NCBI RefSeq assembly: GCF_900110585.1
Contig: NZ_FOEG01000001.1
Span: forward strand, 219,338-251,337
Direction: 5' to 3'
From: Aquisalimonas asiatica
GTDB taxonomy: Bacteria > Pseudomonadota > Gammaproteobacteria > Nitrococcales > Aquisalimonadaceae
Length of the DNA stretch: 32,000 nucleotides
Part shown: positions 1-32,000 of the stretch, in pieces
Numbering within the stretch: position 1 is the first letter of the stretch
How the letters are laid out: each line of letters begins with the position of its first letter
Program-made: the position numbers and the translations under genes
The notes under the pieces: generated by a model
Told to the model about the DNA's origin: nothing
Database searches by the model: none
The model's input: the letters and a program-made list of their open reading frames with translations, nothing else

Positions 1-425
1 CGGCGGCACTGGCCATGGGTGCCGAGGGCATGAACATGGGCACGCGCTTCATCGCCACCAAGGAAGCGCCGGTGCATGAGAACGTGAAACAGGCCATCCT
101 GGCCGCGACTGAGCTGGACACGCGCCTGGTCATGCGGCCGCTGCGCAACACCGAGCGGGTGCTCACCAATGACGCCGTGGAGCGGCTGTTGGAGAAGGAG
201 AAACGCCTGGGCGCCGATCTCAAGTTCGAGGACATCATTGATGAAGTCGCCGGCGTCTACCCGCGCATCATGAAAGAGGGCGAGATGGAAGCCGGTGCGT
301 GGTCTTGCGGCATGGTGGCCGGGCTGATCCATGACATCCCCACGGTGAAAGAGCTCATTGACCGCACCATGGCCGAGTCCGAAGACCTGATCCGTCAGCG
401 TCTGGCCGGCATGCTGGATAGCTGA
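1..425 (+). CDS. Nitronate monooxygenase / FabK-like (NMO family) flavoprotein, C-terminal part; the 5' end lies outside the window
   Basis: The ORF is open to the window edge. The translation GAEGMNMGTRFIATKEAPVHENVKQAI matches the conserved G-x-G-T-R-F-(I/L)-A-T-x-E segment of NMO / 2-nitropropane dioxygenase-like proteins. Confidence 0.75.
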   Translation, partial: AALAMGAEGMNMGTRFIATKEAPVHENVKQAILAATELDTRLVMRPLRNTERVLTNDAVERLLEKEKRLGADLKFEDIIDEVAGVYPRIMKEGEMEAGAWSCGMVAGLIHDIPTVKELIDRTMAESEDLIRQRLAGMLDS

Positions 426-459
426 GAGCGTTCACCACCGCAGGGAACAGGAGAGCCCA

Positions 460-1383
460 ATGCCCTTCGAGACGCCCCTTTCGCTGTGCGGGCCGCTGCG
501 GCAGCCCCAACAGATGCTCGCCGATCAGGAGTACAGCGGGCACAGCTCTATCCACGACGACAGCAAGGCCGAGGAGCTCGGCTTCCGGGCCGGCCCCATC
601 GAGGGGCCGACCCATTTCAGCCAGTTCGTGCCGCTGCTGACACACCTCTGGGGCAACGCCTGGTTCGAACGGGGCTGCTTCTCGTCCCACTTCCAGAACA
701 TGGTGGTGGAAGGGGAGTCCGTGCGGGCGTTCGTGGAGCTACCGGAACAGGGCGCGACCCGCGCCCGGGCGTGGGCCGAGAAGGAAGACGGCACGCCGGT
801 GCTGGAAGCCAGCGCCTCCATCGGGCCGGATCACGGCCCGACACTGCTGGAGCAGCGCATGGAACGGCTGCGCCCGCCGGAGCAACTCGTCATCCTCTCG
901 GACCTCCACGTGGGCATGACCGGCGCGGAGGACGAGCCCGTGCGCATGGATCCGGATCAGCACATGGGCAACCTCTACCCGTTCACGCTCAACCAGAAGC
1001 TGGAGAAGATCACCGAGGGGTCGCCGTGGTACGCCGACGGGTCCGCCTCGCCCTGGGGGCGGCCCGTCATTCCCCTGGAAATGGTGAGCGTGCTGGCGGA
1101 GTACAGCAGCCCGAAGGCCGCGTTCCCGGTGAAGCATCCGGTGATCGGGCTGTTCGCCGATCAGGAGATCCGCATGGTCGACGGGCCGCTGTTCGTGGGT
1201 GAGGACTACCTCCTGCGCCGCGAGATCGTCGCGCTCTCCGAGAGCAAGCGCACCGAATCCTACTGGGTGCGCACCCGCATCTTCGACGCCAGCGGTCAGA
1301 CTCTCAAGGCGGAGATGCTGCTCAACCACGCCACGCTGAAACACTCCTACCCGCACTATGACGCGGAGCGGACCGCGGGCTGA
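460..1383 (+). CDS. Hotdog-fold (MaoC-dehydratase-like) protein, 307 aa
   Basis: ATG at 460 is preceded by GGAACAGGAGAG. The segment IHDDSKAEELGFRAGPIEGPTHFSQF resembles the MaoC-like hydratase motif, and the length is compatible with a double hotdog. The coding call is strong; the product call is tentative. Confidence 0.55.
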   Translation: MPFETPLSLCGPLRQPQQMLADQEYSGHSSIHDDSKAEELGFRAGPIEGPTHFSQFVPLLTHLWGNAWFERGCFSSHFQNMVVEGESVRAFVELPEQGATRARAWAEKEDGTPVLEASASIGPDHGPTLLEQRMERLRPPEQLVILSDLHVGMTGAEDEPVRMDPDQHMGNLYPFTLNQKLEKITEGSPWYADGSASPWGRPVIPLEMVSVLAEYSSPKAAFPVKHPVIGLFADQEIRMVDGPLFVGEDYLLRREIVALSESKRTESYWVRTRIFDASGQTLKAEMLLNHATLKHSYPHYDAERTAG

Positions 1384-1394
1384 ACGCACCGGCA

Positions 1395-1419
1395 CCGGGG
1401 TGGCAGGCCGTCACCCCGG
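1395..1419 (+). terminator. Candidate stem-loop downstream of the hotdog gene
   Basis: CCGGGGTG (1395-1402) pairs with CACCCCGG (1412-1419) across a 9-nt loop. No U-tract follows directly. Confidence 0.25.
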
Positions 1420-1527
1420 CGTAGACGCCTTGCGCATTCCCGTTGTTCCTTTCTTCACCGTCGGCTGCTTCAATTAAAGGAACCCCGAAAGGGGCACCGC
1501 GTGTGCACCCAACAGAGCGAGGTTCCC

Positions 1528-3135
1528 ATGGAGCAGCTGGTCCGACGTCTCGGCTTTCGTACCGACCCGACCATCTTCATCGTCTCGGCGGGGTTGACGT
1601 TTCTCTTCGTTGTCGCGCTCGTGGTGGCGCCCGGGCCGATCCGGGATGCCTTCGCCACCGGGCGGGAATGGATCGTTACCAATCTCGGCTGGTTCTTCAT
1701 CTTCGGGGTGAATGCCTGGCTGTTCTTCCTCCTCTGGGTGGCGCTCTCGCGCTTCGGTGATGTGCGGCTGGGGGCGGAGGACGACCGGCCGGAGTACTCC
1801 AACGTCTCGTGGTTCACGATGCTGTTTGCGGGCGGCATCGGCACGGTGCTGATGTTCTGGGGCGTGGCCGAGCCGGTGTTCCATTTCTCCGATCCGCCGC
1901 GGGCCGGGACCGAACCGCACTCCGTGCAGGCGGCCCAGGAGGCCATGGGATTCTCGCTGTACCACCTGGGGCTGCACACCTGGACGATCTTCGCGCTGCC
2001 CGGGCTGGCATTCGCCTACTTCATCCACCGGCACAAGCTGCCCCTGCGGGTGAGCTCGGTGTTCTATCCGCTGCTGGGGGAGAAGGTACGCGGCCCCATC
2101 GGCAAGACCATCGACGTCTTCGCGATCCTCGGCACGCTGTTCGGCGTTGCCGTCTCCATCGGGCTCGGCACCAGCCAGATCAACGCCGGGCTCACCGAGC
2201 TTCTGGGGGTGCCGGATAATGTCGCCTCCAAGGTGGTGATCATTACCGTGCTGACCACCGTCGCGGTGCTGTCCATCGTGGCCGGGCTCGATCGGGGCGT
2301 GAAGCTGCTGTCGAACATCAACATCGGCATGGCCACCGGGCTGATGGTCTTCGTCCTGGTTACCGGCTCCACCCTGTTCCTGCTGCGCGGGATCATCGAA
2401 ACCCTCGGGCTGTATGTCTCGAACATCGTGCCCATGGCGTTCTGGAACGACACCCTGGCGCAGTACACCAGCGAGGACGGCTGGGGCTGGCAGGGGAGCT
2501 GGACGGTGTTCTACTGGGCCTGGACGGTCACCTGGGCGCCCTTCATCGGGATCTTCGTCGCCAAGATCTCGAAAGGGCGGACCATCCGCGAGTTCGTGCT
2601 GGGCGTGCTGTTCGCACCCTCGCTGTTCACGCTGGCGTGGTTTGCCATCTTCGGCTGGTCGGCCATGGAGATCGACGGCATCGGTGCCACCGCGCGTGCA
2701 GCCCTTGGTGATGAGGCCGGCCGCATGACCGACGCCGTGAACCAGAGCGTGCCCCTGGCGATGTTCGCCTTCTTCGAGCACTTCCCGGCCGTGCAGTTCG
2801 TCCAGGGGCTGGCCGTGGTCATCGTGGCGATCTTCTTCGCCACCTCGTCGGACTCCGCCTCTCTGGTGGTCGACATGCTCTGCACCGGCGATGCGCAGTC
2901 GGGCCCGGTGCGCCAGCGGGTCTTCTGGGGCGTGGCCGAAGGGGCCGTGGCCGCCATGCTGATCGTGCTCGCCGGGGAAGCGGGGCTTGAGGCGCTGCAG
3001 CAGGTCATCACGGTGATCGGCCTGCCGATCTTCGTCATGGTGTTCGCGATGGTCTTCGCGCTGTTCAAGGGGTTGCGGGCGGAGAACGTCGGGCGACCCG
3101 ACGTGGGGGCGCCGCCGCGTCTGGACGACATGTAG
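1528..3135 (+). CDS. BCCT-family (betaine/carnitine/choline) transporter
   Basis: The signature WFTMLFAGGIGTVLMFWGVAEP and about 12 hydrophobic segments are present. ATG at 1528 has GAGG 6 nt upstream; the ORF track starts at a GTG at 1501. Confidence 0.9.
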   Translation: MEQLVRRLGFRTDPTIFIVSAGLTFLFVVALVVAPGPIRDAFATGREWIVTNLGWFFIFGVNAWLFFLLWVALSRFGDVRLGAEDDRPEYSNVSWFTMLFAGGIGTVLMFWGVAEPVFHFSDPPRAGTEPHSVQAAQEAMGFSLYHLGLHTWTIFALPGLAFAYFIHRHKLPLRVSSVFYPLLGEKVRGPIGKTIDVFAILGTLFGVAVSIGLGTSQINAGLTELLGVPDNVASKVVIITVLTTVAVLSIVAGLDRGVKLLSNINIGMATGLMVFVLVTGSTLFLLRGIIETLGLYVSNIVPMAFWNDTLAQYTSEDGWGWQGSWTVFYWAWTVTWAPFIGIFVAKISKGRTIREFVLGVLFAPSLFTLAWFAIFGWSAMEIDGIGATARAALGDEAGRMTDAVNQSVPLAMFAFFEHFPAVQFVQGLAVVIVAIFFATSSDSASLVVDMLCTGDAQSGPVRQRVFWGVAEGAVAAMLIVLAGEAGLEALQQVITVIGLPIFVMVFAMVFALFKGLRAENVGRPDVGAPPRLDDM

Positions 3136-3270
3136 CGTTGCCCCCGGCTTTCTGACGCCGTTGCCACAAACCTGACATCTTCACCACAGAAACGTGAAGT
3201 GTGTCCGGGATGCTGCGACGCGGCAATGCGATCCTCCGCGCGTCAATCACAGTCAACCACGGAGGGTCCC

Positions 3271-5268
3271 ATGAGCCGGTCCCGATCCGATGCCGGAGTC
3301 TCCGGTCTTCGCCTTGGTGTGACCGCCAAGGCGTTCACGCCCATCATTGTCCTGTCCGTTGTCATGCTGCTGGTCGGCGTGATCGTTGTGCGGGGGCTGT
3401 TCGGTTTGTCCGATCAGATGGACCGCGTTGCCAACCAGCTCGTGCCCACCGGCGAAGTTGCTGCCGACGCCCTGGAGCGAATCATGCAGGAGCGGCGCGC
3501 CGTGGACGGCATGGTCATGAACCGTGGCGACGAGTACGTCGAGGACTACGAGGCGGCGCGGGAGGCGGCCGAGGCGCTGCTGGACAACGCCGAGCGTGTC
3601 GCCGTCGGAGACGCCGCAGACCGTGTCGCCGAACTCCGTGCGGCCCACGCGGAATACCACGAGATCCTGGAAGAGCGGGTCATGCCCCCGGTGCTCGCGT
3701 ATCGCGAGCTCCGTGACGAGACGCTGCCGCAGCTGTCCGCGGCGATGGTGTCGGATCTGCGCGCTCTGGAGGAGTTCCTCAACGAGCAGGGCCTTGCCGA
3801 CGCCGAAGCGCAGGTGGAGAGCGCGCTGGTGGAGGTCCTGCAGACCAACTCCGCCATGATCCTGTTCACCCAGCATTACGAGCGGGCCGATGCCGGCCGG
3901 GCCGCACAGCACTACGAGGCGGCTGCGGAGCAGCTTGCCGCGATCGACGGCTCCGGGCTGCCGGAGCAGCAGCAGGAGACGCTGGACGAGGCCACGGCCC
4001 GATGGGCGCAGTACGGTGAGGCCACGGAGTCGCTCTACCAGTACCTGGGCGCTGCCGAGGAGCACTCCGAGAATGCGCTGATCCCGGCCGGTGACGGGCT
4101 CACCGCGGCCACGGTGGAGATGGTGGACACGGTGTTCGACGATCTCTCCGTGATGTCCACGGACGTCTACGACGTCAGCCAGCGCAACATCGTGCTGGTC
4201 TCGGGCATTTTCCTGCTGGGGCTGATCGTGGGGGTTGGCGTCGGATGGGTGGTGACACGCGGCTACGTCAGGCCACTGCTGCGCCTGGACGCGTTCGTGA
4301 ACCGGTTCGTGACCGATATGGACGCCGGCAACGGCGACCTGACCCGTCGTGTGGACATCTCCACCCGCGACGAAGTCGGGCAGCTCGGCGGTAACGTCAA
4401 TCGCTTCATCGAGACCCTGCAGAAGGTGTTGAGCACCATCAATCAGGAGACCAACCAGCTCGCCAGCGCGGCCGAAGAGCTCTCGGCGATCACGTCGCAG
4501 ACGCAGCAGGGCGTGACCCGGCAGAAGTCCGAGACCGACCAGGTCGCCACGGCCATGAACGAAATGGTCGCCACGGTGCAGGAGATCGCCAGCAACGCCT
4601 CTGATGCGTCCACCGCGGCGGGCGAGGCCAGTGAGTCCGCCAGCGATGGCCGCAAGGTGGTGAACGTGACCGTGGACGCCATCAACGGTCTGGTCCAGGC
4701 GGTCCAGGACGGACAACAGACGGTGAACCGGCTGGATCAGGATGCCGAGTCCATCACCCAGGTGATCGACGTGATCACCGGTGTTGCCGAACAGACCAAC
4801 CTGCTTGCGCTGAACGCCGCCATCGAAGCTGCGCGGGCCGGACACGAGGGCCGCGGGTTTGCGGTGGTGGCCGGCGAAGTGCGGGCCCTCGCGGAGAAGA
4901 CCCAGGAGTCGACAGGCCGCATTCGCGAGCTCATCGAGACGCTTCAGCAGGGCACCCGCAGCGCCGTGACGGTGATGGAGCAGAGTGCCGAGAAGGGCAG
5001 CCAGACCGTCGACCGCGCGGCCGAGGCCGACGCCGCCCTGCGCCGCATCGAGGAGCAGGTGCAGGTCATCAACGACATGAACGCGCAGATTGCCAGCGCG
5101 GCGGAAGAGCAGACGGCGGTGAGTAACGATATCTCGCGCAACATCGAGAGCATTCGCAGCGTCTCCGATGAATCCGCTCAGGGTGCCGGCCAGACGGCGC
5201 AGGCCAGCGAAGAGCTGGCGCGGCTGTCCGAACGGCTCAACCGCCTGGTGGGGCAGTTCCGTATCTGA
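3271..5268 (+). CDS. Methyl-accepting chemotaxis protein
   Basis: Two TM segments flank a helical sensor region of about 270 aa, followed by a HAMP-like linker. The highly conserved MCP signalling hairpin [36 protein letters not shown] is present (it reads [20 protein letters not shown] here). ATG at 3271 is preceded by GGAGGG. Confidence 0.9.
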
Positions 5269-5292
5269 TCCTCACCGGCGCGGCGTGTGCGG

Positions 5293-8200
5293 TCAGAGCA
5301 GGGGGGTCAGCAGCACGGCCAGGAACAGCCCCGTGACCACGAAGATCAGCCGGCCGACGACCGACCAGAGCTGCATGCCGCGCTCGAGGTTCGAGATGCC
5401 GAGCACGGTGGGGGCCGTCCAGGCCGTGAGGTTCAGCCGCGCCGTCAGGGCCGGGAGTGGCGAGCGGAGTTGTGGCGGTCCGCCGCCCCGGAGCGCCAGG
5501 GCGGCGATGCCGAGCCCCAGCAGCACCGGCCATGCCGCACCGGTGAGCGCGGAGAGCGTCCACGCCTCGTGGAAGGCGTCCTCCCCGCGGAACCATGTCC
5601 AGGGCAGGAGCGTGGCCGCGACAACCAGTGTCAGCCACAGCAGCAGCGGCGCCCGTGCCATGGGCTTGTCGTGCCCGGGCTGCGTGGCCCGTGTGCACCA
5701 GAGGAACCGCATCATCAGCAGGGTGGTGGCGACGGCCGCAAGGTAAAGTGCCGGGGACAGCCAGCCTGCAAGGGGGCTGAGGTCCGCGGCGCCATCCAGT
5801 GCCGCCTTGCTGAGCGCGCCACTGGTCAGGGGCGCACCGGCGAGCGCCAGCGCCGGTAGCCACAGCGCCCTCCATACCAGCCGTTGCTGCGGTCCGCTGT
5901 CGGCGTCGAGCAGTCCGGCCCCCAGGAACAGGGCGCCCTTGTTCAACCCATGATGCATGACCAGCGCGGCCATGGCGGTGTATGCGGCTGGCGCGGCGTC
6001 GGTATGGGTCAGTGCAACGCCCGCCATGATCACCATCAGCCCCATCTGGCTGACGCTGGACCAGGCCAGGACCGTCTTCGCGGCCAGTGCCATCACGCCC
6101 CGCGCCGCGCCATAGAGCGCCGTAAGCAGCCCGAGCACCACCAGCAGCACCCCCGGCTCTGGAAACTGCCCCGCGGCGGGCTCGCTGATGCGCCACCAGC
6201 CAAGCGCCCCCGCCTTGATCATGACCCCGCTGAGCACCGCGCTGGCCGCAACGGGCGCCACCGGGTGCGCCAGAGGCAGCCACGCGTGCACCCCGAACAC
6301 GCCAAGCTTCATCGCAAAGCCGAACGCCAGCAGTGCCACGGCCAGTGGCGCGGTGGCCACGGGCGCCGCGAAGCCGGGCGGGGTTCCGGGGGCGCTGTGT
6401 GCCATGAGCATGGCGATGGCCAGCATCATGGCCACCTCGCCCAGCATCATCATGGCCACGTAGACGCGGCCCGCGGCGCGCGCCGCTTGTTGCCGGGAGT
6501 GGATGATCAGGCCGTAGGAGGCGAACGTCATCAGCGCCATGCCCACGTAGAAGGTCAGCAGATCCTGCGCATGGATCAGCGTCAGGTTGCCGGCAAGCGC
6601 AGCCAGCCATGCCAGCGCGAACACCGGGTGGCGGCCCGGCCTGTCGCCCGACTGCACGGCGAACCAGCCCGCGACGCTCCACAGTGTCGCCGCCACGATC
6701 AGGAACAGCCGGGTGACGGCGTCCACGCCGACGCTACCCAGGTGTACGGCCTCGGGGGTGAACATCGCGCTCAGCAGGGCGGGCACCGGCGCCAGCGGCA
6801 GCACCCAGCCCAGCGCCCGTTGGCGCGGCACCGCCAGCATGCACAGCCAGGGCGCGGCAAGCGCGAACCCAAGGAGGGCCAGCGTCGAGGCGTGGCCGGT
6901 CACCGTGGCCGTGATCGCACCCGGCGATACCTGCACCGCCGGCCAGGCGATGCCGGCGAGCACCGCGCCGACGGCGAGTCCGAGCGCGGCGCAGGCCAGG
7001 AATACCGGAGGTCGCGCATCGTCGGGCCCGGACCCACACCGGGGGCGGGCCGCCACGTCGATCATGCGGAACAGGTAGGCGGCGGTGAGCAGGGTGCCGG
7101 TCAGGATGATCACCACCCAGACCCACGCCTGCTCGGCGATGGCCGCCTGCAGCAGCCACAGCTTGCCGGTGAAGCCGCCGGTCGGGGGCAGGCCGATCAG
7201 CGAGGCGCACGCAATGGCCATGGCGATCCACGCCGTGCGCAGGCCGCGCTGGGGTGTGCCCAGTTCGCTCATGGCGTCGCTGCCGCGTGCCTTGATCACG
7301 CAGCCCGCACCGAGAAACAGGGCGGCCTTGGCGAGGCTGTGGGCCACCATGAGCAGCACCGCGCCGCTCCACGCGAGGGTGCCGGAGGCGGTTGCCGCCA
7401 GGGGGAAGACCAGCATGCCAAAGCCGATCTGCGACACGGTGGAGTAGGCGATCAGCATCTTCAGGCGGCGCTGAAGCAGCGCCTGGGCACCGCCCCAGAG
7501 CAGCGCCCCCGCTCCCAGAGCGCCCAGCAGCGGCGCCGCGCCCGTTGCGAGAAAGCCCGACAGCGGCCCGAACCACAGCCGGATCAGCAGATAGTAGGAC
7601 GCCGCAATCACGATGGCCGACAGCGCCGCGCTGACCACCGTGGGGGCGCGCCCGTGGGCCTTGGGCAGCCAGAAGTGGAGCGGAAACACGGCGCTCTTGA
7701 GCAGCAGACCCACAGTAACAAAGGTCACCGCCACCGCCGTGACCGGGTCCACGGCGATGCGCTCGCCCAGGAGTGCCAGGTCCAGCACGCCGTACTGCCC
7801 GTACAGCAGGGCGACGCCCATGAGATAGATCGAGGAGCCCAGCACCATGGCGAGCAGATAGCGCCAGGCAGCGCCCAGGGCGTTCTCCCCGGCGAGGGCG
7901 ATCAGCCCGACGGCAGCCAGGGTCAGGACTTCCAGCGCCACGAACAGGTTGAACAGATCGGCGGAGAGAAACAGCGCGTTGAGCCCTGCCAGCAGGAACA
8001 GCCATAACGGCCAGAACAGCGGCGCCTGCCCGCCCTCGAACGCGCGGAACGCGGCGCAGAGGGTGGCGATGCCGGCGGCAAGCACCAGCATCAGCGCGGC
8101 CAGCCCGTCCACGACCCAGACGATGCCGAGCGGCGCGCCCCATCCGGCGAGCTCGTGCTGTGCGGTACCGTCCGACATCACCCGGGCGGCGAGCATCAGC

Positions 8201-8331
8201 GCGGCCAGCAGCATGACGAGCCCACTGGACACGCCCAGTGCCGCACCAAGGCGCGGCGCGATGAATGCGCCCACGGCTGCGGCCAGCGGCAGGCAGGCGA
8301 GCACCACCATGGCCCAGTCGGCAGCGGTCAT
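5293..8331 (-). CDS. mrpD: Fused double MrpD/NuoN-like proton-conducting membrane transporter subunit (about 1012 aa)
   Basis: Two consecutive PF00361-like modules lie in one uninterrupted frame (first: FPLHFWLPKAHGRAPTVVSA; second: GVHAWLPLAHPVAPVAASAVLSGVMIK). ATG at 8331 overlaps the mrpC stop by 4 nt (ATGA). Confidence 0.8.
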   Translation of the reverse strand: MTAADWAMVVLACLPLAAAVGAFIAPRLGAALGVSSGLVMLLAALMLAARVMSDGTAQHELAGWGAPLGIVWVVDGLAALMLVLAAGIATLCAAFRAFEGGQAPLFWPLWLFLLAGLNALFLSADLFNLFVALEVLTLAAVGLIALAGENALGAAWRYLLAMVLGSSIYLMGVALLYGQYGVLDLALLGERIAVDPVTAVAVTFVTVGLLLKSAVFPLHFWLPKAHGRAPTVVSAALSAIVIAASYYLLIRLWFGPLSGFLATGAAPLLGALGAGALLWGGAQALLQRRLKMLIAYSTVSQIGFGMLVFPLAATASGTLAWSGAVLLMVAHSLAKAALFLGAGCVIKARGSDAMSELGTPQRGLRTAWIAMAIACASLIGLPPTGGFTGKLWLLQAAIAEQAWVWVVIILTGTLLTAAYLFRMIDVAARPRCGSGPDDARPPVFLACAALGLAVGAVLAGIAWPAVQVSPGAITATVTGHASTLALLGFALAAPWLCMLAVPRQRALGWVLPLAPVPALLSAMFTPEAVHLGSVGVDAVTRLFLIVAATLWSVAGWFAVQSGDRPGRHPVFALAWLAALAGNLTLIHAQDLLTFYVGMALMTFASYGLIIHSRQQAARAAGRVYVAMMMLGEVAMMLAIAMLMAHSAPGTPPGFAAPVATAPLAVALLAFGFAMKLGVFGVHAWLPLAHPVAPVAASAVLSGVMIKAGALGWWRISEPAAGQFPEPGVLLVVLGLLTALYGAARGVMALAAKTVLAWSSVSQMGLMVIMAGVALTHTDAAPAAYTAMAALVMHHGLNKGALFLGAGLLDADSGPQQRLVWRALWLPALALAGAPLTSGALSKAALDGAADLSPLAGWLSPALYLAAVATTLLMMRFLWCTRATQPGHDKPMARAPLLLWLTLVVAATLLPWTWFRGEDAFHEAWTLSALTGAAWPVLLGLGIAALALRGGGPPQLRSPLPALTARLNLTAWTAPTVLGISNLERGMQLWSVVGRLIFVVTGLFLAVLLTPLL

Positions 8332-8621
8332 TGATCGCCCTCCGGGCGGCCACGTGCGGTGTCGGAGCCGCCGGGGGAGAGGCGGATCAGCAGGGCCAGC
8401 GCCACGGCGGTGGTGCTCACGGTGACCACCAGGCCGGTCAGCACGATGGCGTGCGGCACCGCGTCCACCGGCTCCGCAACCGCCGCAACGGTGACCAGCA
8501 GCAGAAATACCGCAGAGGTGAGCACGTTGAGCGAGAGCAGCTTGCGCAGCATGTGCGTGGACGCGAACAGCCCATGCAGCCCCAGGACGAACAACACACT
8601 CGCGAGGATTGCGTAGAACAT
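8328..8621 (-). CDS. mrpC: Mrp antiporter subunit C (NuoK-like), 97 aa
   Basis: MFYAILASVLFVLGLHGLFASTHMLRKLLSLNVL is typical of MnhC/NuoK. The protein has three TM segments and sits in operon context. Confidence 0.85.
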   Translation of the reverse strand: MFYAILASVLFVLGLHGLFASTHMLRKLLSLNVLTSAVFLLLVTVAAVAEPVDAVPHAIVLTGLVVTVSTTAVALALLIRLSPGGSDTARGRPEGDQ

Positions 8622-8623
8622 GC

Positions 8624-9562
8624 TCAGCTCTCCCCGTGCCAGTGGTCCGGCGGCCGACCGCAGAGGTAGACCGCGAACATGAGCAGCGCGATGGACAGCG
8701 CCGCACTGATCTCCAGCGCCAGGATCAGCGGTGCCGCAAGCGCGTGCGGATAGGCGAAGAAAGCGCCCTCCAGGGCGGCCATGACCACGGCTACCGCGAC
8801 CATGGCGATCAGGCCGAGGGAGAGCAGCCAGCGCCATGGGCCGTGCTCCTCGCCGGTCAACCAGGGCCGCGCGCCCGCCAGTACCATGAGAATGCCCCCG
8901 GCGCCCATGACGGCACCGGCCTGGAACGCACCACCGGGCGCGTGGCTGCCGCGCCAGAGCAGGTAGGTGGCCGCAAGCACGAACACCGGAAACAGGGCAC
9001 GCCCCAGGGCCGGCAGGGCCGGGGAGGGCATTTTCGGCACGATGGGGCTGGGCGCCGGCCCCAGTGACCAGATCGCCACGGCGCCCACCAGCAGCACGCC
9101 GATCTCCAGCAGGGTGTCGAACGAGCGGAAGTTCAGCAGCACGGCGGTGACGGGGTTGTCCACGCCGGACTGCGCCATGGACTGTTCCACGGCCGTGCCT
9201 AGCCCCGGGGCCGGGAGTTGCCACGCGGTCACCGCCAGCACCAGCAGGGTCACTCCGGCGAACGGCAGCCAGAACACCAGCTCGCCGGGGCGGCGCCAGT
9301 GGCTCTGCCCGCCGCCGGAGCCGTCCTTGAGGCGGGCGAGCGCCGACAGCAGCAGCGCGCCCGTGGCGCCAGCGCCGATGGCGGCCTCCGCCAGGGCGAT
9401 ATCCGGCGCTTCCAGGCGCACCCAGATCAGGGCCATGACCAGCCCGAACACCATGTAGCTGACCACCGAGCGGAACAGCCCCGGTGCGTGCATGGCCTGC
9501 CACGCCAGCCAGAGCAGCGCCAGCCCGAGCAGCCCGTCGAACGTGTGCGCCAGCCAGTCCAT
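8624..9562 (-). CDS. mrpB: MbhD/DUF4040-like domain fused to an MnhB-like Mrp subunit B, 312 aa
   Basis: The N-terminal part (LAEAAIGAGATGALLL) resembles DUF4040/MbhD. The C-terminal part (VTAVLLNFRSFDTLLEIGVL) is the MnhB signature. The ATG shares 1 nt with the mrpG stop (TGATG). Confidence 0.8.
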   Translation of the reverse strand: MDWLAHTFDGLLGLALLWLAWQAMHAPGLFRSVVSYMVFGLVMALIWVRLEAPDIALAEAAIGAGATGALLLSALARLKDGSGGGQSHWRRPGELVFWLPFAGVTLLVLAVTAWQLPAPGLGTAVEQSMAQSGVDNPVTAVLLNFRSFDTLLEIGVLLVGAVAIWSLGPAPSPIVPKMPSPALPALGRALFPVFVLAATYLLWRGSHAPGGAFQAGAVMGAGGILMVLAGARPWLTGEEHGPWRWLLSLGLIAMVAVAVVMAALEGAFFAYPHALAAPLILALEISAALSIALLMFAVYLCGRPPDHWHGES

Positions 9563-9861
9563 CAAAGGCCGCGGGGTTTCAGGCCGCGTGCCAGCGCCGT
9601 GCGCGCGATGAGCCCCGCGCCCGTGGCCGACGCGATCAGCATGAGGACCCAGATCAACAGCAGCTTCAGGGTGATCAGCACGCTGCCGGACTGCAGCCCA
9701 AGGCCGAGGCATACCAGCCCGAGGCCCACGTTGTCGCCCTTGGCGAGTGCGTGCAGGCGGCTGTAGGTGTCCGGCAGCCGCAGCAGCCCGAGCGTGCCGA
9801 ACAGGAAGAAGGGCACGCCGGCCAGCACCAGCGCCATCCCGATCACGTCAACCACCGTCAT
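9562..9861 (-). CDS. mrpG: Mrp antiporter subunit G, 99 aa
   Basis: LGLLRLPDTYSRLHALAKGDNVG matches the MnhG/PhaG motif (R-x-P-D-x-Y-x-R-x-H). It overlaps mrpF by 4 nt. Confidence 0.8.
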   Translation of the reverse strand: MTVVDVIGMALVLAGVPFFLFGTLGLLRLPDTYSRLHALAKGDNVGLGLVCLGLGLQSGSVLITLKLLLIWVLMLIASATGAGLIARTALARGLKPRGL

Positions 9862-10157
9862 CGCTCTCCTCCGGTCTCGTCGTCGGTGTCGGAGGTGGGC
9901 GTCAGGGCCGACCAGGCGCGGCTCACGAAGGTCACCACGGCCAGCGCGGACAGCAGTGCGAAAACCAGCGCCACGTCCAGCAGGGGTGGCCGGTCGGTGG
10001 CGAAGGCGAGCAGTAGCGTGATCACCACCGCGGAGGTGGAGAACATCTCCGCCGCCAGCATGCGGTCGGCCGGGTGGGGGCCGCTGAGAATGCGCACGAG
10101 GCCCACCGTGGTGTTGAGCAGCAGGACAACCGCGAGGATCAGGAGCAGTTCAGTCAT
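9858..10157 (-). CDS. mrpF: Mrp antiporter subunit F, 99 aa
   Basis: RILSGPHPADRMLAAEMFSTS matches the MnhF motif (G-P-x-x-x-D-R-x-x-A-x-D). The start at ATG 10157 overlaps the mrpE end by 8 nt; an alternative ATG is at 10163. Confidence 0.8.
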   Translation of the reverse strand: MTELLLILAVVLLLNTTVGLVRILSGPHPADRMLAAEMFSTSAVVITLLLAFATDRPPLLDVALVFALLSALAVVTFVSRAWSALTPTSDTDDETGGER

Positions 10158-10614
10158 CGGCATCCACCTGTTGTTGCTGCAGCATCCCGGCGATAGCGGC
10201 CTCCAGCTGGCTGACGTGGTCGACCGCCGCCTGGGAATCGCCAATGGTGTGCATGGTCATGGCGTCGTCCGTGATGCGCACGCACAACGTGCCCGGCATG
10301 AGGTTGATGATGTTCGCAAGGAAGATGCGGCTGCCGTTGGGCGGCAGGCGCCAGACGTAGTCCACCAGCGCCGGGGTCAGCCGCCGGCGCGGATTGAGCG
10401 TGCGCCAGGCTGTATCCACGGCGCCCTGTAACGAGAGCTGCAGAAACAGCCCGACGAACCGCAGCAGGCTGGCGGGGTCGAGCCGCCACCGCTGGTTCGG
10501 TTCAAAGGGGTTGAACAGCGCCGCCACGGCAATGGCCGGCAAGCCCCAGAGCCAGGATCCCGTATCGCCCCCGGTCAGCAGCAACCAGATCAGGGCATAG
10601 GTGGCCAGGCGCAT
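10150..10614 (-). CDS. mrpE: Mrp antiporter subunit E, 154 aa
   Basis: WLLLTGG ... ANIINLMPGTLCV resembles the MnhE family. It is the first gene of the cluster. The start was chosen at ATG 10614 (MRLATYALIW) rather than the ORF-track start at 10782. Confidence 0.75.
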   Translation of the reverse strand: MRLATYALIWLLLTGGDTGSWLWGLPAIAVAALFNPFEPNQRWRLDPASLLRFVGLFLQLSLQGAVDTAWRTLNPRRRLTPALVDYVWRLPPNGSRIFLANIINLMPGTLCVRITDDAMTMHTIGDSQAAVDHVSQLEAAIAGMLQQQQVDADD

Positions 10615-10785
10615 GGCCAGGCCGGAACCGCGCGTCTGGGACCGGAGCCAGCCGTTCAGTCGTGTCCGTTGAATGACCGCCCCCGACGTGTTGACTGGAT
10701 GATCAGGCCCGTGTGTCGGGGAAACCATACCGAAAGCCGCGCACCCCGGAAAGGCCGGGCACGCCGGGCGGCCGATGCCCACGGC

Positions 10786-11874
10786 TCAGGCGTGTGATCG
10801 CTCCCGCATCCAGGAGAGGACGCTCGGCCAGAGGTCGCGGTGGGCGCTGGCGCCGACCATCATCCCCACGTGCTGCAACGAGACCCCGGGCTCGTCCTCG
10901 TACCAGAACAGGGCCCGGTCGTCCGTGCCCAGGGCGTCGAGGGCGGGCAGGACCGACGCCGGCGAGGCGATCTCGCACTGGCGGTTCAGCACACAGCCCA
11001 CGGGCGCGCGGATATCGGCCGGGCCGACCGCACGGCCGCCGATGGTGACGCGGCGGGTCAGAAACCCGTCCTGCCGGTAGAGAATGGTGACCAGGTCCGA
11101 GAACAGCTGCCGGGGCATGGCGCTCTCGCCCAGGGTCCAGCGCTCCACCAGCAGGTGGGAGCGCAGCCGGTCGGGATGTCCCAGGGAGGAGAGCCAGTCG
11201 GTGACGCGCTGGTAGACGAACGTCTCCGGCGATGCGGTCACGCCGATCAGGTTCAGCATGGAGCCGGGGATGACGCCGCCCTCTCCGGCGTCGGCGGGGG
11301 TGTCGCTGTAGGAGGCCACCACCCGCGCGAGCGCACCGGTCTGCGGTGCGAAGTGCAGCGGGGCGCCGAGCACCACCAGCCCCCGGACCAGCTCCGGGTG
11401 GCCGGCGGCAAACAGCGCCGCCAGCGTGCCGCCCAGGGAATGGCCGCTGAGGAGGAGCCGGTCCTCGCCGGTGTCCTGCCGGACCGCGTCGACGCAGGCG
11501 CCCAGCATGCGGTCGGCGTAATCCTGAAGGCCCAGGGGGGCGTCCGTCCCGGTGGCGTCCGGCCATTCCACCATGTACACGCGAAAGCCCGCCTCCAGGT
11601 GGCGTTGCACCACGCTGGCGGTGGGGTCCAGGTCCCAGATGTCGGGCGTCTTGATCGGTGCCGGCACCAGCAGGACGGCCGGTCCGTCGGCTGCGGCGCC
11701 CGCGTAGCGGCGCACCGTTGCCCCGGCGGCCGTCTGCAGGTGCTCGTAGGGGCTGCATCGCGGGCCGAAGCCCAGGGCATCACAGATGCCGGCCAGCCAG
11801 CGACGCTGGTGGTCCACGGTGAGTAGCGCCGCGTGCAGCGGGGCGAACGTGCGTTGCGGGGTGTCTTCGATCAC
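10786..11874 (-). CDS. Alpha/beta hydrolase related to class III PHA synthase PhaC, with a Ser nucleophile
   Basis: It is collinear with class III PhaC over most of its length (VYMVEWPD..., LQHVGMMVG His region). The lipase box reads SGHSLGG, where PhaC has G-x-C-x-G-G. The start is GTG at 11874. Confidence 0.7.
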   Translation of the reverse strand: MIEDTPQRTFAPLHAALLTVDHQRRWLAGICDALGFGPRCSPYEHLQTAAGATVRRYAGAAADGPAVLLVPAPIKTPDIWDLDPTASVVQRHLEAGFRVYMVEWPDATGTDAPLGLQDYADRMLGACVDAVRQDTGEDRLLLSGHSLGGTLAALFAAGHPELVRGLVVLGAPLHFAPQTGALARVVASYSDTPADAGEGGVIPGSMLNLIGVTASPETFVYQRVTDWLSSLGHPDRLRSHLLVERWTLGESAMPRQLFSDLVTILYRQDGFLTRRVTIGGRAVGPADIRAPVGCVLNRQCEIASPASVLPALDALGTDDRALFWYEDEPGVSLQHVGMMVGASAHRDLWPSVLSWMRERSHA

Positions 11875-11955
11875 GGCCGTCGACCAGTCCGGGGTGGCAG
11901 GACTAATCCCAACTGTAGCCCAGCGGTGGGACGGCGCCAGTGCCGGAGCCGTGCG

Positions 11956-13578
11956 TTACTGGTTCATGGGCGTGCGGAAGTGCTCGTCGAGGCGCTCCAC
12001 TTCGGTGTCGATGTCTTCGTCCGGCTCCACGTCGCTGCTCTCCAGGCGGTGTTGCGCCGTCGGCAGCCGGATCTCGAACTCCACGCCGTTGATATTGAGC
12101 GGCTCGATGCTGACCCGGTGCGCCTTGCGCCTGGGGGCGTAGTCCAGCCGCCAGTGCGGGCGCTCCGGGTGCGCAGGGTCGAAGTGGCGCTGCTTGCCGC
12201 TGGCGGCGAAGTCGTCCAGGCGCTGGGTGTCGTCACTGTCCTCCGGGGTGATCTCCACGCTTTTCAGTGGAGACGTGAACGTCCACTCCCGGGCGCCGTC
12301 GGGCTCGCCGTCGTGGGTGGTGGTGTCCAGCGTTTCGGTGATCACCTCGCCGTCGTCCAGCTCCAGCCGCACGGTATAGCGCGCGGTCGGGGTTTCGATG
12401 TTGTGCACGTCGATGCGGCCTTCGTAGCCCTTCACGATCTCGCCCACGAAGTACAGCCCCAGCCCGCGGCCGTGGTGTTCGTTGGTGCGGCGCGTGGAGT
12501 AGCCGAGCTGGAAGAGGTTGTCGCGGTCCTCGTCGCGGATGTGCGGGCCGCGGTTGTACACGCGCAGGCAGGCGTGGCCGTGTTCCTCGGTGAGGGTGAG
12601 GGCCACGGGCGCGAACGCCTTCTTGAAGCCGCGCTTGTTGGCGAAGAACTGCGCGTTCTTGAGCAGATTCTCCAGCAGCAGCACCAGGTGGTTCTCGTTG
12701 CCCAGCAGCTCGCCGGCCGGCTCCAGATGCACGGTCCACTTGCTGTCGTGCAGGGTGTAGCCGGTGTCGTCATCGGGGGCGGGCATGGTTTCGTTGCGCA
12801 CCGCGCCGAGCGCCCGCCAGGCGGCGCGCTGAGGCAGATAGGCCGGCTCGTAGGGCAGGGCGGCGTGGTGGTCACCCTGGAGCTCCCGCTGCACGTAGTG
12901 CTCCTCGCACTCGCACAGGTGGTTGCTGATGTGCAGGGCGAGGTTGTCGGCGGTGGAGAGGTCCAGCAGGTCCCAGAGATAGCGCATGGCGTCCAGGGCG
13001 GCTTCGTACTCCGCCTGCCGGGCGGCGGCGTCCGGGGTGTCGCCGCCGGTTGCGTCCAGCGCCGCGCGGTTGGCGGCGGCTGCATGCTGCAGGGCCGTCT
13101 GCACCTTGTCGAAGCTGATCACGCCGTTGTGGCGCACTTCCGCGGCGATGCTCTTGAAGTGCAGAAACTTCTCGTCGTACTCGATGTACTCCAGCAGCTT
13201 GTCGCTGATGAACAGCTTCAGTTTGTCTGCGTGGCCGGAGTAGGTGTGCGCCTTCATCTGCAGCTGCTTCTTGCGCTCCCACAGCGCGTCGAGCTGGTGG
13301 TTGAGGTGCAGCAGATCGGCCTTCTGGCCGGCGTACTGGCGCCGGTAGCGGCGCAGATCGAGGAGCAGCAACAGAATGAACCCGCCCAGCGCTCCGTAGG
13401 CGGCATCCAGCCGCAGCCATTCGCGCGGGATGTCGTAGTAGGTGGCGAGCCAGGGCTCGTTCACCGCCAGCAGGTAGGCGAGCGCAAGAAGGGCGCCCAA
13501 GGCGCTCAGCCACGGGAAAGTGACCTTGGTGATCCGCGTGGTCGGGCGGCTGATGTCGGCGTCGTCGGTGTCGGTCAT
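11956..13578 (-). CDS. Atypical membrane-anchored sensor histidine kinase (GHKL ATPase), 540 aa
   Basis: It has two N-terminal TM helices with almost no periplasmic loop. The N-box is LLENLLKNAQFF and the G2 box is GRGLGLYF, but the G1 position reads YNRGPH instead of DxGxG. About 100-130 extra acidic residues lie near the C-terminus. The start overlaps the response-regulator stop (ATGA). Confidence 0.8.
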   Translation of the reverse strand: MTDTDDADISRPTTRITKVTFPWLSALGALLALAYLLAVNEPWLATYYDIPREWLRLDAAYGALGGFILLLLLDLRRYRRQYAGQKADLLHLNHQLDALWERKKQLQMKAHTYSGHADKLKLFISDKLLEYIEYDEKFLHFKSIAAEVRHNGVISFDKVQTALQHAAAANRAALDATGGDTPDAAARQAEYEAALDAMRYLWDLLDLSTADNLALHISNHLCECEEHYVQRELQGDHHAALPYEPAYLPQRAAWRALGAVRNETMPAPDDDTGYTLHDSKWTVHLEPAGELLGNENHLVLLLENLLKNAQFFANKRGFKKAFAPVALTLTEEHGHACLRVYNRGPHIRDEDRDNLFQLGYSTRRTNEHHGRGLGLYFVGEIVKGYEGRIDVHNIETPTARYTVRLELDDGEVITETLDTTTHDGEPDGAREWTFTSPLKSVEITPEDSDDTQRLDDFAASGKQRHFDPAHPERPHWRLDYAPRRKAHRVSIEPLNINGVEFEIRLPTAQHRLESSDVEPDEDIDTEVERLDEHFRTPMNQ

Positions 13579-14384
13579 GTCTCGGCTCCCTTGACCGGCC
13601 GCCAGCAGTAGGCGCCTTCGTCGCCGAAGGTGACGATCCCTTCGCCGCCGTCGCAGATGGCCTGGAAACGGCCGTCACCGCCCATGGCCTGGTCGAACGC
13701 GCGGCGCAGGGTGCGGATGTGCTGGCGGTAGCTGGCGTAGGAGAAGCGGGCCGTGTCGGTATCCAGATGCTCCGCCATCTGCTCGGTGGTCACGGCGCGG
13801 GGCGAGGCCTCCACCAGATAGCGCAGGATCTTGCGCGGCATGGGCGCGAGCGGGCGTTTCGCATTGGCCGGGTTCATGAGCTTGCTGCCGCGCCAGTACA
13901 CCTCCCAGGTCACGGTATCCAGGGAGAGCTCGCCGCTTTGCAGCACGTCGCCGGACTGCGCCGGGCCGGGCTGGCGCATGTCGCTCTGGCGGAGCGCCGC
14001 CTTGATCCGCCAGCACAGCACCTGCTCCACGTTGCGCTGATGTTTGGCGATGAAATCCCGGGCGCCCGAGGTCTCGAACGCCTGCTCCTCGATGCCGGTG
14101 CCGCTGTGCTCGGAGAGGTAGATGATGGGCAGGTCGGGCCACTTGCGCTGCAGCGCGCGGGATACGGAAAAGCCGGCGGCGTCGTTGCCGTTCATGTTCG
14201 CGTCCAGCAGGGCGAGATCCGGTGCGCCGTCGTCGCCCACCTGGCGGATGTGCTGGCAGGCGGCCTCCGCGAACTTGAACACCTGCACCTCGGTCGGCGC
14301 GGCGTCAAACGCCGTCTCCTCCAGCACCGGCCGGAATCGCTCGATCCAGTGCAGCTGGTCTTCCACCCACAGAATCACCGCCAT
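13575..14384 (-). CDS. OmpR-family response regulator (REC plus winged-helix), 269 aa
   Basis: REC motifs are present: ILWVEDQ, LALLDANM and FIAKH. The C-terminal segment LSLDTVTWEVYWRGSKL...PMPRKILRYLV...HIRTLRRAF is Trans_reg_C-like. The start was chosen at ATG 14384. Confidence 0.85.
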   Translation of the reverse strand: MAVILWVEDQLHWIERFRPVLEETAFDAAPTEVQVFKFAEAACQHIRQVGDDGAPDLALLDANMNGNDAAGFSVSRALQRKWPDLPIIYLSEHSGTGIEEQAFETSGARDFIAKHQRNVEQVLCWRIKAALRQSDMRQPGPAQSGDVLQSGELSLDTVTWEVYWRGSKLMNPANAKRPLAPMPRKILRYLVEASPRAVTTEQMAEHLDTDTARFSYASYRQHIRTLRRAFDQAMGGDGRFQAICDGGEGIVTFGDEGAYCWRPVKGAET

Positions 14385-14481
14385 GGCGCGCCCGTACTCC
14401 CTTGGCAACAGCCCCGCAACGTAGCACGCCGGCAACACCGCCAGACGTGACGGCCATCAACCCTCGCGCATCCCATTCCCG

Positions 14482-14507
14482 GTGAACAGTGTTCACGGAT
14501 TTTTCAC
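14482..14507. promoter_or_regulatory. Candidate response-regulator operator in the divergent promoter region
   Basis: There is a perfect 15-bp palindrome GTGAACAGTGTTCAC (14482-14496). A third TTCAC half-site at 14503-14507 lies 11 bp (one helical turn) after the TTCAC at 14492-14496. Confidence 0.3.
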
Positions 14508-14588
14508 CAGCGCGCGGGAGACTCCACTCAACGCTGAAGACGGGCCCGCCCGTCAGGGGCGCCACTACAACAACCATACAGGCACAGG

Positions 14589-16112
14589 GTGATCATCATG
14601 TTGGCTGACATACTCTACATCTGGTCGGATTCGCCGGGGCTGTCACTGGCCATCTGGCTCGTGATCGGCATAACCGTGTTGTACCTGGGGCGCCCCCACG
14701 CCCACCACGTGCTGCGTGGAACCGGGCGGGCCATCGACGGCGCCCTGCGACTGGCCGCCGCCAGCCTGCGGCAGCTCGAGAAGCGGGTGGCGAAGCGCAA
14801 CCGCGACGTGCTCCTGGCCGTGGGCCGGGAAGAGGCCGAGAAGGCCATCGAGCGGGAGTTCACCCGCGTCAACGCCATCGTCGAGCGCGAGCTCAGCCAC
14901 TACCCGGCGCTGCACCGCAAGCTCGCCGAGACCATCGAGAAGATCGAGGGCGACTACCAGGCCTCCACCGATCAGGCGCCGTTGCCGCCGGACTGGTCCG
15001 AGCTCACGTCTACCATCTCCTCGCTGCCCAGCTCCGGCGATCCGGCCGTGGGCAAGATCCTGGAGAACATTCGCGAGGCCGTGGAGAACTCCCACAAGGA
15101 GACGCTCAAGGCCTACCAGAAGAGCGTGAACGAGCGCCACAAGATCCTGCACGGCATGCAGGGCGACTGGCGCACGGTGAGCACCACCATGGACAAGGTG
15201 CAGACCACCATCACCGGCCTGGAAGAGCGCGCCGCGGCCATCGACCGCCACATGGCCAACTACGAGGCAATGCGCCGGGAAGACGACAAGGCCGTGCACG
15301 CGCTCACGGCGTCGTCGGTGACGCAGTTCTTCATCGCCTCCCTGGTGCTGGTGATCGCCGCCTTCGGCGGCCTCATCAACTTCCACCTGATCGCGCTGCC
15401 CATGTCCGAGATGGTGGGCGGGGCGGCCTACATCGGCTCCATGCGCGTGTCCGACATCGCCGCGCTGGTGATCATCATGGTGGAGATCTCCATGGGGATA
15501 TTCCTGCTGGAGGCGCTGCAGATCACCAAGCTGTTCCCCATGATCGGCCGCATGGACGACCGCATGCGCAAGCGCATGGCCATCGCCGCGTTCACCATCC
15601 TGTTCATCTTCGCCAGCATCGAGGCCTCGCTCGCCTACATGCGGGACCTGCTGGTGATGGATCAGCAGGCGCTGACCCAGTCCCTCGCGGGCGGTGCGGC
15701 TGCCGAGGCGCAGTTCCGCTGGATTCCGTCGGTGGCGCAGCTTCTGCTCGGGTTCATCCTGCCGTTCGCGCTGGCCTTCGTCGCCATCCCGCTGGAGGCG
15801 TTCATCAACTCCCTCCGCACGGTCCTCGGGCTGCTGGTGCTGGGCGTGGTGCGTGTGCTGCCGGTGGTAGTGCGGCTCGCCGGCGGCGTGGCCAGCCACC
15901 TGAGCAAGGTGCTCGTGAGCCTCTACGACCTGCTGATCATGCTGCCGCTCAGCATCGAGCGGATGATCGCCCACCGCCGTGAAACCGCCCATGCGGTGGA
16001 CGAGGACGACACCGACGCGGACACCCCCGCGAAACCGAAGACCAAGCGCCGCCGCCGCGCCAGCAGCGATGCCGACACGGACGACACCCAGCTCACCGAA
16101 CGGGAGGCCTGA
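14589..16112 (+). CDS. Multi-pass membrane protein with a long N-terminal coiled-coil-like cytoplasmic region; function unknown
   Basis: The 507-aa ORF has coding-like composition. It has one N-terminal TM, about 200 aa of charged helical sequence, at least 5 TM segments, and a K/R- then D-rich tail. The start is GTG at 14589 or ATG at 14598. Confidence 0.75.
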   Translation: MIIMLADILYIWSDSPGLSLAIWLVIGITVLYLGRPHAHHVLRGTGRAIDGALRLAAASLRQLEKRVAKRNRDVLLAVGREEAEKAIEREFTRVNAIVERELSHYPALHRKLAETIEKIEGDYQASTDQAPLPPDWSELTSTISSLPSSGDPAVGKILENIREAVENSHKETLKAYQKSVNERHKILHGMQGDWRTVSTTMDKVQTTITGLEERAAAIDRHMANYEAMRREDDKAVHALTASSVTQFFIASLVLVIAAFGGLINFHLIALPMSEMVGGAAYIGSMRVSDIAALVIIMVEISMGIFLLEALQITKLFPMIGRMDDRMRKRMAIAAFTILFIFASIEASLAYMRDLLVMDQQALTQSLAGGAAAEAQFRWIPSVAQLLLGFILPFALAFVAIPLEAFINSLRTVLGLLVLGVVRVLPVVVRLAGGVASHLSKVLVSLYDLLIMLPLSIERMIAHRRETAHAVDEDDTDADTPAKPKTKRRRRASSDADTDDTQLTEREA

Positions 16113-16115
16113 GCC

Positions 16116-16835
16116 ATGCTGACCAACACCAACCAGACGCAGACCGCATCCACCACCCGGCCCAACGCCCGCCGCACGCGGCGGGGCCTGGCCCTGGCCT
16201 TCTGTGCCGCCGTCGCCACCGCGCTGAGCGGCTGCGGCGACCCGGCCAACAACAGCCGCGCCGCCTTCGTGCTGGTGGATATCTCCGAGAACTACGCCAG
16301 CGAGATGGAGAAGGCCCGCACGCTCACCAACCACCTGCTCGCGCAGATGGAGAGCGGCGATTCCCTGGCCATCGGCTTCATCGATAACAGCAGCTACTCC
16401 GAGCGCAACATCATCGCCAGCGCCGAGTTCGACCACCGGCCGAGCGTCGCTACCCAGCAGAAGCGGGAAGTGCGCGCCGACCTGGATGCCTTCCTGGAGC
16501 GCTTCCGCGTGCCCAGTGCGCACAGCGACATCACCGGCGGCGTGTTCCTGGCGCGGGACTTCCTCAACGAGGCCAACGCCGGCGAGCGTCAGCTCTACAT
16601 GGTCTCCGACCTGAACGAAGACCTCATGCCCGACCTCAAGCGCGACATCCCCCTGAACCTCAAGGGTGTCGACGTGGTGGCCGTGAACGTCACCCGCATG
16701 AGCGGCGACAACCACGACCCGCGCGCCTACGAGCGTCGCCTCGCCGACTGGCAGGAGCGCATCGAGTCCGGCGGCGGCCAGTGGCGCGTGGCCAACAACC
16801 TGGCACGGCTCGAGGTCGTGACCGCACAACAGTAA
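16116..16835 (+). CDS. Lipoprotein with a VWA-like (variant MIDAS) fold
   Basis: The lipobox is LSGC. FVLVDISEN, SDITGG and YMVSDLNED are spaced like VWA MIDAS elements. GGGAGG lies 8 nt upstream, and the start is 3 nt after the upstream stop. Confidence 0.7.
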   Translation: MLTNTNQTQTASTTRPNARRTRRGLALAFCAAVATALSGCGDPANNSRAAFVLVDISENYASEMEKARTLTNHLLAQMESGDSLAIGFIDNSSYSERNIIASAEFDHRPSVATQQKREVRADLDAFLERFRVPSAHSDITGGVFLARDFLNEANAGERQLYMVSDLNEDLMPDLKRDIPLNLKGVDVVAVNVTRMSGDNHDPRAYERRLADWQERIESGGGQWRVANNLARLEVVTAQQ

Positions 16836-16852
16836 GCAACAGTGGCGAGGCT

Positions 16853-17566
16853 ATGAGCGCACGCAACTACCTCCTGGTCCCAGGCGCCTGGACGGGCGCC
16901 TGGGTCTGGCATTACGTCGAACAGGCGCTGCGCGCACGGAGGCAGAACGCACGCTCCATGACACTCTCCGGCCTGGAAACGCTGGATGGCGACGTCTCCG
17001 CCATCCGGCTCAGCACCCATGTGCAGGAGGTGATGCAGTACATCCACGAGCGCGACCTGCAGGACGTGATCCTCGTGGGCCACGGCTACGGCGGGTTGGT
17101 GATCGGCCAGGTGGCCGACCTCCAGCGCGAGCGCATCGCCCACACCGTGTACGTGGACGCCAGCCTCCCGCGCGACAGGCACTCCATGGTCGACACCATC
17201 GGCCTCGACCCCGCGCACGAAGCCCGGCGCATCAGCGCCAACAACGGCCGCTGGCCCGCACCGGACGCGGAGGCCCTGCAGCAGGAGGCGGGCCTCTCCA
17301 CGGAGCACGCCCGGTTCCTCAGCGAACGGCTCGTGGGCCACCCGGGCCACGCCGTCACCGACCCGGCCGTGCTCGACCGGCCCCTGCACCATCAGGCCGG
17401 GACGGTCATCACCAGCGACACCGCAACCACGCCGGACCACCCCAACCACTGGCGCACCTACCACCTGGACGCCGGCCCCTGGCCCATGCTCTCAGCCCCG
17501 CTGGAGCTAACCTCCCTCCTCACACACCGCAGTGCCGGGCCGGAAGCCGCCTGCAAAGCAGGGTAG
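16853..17566 (+). CDS. Alpha/beta hydrolase (SABP2/methylesterase-like) lacking the nucleophile serine
   Basis: YLLVPGAWTGAWVW and ILVGHGYGG align with the HGxxHGxWxW and VGHSxGG motifs of the family. The nucleophile codon is GGC (Gly) at 17084-17086. Confidence 0.75.
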   Translation: MSARNYLLVPGAWTGAWVWHYVEQALRARRQNARSMTLSGLETLDGDVSAIRLSTHVQEVMQYIHERDLQDVILVGHGYGGLVIGQVADLQRERIAHTVYVDASLPRDRHSMVDTIGLDPAHEARRISANNGRWPAPDAEALQQEAGLSTEHARFLSERLVGHPGHAVTDPAVLDRPLHHQAGTVITSDTATTPDHPNHWRTYHLDAGPWPMLSAPLELTSLLTHRSAGPEAACKAG

Positions 17567-17798
17567 GCCCCGGCGCAAAGCAGCCTCCAAAACACCTGTT
17601 TGGCCCATGGTGCATTCTCCGGTAATGTCTCCAATAGGCAACGCTGGCGGGGCTCGCCATGGAAGCCATTACAAACAGGGGTGAGCCCCGGCTCGTGAAT
17701 AAGAATATTCGGTGGACGACCCTACCTATCCCTACAAGAGTGCGCGAACTGATCATGTCATCGAAAGCTGACAGACAGGAGCAAAACAACATGGTATT

Positions 17799-17862
17799 AC
17801 TGCGAAGCAGCCGCGACTGCGACATAACGAAGTTGATGTCGCAGTCGCGGCTGCTTCGCAGT
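17799..17862. repeat. Perfect 27-bp-stem hairpin with a 10-nt loop
   Basis: ACTGCGAAGCAGCCGCGACTGCGACAT (17799-17825) is the exact reverse complement of 17836-17862. The loop is AACGAAGTTG. Confidence 0.9.
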
Positions 17863-17924
17863 GTCGGTGCTTTTCTCCGCTGTCGTCTTCCGAGCCAAGA
17901 TGGATTGGCTCAAGGATAATTTTG

Positions 17925-18054
17925 GCCTAACTAGCCGTTCGAGCACCACGCCTCGTAGATGGCATTTTGAAGGTGTACCCCGAGGGGCGATTTTGTTGCT
18001 TTTTTTGGTGAGTACTGGAATACGGGCGCGTTGCTCAACTTGCTTACGTTATGC
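17925..18054 (+). repeat. attC-like site 0
   Basis: R'' is GCCTAAC (17925-17931), a perfect RYYYAAC. L'' 17937-17952 pairs with L' 18025-18039 at 13 of 15 positions with one bulged C (17940). R' is GTTATGC (18048-18054). Confidence 0.6.
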
Positions 18055-18086
18055 GCTGGTACGTAATTTGATCTGGAGTCCTGCGG

Positions 18087-18827
18087 ATGGAAGAGATGTT
18101 GAGGACGATTGATAAAAGGCGGGCCCTAGAACTTGAGTTGATACCGGCGCGGCTCGCAAACGTAGTTCGTGTTAAACACGGGTTGCTCGATGGAAACACT
18201 CGTTCAGACTTGGAGGCCGCACAGCACTTGGGGTTAAGCGAGGCCAGCTTTAAGGGGCTCCTGTACGAGGCTTACTCCCAGATCAGGGCCCTTCAAGGAG
18301 TACTACCAGTCCCAGAACTTGAGCGCCGACCTCCTACGAAGGTGTTTGTTTCGTACTCGTGGGACTCCGAAGAACACAAAGCCTGGGTCAGATGGGTTTC
18401 TGAGCGGCTTGTATTTAATGGTCTGCAGGTTCTGCTAGACCAATGGGATATGCACCCTGGCGTAAGTTTCACACAGTTTATGGAGCAGAGTATTGCGAAC
18501 GCGGACTTTGTCTTATGCGTTTTTACGCCCTCTTATGCGGAAAAGGCGAACAATAGGCAGAGTATTTCCGGTACGGGCTACGAGCAGCAAATCGTTTCAG
18601 GGCAGATAATGTCCGGAGCACCTAGGTCCAAGTTTGTTCCGATACTTAGAGCGGGAACCTATCAAGCGGGTAGGGAGTGCGCTATACCAACCCATTTTAT
18701 GGGGGTTGTGTGTGAAGATTTTAGAAGTGACGAGGATTTTGAGGTTTCTTTAGAATCCTTGCTCAGGATGCTTTATGGCAAGCCGAAATACATGCCTCCC
18801 CAGATAGGTGTCGAGCCAACACTTTAG
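18087..18827 (+). CDS. Sigma-70 region-4-like HTH fused to a TIR/SEFIR-superfamily domain, 246 aa
   Basis: The N-terminal segment LIPARLANVVRVKHGLLDGNTRSDLEAAQHLGLSEASFKGLLYEAYSQIRAL aligns with the sigma70 r4 pattern. The C-terminal segment KVFVSYSWDSEEHKAWVRWVSERLVFNGLQVLLDQWDMHPG...ADFVLCVFTPSYAEKA...GYEQQ is a typical bacterial TIR/SEFIR core with a candidate catalytic Glu. GGAG lies 8 nt upstream of the ATG. Confidence 0.85.
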   Translation: MEEMLRTIDKRRALELELIPARLANVVRVKHGLLDGNTRSDLEAAQHLGLSEASFKGLLYEAYSQIRALQGVLPVPELERRPPTKVFVSYSWDSEEHKAWVRWVSERLVFNGLQVLLDQWDMHPGVSFTQFMEQSIANADFVLCVFTPSYAEKANNRQSISGTGYEQQIVSGQIMSGAPRSKFVPILRAGTYQAGRECAIPTHFMGVVCEDFRSDEDFEVSLESLLRMLYGKPKYMPPQIGVEPTL

Positions 18828-18907
18828 CATAACAACAACATCGAGTCCGACGGCTCACCCTTACGCTGCGCGCCAGGGCAAGCCGCGGCTCATGTGGAGC
18901 GTTATGG
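18827..18907 (+). repeat. attC site 1 (81 bp)
   Basis: R'' GCATAAC starts on the last base of the TAG stop. L'' 18838-18854 pairs 14/14 with L' 18882-18895, leaving three single-base bulges, all on the L'' side. R' is GTTATGG (18901-18907). R'' is the exact reverse complement of GTTATGC at the cassette start (18048-18054). Confidence 0.75.
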
Positions 18908-18945
18908 CGCTTGGGATAGTCAGCAGATGAGATGAGGAGGCGAAA

Positions 18946-19164
18946 ATGCACAGATTCATTATCAACAAGAATCAGCAGGCCAATGGCGATCACGAGGTTC
19001 ACAATGCGACCACGGATTGTTCATATATGCCGAATCCTGAGAACCGAATAGACATGGGCTATCACGCGTCATGCCATGGGGCGGTTGCTGAGGCTAAACG
19101 CCGCTGGCCAGGGAACAGAATTAACGGCTGCTACTATTGTGCTAATGCATGTCATACAAGCTAG
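18946..19164 (+). CDS. Small Cys/His-rich protein (putative metal-binding), 72 aa, function unknown
   Basis: A strong SD (GAGGAGG) lies 6 nt upstream. The motifs are GDHEVH...C...C-H...GCYYCANACH. I recognise it only as a recurrent small hypothetical family. Confidence 0.75.
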   Translation: MHRFIINKNQQANGDHEVHNATTDCSYMPNPENRIDMGYHASCHGAVAEAKRRWPGNRINGCYYCANACHTS

Positions 19165-19166
19165 CA

Positions 19167-19314
19167 CCATAACAAGGCAATCAAGTTCGCTCCCTGCGGT
19201 CGCCGGATGACCTTGCCCGGCTGCCTTCGGGAAACTGGCCGCATGAACGTGTCCAATTCAGCCGGGCAAGGTCACTGGCGCTCCAATGCCGGCCGGTTAA
19301 GCTGAGCGTTAGAA
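19167..19314 (+). repeat. attC-like site 2 (long; 3' boundary ambiguous)
   Basis: R'' CCATAAC (19167-19173) is the exact reverse complement of GTTATGG at the cassette start. There is a central perfect 16-bp stem (19208-19223 / 19259-19274). R' candidates are GTTAAGC (19296-19302) and GTTAGAA (19308-19314). The L''/L' pairing is weak. Confidence 0.45.
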
Positions 19315-19352
19315 ATATGGACGTGCATCAGTTCTAATTCCTAGAAATATTA

Positions 19353-19382
19353 TTAATTTGTGGTGTGAGGTTGACCTATAAT
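19353..19382 (+). promoter_or_regulatory. Possible cassette-internal promoter
   Basis: A consensus -10 TATAAT lies at 19377-19382, about 50 nt upstream of the 19433 ATG. Only a weak -35 (TTAATT, about 18 nt upstream) is present; the TTGACC at 19371-19376 is too close to serve as -35. Confidence 0.2.
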
Positions 19383-19432
19383 TCTTGCGTCTTAGTGAGT
19401 GATTTGAGAGATAGAATTTTCGATGGTGGCGT

Positions 19433-20377
19433 ATGAATAATATTGATTGGTTGACTGTTGTTCCCTCTGCGATGTCTGCAATAGCCGCAGTTGCTGCCGC
19501 TTATGCTGCATTTGTCGCACTCCGTGTTAGCCGGAAAGCGAACTATTTGTCTGAGAAAAGTATATTAGCAGCTCATCATAGTGATGCCGCATGTGTGCTT
19601 TCAAGTTCAATTGATAGGCTCAAAAAAGAAACAAAAGATTTATCGGAATGTTCATATCGATTATGGGTAGATTGGTCTAGAGAGATTGAATCAAAAGACG
19701 ATCGCCGAAATGGAGGGTCAAATCCTAGACCTTTACGGCATGTTCTGACAAATGGGAGTGAAATGCTAGTGGCGCATGGCACGCTAAATGGAAAACGGTA
19801 TAGGCATGCGCAACGATCAATGTTCTCTATTGTTAGAGATGGCGTAAGCGGGTTAGATGGTAATGAATACAACGGGTTACTCCAAAAGGCGGACGGCACA
19901 TATGGTGATTTTGAAAGCACTTTTGGTTTGCCGCCGATAAATCGAAAAATCGGTGAAGCAAAAGCCTTTAGATGGGTTCTTTATCAGTTAGCAAGGAGGG
20001 TTAATCACAATGATTGGCTTGAAATCTGGAAAAGAGCGTGGCTAGATGATGGCTGGATTGTCAAATACCGACGTGAATTTTCGAAAGTGAAACCAGTTCT
20101 GGAAGAAGTGCATGACTCGCTGAAAGTGGAAAAAAAGAAAGTGACTTACAGCGTGATTCCTCTGGAGTCCAACGCCATGCTGCATAGAAAATATGAAATG
20201 CTATTATCAGAAGTGGAGATTCTTCTGGATGATTGCAGTTTGGATTCATTGGAGATATATCGCGATTGGGAATATGCCGAAGATGTTAGTCAATTGGTTC
20301 TCTATTCGATGGGGGTGGCGAATTTGGTGGGGAAGATTTTAGATTCGATCTATTCGGGAAGTGATCTGGATAGGTGA
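19433..20377 (+). CDS. Membrane-anchored protein (one N-terminal TM helix), 314 aa, no recognisable domain
   Basis: It is the only long ORF in an AT-rich stretch, which makes a spurious ORF unlikely. The TM helix is VVPSAMSAIAAVAAAYAAFVAL, and the remainder is hydrophilic and K/E/D/W-rich. Confidence 0.75.
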   Translation: MNNIDWLTVVPSAMSAIAAVAAAYAAFVALRVSRKANYLSEKSILAAHHSDAACVLSSSIDRLKKETKDLSECSYRLWVDWSREIESKDDRRNGGSNPRPLRHVLTNGSEMLVAHGTLNGKRYRHAQRSMFSIVRDGVSGLDGNEYNGLLQKADGTYGDFESTFGLPPINRKIGEAKAFRWVLYQLARRVNHNDWLEIWKRAWLDDGWIVKYRREFSKVKPVLEEVHDSLKVEKKKVTYSVIPLESNAMLHRKYEMLLSEVEILLDDCSLDSLEIYRDWEYAEDVSQLVLYSMGVANLVGKILDSIYSGSDLDR

Positions 20378-20378
20378 T

Positions 20379-20531
20379 TTCTAGTAAGCGCACGTTTTCG
20401 GAATGGTTTTTAGATGTGATATTGCCCAGAGAAATTGGGCACATTCATATGGCCAGGTTCCCAAAGCCGGCCGGCAAAGGCAGGCGAGATCAGGGTGGAG
20501 GCTGAGCAGCAAAAGAAAGCCTTGGTTAGGA
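20379..20531 (+). repeat. Degenerate attC-like site 3
   Basis: TTCTAGT (20379-20385), 1 nt after the stop, matches 5 of 7 positions of TTCTAAC, the complement expected from cassette start GTTAGAA. The right arm shares GCCGGCCGG...GCTGAGC...GTTAG(G/A)A with attC-2. R' is GTTAGGA at 20525-20531. Confidence 0.3.
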
Positions 20532-20965
20532 AAGGTGGCGTGAAGAAGAAGTAAGGGAAAAGATACTGAGTGCGTGGTTCGAGCCGCGCACATATGAGTA
20601 CGTACCTGTCAGCGCATTCGTGGGTTTCGAAAAGCAGGCCCGGCTAAACAGAGAATTGGTTTTTGCACTTGATCGTCGAGGTGACGGGCATCGGGTAGAG
20701 AATTCGGCGTTGGGCGCGCTCCCACAGATTGAGCGATTGTGCCAGAGCCTTTCTGAGATAGGGCGCTTCACGCAAGTAGTCAAACACGGAGGTTGTGATC
20801 GAGGCATCTACATCTAGATGTGGAGTCTTGGTTTCCTTGCCACGGAATCTGTGCACTGGGACGCAATTGCTACCAGTGGCTTCAAGGCGGCGTCATTCCT
20901 GATTTGCCCCAAGGTGGGTCAATTAGGCTTGTCCGTTGATGTTGGTTCTGTTTGGGAGGGATATA

Positions 20966-21274
20966 ATGAAAGCATCGGTTTTTCTCGTTCTGTTGTTGAG
21001 TTTTCTGTTTATTGGTCCAGCCAACGGGGGCGATCTTAAGTCAGTATCTGCAGCTGGAGGACTAGAAGAAGTCGGTTTGCTAGAAATTACGGCCCCGACT
21101 GTCGACAGTCCCTGTGCTGGCGAAGAGATTAGCGATTCCGTCCTGTTTGAAGGCGACCAGTTGTTAGCACAGCGCTGCTGCAGGATATGTAGAAGGGGTA
21201 AGGCTTGCGGGGATACTTGCATCAACCGCAACTACACTTGCACGCGACCGCCCGGTTGTGCGTGTAATGGCTGA
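20966..21274 (+). CDS. Small secreted Cys-rich protein, 102 aa
   Basis: GGGAGGG lies 6 nt upstream of ATG 20966. The signal peptide is MKASVFLVLLLSFLFIGPANG. The C-terminus CCRICRRGKACGDTCINRNYTCTRPPGCAC has 9 Cys in 30 aa. Confidence 0.7.
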   Translation: MKASVFLVLLLSFLFIGPANGGDLKSVSAAGGLEEVGLLEITAPTVDSPCAGEEISDSVLFEGDQLLAQRCCRICRRGKACGDTCINRNYTCTRPPGCACNG

Positions 21275-21393
21275 CTTAGCGCTCGGGTAATGTGGTATCT
21301 ACGGGAGTGAACGGATTCGCTCCTCGTTTAGTAGCCTGCCGATCTACGTTTTTTCCGTGTGTCATCAAGGACTCCTCCACGCAGCCTTCCTGG

Positions 21394-22575
21394 TCAGTTC
21401 TGCCCCAACCCCAACAACTTCGGCCGCTCCCCCTGCGTCTGCCAGCGCCACAGCCACTCCAGCGGGCCCTGCCGGAATACCGCCAGCCACAGGGCGCTGA
21501 ACAGCAGTTGGGCGAGGAAGACGCCGCCGGCGATGGTCACCGCGGTGGTCAGCGAGATTTCGGCGAAGAGGTTCAGGCCGAAGCCGTAGAAGAGCGGCAC
21601 ACAGATCACGGACTGGCCGACGTAGTTGGTCAGCGCCATGCGTCCGGCCGGGGCCATGAACGCACGGGTTGCCCGGGCGAGGATGTTGCCGCTGTAGCCC
21701 CAGAAGAGGAGCAGCAGGCCGGCGTAGCCGATGGCCATCAGCGGCGGCGAGGCGATCTCGGCGGCGATCTGCCCCGGGTGCTCGGGTGCCAGATTGGCGA
21801 TCATGCCGTGCTCCACCAGGGCGAGCGGGAATCCGATGGCAAGGCCGGCCAGGGCGGTTGCGAGCAGCGGCCAGCGGTACGTGCCGATGGACTCCACCAG
21901 CTGCATCCGCGCGGCGGCCGCGCCCAGCAGGAACAGCGCCATCACCTTCACTCCCCGCAGTGACTCCAGCCGCTCCAGCGCCGTGGCGACGCTCAGCTCC
22001 ACGTTGGCCTTGACCACATCGACGAAGCTGCCCCCGGAGAGGTGGTGGATGTTATCCCCCAGCCGGTGGGCGCCCATGGTCTCGTACGGGCCGGGGATGT
22101 CCAGGCCGAGCCAGTACCACCGCGCCGCGATGGTGGCACCAAGCAGTGCGACGCCCCAGAGAATGAGCGTCAGCGGCCGGCAGTTGAGGAATGGGGTGAG
22201 CAGGAACCCGACCAGCGCGTAGAGGGTCAGTATGTCCCAGGGCCAGAAGAGCACGCTGTGGGCGGCGCCGAACGCCAGCAGCCCGATCATGCGGCGGCGG
22301 TGGAACGCCGGGCCGCCAGCGCCCATGCGGCTGGCGAGCATCACGAAGCTGTAGCCGAACAGCAGTGAGAACAGGCCGTAGAACTTGCCCTCGAAGAAGA
22401 GGTGCATGATGGCCTCGGTGAGCGGGTCGTTGCCCGCGCCGGGCAGGGCCTCCCGTTCGCCGGGGCCGAGGTAGCCCCAGCCGGAGAACATCTGGATGTT
22501 CACCACGAGGATGCCCAGCAGGGCGAATCCGCGCAGTGCATCCAGCGAAGCGAGGCGTTCGCTCTGACGGCCCAT
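21394..22575 (-). CDS. DUF418/YeiB-like multi-pass membrane protein
   Basis: The N-terminus RLASLDALRGFALLGILVVN is characteristic of the DUF418/DUF1624 family. The protein has about 10 TM segments. Confidence 0.8.
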   Translation of the reverse strand: MGRQSERLASLDALRGFALLGILVVNIQMFSGWGYLGPGEREALPGAGNDPLTEAIMHLFFEGKFYGLFSLLFGYSFVMLASRMGAGGPAFHRRRMIGLLAFGAAHSVLFWPWDILTLYALVGFLLTPFLNCRPLTLILWGVALLGATIAARWYWLGLDIPGPYETMGAHRLGDNIHHLSGGSFVDVVKANVELSVATALERLESLRGVKVMALFLLGAAAARMQLVESIGTYRWPLLATALAGLAIGFPLALVEHGMIANLAPEHPGQIAAEIASPPLMAIGYAGLLLLFWGYSGNILARATRAFMAPAGRMALTNYVGQSVICVPLFYGFGLNLFAEISLTTAVTIAGGVFLAQLLFSALWLAVFRQGPLEWLWRWQTQGERPKLLGLGQN

Positions 22576-22628
22576 GCATTACACCCTTTGATACTGTATG
22601 CACCCGCTCACACGGAGAAGGCACAACG

Positions 22629-23675
22629 ATGAATGGAAAATGGAGTTGGCTGACAGGCCTGGGCGTGGCGACCGCGATCACGTTGACTGCGACGGCCGTC
22701 ATGCCGGTTCTGGCGGACAGTGGTGACAGCGCAATGCGAGACCAGATTAAAGCCATTGATGAGCGTATGCCAGGCCAGTTCGGTGTTTACATCAAGCGGC
22801 CGGCCACGGGCGAAGCGATCGACTACCAGGCGGACCGCGACTGGTATCTGGCCTCGACCATCAAGATCCCGTTGGCCGTGGCGGTGATGCAGCGCGCCGA
22901 GGAGGGCGAGCTGTCGCTGGATGACGAGCTGGAGCTGGCGGAATCCGACTACGTGGACGGGGCCGGCGAGCTGCTGGCTGCCGAGCCGGGCACGCGCTAC
23001 AGCCTGGAGGAGCTGATCGGCCATTCCATCCGCGACAGCGACAGCTCCTCCACGGACATGCTGATCCGGCTCCTGGGGGAGGAGTCGTTCAACGACCAGG
23101 TCAGCCGGGAGATGCCCGAGGCGCGCATGAACCCCATTACCACCATCGTGCAGGTGCGCTTCGACGCCTACGCCAATGTCCACCCGGATGCGGAGACGCT
23201 GACCAATATGGATTTCATCCGCCTGCGCTCGGCGGCGTCGCTGGATGAGCGCTACCACGCCTTTCTCGACAAGATCGGAGCGGGTGCCTCCGAGGCAAAC
23301 GCCGACAGCCTTGAAGAGGCGTTCGGACGCTACTACGAGACCGGGCTCAACTCCGGCCCCCTGACCGGCTTCGGCGCCATGCTGGAGCGCCTTTGGGAAG
23401 GCGAGCTGCTGAACGAGGACCACACCGGGCGGCTCATGGCACAGATGGAGCAGGTCACCACCGGCGACCGCCGCATCCGCGCCGGGCTCCCGGACGGCAC
23501 TCCGTATGCCCAGAAGACCGGCACCCAGATCAACCGCGCCTGCGACGTGGGTATCATCCACCCCGAGGATCCGGAGCGCACCACCATCGTGGCTGCCTGC
23601 GCCGAAGACTACGGCGATCTGCGTCACGCCGAAGAGGCCTTCCAGGCGCTGGGGCGGTTACTCGCGGAGCAGTGA
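22629..23675 (+). CDS. Class A beta-lactamase-related serine hydrolase (secreted)
   Basis: It has a signal peptide, an SxxK motif (STIK), an SDS/SDN-like motif (RDSDSS) and KTG (QKTGTQ). ATG at 22629 follows GGAGAAGG. Confidence 0.8.
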   Translation: MNGKWSWLTGLGVATAITLTATAVMPVLADSGDSAMRDQIKAIDERMPGQFGVYIKRPATGEAIDYQADRDWYLASTIKIPLAVAVMQRAEEGELSLDDELELAESDYVDGAGELLAAEPGTRYSLEELIGHSIRDSDSSSTDMLIRLLGEESFNDQVSREMPEARMNPITTIVQVRFDAYANVHPDAETLTNMDFIRLRSAASLDERYHAFLDKIGAGASEANADSLEEAFGRYYETGLNSGPLTGFGAMLERLWEGELLNEDHTGRLMAQMEQVTTGDRRIRAGLPDGTPYAQKTGTQINRACDVGIIHPEDPERTTIVAACAEDYGDLRHAEEAFQALGRLLAEQ

Positions 23676-23727
23676 ACGCGGTGCGCGGAGCGCCGCTTGC
23701 GCCACAGGCGGACGTCTCGGCCTGGAT

Positions 23728-23756
23728 GGTGCCCCGGGGTGTGGCCCGGGGGCACC
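23728..23756. terminator. GC-rich hairpin between convergent genes
   Basis: GGTGCCCC (23728-23735) pairs with GGGGCACC (23749-23756), plus 3 further bp after a bulge. There is no U-tract. Confidence 0.25.
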
Positions 23757-23770
23757 GCGGGCAATCGCGC

Positions 23771-24607
23771 TCATGCCGGGCGGCTTGCGCCAGCCTGGTA
23801 GGGCGGGTTGGTGACATGCAGCTCGGCATTGGTTGTGGCGAGGGCGTCGAGAAACGCTTGCTCCACAGGGGCGTCGGTAAAGATGTGGTCGAGGGCGTCC
23901 AGGGGGCTTACCAGTTCAAGTTTCGGGCGGCGGAACTTGTCGTGGTCAACGAGTAGGCTGGTGCGGCGGGCGCGGGTGAACATCACGCGTTTGACGGCCG
24001 CCAGGTCGCTGTTCACTTCAGTGGGGCCCTCGATGGAAAGCGCGCTGCAGCTTGAGAAACAGTGGTCGGCGACGAAGCGGCGCAGGAACTCGGTGGTCTC
24101 GCTGCCGTAATTGGCGCCTTCGCTGCTCTTGTACTGGCCTCCGGCCACGGTTATGTCGAACGTGGGGTTCCTGGTCATGATGTTGGCGATGGGAAAGCTG
24201 TTGGTGATGATCTTCAGGTCCTGGCGCTCGACCACCAGGTGGTGCGCCAGGGGGAAGCAGGTCGCGCAGGAGTCGAACATCAGCACCTGACCATCGCGGA
24301 CGAGGGCGGTCGCGGCCTCGGCGATGCGCTGCCGCGCTTCCGGATGCTGGGTGGCGCGTTGGTTGATGGCGGGCTCGCTGGCCGTGTTGAGTGCCGTCGC
24401 ACCGCCATAGGTGCGCTCCAGGAGCTCAGCTTCCGCCATGGCGTCGATGTCGCGTCGCGCCGTCTCCACCGAGACGTTGAACTGGCTGGCCAGGTCGGAG
24501 ATGAGGACGACGGGCCGGGATTCCAGCATGCTCTGGATGATGGTCCAGCGCTCCTTCTGCGTGAGACGCTTTCTTGTGGATGCGCGGGCGCCGGCGACGT
24601 CGTTCAT
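23771..24607 (-). CDS. DeoR/GlpR-family transcriptional regulator
   Basis: The N-terminal HTH is RWTIIQSMLESRPVVLISDLASQFNVSVETARRDIDAM, followed by a DeoR C-terminal sensor-like domain. The start overlaps the eutC stop by 4 nt. Confidence 0.85.
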   Translation of the reverse strand: MNDVAGARASTRKRLTQKERWTIIQSMLESRPVVLISDLASQFNVSVETARRDIDAMAEAELLERTYGGATALNTASEPAINQRATQHPEARQRIAEAATALVRDGQVLMFDSCATCFPLAHHLVVERQDLKIITNSFPIANIMTRNPTFDITVAGGQYKSSEGANYGSETTEFLRRFVADHCFSSCSALSIEGPTEVNSDLAAVKRVMFTRARRTSLLVDHDKFRRPKLELVSPLDALDHIFTDAPVEQAFLDALATTNAELHVTNPPYQAGASRPA

Positions 24608-25422
24608 TCGGTCTCTCCTGTCTGTGGGCCGCGATGCGCAGGTAGCCCGGCATCGTCGGCTTCGTTTCTGTCGGCCTCAAGCGTGGTGCTCTGGTCCTTG
24701 AGGCCGACCCCGGTGAGTTGTTGTACAAGCGCATGGCGGATGAGATACGCCATGGTGTCCGTCGCGGCGTCCGGTGTCAGCCCGCCGGGGCGGATGTTGG
24801 AGATGCAGTTCCTCTCCGCGTCGTAGCGCCCCGTGCGAGGCGCGTAGGTGATATACACGCCAAGACTGTCGGCAGCAGACAGGCCCGGTCGTTCCCCGAT
24901 GATCACCACGCTCAGGCGCGCCCCCAGGTGCTCACCGATGGGGTCACCGATCGCGACGCGCCCTTGTTCCACCAGGATGACCGGGGACAGGCGCCAGCCG
25001 GCGTGCTCTGCACGCTGGGCAAAGGTCGCAATGAGCTCGCTTGCGTGCTCGGCGACGGCCGTCCCCGACAGGCCGTCGGCCACGATCAGGGCGATGTCCG
25101 GCTGCGTGTCGCGAAGGGGCTCCAGCGCCGCGGCACCAGCCTCGCTCAGGCGTCGGCCCAGATCGGGCCGGCGCAGGTAGGTGGCCCGTGAGTCCGCGGC
25201 GCTTGCGACCTGTAGCGTGTCGAAGCCCGCGGTCGTGAGGGCGTCGGCCAGTGCGTCGAAGTCGACCTGGAAGTGGACGGCGTCTCTGGCTTTGGCCCAG
25301 TCGAACTGGAACGCCAGCAACTCGTTCGTGGTCAGGCTGCTGCCGGTGGCCTCCAGGGCCACGCGGGCGGCCGTGAGGTCGCGCAGGCGGCGATACGCAT
25401 TCGGGATGGTGTTCTCGGTCAT
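24604..25422 (-). CDS. eutC: Ethanolamine ammonia-lyase small subunit
   Basis: The length is right, and the motifs LRDLTAARVALEATGSSLTTNELLAFQFDWAKARDAV and VIIGERPGLS are typical of EutC. It lies immediately downstream of eutB. Confidence 0.9.
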   Translation of the reverse strand: MTENTIPNAYRRLRDLTAARVALEATGSSLTTNELLAFQFDWAKARDAVHFQVDFDALADALTTAGFDTLQVASAADSRATYLRRPDLGRRLSEAGAAALEPLRDTQPDIALIVADGLSGTAVAEHASELIATFAQRAEHAGWRLSPVILVEQGRVAIGDPIGEHLGARLSVVIIGERPGLSAADSLGVYITYAPRTGRYDAERNCISNIRPGGLTPDAATDTMAYLIRHALVQQLTGVGLKDQSTTLEADRNEADDAGLPAHRGPQTGETE

Positions 25423-25426
25423 GCCA

Positions 25427-26836
25427 TCAGCTCCTGGTTCCGGTGTGGTGAGCGAGCACGTTGGCGTTGGCCAGAAGCGGCTGGTCCGCCCCCGGGGGCA
25501 GCAGTTGGTTGCGCTCGTCCATGATGTTCATGGTCTGGAGCCAGGCGTTGAACTCCGGCGATGGCGTCTTGCCCAGGAGTTGCCGCACGTAGTTGGCGTC
25601 ATGGAAGGAGGTGCTCTGGTAGCTCAGCATGATGTCGTCTGCGCCCGGCACGCCCATGACGAAGTTGCAGCCCGCCGTGCCGAGTAGCGTCAGCAGCACG
25701 TCCATGTCGTCCTGATCGGCTTCCGCGTGGTTCGTGTAGCACACGTCGCAGCCCATGGGCACACCCAGCATCTTGCCGCAGAAGTGGTCTTCCAGGCCGG
25801 CGCGGATGATCTGTTTGCCGTCGTACAGGTACTCGGGGCCAATGAAGCCGACCACGGTGTTGACCAGTAACGGGTCGAACGCCCTGGCAACGGCGTGGGC
25901 CCGGGCTTCACAGGTCAGCTGGTCGATGCCGTGGTGCGCGTCGGCGGACAGGGCGCTGCCCTGGCCGGTCTCGAAGTACATCAGGTTCTCGCCGACGGTG
26001 CCGCGCTCAAGGGAGCGTCCCGCCTCGTGGGCCTCTTTCAGCAGGGCGAGATCAATCCCGAAGGCCGTGTTGGCGGCTTGCGTGCCGGCGATGGACTGGA
26101 AGATGAGGTCCACGGGGGCATTGCGCTCAATGGCCTGAATGGCCGTGGTCACGTGCGCCAGCACGCACGACTGCATCGGGATGGCGTAGGCCTGGCGCAG
26201 ATCATCCATGAGCCGGGTGAGGTCGATGTAGGCCTGGACGCTGTCCGTCGCGGGGTTGATGCCCACGGTGGCATCCCCGGCGCCGTTCAGCAGCCCGTCG
26301 AGCATGGACGCCGCGATGCCCCGCGGGTCGTCCGTGGGGTGGTTTGGCTGCAGCCGGACCGAGAGCGTCTCCGGGGCGCCGATGGTGTTGCGGAAGCGGG
26401 TTTCCACGCGGGCCTTGCTCGCCACGAGGATCAGGTCCTGGTTGCGCATGAGCTTCGACACGGCGGCGACCATCTCAGGCGTGAGCCCCGGTGCGAGGCG
26501 GGCGAGTGTGGTGGTGTCCACATCATAACGGAGCAGCCAGTTGCGGAACTCGCCCACGGTCATGTGCGCCACCGGGGTGAACGCCTCCCGGTCGTGGGTA
26601 TCGAGAATCAGGCGGGTGACCTCGTCGTCCTCGTAGGGGATGACCGGGTCCTCGAGGAACTGCTTGAGGGGGACGTCGGCAAGCGCGGCGCGTGCGGCGA
26701 TTCGCTCCTGGGCGCTTGTGGCCGCGATTCCCGCGAGCTGGTCACCGGAGCGTTCCGGGCTCGCCTTGGCCAACAGGTCGGCGAGCCCGTTGAACGTGTG
26801 GTTATGACCACCCAGTGAGATGCGAAATACGGACAT
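25427..26836 (-). CDS. eutB: Ethanolamine ammonia-lyase large subunit
   Basis: The protein is 469 aa. The motifs SPERSGDQLAGIAA, VGINPATDS and MGCDVCYTNHA are typical of EutB. Confidence 0.9.
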   Translation of the reverse strand: MSVFRISLGGHNHTFNGLADLLAKASPERSGDQLAGIAATSAQERIAARAALADVPLKQFLEDPVIPYEDDEVTRLILDTHDREAFTPVAHMTVGEFRNWLLRYDVDTTTLARLAPGLTPEMVAAVSKLMRNQDLILVASKARVETRFRNTIGAPETLSVRLQPNHPTDDPRGIAASMLDGLLNGAGDATVGINPATDSVQAYIDLTRLMDDLRQAYAIPMQSCVLAHVTTAIQAIERNAPVDLIFQSIAGTQAANTAFGIDLALLKEAHEAGRSLERGTVGENLMYFETGQGSALSADAHHGIDQLTCEARAHAVARAFDPLLVNTVVGFIGPEYLYDGKQIIRAGLEDHFCGKMLGVPMGCDVCYTNHAEADQDDMDVLLTLLGTAGCNFVMGVPGADDIMLSYQSTSFHDANYVRQLLGKTPSPEFNAWLQTMNIMDERNQLLPPGADQPLLANANVLAHHTGTRS

Positions 26837-27058
26837 GGGCCGCTCCTTCGTTCGGGATGAACCGGTTCAGAGTATGTAATAGCAAATGTGGTGCCAGCTG
26901 ACAGTATTCGCGGCGCCCAAGGGCACGGCTGCCGGCGCTGGTCTGATAAGCCTCTGAAAGCAAAAGGGCTCCGTCGTGCGTCGGGCGGATCGTCGCGGTG
27001 GCGGTGGGGCGCTGCCCCCGGTGTCGATGGCCCGGTTGGAAGAGGATTGCGCACCCAA

Positions 27059-27097
27059 ATGTGGCAAAGACAACAAGAATGCACTGCTTTGCCACAT
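27059..27097. promoter_or_regulatory. Palindromic candidate operator in the eutB / ABC-transporter divergent region
   Basis: ATGTGGCAAAG (27059-27069) and CTTTGCCACAT (27087-27097) form a perfect 11-bp inverted repeat with a 17-nt spacer. A nested ATGCAC/GTGCAT pair lies nearby. Confidence 0.3.
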
Positions 27098-27310
27098 CAC
27101 GAATGGTGCATGTGCCAAGTCTTTACCCAGGCTTATGAATGGTCATGTTCATTTAAAGAGCGTTAAAACAGGAGCTTGTAGGTTTTCTGCGCCTTCTTCC
27201 TCGGTTCTGGCCCCTAATTTGCAATGCCGTGATCACCACATTGGGTGCTCCGCGACCCATGCGGTCATTCGGCCCTGATGCCAAGACGGTTTCTTCCAGA
27301 GGTGATCACG

Positions 27311-28879
27311 ATGACGACCATGAACCGACGCAAATTCCTCCAGCGAGCAGCCCTGTTCGGCGCGGGCGCCGCGGTGGTGCCCCAGATCGATCCTTCCTTT
27401 TTCCTGCGTTCCGCCCTCGCGTCCCGTGGTGCACCAATGGTGTTCCTGGCGGCGGAGAACATGACCGGCAACTGGGACCCCACATCGCACACGAACCTGG
27501 CGCAGATGAACCTGGAGAGCATGGTGTTCGGCACCCTGACGCGGGCGCCCATGACCGAGGAGGATCCGTCCGAGATCCGGTACGAGCTGGCCACCGGTAT
27601 GGAGCTGCTGGATGACCACACCCTGGAGGTCACGCTGCGGGACGGTGTGGTGTTCCACAATGGGGCGTCGTTCACGGCCGCTGACGTCAAGGCCACGTAT
27701 GAGTACGGCTCCCGCTCGGATCGGCCGGCGGCCTGGCACCCGGGGCGCTGCGAGGTGGAGGTGGTCGACGACTACACCGCAAGAATCCACACCTCCGGCG
27801 ACGATTTTCCGGCCAGCATGTACATCCTGCTGAGCAGCTTTCTGCCGATCCTGTCCGCCGCGGACATCGAAGACGGCTCCATCAGCGACCGGCCCAACGG
27901 GACCGGCCCGTTCAAGTACGTGGAGCGGCGGGGCAACGACACCACGCTGGAAGCGTTCGACGATTACTTCGCCGGGACGCCGCAACTGTCCGGTATCCGG
28001 TATTCGTTCGTGGGCGATTCCTCGTCCCGCCTGCTGGCGCTCATGAACGGCGAGGCCGATGTCATCGAGCGTCTGGAGCCGGAGCAGCTCGAAACCCTGC
28101 GGGGGCGGGGTGGCGTGAAGATCAACAAGATGCTGTCGGTGGAGAACAAGTACCTCTGGTTCCGCTGCTCCAAGCCGCCGTTCGACAACGAACTACTGCG
28201 CCTGGCCGCCTGCCACGCCATCGACCACGAGCAGGTGCTGGCCATCATGGGCGAGGCCGCGCAGGAGAGTCGTGCCCATATCTCGCCGGTGAAGTTCGGT
28301 TACGCCGATCTGGACGCCTACCCGCAGTTCGACCCGGAACGCTGCCAGCAGCTGCTCAGTGAAGCGGGTTACCCGCGGGGTGAAGGGCTGCCGGAGCTCG
28401 AGTACATCACCTCCATCGGCTTCTACCCGAAGACCCAGGAATACGGCGAGCTCATCACGGCCATGCTGCAGGCCCAGGGCTTCCCGGTGACCATGAACGT
28501 CATGGAGGTCGCCGCCTGGAACGACGCCTATTACCACCGTGAAGGCGGGGGCCCGGGGCACATGGTGGACGGCGGCTGGGCGACCGGCTCGCCCGAGCCG
28601 GACCTGGTGTTGCGTACGCACTTCCACTCCAGTTCCCGGCGTGTCTGCGGCATCCAGGACGACGAGATCGATGCCGCCCTGGACCGCGAGCGCAACGAGC
28701 CGGATCTGGACAAGCGCGAGCGGATCATCCAGGAGGAGACCCTGCCGCTCATCGCCAGGAAGGCGCCGGCCCACAGCCTGTTCACGTCCGTGTTCATGCA
28801 CGCCATGCGGGAGGACGTGGACGGTCTGTTCCTCTACCCCAACGGCCAGCTGGACGCCAGCGAAACCGCGATCAGTTAG
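27311..28879 (+). CDS. ABC transporter substrate-binding protein, family 5 (peptide/nickel/opine type), Tat signal
   Basis: A twin-arginine motif NRRKFLQRAALFGAGAA is present, with SBP_bac_5-like sequence throughout. The start was chosen at ATG 27311. Confidence 0.85.
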   Translation: MTTMNRRKFLQRAALFGAGAAVVPQIDPSFFLRSALASRGAPMVFLAAENMTGNWDPTSHTNLAQMNLESMVFGTLTRAPMTEEDPSEIRYELATGMELLDDHTLEVTLRDGVVFHNGASFTAADVKATYEYGSRSDRPAAWHPGRCEVEVVDDYTARIHTSGDDFPASMYILLSSFLPILSAADIEDGSISDRPNGTGPFKYVERRGNDTTLEAFDDYFAGTPQLSGIRYSFVGDSSSRLLALMNGEADVIERLEPEQLETLRGRGGVKINKMLSVENKYLWFRCSKPPFDNELLRLAACHAIDHEQVLAIMGEAAQESRAHISPVKFGYADLDAYPQFDPERCQQLLSEAGYPRGEGLPELEYITSIGFYPKTQEYGELITAMLQAQGFPVTMNVMEVAAWNDAYYHREGGGPGHMVDGGWATGSPEPDLVLRTHFHSSSRRVCGIQDDEIDAALDRERNEPDLDKRERIIQEETLPLIARKAPAHSLFTSVFMHAMREDVDGLFLYPNGQLDASETAIS

Positions 28880-28942
28880 CAGGCAGTCCGTTCGGGGTCG
28901 GCGGATGCCGGCCCGACCGGGCGCACACGCAGGAGAACAGGT

Positions 28943-29929
28943 TTGTCTGCAACGCTACTGAAACTACTGGTGACCCGGCTGGGCCAGGGCGCGCTGATCA
29001 TGCTGCTGGTCTCGGCCGTGATCTTCACGCTGCTGCGGGTGGTTCCGGGGGATCCGGCGCGGCTGATCGTCGGCGGTATGGCCGACGATCAGGTGCGCGC
29101 GGAACTCTCCGCCGAGCTCGGGCTGACGGACCCCATTCCGGTGCAGTACCTGACCTACCTGGGGAACGTGCTTCGGGGGGATCTGGGGCAGTCGTTCGTG
29201 CGGCCTTCGCAATCCCGCGAGGACGTCACCGACGCCGAGGATGTGGTCCGCGGGGAGCGTGCGTCGGTGGCACGTCTGCTGCTCGAGCGCCTGCCGCTCA
29301 GCCTCGGGCTGGCCGCTTCGTCGCTCCTGATCGCACTGGCCATCTCCGTGCCGTTGGGCGTGTACGCCGGGCTGAACCCCGGGCGATGGCCCGACAAGCT
29401 CGCGTTCTACACCGGGTCGATCTTCGTTTCCATACCGAACTTCTGGCTTGGCCTGGTGCTGATCCTGGTGGTCTCGGCGAACCTCGGGTGGTTGCCCGCC
29501 ATCGGCTACCAGGGCATGGCCTACGCCGTGCTCCCCGCAATCGTGCTCGCGGTCGAGGTCAGCCCGGTACTGATGCGCACCATCTCCGTGTCCATGGCCG
29601 AGACCATGCAGCAGAAGTTCATCGACTACGGCGGCGTGCGCGGCCTGAGTCCGGGGCGGGTCGTTATCGCGCACGGGTTGCGGAATGCGTCGGTGCCCCT
29701 GCTGAACGTGGTGGGGATCCAGGCGAGCACGCTGCTCGGCGGGGTGGTGGTGGTGGAGTACGTCTTCAACTACCCCGGCCTGGGCCTGCTGACGATCGAT
29801 GCCGTGCTGCAACGGGATTTCCCGGTGCTGCAGGGGATTGCCCTGTTCCTCGCGGGGACCTTCGTCCTGGTGAATATCGCCGTGGACATGGCTGCCGCCC
29901 TGATTGACCCGAGGCTCGAAAGCGAATGA
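28943..29929 (+). CDS. ABC transporter permease (DppB/OppB-like)
   Basis: The N-terminus is LLKLLVTRLGQGALIMLLVSAVIFTLLRVVPGDPA, followed by a BPD_transp_1 region. The start is TTG with AGGAGA 7 nt upstream. Confidence 0.85.
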   Translation: MSATLLKLLVTRLGQGALIMLLVSAVIFTLLRVVPGDPARLIVGGMADDQVRAELSAELGLTDPIPVQYLTYLGNVLRGDLGQSFVRPSQSREDVTDAEDVVRGERASVARLLLERLPLSLGLAASSLLIALAISVPLGVYAGLNPGRWPDKLAFYTGSIFVSIPNFWLGLVLILVVSANLGWLPAIGYQGMAYAVLPAIVLAVEVSPVLMRTISVSMAETMQQKFIDYGGVRGLSPGRVVIAHGLRNASVPLLNVVGIQASTLLGGVVVVEYVFNYPGLGLLTIDAVLQRDFPVLQGIALFLAGTFVLVNIAVDMAAALIDPRLESE

Positions 29930-30837
29930 GTACACCAATCACCTCCAGTGGCACGCCCCCGCAGGTGGAAGAACGCTCCCCGGGGAGGCGCATTCTGATC
30001 GAGGCGTGGCGTCAGCGGGAGCTGAAGATCGGCCTCGCGATCCTCGTGGTCATCCTGATCGGTGCCGTGCTCTACCCGCTGATCACGGATGCCGACGCGT
30101 ACGCCATGGACGTCATGAACCGCTACGTGCCACCGCTGGGCATGGATGGCTCCAGCCTCGCGAACCCGTTCGGCACGGACCAGCTCGGCCGGGACGTGCT
30201 GGCGCGCAGTTTCATCGGGCTGGGGTACTCCCTGCTCATCGCGGTGCCCACCGTCATTCTGATGTACGGCATCGGCTGCGTGATCGGCATCCTGGCCGGG
30301 GTGCGGGGCGGTCTTGTCGATACCGTGGCGATGCGTCTCACGGATGCGCAGTTGGCTATCCCCATGATTCTCCTGGCGGTGACGGTGCTCGGGGTCGCGC
30401 GCCCCAACGTCTACCTGATCATCACCGTGCTGGCGCTTGCAGGCTGGCCGTTGTATGCCCGTGTGGCGCGTTCCGCGGCTCAGTCGGAGAAGCGACGCGA
30501 GTACATCCGAGCCGCACGCGTCCTCGGCGCCTCGGAGTGGCGGATCATCGTGACGTGCATCGCACCGGCGGTGCTCCCGCCCATTGCGTTCGTCGCGGTA
30601 CTGGATATCGCCCGGATCATGATTCTCGAGTCCATCCTGGGGTTCCTGGGGCTCGGCATCCAGCCGCCGACACCGAGCTTCGGCAACATGATCGCCGACG
30701 GCCGTAAATACCTCGTCAACCACTGGTGGGTTCCGACCATGCCGGGGATTCTCCTGCTCGTGGTTCTGATCAGCATCAATATGGTGGGTGCCTCCCTGGA
30801 GCGTGCCCGTAACCGAGTCTTCAAGGGGGCGTTATGA
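29926..30837 (+). CDS. ABC transporter permease (DppC/OppC-like)
   Basis: GTDQLGRDVLARS and the EAA-like segment YIRAARVLGASEWRII are present. It overlaps the upstream gene by 4 nt. Confidence 0.85.
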   Translation: MSTPITSSGTPPQVEERSPGRRILIEAWRQRELKIGLAILVVILIGAVLYPLITDADAYAMDVMNRYVPPLGMDGSSLANPFGTDQLGRDVLARSFIGLGYSLLIAVPTVILMYGIGCVIGILAGVRGGLVDTVAMRLTDAQLAIPMILLAVTVLGVARPNVYLIITVLALAGWPLYARVARSAAQSEKRREYIRAARVLGASEWRIIVTCIAPAVLPPIAFVAVLDIARIMILESILGFLGLGIQPPTPSFGNMIADGRKYLVNHWWVPTMPGILLLVVLISINMVGASLERARNRVFKGAL

Positions 30838-32000
30838 GCCAGGCACAGCGGGCGGACGTGGTTGCCGCGGAACCAGGCAGCGCAGAACCGATCCTTGCAG
30901 TTCAGGACCTGACCGTAACAGCCGGTGAAGGCGCCGATGTGCTGCTCGACGGTGTCAGCCTCACGCTGGCGCCCGGGGAGATGCTCGGGATCGGGGGCGG
31001 CGGCGGTGCCGGCAAGACGGTGCTCTGCAAGGCGCTCATCAACTGGTTGCCAGGCGGTGTGGCCGTGCGCGAAGGGGAGGTCACCTTTCGAGGCGCGACC
31101 ATTCTGACGCCCGACGGGGCGCCCACGACCGGCTTCCGCGGCGCCGGCATCGGCTACGTTGGCGCGGATGCGACCAGTGCCCTGGATCCGACCCTGCCGG
31201 TGGGTGACCAGATCATCGAGAAGCTGCGCGCCAGCGATCGTGGCCTCAGCCGCCGGGAGGCCGCGGAACGGGTGCTGACGCTGTTCCGCGAGGTGCGGCT
31301 TCCGACCACCGAGAAACGCATGAACGAGTACCCGGGGCAGTACAGCGGCGGCATGATGCAGCGGGCAATGATCGTCGATGCGCTGGTGACACGGCCCGCG
31401 GTCGTGCTGGCCGACGACATCACACAGCCGCTGGACGTCACTGTTGCGGTCCAGATCATCCACCTGCTGAAGCAGTTGTCGGCGAAGTACGGCACCGCCG
31501 TCATCTTTGCCTCCGGTTCACTCCCGCTGTTGTCCCGGGCCGTGGACCGGGTGGTGGTGCTTGATCGCGGCCGCATCATCGAGAGTGGTCCGACCGAGGC
31601 GGTGATCCGTGCGCCCGAGCATGCCCATACGCGCCATCTGCTGGATGTGATCCCGCGTGTGTGGGAGGGGCATGAGCCCGTGGCCGGCCCGCGCGCCCGC
31701 AGGGGACCGGTGCTCAGCCTTGATGATGTGCACCGGACGTACCGCGTGCGCGAGCGCGGCAGTTTCAACCGCACCCACGACGTCCGCGCAGTCCGGGGGG
31801 TCAGCCTGGATGTCTGGGAGGGGGAGAAGTTCGGCATCATCGGTGAGTCGGGCTGCGGCAAATCCACCCTGACCCGGTTGCTGACCGCGCTGGAGCAGCC
31901 GGACCAGGGGGCGATCCACCTGAACGGTCGCCGCCTGTCGACCCTGGACCCGCTGGAGGTGCGGACCATGCGCAAGGATCTGCAGCTGGTGCTGCAGGAT
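30834..32000 (+). CDS. ABC transporter ATP-binding protein with duplicated ATPase domains; the 3' end lies outside the window
   Basis: It is not in the ORF track because no stop occurs before the window end. My own translation from ATG 30834 is open for 389 codons. NBD1 has Walker A GGGGAGKT and signature YSGGMMQRA. NBD2 has Walker A GESGCGKST. The ATG overlaps the permease stop (ATGA). Confidence 0.85.
   Translation, partial: MSQAQRADVVAAEPGSAEPILAVQDLTVTAGEGADVLLDGVSLTLAPGEMLGIGGGGGAGKTVLCKALINWLPGGVAVREGEVTFRGATILTPDGAPTTGFRGAGIGYVGADATSALDPTLPVGDQIIEKLRASDRGLSRREAAERVLTLFREVRLPTTEKRMNEYPGQYSGGMMQRAMIVDALVTRPAVVLADDITQPLDVTVAVQIIHLLKQLSAKYGTAVIFASGSLPLLSRAVDRVVVLDRGRIIESGPTEAVIRAPEHAHTRHLLDVIPRVWEGHEPVAGPRARRGPVLSLDDVHRTYRVRERGSFNRTHDVRAVRGVSLDVWEGEKFGIIGESGCGKSTLTRLLTALEQPDQGAIHLNGRRLSTLDPLEVRTMRKDLQLVLQD

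Follow-up and report, generated by a model that had tools for sequence, protein, structure and literature searches.

The 3.8-kb segment of low G+C content at positions 17567-21393 of the 32,000-nucleotide stretch of the Aquisalimonas asiatica chromosome analyzed here (hereafter, the window) is most likely a small, decaying array of integron cassettes without an integrase (CALIN). The hallmark of a CALIN is a set of short, co-oriented and mutually unrelated open reading frames (ORFs) with no integrase close by, and such ORFs populate the island. CALINs, which by definition have two or more attC sites and lack a nearby intI gene, are common (bioRxiv 10.1101/030866); there are 2961 of them in RefSeq, 1362 of which contain only two cassettes (bioRxiv 10.1101/2022.09.11.507474). 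The element is already well described, and the A. asiatica island is a real but ordinary representative.

The G+C content of the island is 0.494, compared with 0.684 in the left part of the window (1-17566) and 0.662 in the right part (21394-32000), so that the collapse of G+C described in the initial annotation of this DNA holds over the full region (49% against 66–68% in the flanks). The hand counts over 60 nt in that annotation agree with the G+C profile. The sliding-window and tetranucleotide analyses that had been proposed as a check set the island clearly apart: all 500-nt windows inside it have a G+C content of at most 0.538, the lowest value outside being 0.56, and 2-kb windows with most of their length in the island differ from the flank profile by a tetranucleotide distance of 0.61–0.75, versus 0.18–0.32 elsewhere. 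GC3 amounts to 0.38–0.55 in the four inner ORFs and to 0.82–0.94 in the neighboring genes. The island is itself heterogeneous, with units that vary in G+C from 0.42 to 0.54 and a step from 0.54 to 0.42 at the attC2-like site (Table 1). The edges, previously placed at the stop codons of the two convergent flanking genes, coincide exactly with the breaks in the alignment with the sister species, Aquisalimonas sp. APHAB1-3 (L005), where homology stops at 17566, the stop codon of the hydrolase gene, and restarts at 21394, the stop codon of the DUF418 gene; the identities assigned to these two genes were borne out by Pfam. As had been claimed, the ORFs inside the island are short, unrelated and all on the + strand; four of them are credible, and the island genes have no relation to any antibiotic-resistance family. 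That the signal is a fluctuation in composition or an artefact of assembly, devoid of any biological element, is an explanation to which we give next to no weight. When the short reads of the same run were assembled independently, the assembly did break inside the island, between 19165 and 19430, but it joined both island halves to the same core flanks (L006 and L007); moreover, the composition shift spans 3.8 kb and falls far beyond the flank distribution, and all four ORFs have conserved homologues elsewhere.

Table 1. Features of the low-G+C island and its flanks (positions in the window).
Feature	Coordinates	Strand	Evidence and remarks
Left flank, alpha/beta hydrolase gene (core)	16781..17566	+	Pfam Abhydrolase_6; 93.8% nt identity to L005 over 17001-17562
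Whole low-G+C island (CALIN, most likely)	17567..21393	+	Bounded by the stop codons of the convergent flanking genes; G+C and homology break to L005
Leading segment	17567..17924	+	G+C 0.54; ORFs without family match
27-bp perfect palindrome, 10-nt loop	17799..17862	.	-39.9 kcal/mol, z -12
attC0	17925..18054	+	R'' GCCTAAC, L'' GTT[C]GAGC, L' GCTCAAC, R' GTTATGC; R and L boxes canonical, center unstructured
Cassette gene 1, 246 aa, N-terminal 4-helix domain and C-terminal SEFIR/TIR domain	18087..18827	+	Pfam, PADLOC, AlphaFold2, PDB fold match
attC1, intact	18827..18907	+	R'' GCATAAC, L'' ACAT[C]GAG, L' CTCATGT, R' GTTATGG; crossover G|TT at 18901|18902
Cassette gene 2, 72-aa Cys/His-rich protein	18946..19164	+	Widespread, highly conserved family; phrog_4298
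attC2-like site, degenerate	19167..19314	+	R'' CCATAAC; R'-like cores GTTAAGC (19296) and GTTAGAA (19308); 16-bp perfect inner stem
Cassette gene 3, 314-aa all-alpha protein, N-terminal transmembrane helix	19433..20377	+	Homologues and AlphaFold2
Truncated attC3, 5' half only	20378..20411	+	R'' core mutated, TCTAAC to TCTAGTAAG, compared with the attC after the homologous gene in L101-L103
Spacer	20412..20965	.	No credible gene; ORFs without family matches
Gene 4, 102-aa protein, hydrophobic N-terminus and C-terminal Cys-rich module	20966..21274	+	GGGAGGG ribosome-binding site
Right flank, DUF418 membrane protein gene (core)	21394..22575	-	Pfam DUF418 7e-36; 95.5% nt identity to L005, starting at the stop codon

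The single-stranded bottom strand of an attC site forms a hairpin with an R box, an unpaired spacer and an L box with extrahelical bases, and the integron integrase (IntI) cuts this hairpin between the G and the TT of the R' core. Such sites were sought with a covariance model trained solely on bona fide attC sites of class 1 and class 2 integrons from plasmids; the model is home-made (19 distinct training sequences, mostly of the aadA type, with a shortened calibration) and is distinct from that of IntegronFinder. Its structure is backed by covariation (90% of the cells paired, compared with 24–40% when the partners are slid), and it recovered held-out real attC sites (dfrA12, 38 bits; CARB-2, 34; IMP-1, 28; dfrA1, 22). 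In a search of both strands without filters, attC1 and attC0 rank first and second among the matches in the 32 kb; both are intergenic, on the + strand and inside the island, where they lie 773 nt apart and bracket the SEFIR/TIR gene. Only attC1 is strongly significant (30.6 bits, E 2e-5 with model R1; 31.0 bits, E 2.8e-6 in the window and 3.5e-7 within the island with model R2). All features of the attC architecture are present in this site, namely, the R'' RYYYAAC and R' GTTRRRY cores, unpaired spacers, an extrahelical L-box base and a bottom strand that folds, and the fold is a canonical hairpin with an R box, a spacer and an L box with an extrahelical G (z -4.47). The attC0 site is borderline (model R2, 15.2 bits, E 0.09 in the window and 0.011 within the island); its bottom strand folds into an R box, a spacer and an L box with a bulged base, but with an open loop of 63 nt, and no better than shuffled sequences (z -0.27). 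Both sites are among the three best of a rule-based scan, with 0.01–0.04 expected per shuffled island (for attC0, score 14 and 0.01 expected).

The other sites are degenerate. The 5' end of the attC2-like site resembles, by eye, the attC of blaCARB-2; the site is unrecognised by the attC model, and its R box is unpaired in the fold. The truncated attC3 is likewise unrecognised by the model and, like the attC2-like site, lacks the attC architecture; the 88% nucleotide identity of the window to L101 ends at 20411, the last position of this remnant. After the 102-aa gene, no recognizable attC was detected. The leading segment, for which no similar DNA was found among the loci compared or in plasmids, may be the non-coding body of a first cassette, with attC0 as its end; in Rfam, the palindrome within it yielded only sub-threshold matches to generic hairpins. 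No DNA similar to the spacer was found either. A promoter scan gave no signal above the shuffled expectation.

Another line of evidence comes from the contexts in which the island genes occur elsewhere. The 72-aa protein has 310 homologues, of which the best 120 are 62–96% identical to it, and the gene is strongly supported as an attC-bounded cassette in other loci: among 80 metagenomic loci with a homologue, the model identified attC sites on the gene strand in 10, with scores up to 81 bits, and in 6 of these 10 no more than about 110 nt separate the stop codon from the start of the site. Strong attC sites flank the gene in L081, L067, L087, L089 and L061, and in L058 a fragment of an IntI gene lies upstream of the homologue in divergent orientation. 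For the 314-aa protein (61 homologues, 42–85% identical; AlphaFold2 pLDDT 85.7; no fold match in PDB), the gene is likewise an attC-bounded cassette elsewhere, with borderline support from the model. In L101-L103, the homologous gene is followed by a complete attC, of which the window retains the first ~34 nt before it diverges; the intact site in L101 (1765-1836) scores 14.4 bits, which is borderline, with a fold z of -3.2, and is canonical by eye. The 102-aa protein has no Pfam match; its hydrophobic N-terminus is read as a signal peptide, and its Cys-rich module is present in 1219 representative clusters.

Taken together, these observations place in the island two attC sites on the same strand less than 4 kb apart (attC0 being borderline, and both called with our own covariance model), no intI gene or pseudogene within 10 kb according to tblastn of the window with IntI1, and two genes, those for the 72-aa and 314-aa proteins, that are found next to attC elsewhere. 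The IntI1 search covered the whole window, that is, 17.6 kb to the left of the island and 10.6 kb to the right, and had no match at E ≤1e-3; a threshold relaxed to E ≤50 yielded only noise (E >4). The initial annotation reported no integrase, transposase, tRNA or flanking direct repeat, and none was found in our searches of the window; its conclusion that the usual explanations of island mobility do not apply has to be abandoned, given that it missed the attC sites between the ORFs and that the same cassettes occur in attC arrays elsewhere, one of them with an IntI fragment. A complete integron was considered and rejected: there is no IntI similarity in the window, and the stop codon of the co-oriented hydrolase gene directly precedes the array.

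We also considered a tRNA- or integrase-associated genomic island, a prophage, and an IS or transposon; the window contains no tRNA, the island ORFs tested match no recombinase or transposase family, and there are no convincing flanking direct repeats. The island could be suspected to be what remains of a transposon, insertion sequence or prophage after deletion of its mobility genes, given the TnpB/IS605-OrfB-like ORF at the same site in the sister species, the perfect palindrome near the left edge of the island and the presence of the 72-aa family in prophages and on plasmids. Such a relic is very improbable: the island edges are free of terminal repeats, whether inverted or direct, and there is no transposase, phage or integrase similarity inside, no PHROG signal other than those of the 72-aa family and of the SEFIR/TIR protein (a domain match), and no sequence similarity between the left segment of the window and the TnpB region of L005.

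Comparison with the closest genome, a check proposed in the initial annotation, favored an insertion with variable cargo. Between the same flanks, L005 carries 2.78 kb of different genes: HigB-HigA, YefM-YoeB, the 3' half of an attC that resembles the estX attC, and the TnpB-like (IS605-OrfB-like) ORF; there is no IntI similarity in this locus. This other cargo, with toxin-antitoxin pairs and an attC remnant, is typical of cassette arrays. The difference in cargo between the two species could stem from homologous recombination in the flanks rather than from integrase activity. Taken further, the locus would be a generic hypervariable islet, the content of which is swapped by flank recombination after transformation or transduction, with attC-associated genes as passengers on a larger fragment and the integron machinery never having acted here. 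We regard this as quite improbable. A variable region bounded exactly by two stop codons, with flanks 94–95% identical, is the outcome of flank-mediated replacement; no attI, Pc or intI remnant was identified; most of the attC sites here are defective; and the left and right ends of the island do not coincide with GTT cores. However, the islet accounts for turnover and not for anatomy, that is, for co-oriented single-gene units that each extend from just past a GTTA core to an attC or its remnant, and it leaves unexplained both the attC material at the same site in the two species and the occurrence of the same genes as genuine cassettes elsewhere. The two readings are in fact compatible, the islet being concerned with the exchange of the array and the CALIN with its identity.

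Under the CALIN reading, each cassette would be a promoter-poor + strand ORF with an attC site behind it, and the cassettes would have been delivered by IntI-mediated site-specific recombination. The integrase would either have been lost since or have acted in trans, encoded at another place in the genome or on a plasmid present only transiently. Decay of the array now appears to be under way, with attC1 intact, attC0 devoid of the central stem, attC2 non-canonical, attC3 halved and no site after the last gene, and the SEFIR/TIR cassette is likely the only one, at most, that is still excisable. Expression probably occurs by read-through from the co-oriented hydrolase gene or from cassette-internal promoters, and the cargo is presumably adaptive and defensive rather than housekeeping. 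A more far-reaching possibility, which we consider rather unlikely, is that the hydrolase/DUF418 site is a conserved, integrase-less landing pad where cassettes are gained and lost singly in Aquisalimonas via IntI acting in trans, with cargo that may include two unstudied functions, an anti-phage effector combining a helical domain with SEFIR and the ultra-conserved 72-aa Cys/His protein. If so, the site would show, in nature, how cassettes enter and leave a CALIN or an attG-like site, the SEFIR effector would be a streamlined one, and the 72-aa protein would be carried across phyla by integrons, plasmids and prophages.

[quoted passage not shown] 2022), and would most likely abort phage infection in the same manner. 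It matches Pfam TIR_2 (1.7e-20) and SEFIR (5e-11) and the PADLOC bSEFIR profile (4e-61, a match that spans only positions 37-195 of the 412 in the profile); the AlphaFold2 model (pLDDT 86.9) has as its best PDB match in Foldseek the prokaryotic SEFIR domain 5Y8E (E 4e-10, 35% identity). The protein shares with bSEFIR the strong SEFIR domain match and conserved polar residues, including the invariant Glu166 (the invariant residues are S89, Y90, W92, H97, D118 and E166). Unlike bSEFIR, which was selected as proteins with an N-terminal SEFIR domain followed by a C-terminal region (Millman et al. 2022), a long one, the island protein has an ~80-aa four-helix domain at the N-terminus, with SEFIR at residues ~82-245 of 246 and no C-terminal region after it. 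Thoeris was rejected: the island ORFs include no ThsA-like (SIR2 or Macro/TM) neighbor, and matches of the ThsB type are weak (E 0.002–0.04). The match to ThcB4 amounts to 22 bits against a cut-off of 220. Near full-length homologues of the SEFIR/TIR protein (L008 and L010-L012), the attC model produced no significant matches, and poor folds were obtained for the candidate sites in L008; the evidence that this gene is a cassette comes entirely from the A. asiatica window.

Among the known systems, sedentary chromosomal and mobile integrons store anti-phage defense cassettes (Darracq et al. and Kieffer et al.; bioRxiv 10.1101/2024.07.02.601686 and 10.1101/2024.07.02.601719). The island resembles these in carrying a compact single-gene SEFIR/TIR candidate in a cassette of ~850 bp, which is a known system in reduced form, as both studies describe for integron cassettes, and the sister array at the same site contains toxin-antitoxin cassettes; SEFIR or TIR cassettes are unmentioned in the main text of the two studies. 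Unlike the integrons they describe, the island lacks an integrase, attI and Pc, and its defense role is a candidate one. Insertions of the SALIN/attG type (Loot et al., bioRxiv 10.1101/2022.09.11.507474), a possible origin of small CALINs, similarly place cassettes in the chromosome away from the integron platform; the island differs in having several cassettes rather than one, and the attG consensus (GWT plus CRGM) could not be placed at its edges. With the CALINs of IntegronFinder (2016) the island shares the small size of the array, as seen in most CALINs, at least two same-strand attC sites less than 4 kb apart, and no intI in the window. In contrast to these, the array in A. asiatica has one fully canonical attC, with the rest decayed, and its peculiarities are the very high-GC halophilic host, the position between two convergent stop codons and the presence of another array at the identical site in the sister species.

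Across the window, G+C content drops from 0.67-0.72 to 0.43-0.56 at about 17600 and climbs back at about 21300; over the exact span of the island (17567-21393), it amounts to 0.494, vs 0.684 and 0.662 in the flanks. All 500-nt windows inside the island have a G+C content of 0.538 or less, and all those outside 0.56 or more. GC3 is 0.38-0.55 in the inner ORFs vs 0.82-0.94 in the neighbouring genes, and for 2-kb windows mostly within the island, the tetranucleotide composition lies at a distance of 0.61-0.75 from the flank profile, vs 0.18-0.32 elsewhere. The initial annotation described a low-GC stretch between a hydrolase gene and a DUF418 gene, and this is borne out as written by the G+C profile, the Pfam matches of the flanking genes and the lack of any tRNA in the window; the finding is real, with exact coordinates. 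At 26750-27500, where eutB and a solute-binding-protein gene diverge, the intergenic region shows another, smaller drop in G+C content (0.57); the attC model described below yields two weak matches there (E 1.9 and 8.6) that are probably noise.

Features of the island, its flanks and compared loci (window positions unless a locus is named; attC E-values for the whole window unless the island is stated)
Feature	Position	Strand	Description
Abhydrolase_6 gene	16781-17566	+	left flank
attC0	17925-18054	+	R2 15.2 bits, E 0.09 window, 0.011 island alone
SEFIR/TIR protein, 246 aa	18087-18827	+	Pfam TIR_2 1.7e-20, SEFIR 5e-11
attC1	18827-18907	+	R2 31.0 bits, E 2.8e-6 window, 3.5e-7 island alone
72-aa protein	18946-19164	+	Cys/His-rich
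314-aa protein	19433-20377	+	N-terminal hydrophobic helix
102-aa protein	20966-21274	+	hydrophobic N-terminus read as signal peptide; Cys-rich C-terminus
DUF418 gene	21394-22575	-	right flank
L005 (sister species) insert			left to right in window orientation: TnpB/IS605-OrfB-like ORF (opposite strand), HigB-HigA, estX-like attC 3' half, YefM-YoeB
L081 (metagenomic), 72-aa gene	601-816		R2 attC 441-500 (81 bits) and 835-894 (70 bits)
L089 (metagenomic), 72-aa gene	1719-1934		six R2 attC across the locus; 1942-2001 3' of the gene

The spacers between the ORFs, read by eye, contain RYYYAAC...GTTRRRY pairs immediately 3' of stop codons, suggesting integron attC sites. Covariance models were built from the attC sites of plasmid-borne integron arrays of classes 1 and 2, namely, those located 3' of blaVIM, aadA1, aadA2, aadB, aac(6')-31, aac(6')-IIa, estX, psp, cmlA1, qacL, gcuF, sat2, blaIMP-1, dfrA1, dfrA12, dfrA16 and blaCARB-2. 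Because aligning long with short sites in MAFFT put the L' boxes out of register (alignment A1), the first model, R1, was derived from 12 short sites (alignment A2) with the textbook structure written on them (R box of 7 bp, spacers left unpaired, one bulged base in the L box), and the rest were re-aligned to it. Among real sites that it had not seen, R1 recovered dfrA12 (38 bits), CARB-2 (34), IMP-1 (28) and dfrA1 (22) and missed dfrA16; the same search matched window 18827-18907 over the full length of the model (30.6 bits, E 2e-5). The second model, R2, comprises 27 integron matches re-aligned to R1, and the structure of this alignment is supported by covariation, with 90% of the cells paired vs 24-40% after sliding the partners; 10 of the 18 pairs have changes on both sides.

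With filters off, a search of the whole window on both strands with R2 produced exactly two matches with E < 1, attC1 and attC0, both intergenic, on the plus strand and inside the island. An independent rule-based scan, tightened after a first version proved too loose (31 matches in the window), placed attC1 and attC0 among its top three matches with scores of 13 and 14, for which the expectation per shuffled island is 0.04 and 0.01, respectively. The additional score-13 match (18033-18177), whose span takes in the 3' end of attC0 and part of the SEFIR/TIR ORF, was taken as a chance hit. When folded, the attC1 bottom strand gives a canonical hairpin whose L''/R'' arm bears extrahelical bases (z -4.5); in the attC0 fold, the R and L boxes are correct, an open loop of 63 nt occupies the centre, and the structure is no better than those of shuffled sequences. 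These differing folds point to one intact site, attC1, and one weakened site, attC0, with the SEFIR/TIR gene between them, in a cassette of 853 bp (18049-18901) bounded by G|TT crossover points. The motif CGCTGCGC(TC), found at 18862-18872 in attC1, recurs centrally in otherwise dissimilar attC sites, including those of estX, blaVIM and dfrA12, the attC of locus L101 (~1800) and a remnant in L005, the locus of the sister species Aquisalimonas sp. APHAB1-3 (~10925).

Thus, attC sites are present in the island, and an integrase is absent locally: a tblastn search of the window and L005 with IntI1 had no match at E<=1e-3 and gave nothing beyond noise at E<=50. The initial annotation saw no integrase and set the usual mobility explanations aside; this interpretation needs correcting, given that the island is, in all likelihood, an integron cassette array without an integrase, a known kind of element (CALIN). 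CALINs are frequent, with 2961 detected in RefSeq, 1362 of these with two cassettes only (bioRxiv 10.1101/2022.09.11.507474). Such an array could derive either from a complete integron ancestor or from insertion at a secondary site.

Among species-representative genomes, L005 is the only informative relative, the other DUF418 matches being 47-49% identical and uninformative. The hydrolase flank (window 17001-17562) and the DUF418 flank (21394-21526) are 93.8% and 95.5% identical to L005, respectively, and homology ends and restarts exactly at the two stop codons. Between them, L005 carries a 2.78-kb insert that shows no similarity to the window and has a G+C content of 0.52-0.66 vs 0.69-0.73 in its own flanks. 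Its estX-like stretch (TTACTCGCTGCGCTC...CCGGTGAGCCAAGCGTTATGA) is close to the 3' half of the estX attC by eye only, the model giving no score. Hence the cargo at this conserved site differs between the species, and the insertion proposed from the window sequence is supported by different cassette-type cargo at the identical position in the closest genome. The difference might reflect either integrase activity or homologous exchange via the flanks. The TnpB/IS605-OrfB-like ORF of L005 (11920-12915) adjoins the hydrolase stop codon, and the DUF418 gene of this species is cut down to a 112-aa ORF (9941-10279), with about 300 bp, equivalent to window 21527-21834, missing.

The remaining junctions of the island retain degraded sites or none; over the island, the model detected neither attC2 nor attC3 nor any site after the 102-aa gene. 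The attC2-like stretch (19167-19314), 3' of the 72-aa gene, contains two R'-like cores, and the blaCARB-2 attC has a similar 5' end (GGCTAACAAGGCCATCAAGTT vs CCATAACAAGGCAATCAAGTT in the window); G+C content falls from 0.54 to 0.42 exactly at this stretch, and its L boxes are unpaired. attC2 is a degenerate site. For the SEFIR/TIR and 314-aa proteins, 100% identical proteins are encoded on a 1.0-Mb contig of Aquisalimonas asiatica; exact-protein look-ups led to nothing but a separate assembly of short reads from the same sequencing run (SRR4159326). This independent assembly breaks within the island at 19165-19430 (ends of L006 and L007), and this break coincides with the attC2-like region, which includes a 16-bp perfect inverted repeat (19208-19223 / 19259-19274). 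At the next junction, the window reads TTTCTAGTAAGCGCACGTTTTCGGAATGGTTTTT 3' of the 314-aa gene and then continues into unrelated sequence. In three loci (L101-L103), an 85%-identical homologue of the 314-aa protein is followed by a complete 72-nt attC, TTCTAAC ... CGCTGCGCTCC ... GTTACAA, which is the best match in these loci (14.4 bits; fold z -3.2) and lends borderline support to this gene being a cassette elsewhere. Nucleotide homology between the window and these loci (88%) ends at 20411, indicating that the window retains only the 5' half of the site (attC3). The following segment, 20412-20965, has no recognisable content, with no family assigned to its ORFs or to minus-strand ORFs, and no plasmid DNA matches the right third of the island.

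The 72-aa gene is a cassette elsewhere. R2 attC sites were identified in 10 of the 80 metagenomic loci fetched for its homologues, essentially all on the gene strand, and in 6 loci no more than about 110 nt separate the stop codon from the start of the site. In L058, one of the 80 loci, an IntI fragment 55% identical to IntI1 lies upstream of the gene and is divergent from it, which is the classical integron layout. A GTTAT core precedes the ATG by 38-43 nt in close homologues and by 45 nt in the window, and likeness to the leader of the window gene is present downstream of this core and absent upstream. Among the 310 homologues detected, the best 120 are all 62-96% identical, mostly exactly 72 aa long, and come from Gamma-, Beta-, Delta- and Epsilonproteobacteria; His16, His19, Cys25, Cys43, Cys62, Cys65, Cys69 and His70 are invariant or nearly so in the family. 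Members are also carried by 14 plasmids and by (pro)phages of Streptococcus, Erysipelothrix and Vibrio, the latter at 34-44% identity (phrog_4298). Two further loci, L044 (746-985) and L047 (692-922), encode IntI N-terminal fragments, 44% identical to residues 12-91 of IntI1, that are downstream of and convergent with the 72-aa gene, unlike the divergent layout of L058.

The 72-, 314- and 102-aa proteins belong to no Pfam, NCBIfam or PADLOC family, and the 72-aa protein has no sequence match in the PDB. The predicted model of the 314-aa protein (pLDDT 85.7) is all-alpha, with an N-terminal membrane helix, and has no fold match in the PDB; viral contigs contain a single distant relative. Homologues of this protein occur in defence-island-like neighbourhoods with no constant partner: in one case (L104, 5884-8945), the gene immediately follows that of a 671-aa AAA_15/AAA_21 ATPase, and in another, dynamin-like and DUF5623 genes lie nearby. 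In the predicted secreted protein of 102 aa, the C-terminal ~35 residues (CCRICRRGKACGDTCINRNYTCTRPPGCACNG) constitute a Cys-rich module that matches no Pfam family and is found in 1219 representative protein clusters, with 10-12 matched stretches in some larger proteins.

The 358-bp segment between the hydrolase stop codon and attC0 contains a perfect palindrome (17799-17862) in which a loop of 10 nt joins 27-bp arms (DNA fold -39.9 kcal/mol, z -12). At a permissive threshold, Rfam returned only sub-threshold matches to generic (miRNA) hairpins and no family; no copies were found among the fetched loci or viral contigs, and the segment has no plasmid match. The palindrome could be a terminator, an insulator or a relic of another element.

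The cassettes would have been brought in by an integron integrase that was lost or acted in trans; with the sites decaying, at most the SEFIR/TIR cassette might still be excisable. A sigma-70 promoter scan was not above the shuffled expectation, and the array may be expressed through read-through from the hydrolase gene. An apparently orphan island thereby becomes a recognisable element: for short, co-oriented, unrelated ORFs in a low-GC patch, the diagnostic feature is attC sites rather than integrases. For specialists, nothing here is surprising; the analysis adds a small CALIN from an extreme halophile, points out a very widespread 72-aa cassette protein, and provides a species pair with different cargo at the same site that could be used to study the turnover of arrays lacking an integrase.

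For phage defence, the island contributes a compact SEFIR/TIR variant in which the N-terminal domain is new. AlphaFold2 predicts for this 246-aa protein (pLDDT 86.9) four helices in the N-terminal domain, spanning residues 2-70, and a flavodoxin-like fold in the C-terminal domain, for which the top PDB match is the prokaryotic SEFIR domain 5Y8E (E 4e-10, 35% identity), followed by the TIR domains of SPARTA, SARM1 and TIR-STING. Ser89, Tyr90, Trp92, His97, Asp118 and Glu166 are invariant among the homologues. The loci of full-length homologues encompass toxin-antitoxin genes and short co-oriented ORFs; the attC model reaches only E~0.7-1 in them, none significant, and the candidate sites in one (L008) fold poorly, so we do not claim these loci as integron arrays, and only attC0 and attC1 mark the SEFIR/TIR gene as a cassette. 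Integron cassettes with compact defence systems have been reported recently (bioRxiv 10.1101/2024.07.02.601686; bioRxiv 10.1101/2024.07.02.601719). [quoted passage not shown] 2022), whereas the island protein has a different domain order and lacks the bSEFIR C-terminal region; it therefore falls outside the bSEFIR architectural rule but probably works like bSEFIR.

Follow-up and report, generated by a model that had tools for sequence, protein, structure and literature searches.

A probable chromosomal CALIN with intact and decayed attC sites between convergent core genes of Aquisalimonas asiatica

Integron integrases recognise the folded bottom strand of attC sites and cut between G and TT. 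CALINs, as defined by IntegronFinder, are groups of at least two same-strand attC sites that are spaced by less than 4 kb and have no intI in the vicinity (Cury et al. 2016, PMC4889954). Fewer than six sites are present in 83% of CALINs, half of CALINs reside in IntI-encoding genomes, some arise from integron splitting, and insertion at a secondary site is one published origin (PMC4889954). Partial or total loss of attC generates fused cassettes (PMC4670013), and phage defence is carried by integron cassettes (bioRxiv 10.1101/2024.07.02.601719). A literature search on Aquisalimonas and integron found nothing. Here we describe a chromosomal cassette array of Aquisalimonas asiatica, a salt-lake bacterium, analysed within a 32-kb stretch of DNA (the window, to which all positions refer). 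The earlier note on this DNA had read the array as an attC cluster lacking an integrase, which fits the IntegronFinder definition of a CALIN (PMC4889954). The region as a whole is very probably best explained as a chromosomal CALIN that fills a 3.8-kb gap between convergent core genes.

The array lies entirely within a low-GC island (17563..21393, + strand) delimited by composition profile and blastn against a sister Aquisalimonas genome, L007. GC content of the island is 43–56%, as opposed to 64–74% in the chromosome. Upstream is an alpha/beta-hydrolase gene (16781..17566, + strand; Abhydrolase_6, Pfam E = 1.3e-10) whose product shares 93.5% amino acid identity with its L007 ortholog; downstream is a convergent gene for a DUF418 membrane protein (21394..22575, - strand; Pfam E = 7e-36). 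The island spans the roughly 3.8 kb from the stop codon of one gene to the stop codon of the other. By blastn, positions 11964–17562 and 21394–21526 match L007 at 95–96% identity with no match in between, and the junction alignment likewise places the end of L007 homology at 17562; homology resumes at 21394, the DUF418 stop codon. The insertion point is therefore resolved to the hydrolase stop codon, with the island contributing 17563–17566 of that gene, namely the last base of the final Gly codon and the TAG stop. A DUF418 search of genome contigs returned one syntenic sister genome and four distant relatives. The genes of the A. asiatica island are all missing from L007 at the equivalent site, where the same two genes enclose a different 2.8-kb insert with HigB/HigA, IS605 TnpB and a transposase fragment. 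That insert contains no attC and was therefore rejected as an alternative cassette array. Megablast of the island against plasmids gave no match, and a promoter and terminator scan of the island gave predictions at chance level only.

Two attC covariance models, R1 and R2, were built in-house from attC sites of class 1 integron plasmids (16, later 32), with none taken from the window; they differ from the IntegronFinder attC model, and their E-values are rough, with shortened calibration. For reference, IntegronFinder retains sites with E < 1 (PMC4889954). Held-out true attC sites scored 17.1 (qnrVC1), 15.4 (estX) and 11.1 bits (dfrA14), and control loci totalling about 124 kb gave no model match at E <= 5. 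In the window, two sites 773 nt apart, attC-0 and attC-1, were both matched on the + strand at full length with exact ends. Scores for attC-1 were 34.2 bits (E = 1.4e-6) with R1 and 36.2 bits (E = 2.3e-6) with R2; those for attC-0 were 15.6 bits (E = 0.081) and 16.7 bits (E = 0.084), respectively. The covariance-model check proposed in the earlier note accordingly returned both sites, at E of about 2e-6 and 0.08, with the ends it had given.

The stronger site, attC-1 (18827..18907, + strand, 81 nt), runs from R'' GCATAAC (18827–18833) to R' GTTATGG (18901–18907), with its crossover at G18901|T18902. Its bottom strand adopts the canonical hairpin of attC sites, with a folding energy of -22.7 kcal/mol (z -4.5) that none of 200 shuffles equalled. 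This hairpin has a 7-bp R box, unpaired spacers of 6 and 5 nt (AACAAC after R'', GGAGC before R') and extrahelical bases at top-strand C16, T20 and A24, on the L'' side only. The R box, spacers and three L''-side bulges had all been described correctly from the letters; only the stem needed correction, from 14 pairs to 15 Watson-Crick pairs, or 21 with an inner extension that includes two G-T pairs. The second site, attC-0 (17925..18054, + strand, 130 nt; R'' GCCTAAC 17925–17931, R' GTTATGC 18048–18054, crossover G18048|T18049), reads GCCTAAC, a 5-nt spacer TAGCC and L'' GTT[C]GAGCA, a layout identical to that of the aadA1 site. Its perfect RYYYAAC (GCCTAAC) and its L stem, 13/15 paired with one bulged C (C16), are as first reported. 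Total folding energy of attC-0 was no better than that of shuffles (z -0.27) because of a loop of about 60 nt that is unstructured; bottom-strand folding, suggested as a test of both sites, thus bore out attC-1 but not attC-0. The core motifs RYYYAAC and GTTRRRY, together with a spaced L stem and extrahelical bases confined to L'', are present in both sites and identify them as attC; for attC-0, support from our small, class-1-biased covariance model is marginal.

The core motifs lie where the earlier note had placed them (GCCTAAC, GTTATGC, GCATAAC, GTTATGG and CCATAAC), and GTTAGAA lies at 19308–19314. Two consecutive cassettes each begin with a sequence that complements their own R'' at 7/7 positions, as the earlier note had observed, and these matches include the four non-consensus positions (ATGC/GCAT, ATGG/CCAT). 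Distances from cassette start to ORF start are 38 and 44 nt, again in agreement. Ahead of these units, the sequence and the junction alignment define a cassette 0 (17563..18048, + strand) that is probably devoid of an ORF, the 86-aa ORF at 17659–17919 having no family match and an implausible sequence. The start predicted for this cassette from the R'' of attC-0 (GCCTAAC) is TTAGGC; the island in fact begins G|GTAGGC, agreeing at 5/6 bases, and the sole mismatch is a synonymous change (GGT to GGG) in the last codon of the hydrolase. A repeat search also located within cassette 0 a perfect inverted repeat of 27 bp around a 10-nt loop (17799..17862) that folds as DNA at -39.9 kcal/mol (z -13.7). 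Rfam searches of the island at an E-value threshold yielded only sub-threshold, miRNA-like hairpin noise at this palindrome, and searches of the whole window at the gathering threshold yielded nothing, with no attC family returned. Metagenomic matches to the palindrome arm were discarded: the arm occurred in at least 120 contigs, always as a coding k-mer (GRSRDCDI, FHA-type genes) and in none as a palindrome.

Cassette 1 (18049..18901, + strand, 853 bp) is flanked by attC-0 and attC-1 and is the only unit with an intact attC on both sides. Its ORF (18087–18827, + strand) ends in a TAG stop whose last base is the G of GCATAAC (18827), as had been noticed, and encodes a 246-aa protein in which a SEFIR/TIR domain (residues 80–244) comes after an HTH-like N-terminus. 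A TIR-domain protein of A. asiatica shares 100% identity with this product, which also matches Pfam TIR_2 (1.7e-20) and SEFIR (5e-11), PADLOC bSEFIR (4.2e-61) and the SEFIR domain of PDB 5Y8E (5.3e-21). Elsewhere (L030), a SEFIR gene with 59% identity likewise has GCATAAC at its end, and GTTATGC lies upstream. The selection rule for bSEFIR is an N-terminal SEFIR domain (Millman et al., bioRxiv 10.1101/2022.05.11.491447). In the cassette 1 protein the domain is not N-terminal, and the match covers only positions 37–195 of the 412-position PADLOC profile rather than most of it. The gene for this HTH-SEFIR/TIR protein is probably an anti-phage gene.

Cassette 2 (18902..19308, + strand) carries an ORF for a Cys/His-rich protein of 72 aa (18946–19164). 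The same cassette, at about 90–97% DNA identity, occurs in a metagenomic array and in Aliidiomarina (L020, L021). When the three sequences are aligned, identity begins exactly at G|TTATGG, and upstream sequences and neighbouring genes are unrelated. The 72-aa protein family comprises 310 clusters across very diverse bacteria; the idea that it is integron-specific was rejected, as copies in Xanthomonas and Vibrio are located on other mobile elements without attC. The R'' of this cassette, CCATAAC (19167–19173), lies 2 nt past the ORF stop and complements the cassette start, as the earlier note had stated, but the attC to which it belongs is not intact. This site, attC-2 (19167..19314, + strand, 148 nt; R' GTTAGAA 19308–19314), was defined by alignment and is rearranged. 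Its first part (19167–19207) is identical at 41/41 positions to the attC that this cassette has in L020, a canonical site of 78 nt, and the rest (19208–19314) is not co-linear with the L020 attC and holds a 16-bp perfect inverted repeat (19208–19223 / 19259–19274). L-box pairing is 3/6 in attC-2 versus 6/6 in its L020 sibling, and at E <= 10 the covariance models gave no match to attC-2, whereas the sibling scored 18.5 (R1) and 28.9 bits (R2). An independent assembly of the same reads breaks within the attC-2 inverted repeat, with a 25-nt overlap; the join at this point is that of the reference assembly. A proposal that 19208–19314 and 20420–20510 are two copies of one element was dropped, as they share only the 14-mer CCAAWGCCGGCCGG and 2 of 500 shuffles did as well.

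Cassette 3 (19309..20449, + strand) has an ORF (19433–20377) that encodes a 314-aa protein with an N-terminal membrane helix; the protein is 100% identical to an A. asiatica hypothetical protein and has 61 homologs. At three loci (L026–28), an 85%-identical relative of the 314-aa gene is followed by a canonical attC, and the R'' of the L026 attC, TTCTAAC, is the exact complement of the G|TTAGAA of the window. Alignment with the L026 attC reveals a relic at the corresponding position, attC-3 (20379..20449, + strand). The 5' arm of the relic is homologous to the L026 site, but its R'' is mutated and reads TTCTAGT in place of TTCTAAC; its 3' half, with ATTCATA as the putative R', is divergent, and no hairpin forms. 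The relic lacks the core motifs, both of which attC-2 retains (CCATAAC/GTTAGAA), and neither attC-2 nor attC-3 shows the L''-only extrahelical bases and spaced L stem of the intact sites. The covariance models gave no match to attC-3 at E <= 10. The remainder of the island (20450..21393, + strand), known from the sequence and the ORF listing, has no attC on either strand by covariance model and no remnant at the right end. It contains an ORF at 20966–21274 of about 102 aa from ATG, listed as 20936–21274 (112 aa) from an upstream TTG, preceded by the ribosome-binding site GGGAGG; the product has a signal peptide and a Cys-rich C-terminus and no family matches.

The island genes are modular. A fixed block of ORFs, which the earlier note had named as evidence that would count against cassettes, was not what we observed: the ORFs or their relatives occur separately elsewhere (L020/L021, L026–28, L030), and none is present at the L007 site. 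The absence of intI from the window also held. Pfam found no Phage_integrase domain in its approximately 30 genes, and tblastn with IntI1 on the 32 kb gave nothing better than E = 0.22 and no integrase or remnant. Upstream of the first cassette there is no intI, attI and Pc as in a complete integron, cassette 0 starting instead at the hydrolase stop. Overall, the two model-supported attC sites of the island share a strand and are separated by less than 4 kb, and there is no integrase within 4 kb, as in a CALIN.

Most likely, cassette DNA entered through the action of an integrase encoded elsewhere, which used a secondary G|TT-type site that overlaps the hydrolase stop codon. Each cassette is a promoterless unit with attC at its end, and expression may proceed by read-through from the co-directional hydrolase gene. 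With an integrase acting in trans, cassette 1 could still leave as a circle and be captured; its two flanking sites are presumably competent for recombination. The array is decaying, because its third and fourth sites are not intact; downstream, the 3' half of attC-2 has been replaced or rearranged, and attC-3 has lost AAC and GTT core bases. With both sites decayed, the 72-aa and 314-aa genes are effectively fixed in place. A clean secondary-site insertion is not reconstructable, because the right end has no attC remnant and the corresponding slot of L007 holds foreign DNA.

A possible, if less probable, history is that assembly of the cassettes took place in another host, with the whole block then arriving by homologous recombination via the flanks, as an allelic replacement at a hot spot. 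Such a route would suit the two island limits, which are the ends of conserved convergent genes, the unrelated 2.8-kb insert of L007 in exactly this slot, and a right end without attC or target remnant. The left end, however, still matches a G|TT crossover with the first cassette at 5/6 bases, a signature that requires integrase action at the hydrolase stop in some ancestor; allelic replacement would therefore alter the delivery route and not the nature of the element.

It is quite unlikely that the array represents the distal part of a complete integron, with intI and attI beyond the 32-kb window or split off by rearrangement. Splitting is one documented source of CALINs, half of which occur in genomes with IntI (PMC4889954), and our intI search covered the 32-kb window. 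Nevertheless, the island begins with the predicted 5' end of a cassette that adjoins a conserved core gene with no spare sequence, L007 homology extending to 17562, and the 17.5 kb upstream and 10.6 kb downstream consist of integrase-free core genes syntenic with L007. Because the array directly adjoins a core gene, loss of an adjacent intI is unlikely. Another notion takes the palindromes for ordinary terminators, or for REP-like hairpins, that follow small genes, and the 7/7 complements for chance. It draws on the facts that complementary 7-mers are not in themselves rare over about 1 kb, that attC-0 folds no better than shuffles and that hairpins in a simple terminator scan are at chance level. 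It is highly improbable and effectively refuted by the exact-end covariance matches and the cassette boundary shared with L020 and L021. It is also opposed by the restriction of extrahelical bases to the L'' side, by unrelated arrays that hold identical cassettes with matching boundaries, and by stems without a following T-run.

Returning to integrase-mediated insertion at the hydrolase stop, a further and rather doubtful reading is that the array captures cassette domestication in progress: insertion by an integrase into the stop codon of a core gene, where read-through would allow expression, then freezing of two genes by other means, leaving a single HTH-SEFIR cassette that could be mobilised in trans. 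Replacement of half an attC by palindrome-bearing sequence, and point loss of AAC and GTT, would have frozen the two genes. In that domestication scenario, SEFIR immunity could have a new minimal architecture in the short HTH-SEFIR protein.

The locus is genuine but unremarkable for its type of element, which is well described, and adds one more CALIN from an under-studied halophile (Ectothiorhodospiraceae). It is unusually well resolved, with an exact insertion point, cassette boundaries established across genomes, and intact and decayed attC sites side by side. The only cassette that would remain mobilisable carries a putative SEFIR-type defence gene, in keeping with, and without changing, the present picture in which integron cassettes serve as a reservoir of phage-defence genes. 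Moreover, attC sites and cassette boundaries were recognisable by reading the raw sequence alone.

Compared with the single-gene anti-phage system bSEFIR, cassette 1 shares a strong SEFIR/TIR-like domain match and location on a mobile element; the validated protein has an N-terminal SEFIR domain, whereas that of cassette 1 follows an HTH-like N-terminus. Shared with class 1 attC sites (59-base elements; aadA1, aacA4, blaOXA-1) are R'' RYYYAAC, a 5–6 nt spacer, xxT[C]RAG whose extrahelical C is at position 16 of the top strand, a loop that varies, L', another spacer and R' GTTRRRY. In contrast to those sites, attC-1 has three extrahelical bases and attC-0 a long unstructured loop, and in contrast to class 1 integrons the array is devoid of intI1, attI1, the Pc promoter and the 3' conserved segment, and its cassettes are not resistance genes. 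The loss of pairing or core bases in attC-2 and attC-3 has parallels in fused cassettes (PMC4670013) and in the decaying arrays of sedentary integrons, for instance in Xanthomonas (10.1101/2025.06.18.660453). Unlike in fused cassettes, attC-2 is not a simple deletion; its 5' 41 nt are intact and its 3' half is replaced with sequence holding the 16-bp repeat. With CALINs, the array shares small size, promoterless cassettes of non-resistance or unknown function, and the absence of intI and of intI pseudogenes from the nearest 10 kb. The array differs in that only two of its four sites are intact and in its position between convergent core genes, with the junction set in a stop codon.

attC-0 and attC-1, the intact attC sites that delimit the 853-bp cassette 1 (18049-18901), have the sequence and structure recognised by integron integrases. 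The attC motifs listed in the earlier note all lie where it placed them, on the forward strand. These include R'' GCCTAAC (17925-17931) and R' GTTATGC (18048-18054) in attC-0, and R'' GCATAAC (18827-18833), whose G is shared with the TAG stop of the ORF at 18087-18827, and R' GTTATGG (18901-18907) in attC-1. The attC-1 bottom strand (18827-18907) folds as a textbook attC hairpin of -22.7 kcal/mol (z -4.5; 0/200 shuffles as good), with a 7-bp R box, unpaired spacers, 15 Watson-Crick pairs ahead of two G-T pairs, and three bulges, all on the L'' arm (top-strand C16, T20 and A24). The layout of attC-0, GCCTAAC / TAGCC / GTT[C]GAGCA, parallels that of the aadA1 site, GTCTAAC / AATTC / GTT[C]AAGCC; because a loop of about 60 nt is unstructured, the site as a whole does not fold better than shuffles (z -0.27).

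Rfam returned no attC family. The aadA1 59-base element was confirmed in 2515 plasmids, and 19 attC sites were read off class 1 integron arrays in which intI1 is annotated; these arrays also follow the circularisation rule. Covariance model R1 comprises 16 aligned sites (alignment A2) with 7 R-box and 8 L-box pairs, with estX, qnrVC1 and dfrA14 held out. Run on the 32-kb window with all filters off, R1 matched 18827-18907 (+; 34.2 bits, E = 1.4e-6) and 17925-18054 (+; 15.6 bits, E = 0.081), both full length and with ends identical to those proposed for attC-1 and attC-0, the E-values being rough owing to a shortened calibration that leaves bit scores and exact ends unaffected. Other R1 matches in the window had E of at least 3.4 and all lay outside the island. 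The held-out genuine sites scored 17.1, 15.4 and 11.1 bits, and attC-0 therefore falls inside the range of genuine divergent sites. Model R2, built from 32 sites, four of them from environmental arrays, gave 36.2 bits for attC-1 and 16.7 bits for attC-0 (similarly rough E = 2.3e-6 and 0.084), and returned nothing at E <= 5 on unrelated control loci totalling about 124 kb. IntegronFinder accepts sites with E < 1, subsequently grouping those less than 4 kb apart (PMC4889954).

The cassettes behave as mobile units, as is seen from their relatives elsewhere. The 72-aa ORF at 18946-19164, 2 nt past whose stop lies CCATAAC (19167-19173, +), the R'' of attC-2, encodes a Cys/His-rich protein of an unnamed, highly conserved family of 310 clusters (65-96% identity) in very diverse bacteria, including Gamma-, Beta-, Delta- and Epsilonproteobacteria. 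Its closest relatives come from Aliidiomarina sanyensis (L021) and from the metagenomic scaffold L020, itself an attC array in which the model matches at least six sites. In a three-way alignment (A3), upstream sequences are unrelated and identity of about 90-97% starts at exactly GTTATGG, persisting through the ORF into attC; this homology breakpoint marks the G|TT crossover as predicted. For the 314-aa ORF, loci L026-28 contain a relative with 85% identity, followed by a canonical 72-nt attC (R2 21.1 bits, E = 0.004) whose R'', TTCTAAC, exactly complements the cassette-3 start G|TTAGAA of the window (GTTAGAA, 19308-19314, +). In L030, a relative of the SEFIR gene of cassette 1 (59% identity) ends in GCATAAC, as in the window, and is preceded by GTTATGC and a model-supported attC. 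Thus the ORFs do not occur everywhere in one fixed order, a pattern that the earlier note had held would speak against cassettes. The 72-aa family is not confined to integron cassettes and occurs on other mobile elements too; in Xanthomonas a member lies two genes upstream of a DUF4062 gene, DUF4062 having recently been renamed NADase. L020 also contains three cassettes of about 290 nt that are related to one another and have no ORF (1418-1713, 2559-2837 and 2893-3182), each with its own terminal attC.

The array decays downstream of attC-1. A further site, attC-2, had been proposed at 19167-19314; its R'' CCATAAC is present as claimed, but the site is not an intact attC, having a rearranged 3' half and no model match. 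Over its first 41 nt it is identical to the 78-nt canonical attC that this cassette carries in L020 and L021 (CCATAAC AAGGC AAT[C]AAG ... CTTATT GCTAGC GTTAGCA). From 19208 co-linearity with this sibling is lost, and at exactly that point a 16-bp inverted repeat begins, its arms pairing perfectly around a 35-nt loop (19208-19274); the 3' arm resembles the original weakly (4/1000 shuffles as good), and L-box pairing is 3/6 versus 6/6 in the original. R1 and R2 leave attC-2 undetected and score the L020 sibling at 18.5 and 28.9 bits, respectively. The join through the inverted repeat is broken in an independent (Logan) assembly of the same reads from the same sequencing run, the break falling in the loop, between L001, whose last base is 19252, and L002, whose first is 19228 (25-nt overlap); the continuity of the window here is that of the reference assembly. 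In the Klebsiella plasmid pHK31_1 (L014, 6510-7950), the IS110-family ISKpn4 sits inside the qacL attC, the other half of which lies about 1.4 kb downstream. IS elements that target attC are known for such insertions.

The relic attC-3 (20379-20449) is still homologous to the L026 site in its 5' arm, with R'' TTCTAAC changed to TTCTAGT and a diverged 3' half. The 14-mer CCAAWGCCGGCCGG occurs at 19283-19296, in the rearranged half of attC-2, and at 20461-20474, just past the attC-3 relic, a weakly supported sharing (2/500 shuffles as good). No attC is detectable within 20450-21393, which encodes a small secreted Cys-rich protein. The ORF for it (20966-21274) is preceded by a good ribosome-binding site and encodes a signal peptide and the C-terminal Cys-rich motif CCRICRRGKACGDTCINRNYTCTRPPGCACNG; it matches no family and is not followed by an attC. 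Cassette fusion through lost attC function is a known phenomenon (PMC4670013).

Limits of the island were set by comparison of A. asiatica, a member of the Ectothiorhodospiraceae, with the syntenic locus of its sister genome Aquisalimonas sp. APHAB1-3 (L007), which matches window 11964-17562 at 96.4% and 21394-21526 at 95.5%. Two proteins encoded by the cassettes match A. asiatica proteins at 100% identity. Homology ends at 17562 and resumes at 21394, and the island is therefore 17563-21393; it runs from stop codon to stop codon of the convergent hydrolase and DUF418 genes and coincides with a GC trough. Between the syntenic blocks lie 3831 bp in the window versus an unrelated 2781 bp in L007 (10280-13060), which encode a HigB/HigA-like toxin-antitoxin pair, an IS605-family TnpB and a transposase fragment, with no attC in this insert. 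The hydrolase/DUF418 stop-to-stop slot is an insertion hot spot. The L007 DUF418 gene is partly deleted, and synteny is lost past that point.

At the left end, the last base common to L007 is G17562, and the island starts with GTAGGC versus the TTAGGC predicted from attC-0 R'' GCCTAAC. The one mismatch changes the last hydrolase codon from GGT to GGG, a synonymous change that suits the genome GC3 of about 0.9; the hydrolase TAG stop is supplied by the cassette. Judged on these bases, the left junction has slightly better than an even chance of being the scar of an integrase-mediated secondary-site insertion, one published origin of CALINs, or attC clusters lacking an integron integrase (PMC4889954). 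We rate secondary-site insertion no higher because the right end bears no attC remnant and because the hot-spot slot may also exchange by homologous recombination. A 21-nt direct repeat of 76% identity (17554-17574 and 17672-17692), its first copy across the hydrolase/island junction, could reflect either chance or duplication of the junction. Within the first cassette, which apparently has no ORF, lies an inverted repeat of 27 bp, without mismatches, around a 10-nt loop (17799-17862; -39.9 kcal/mol, z -13.7). One of its arms is identical to a 19-mer, encoding GRSRDCDI, found very commonly among the FHA-type genes of bacteria with high GC.

The window lacks an integrase, as the earlier note had held. 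Pfam searches of about 30 real genes, picked by GC3 pattern, returned housekeeping functions only (BCCT transporter, MCP, Mrp antiporter, two-component system, hydrolases, DUF418, beta-lactamase-like protein, DeoR, EutBC and ABC transporter), and IntI1 tblastn gave a best E of 0.22. The cassette-1 protein has a SEFIR/TIR domain (Pfam; PADLOC bSEFIR, 4e-61; PDB 5Y8E, 5e-21) behind an HTH-like N-terminus of 80 aa. Since this domain order differs from that of the validated SEFIR defence protein, where SEFIR is N-terminal, a role in defence is plausible but putative. IntI supplied in trans could cut out cassette 1 as a circle and insert the circle at attI, and the genes downstream would be fixed in place. 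Because the array has no Pc promoter, its genes would be expressed either from internal promoters or by transcription running on from the hydrolase gene, which has the same orientation. A simple scan of the island for promoters and terminators scored at chance level. The interpretation of the array as a CALIN is supported. CALINs are common, with 279 in 2484 genomes (PMC4889954), and defence-gene cassettes in integrons have already been described (bioRxiv 10.1101/2024.07.02.601719); the value of the array is as a well-resolved example of a known CALIN kind.

Follow-up and report, generated by a model that had tools for sequence, protein, structure and literature searches.

Does the gene at positions 18087-18827 (+) of this stretch of the Aquisalimonas asiatica genome, which appears to join a σ70-region-4-like helix-turn-helix (HTH) to a TIR/SEFIR domain, encode a phage defence protein, and what would its N-terminal domain recognize? 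An earlier note, made from the sequence alone, had raised the question. We examined the locus within the whole stretch of 32,000 nucleotides (hereafter, the window) and found that the open reading frame has exactly the limits proposed there, opens with ATG, encodes 246 amino acids and closes with TAG, and that it contains all four of the motifs quoted (KVFVSYSWDSEEHKAWV, LLDQWDM, ADFVLCVFTPSYAEKA, and GYEQQ). An identical protein from A. asiatica is present at NCBI as WP_091639199.1 (SEO46942.1, TIR domain-containing protein), under the public name "toll/interleukin-1 receptor domain-containing protein", and is the sole member of its own 90% cluster. The features of the gene and its surroundings are listed in Table 1.

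Table 1. Positions in the window of the σ4-SEFIR gene, its parts, and the neighbouring cassette features
Feature	Position	Strand	Detail
Low-GC island with cassette array	17567-21290		43-54% GC against ~67% in the genome
Upstream attC-like site, R'' GCCTAAC ... R' GTTATGC	17925-18054	+	Ends pair
Shine-Dalgarno-like GGAG, 8 nt before ATG	18075-18078	+	Read directly from sequence
σ4-SEFIR protein, complete CDS	18087-18827	+	246 aa and TAG; WP_091639199.1
σ70 region-4-like (σ4) domain, residues 1-70	18087-18296	+	Profile, hhalign, Foldseek, AF2
Helix equivalent to the σ70 -35 recognition helix, residues 51-67, SEASFKGLLYEAYSQIR	18237-18287	+	
Conserved interdomain linker, residues 71-84, GVLPVPELERRPPT	18297-18338	+	
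SEFIR (TIR-superfamily) domain, residues 85-246	18339-18824	+	Pfam, PADLOC, Foldseek, PDB profile
E166 codon in GxGYE motif, candidate catalytic glutamate	18582-18584	+	Conservation, alignment
Downstream attC, R'' GCATAAC ... R' GTTATGG	18827-18907	+	z -3.1
attC-like site of the next cassette, CCATAAC ... GTTAGAA	19167-19314	+	z -2.9

At its C-terminus, the protein carries a bacterial SEFIR domain, which belongs to the TIR superfamily. The Pfam models TIR_2 (E = 1.7e-20, 74.2 bits against a gathering score of 28, residues 86-225) and SEFIR (E = 5.1e-11, 43.5 bits against a gathering score of 23, residues 85-180) both match, and the PADLOC model bSEFIR (PDLC03957) matches residues 80-244 with E = 4.2e-61 and 206 bits, over model positions 37-195 of 412 (39% of the HMM). 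The NCBIfam search of the protein gave no match near or above cut-off. Pfam hmmscan ranks TIR_2 (74 bits) above SEFIR (43.5 bits), and the PDB sequences searched with phmmer give the prokaryotic SEFIR 5y8e at 4e-21 and the best TIR at 1e-3; the criterion of the bSEFIR authors, that SEFIR be stronger than TIR, is based on HHsearch, and the comparison made here uses Pfam hmmscan and PDB searches. With the family profile, 5y8e was matched at 2.8e-50 and the human Act1 SEFIR (9ot1) at 6e-9 over the whole domain. The AF2 model of the full-length protein, built on 46 homologs, has a mean pLDDT of 92.4, and its best Foldseek matches in the PDB are 5y8e and 5y8f (35% identity; E = 1.2e-10 for 5y8e, the Bacillus cereus SEFIR), the two "prokaryotic SEFIR domain" entries, followed by the TIR NADases of SPARTA, SARM1, and TIR-STING. 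The TIR/SEFIR assignment made in the earlier note is therefore upheld by the Pfam gathering scores, the PADLOC model, the structural matches, and the PDB profile.

The literature describes SEFIR as a single-protein defence, in which an N-terminal SEFIR domain acts and NAD+ is depleted to ADPR and nicotinamide. The candidate catalytic residue for such a reaction in the window protein is E166, in the GxGYE motif, which is kept in at least 90% of the 46 homologs. The B. cereus SEFIR also has Glu at the aligned position ("GVGTE"), whereas the human Act1 SEFIR, which is non-enzymatic, has Ile there; in the AF2 model, E166 is located at the N-terminus of the helix 165-175, after strand βC. Because the sequence alignments to the classical TIR NADases BtTir, AbTir, and PdTIR stop one position before the GxGYE motif, equivalence of E166 to the TIR catalytic Glu is called plausible here, judging from conservation and position.

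The N-terminal domain is a diverged σ70 region 4. This agrees with the earlier reading of the N-terminus, although the relationship is visible only at the level of profiles and folds. With the single sequence, Pfam returned just PhyR_sigma-like for the N-terminus (E = 0.088); Sigma70_r4 (PF04545) gave no match above its gathering score in the window protein, NCBIfam gave no Sigma70_r4 match at the N-terminus, and PF04545 was reached by one of five family members (E = 8.5e-4). The N-terminal ~84 residues are conserved in the full-length homologs P0002, P0003, P0005, and P0007, and a five-sequence family profile searched against the PDB found region 4 of T. maritima σA (1tty) at 1.7e-4 over positions 11-67, then ~20 further SigA/RpoD/RpoS region-4 chains, with the ECF and FliA sigma factors far below these group 1/2 factors. 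Alignment by hhalign to six genuine region-4 sequences gave a probability of 96.9% and E = 1.7e-10 over 52 columns.

The AF2 model of the N-domain alone (pLDDT 85) consists of four helices (residues 2-18, 21-30, 41-47, and 52-70), the same four-helix fold as in region 4 of the primary sigma factors (PF04545; 1tty, 1ku7, 4g6d). All of its top 50 Foldseek matches in the PDB are sigma region 4, with TM-scores up to 0.76 and RMSDs of 1.3-2.4 Å, and the best structural match is the complex of phage G1 ORF67 with σA domain 4 (4g6d). In the viral structure library, most of the named matches within the top 50 are phage sigma factors or Sigma70_r4 proteins. An exhaustive HMM search with the N-domain likewise found sigma factors in the tier from 1e-10 to 1e-3; the ten weaker matches that were tested were all Sigma70_r4-positive well above threshold, and conversely an HMM of genuine σ4 recovered the ortholog at locus L011 with E = 2e-5. 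The N-domain also shares with region 4 the pattern L-x-P-x-x-x-x-V-x-R-[VL]-[KR]-[HYF]-G-L-x-D-G ... A-x-x-L-G. Compared with the primary sigma factors, the domain scores below the Pfam gathering threshold and is fused to an enzyme, and the σ2 and σ3 regions, which a working sigma factor uses to bind core and to recognize the -10 element, are absent: only 84 residues precede the SEFIR domain, and Pfam found no Sigma70_r2 or Sigma70_r3 match in them.

The loss of the arginines and the glutamine that contact the -35 element is a further difference. The contact residues R584, E585, R586, R588, and Q589 of E. coli σ70 fall in the hhalign register on E52, A53, S54, K56, and G57 of the window protein, so that three of the five (the R584, R586, and Q589 equivalents) are gone. 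Throughout the family, Glu, Leu, or Val occupies the R584 position, Ser, Glu, or Asp the R586 position, and Gly, Glu, or Ala the Q589 position. The net charge of the recognition helix is 0 in the window protein and 0 to +1 in the family, compared with +5 in σ70. The helix that lies C-terminal to R599 in σ70 is replaced by a conserved proline-rich linker, which is invariant across the σ4-SEFIR family at L73, P74, V75, P76, and E79 and, as GVLPVPELEP, forms the most conserved stretch within the N-terminal region. DNA binding by the σ4 domain has probably been lost, as judged from these replacements, and the domain is probably not a reader of the -35 element. Thus, where the earlier note saw a -35-element DNA-binding fold, the σ4 fold stands, but the reading of the -35 element is doubtful on account of both the contact residues and the helix charge.

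The two domains evolve at different rates. In close pairs, ω is 0.53-0.73 for σ4 and 0.00-0.24 for SEFIR; for three close soil homologs, the values are 0.53-0.73 for residues 1-70 and 0.17-0.24 for residues 85-246. The σ4 domain thus evolves ~3-fold faster than the SEFIR domain, with ω below 1 in both; dS is also ~2-fold higher in σ4, so recombination may contribute, and the higher ω of σ4 could come from relaxed constraint or recombination instead of an arms race. Two natural alleles of a marine lineage differ at nine of the 70 σ4 residues but are identical over all 162 SEFIR residues, a pattern that evenly spread substitutions would give with a chance of about (70/246)^9, or 1e-5. Of the nine changes, six fall within residues 15-27, which align to σ70 region 4.1. 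Taken together, the lost -35 contacts, the uncharged helix, and the faster evolution make a protein-sensing role likelier than promoter binding.

We consider it probable, if only just, that the gene encodes a cassette-borne SEFIR NADase of the abortive-infection type, in which the σ4 domain serves as sensor or regulator in place of the C-terminal region of bSEFIR. The C-terminal SEFIR domain would be the effector and, by homology with bSEFIR, would self-associate when triggered. The triggered domain would hydrolyse NAD+ to ADP-ribose and nicotinamide, with E166 as the likely catalytic residue, and the hydrolysis of NAD+ would arrest the infected cell. The σ4 domain would most likely act as the sensory or regulatory module through protein-protein recognition and not through promoter binding.

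Phages commonly seize transcription by means of proteins that bind σ70 region 4 or its β-flap docking site; T4 AsiA and phage G1 ORF67 are examples. One can imagine, as a tentative and on balance unlikely extension, that the σ4 domain is an integrated decoy of region 4 of the host primary sigma factor: a phage takeover protein binding this fast-evolving bait, no longer able to bind DNA, would free or assemble the SEFIR domains, leading to NAD+ depletion. The integrated decoys of plant NLRs would be an analogous arrangement.

It is quite unlikely that the σ4 domain is still a DNA-binding HTH, either repressing its own cassette promoter and so holding down the level of a toxic NADase, as an autoregulated toxin would, or sensing a DNA feature of the invader and passing this signal on to activate SEFIR. 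Its fold is that of the -35-binding HTH, the R588 equivalent is Lys or Arg in five of the six N-domain sequences compared, the R599 equivalent is invariant, and autoregulating N-terminal HTH domains are common in toxin-antitoxin and defence genes. The replaced contact residues and the uncharged helix nevertheless argue against it, as does the upstream region: no palindrome or operator is shared by the upstream regions of six loci, no promoter-like site was found upstream of the gene in the window, and the distance between the attC R' site and the ATG is just 33 nt. Upstream conservation is confined to the ~50 nt proximal to the RBS, within one subgroup of loci. No autoregulatory operator was found, given that neither a shared palindrome nor a promoter-like site was present in these upstream sequences. 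Among the three roles that the earlier note had offered for the N-domain, namely DNA recognition, mimicry of a sigma-factor/anti-sigma interface, and autoregulation, mimicry or a protein interface fits best.

The fusion of σ4 to SEFIR is rare. An exhaustive HMM search of 1.84 billion protein representatives found ~7 clusters (<1e-10), and among 185 SEFIR loci in a collection of one genome per species (185,579 species), one, L011, carries the fusion. A peptide-pattern scan of the genome collection with the N-domain gave no match, and L011 was recovered by a second scan of the collection with full-length alignment. The order resembling that of bSEFIR, with SEFIR first and varied C-terminal regions after it, was seen at 57 of the best 80 genomic loci. 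SEFIR relatives are present in 166 plasmid records and also in prophages, and the σ4 fusion was found neither among the 166 related plasmid records nor among the six related records of the phage collection. A full-text literature search returned no description of a σ4-TIR/SEFIR fusion. The earlier note, which did not recognize this architecture as a described one, is borne out, given that PADLOC bSEFIR covers the SEFIR part only, that NCBIfam gives nothing above cut-off, and that the full-text search found no such fusion; the σ4-SEFIR protein puts the domain of a known single-gene phage defence into a rare and so far undescribed combination.

The gene stands alone. No neighbour gene, and in particular no antitoxin-like partner, is conserved across six genomic contexts; an AAA ATPase, a TumE-like pair, and HigBA each occur in two contexts only, at differing positions. 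The 368-aa AAA ATPase was rejected as a partner, since it is 94% identical between L001 and L011 but lies on different sides of the SEFIR gene there, and neither the window nor L002, L003, or L005 contains it. A split bSEFIR with its C-terminal part in a neighbouring cassette was also rejected, there being no PADLOC match among the neighbours. The homologs have toxin-antitoxin modules around them. In several relatives, deletion has removed SEFIR, and σ4 now continues into an antitoxin tail or into higB, so the gene is often dispensable or costly.

These surroundings bear on an improbable alternative, in which the N-domain is merely a structural or oligomerization scaffold and the protein is a constitutive or stress-activated NADase toxin, or a protein-protein adaptor, that senses no phage. 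Toxin-antitoxin cassettes are the neighbours of the gene, some bacterial TIR proteins have helical N-terminal regions, and the initial proposal for bacterial SEFIR domains was that they serve generally in protein-protein interactions. For a pure scaffold, however, evolution 3-fold faster than that of the effector, with changes clustered at residues 15-27, would be unexpected, a toxin of this kind is hard to reconcile with the lack of a conserved antitoxin-like partner gene, and the literature describes SEFIR relatives as enriched in defence islands and as a validated defence.

The gene lies in a 3.7-kb low-GC island flanked by an α/β-hydrolase gene and a DUF418 gene, and is cassette cargo in a CALIN-type array, not part of a demonstrable complete integron. 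The GCATAAC of the downstream attC overlaps the stop codon, and GTTATGG follows 74 nt further on; the bottom strand forms an R-box, an unpaired spacer, and a bulged stem, and the core-pair pattern is expected by chance 0.02 times in the window. The upstream attC-like site folds no better than shuffles (z 0.05). No integron integrase was found in the 32-kb window (tblastn with IntI1, nothing below E = 2.6), so the array is at best a CALIN, an attC cluster without an integrase; scans of the window for Rfam families and tRNAs gave no matches. The delivery on an integron cassette that had been proposed holds for the attC-bounded cassette, but not for an integrase in the window. The marine ortholog is located in a three-ORF insert between ychF and an EF-G paralog, with no integron integrase within 10 kb of it. 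In this insert, GCATAAC follows each ORF, but the sites fold weakly, and the cassette assignment therefore rests mainly on the window's own sites and the core positions. A perfect 27-bp hairpin lies between the upstream gene and the cassette and, together with the missing promoter-like site, means that this copy may be poorly expressed.

It is very improbable that the gene is cassette cargo that has fallen silent or is decaying and at present does nothing in the A. asiatica genome. In favour of this reading, neither an integrase nor an upstream promoter-like site was found in the window, the relatives show many deletions, and the GC content of ~51%, against 67% in the genome, speaks for recent acquisition. 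Against it, the reading frame is uninterrupted, has a good RBS, and retains every conserved motif, and both domains have ω below 1; moreover, an abundant marine lineage has an intact ortholog fixed at a single chromosomal site (61 contigs, 150 collection blocks).

Returning to the favoured reading of a σ4-regulated SEFIR NADase, the closest known system is bSEFIR (Millman et al. 2022; PDLC03957), which is of the same SEFIR subfamily, is likewise a single gene associated with mobile elements, and presumably shares the NAD+-depletion mechanism. The order of the domains is inverted, however: SEFIR is N-terminal in bSEFIR, whereas here it is C-terminal and ends the protein. The bSEFIR authors require SEFIR to be N-terminal, with a further region after it, and the window protein departs from this definition. 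The ~200-aa C-terminal region of bSEFIR is absent, with the σ4-like domain present instead, and the protein has 246 aa compared with the 412 positions of the PADLOC bSEFIR model.

For the N-domain, the σ-like domain of PhyR, an anti-anti-sigma mimic, provides a precedent of a sigma-derived, protein-binding mimic that does not initiate transcription. PhyR belongs to the alphaproteobacterial general stress response, where its σ2- and σ4-like parts, joined to a receiver domain, titrate the anti-sigma factor NepR. In contrast, σ4 alone is joined to SEFIR here, and no partner-switching components lie nearby.

Among the TIR-superfamily defences and enzymes, SPARTA TIR-APAZ, TIR-STING, ThsB, and SARM1 share the fold of the window protein (Foldseek E from 1e-6 to 1e-4), and the scores of the ThsB/TIR HMMs are weak (E from 1e-3 to 1e-7). 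The logic expected to be common to the sensor-fused TIR NADases is that a sensor controls the oligomerization that builds the NADase site; however, those enzymes use other sensors, namely Argonaute with guide RNA, a cyclic dinucleotide, or an ARM domain, and, compared with such defences, the gene in the window has no partner genes. Thoeris was rejected as an identity for the locus: the ThsB1 HMMs reach just E = 0.0018 and 0.038, ThcB4 reaches 22 bits where the cut-off is 220, the neighbours have no defence matches, and there is no adjacent ThsA.

As for the mode of carriage, phage-defence genes occur on cassettes of both sedentary chromosomal and mobile integrons. The cassette in the window resembles the defence-carrying ones in being compact, with one ORF, no detectable promoter, and attC sites at its bounds, and the array also holds toxin-antitoxin cassettes and cassettes of unknown function. 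Compared with known integrons, IntI and attI are lacking both in the window and within 10 kb of the marine ortholog, and the arrays are short, CALIN-type ones between housekeeping genes.

The family is very rare, and its ecological weight is therefore small; as a 246-aa cassette-borne defence candidate, the protein adds to the evidence for integron arrays as stores of immune genes. Single-gene SEFIR and TIR defences are known, but the trigger sensed by most of them is not. In the σ4-SEFIR protein, the position of the sensor is taken by a recognizable domain whose surfaces for the RNAP β-flap, anti-sigma factors, phage sigma appropriators, and activators have been mapped, so the question of the trigger narrows to a short list of testable partners. 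If the decoy interpretation is true, the protein would represent effector-triggered immunity that monitors the hijack of the bacterial transcription machinery, and would be the first bacterial immune protein to guard that machinery through a sigma-factor mimic.

We found that the 368-aa AAA ATPase encoded at both L001 and L011, two other genomic loci carrying relatives of the sigma4-SEFIR gene, is 94% identical between the loci yet lies on opposite flanks of that gene, and it was therefore rejected as its functional partner; the placement fits cassette shuffling instead. L011 comes from a bog Gammaproteobacteria MAG with a truncated sigma4-SEFIR ortholog, and an element of ~50 nt (GCGTTTAAAATTGGCGTCCCCACGGGTAC...) recurs there at 0.9-2.6 kb spacing between the gene units. 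At L001, GCGTTTAAAAT is also present, upstream of the sigma4-SEFIR copy. This L011 element may be an attC-related boundary element, but its conservation reaches past the expected R' site.

The sigma4-SEFIR gene has independent and recurrent deletion derivatives (P0049-P0052, P0054, P0058 and P0006, together with L011 9941-10756 and L001 2646-2951), across which sigma4 is retained and SEFIR is lost. In some of them, sigma4 is joined to the final 40 aa of an Unstab_antitox antitoxin, which is found 1.6 kb downstream in L001 with 88% identity. In others, the coding sequence of sigma4 reads on into a HigB-like toxin gene in a different frame, as in the L011 derivative, which comprises sigma4 and part of SEFIR; further derivatives carry internal deletions. 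The exhaustive HMM search with the N-terminal (sigma4) domain also matched several long proteins (P0057, P0071, P0053, P0055, and P0060) at 6-7 stretches each, corresponding to many tandem Sigma70_r4 modules, some with a normal sigma2-sigma4 core before the tandem modules and some with TPR repeats. Such a multi-region-4 layout is an odd architecture.

Coordinates of the features at the island, its flanks, L001 and L011
Feature	Location	Strand	Remarks
507-aa protein	window 14589-16112		weak PADLOC ZorA/MotA-ExbB-like match, E=0.003
239-aa putative lipoprotein	window 16116-16835		vWA-like DxSxS motif; next after 507-aa gene
Called ORF	window 17520-17825	-	probably spurious
Called ORF	window 17659-17919	+	probably spurious
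Inverted repeat, perfect, 27 bp	window 17799-17862		10-nt loop; folds as DNA at -39.9 kcal/mol (z=-13.7)
Cassette ORF, 72 aa	window 18946-19164		Cys/His-rich
Cassette ORF, 314 aa	window 19433-20377		hydrophobic helix at N-terminus
Cassette ORF, 112 aa	window 20936-21274		Cys-rich; start resembles signal peptide
DUF418 membrane protein gene	window 21394-22575		adjoins beta-lactamase family gene
Class-A-type beta-lactamase family gene	window 22536-23675		Pfam Beta-lactamase2, 2e-43
AAA ATPase, 368 aa	L001 1466-2572; L011 7400-8506		
Regions cited for the deletion derivatives	L001 2646-2951; L011 9941-10756		
~50-nt element copies	L011 6896-6945, 8687-8736, 11312-11361, 13234-13283, about 14160		

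Pfam and PADLOC returned zero matches for the three cassette ORFs of 72, 314, and 112 aa in the low-GC island. The hydrolase gene and the island are directly preceded by the genes of the 507-aa protein and the putative lipoprotein, whose link to defence would be tentative; the DUF418 and beta-lactamase family genes are situated just beyond the right edge. The 27-bp inverted repeat occurs once within the window, in the first segment of the island and inside the two mechanically called ORFs. A terminator, a non-coding cassette and the remnant of a mobile element are all possible identities for it; if it is a transcription terminator, the SEFIR cassette would be shielded from read-through.
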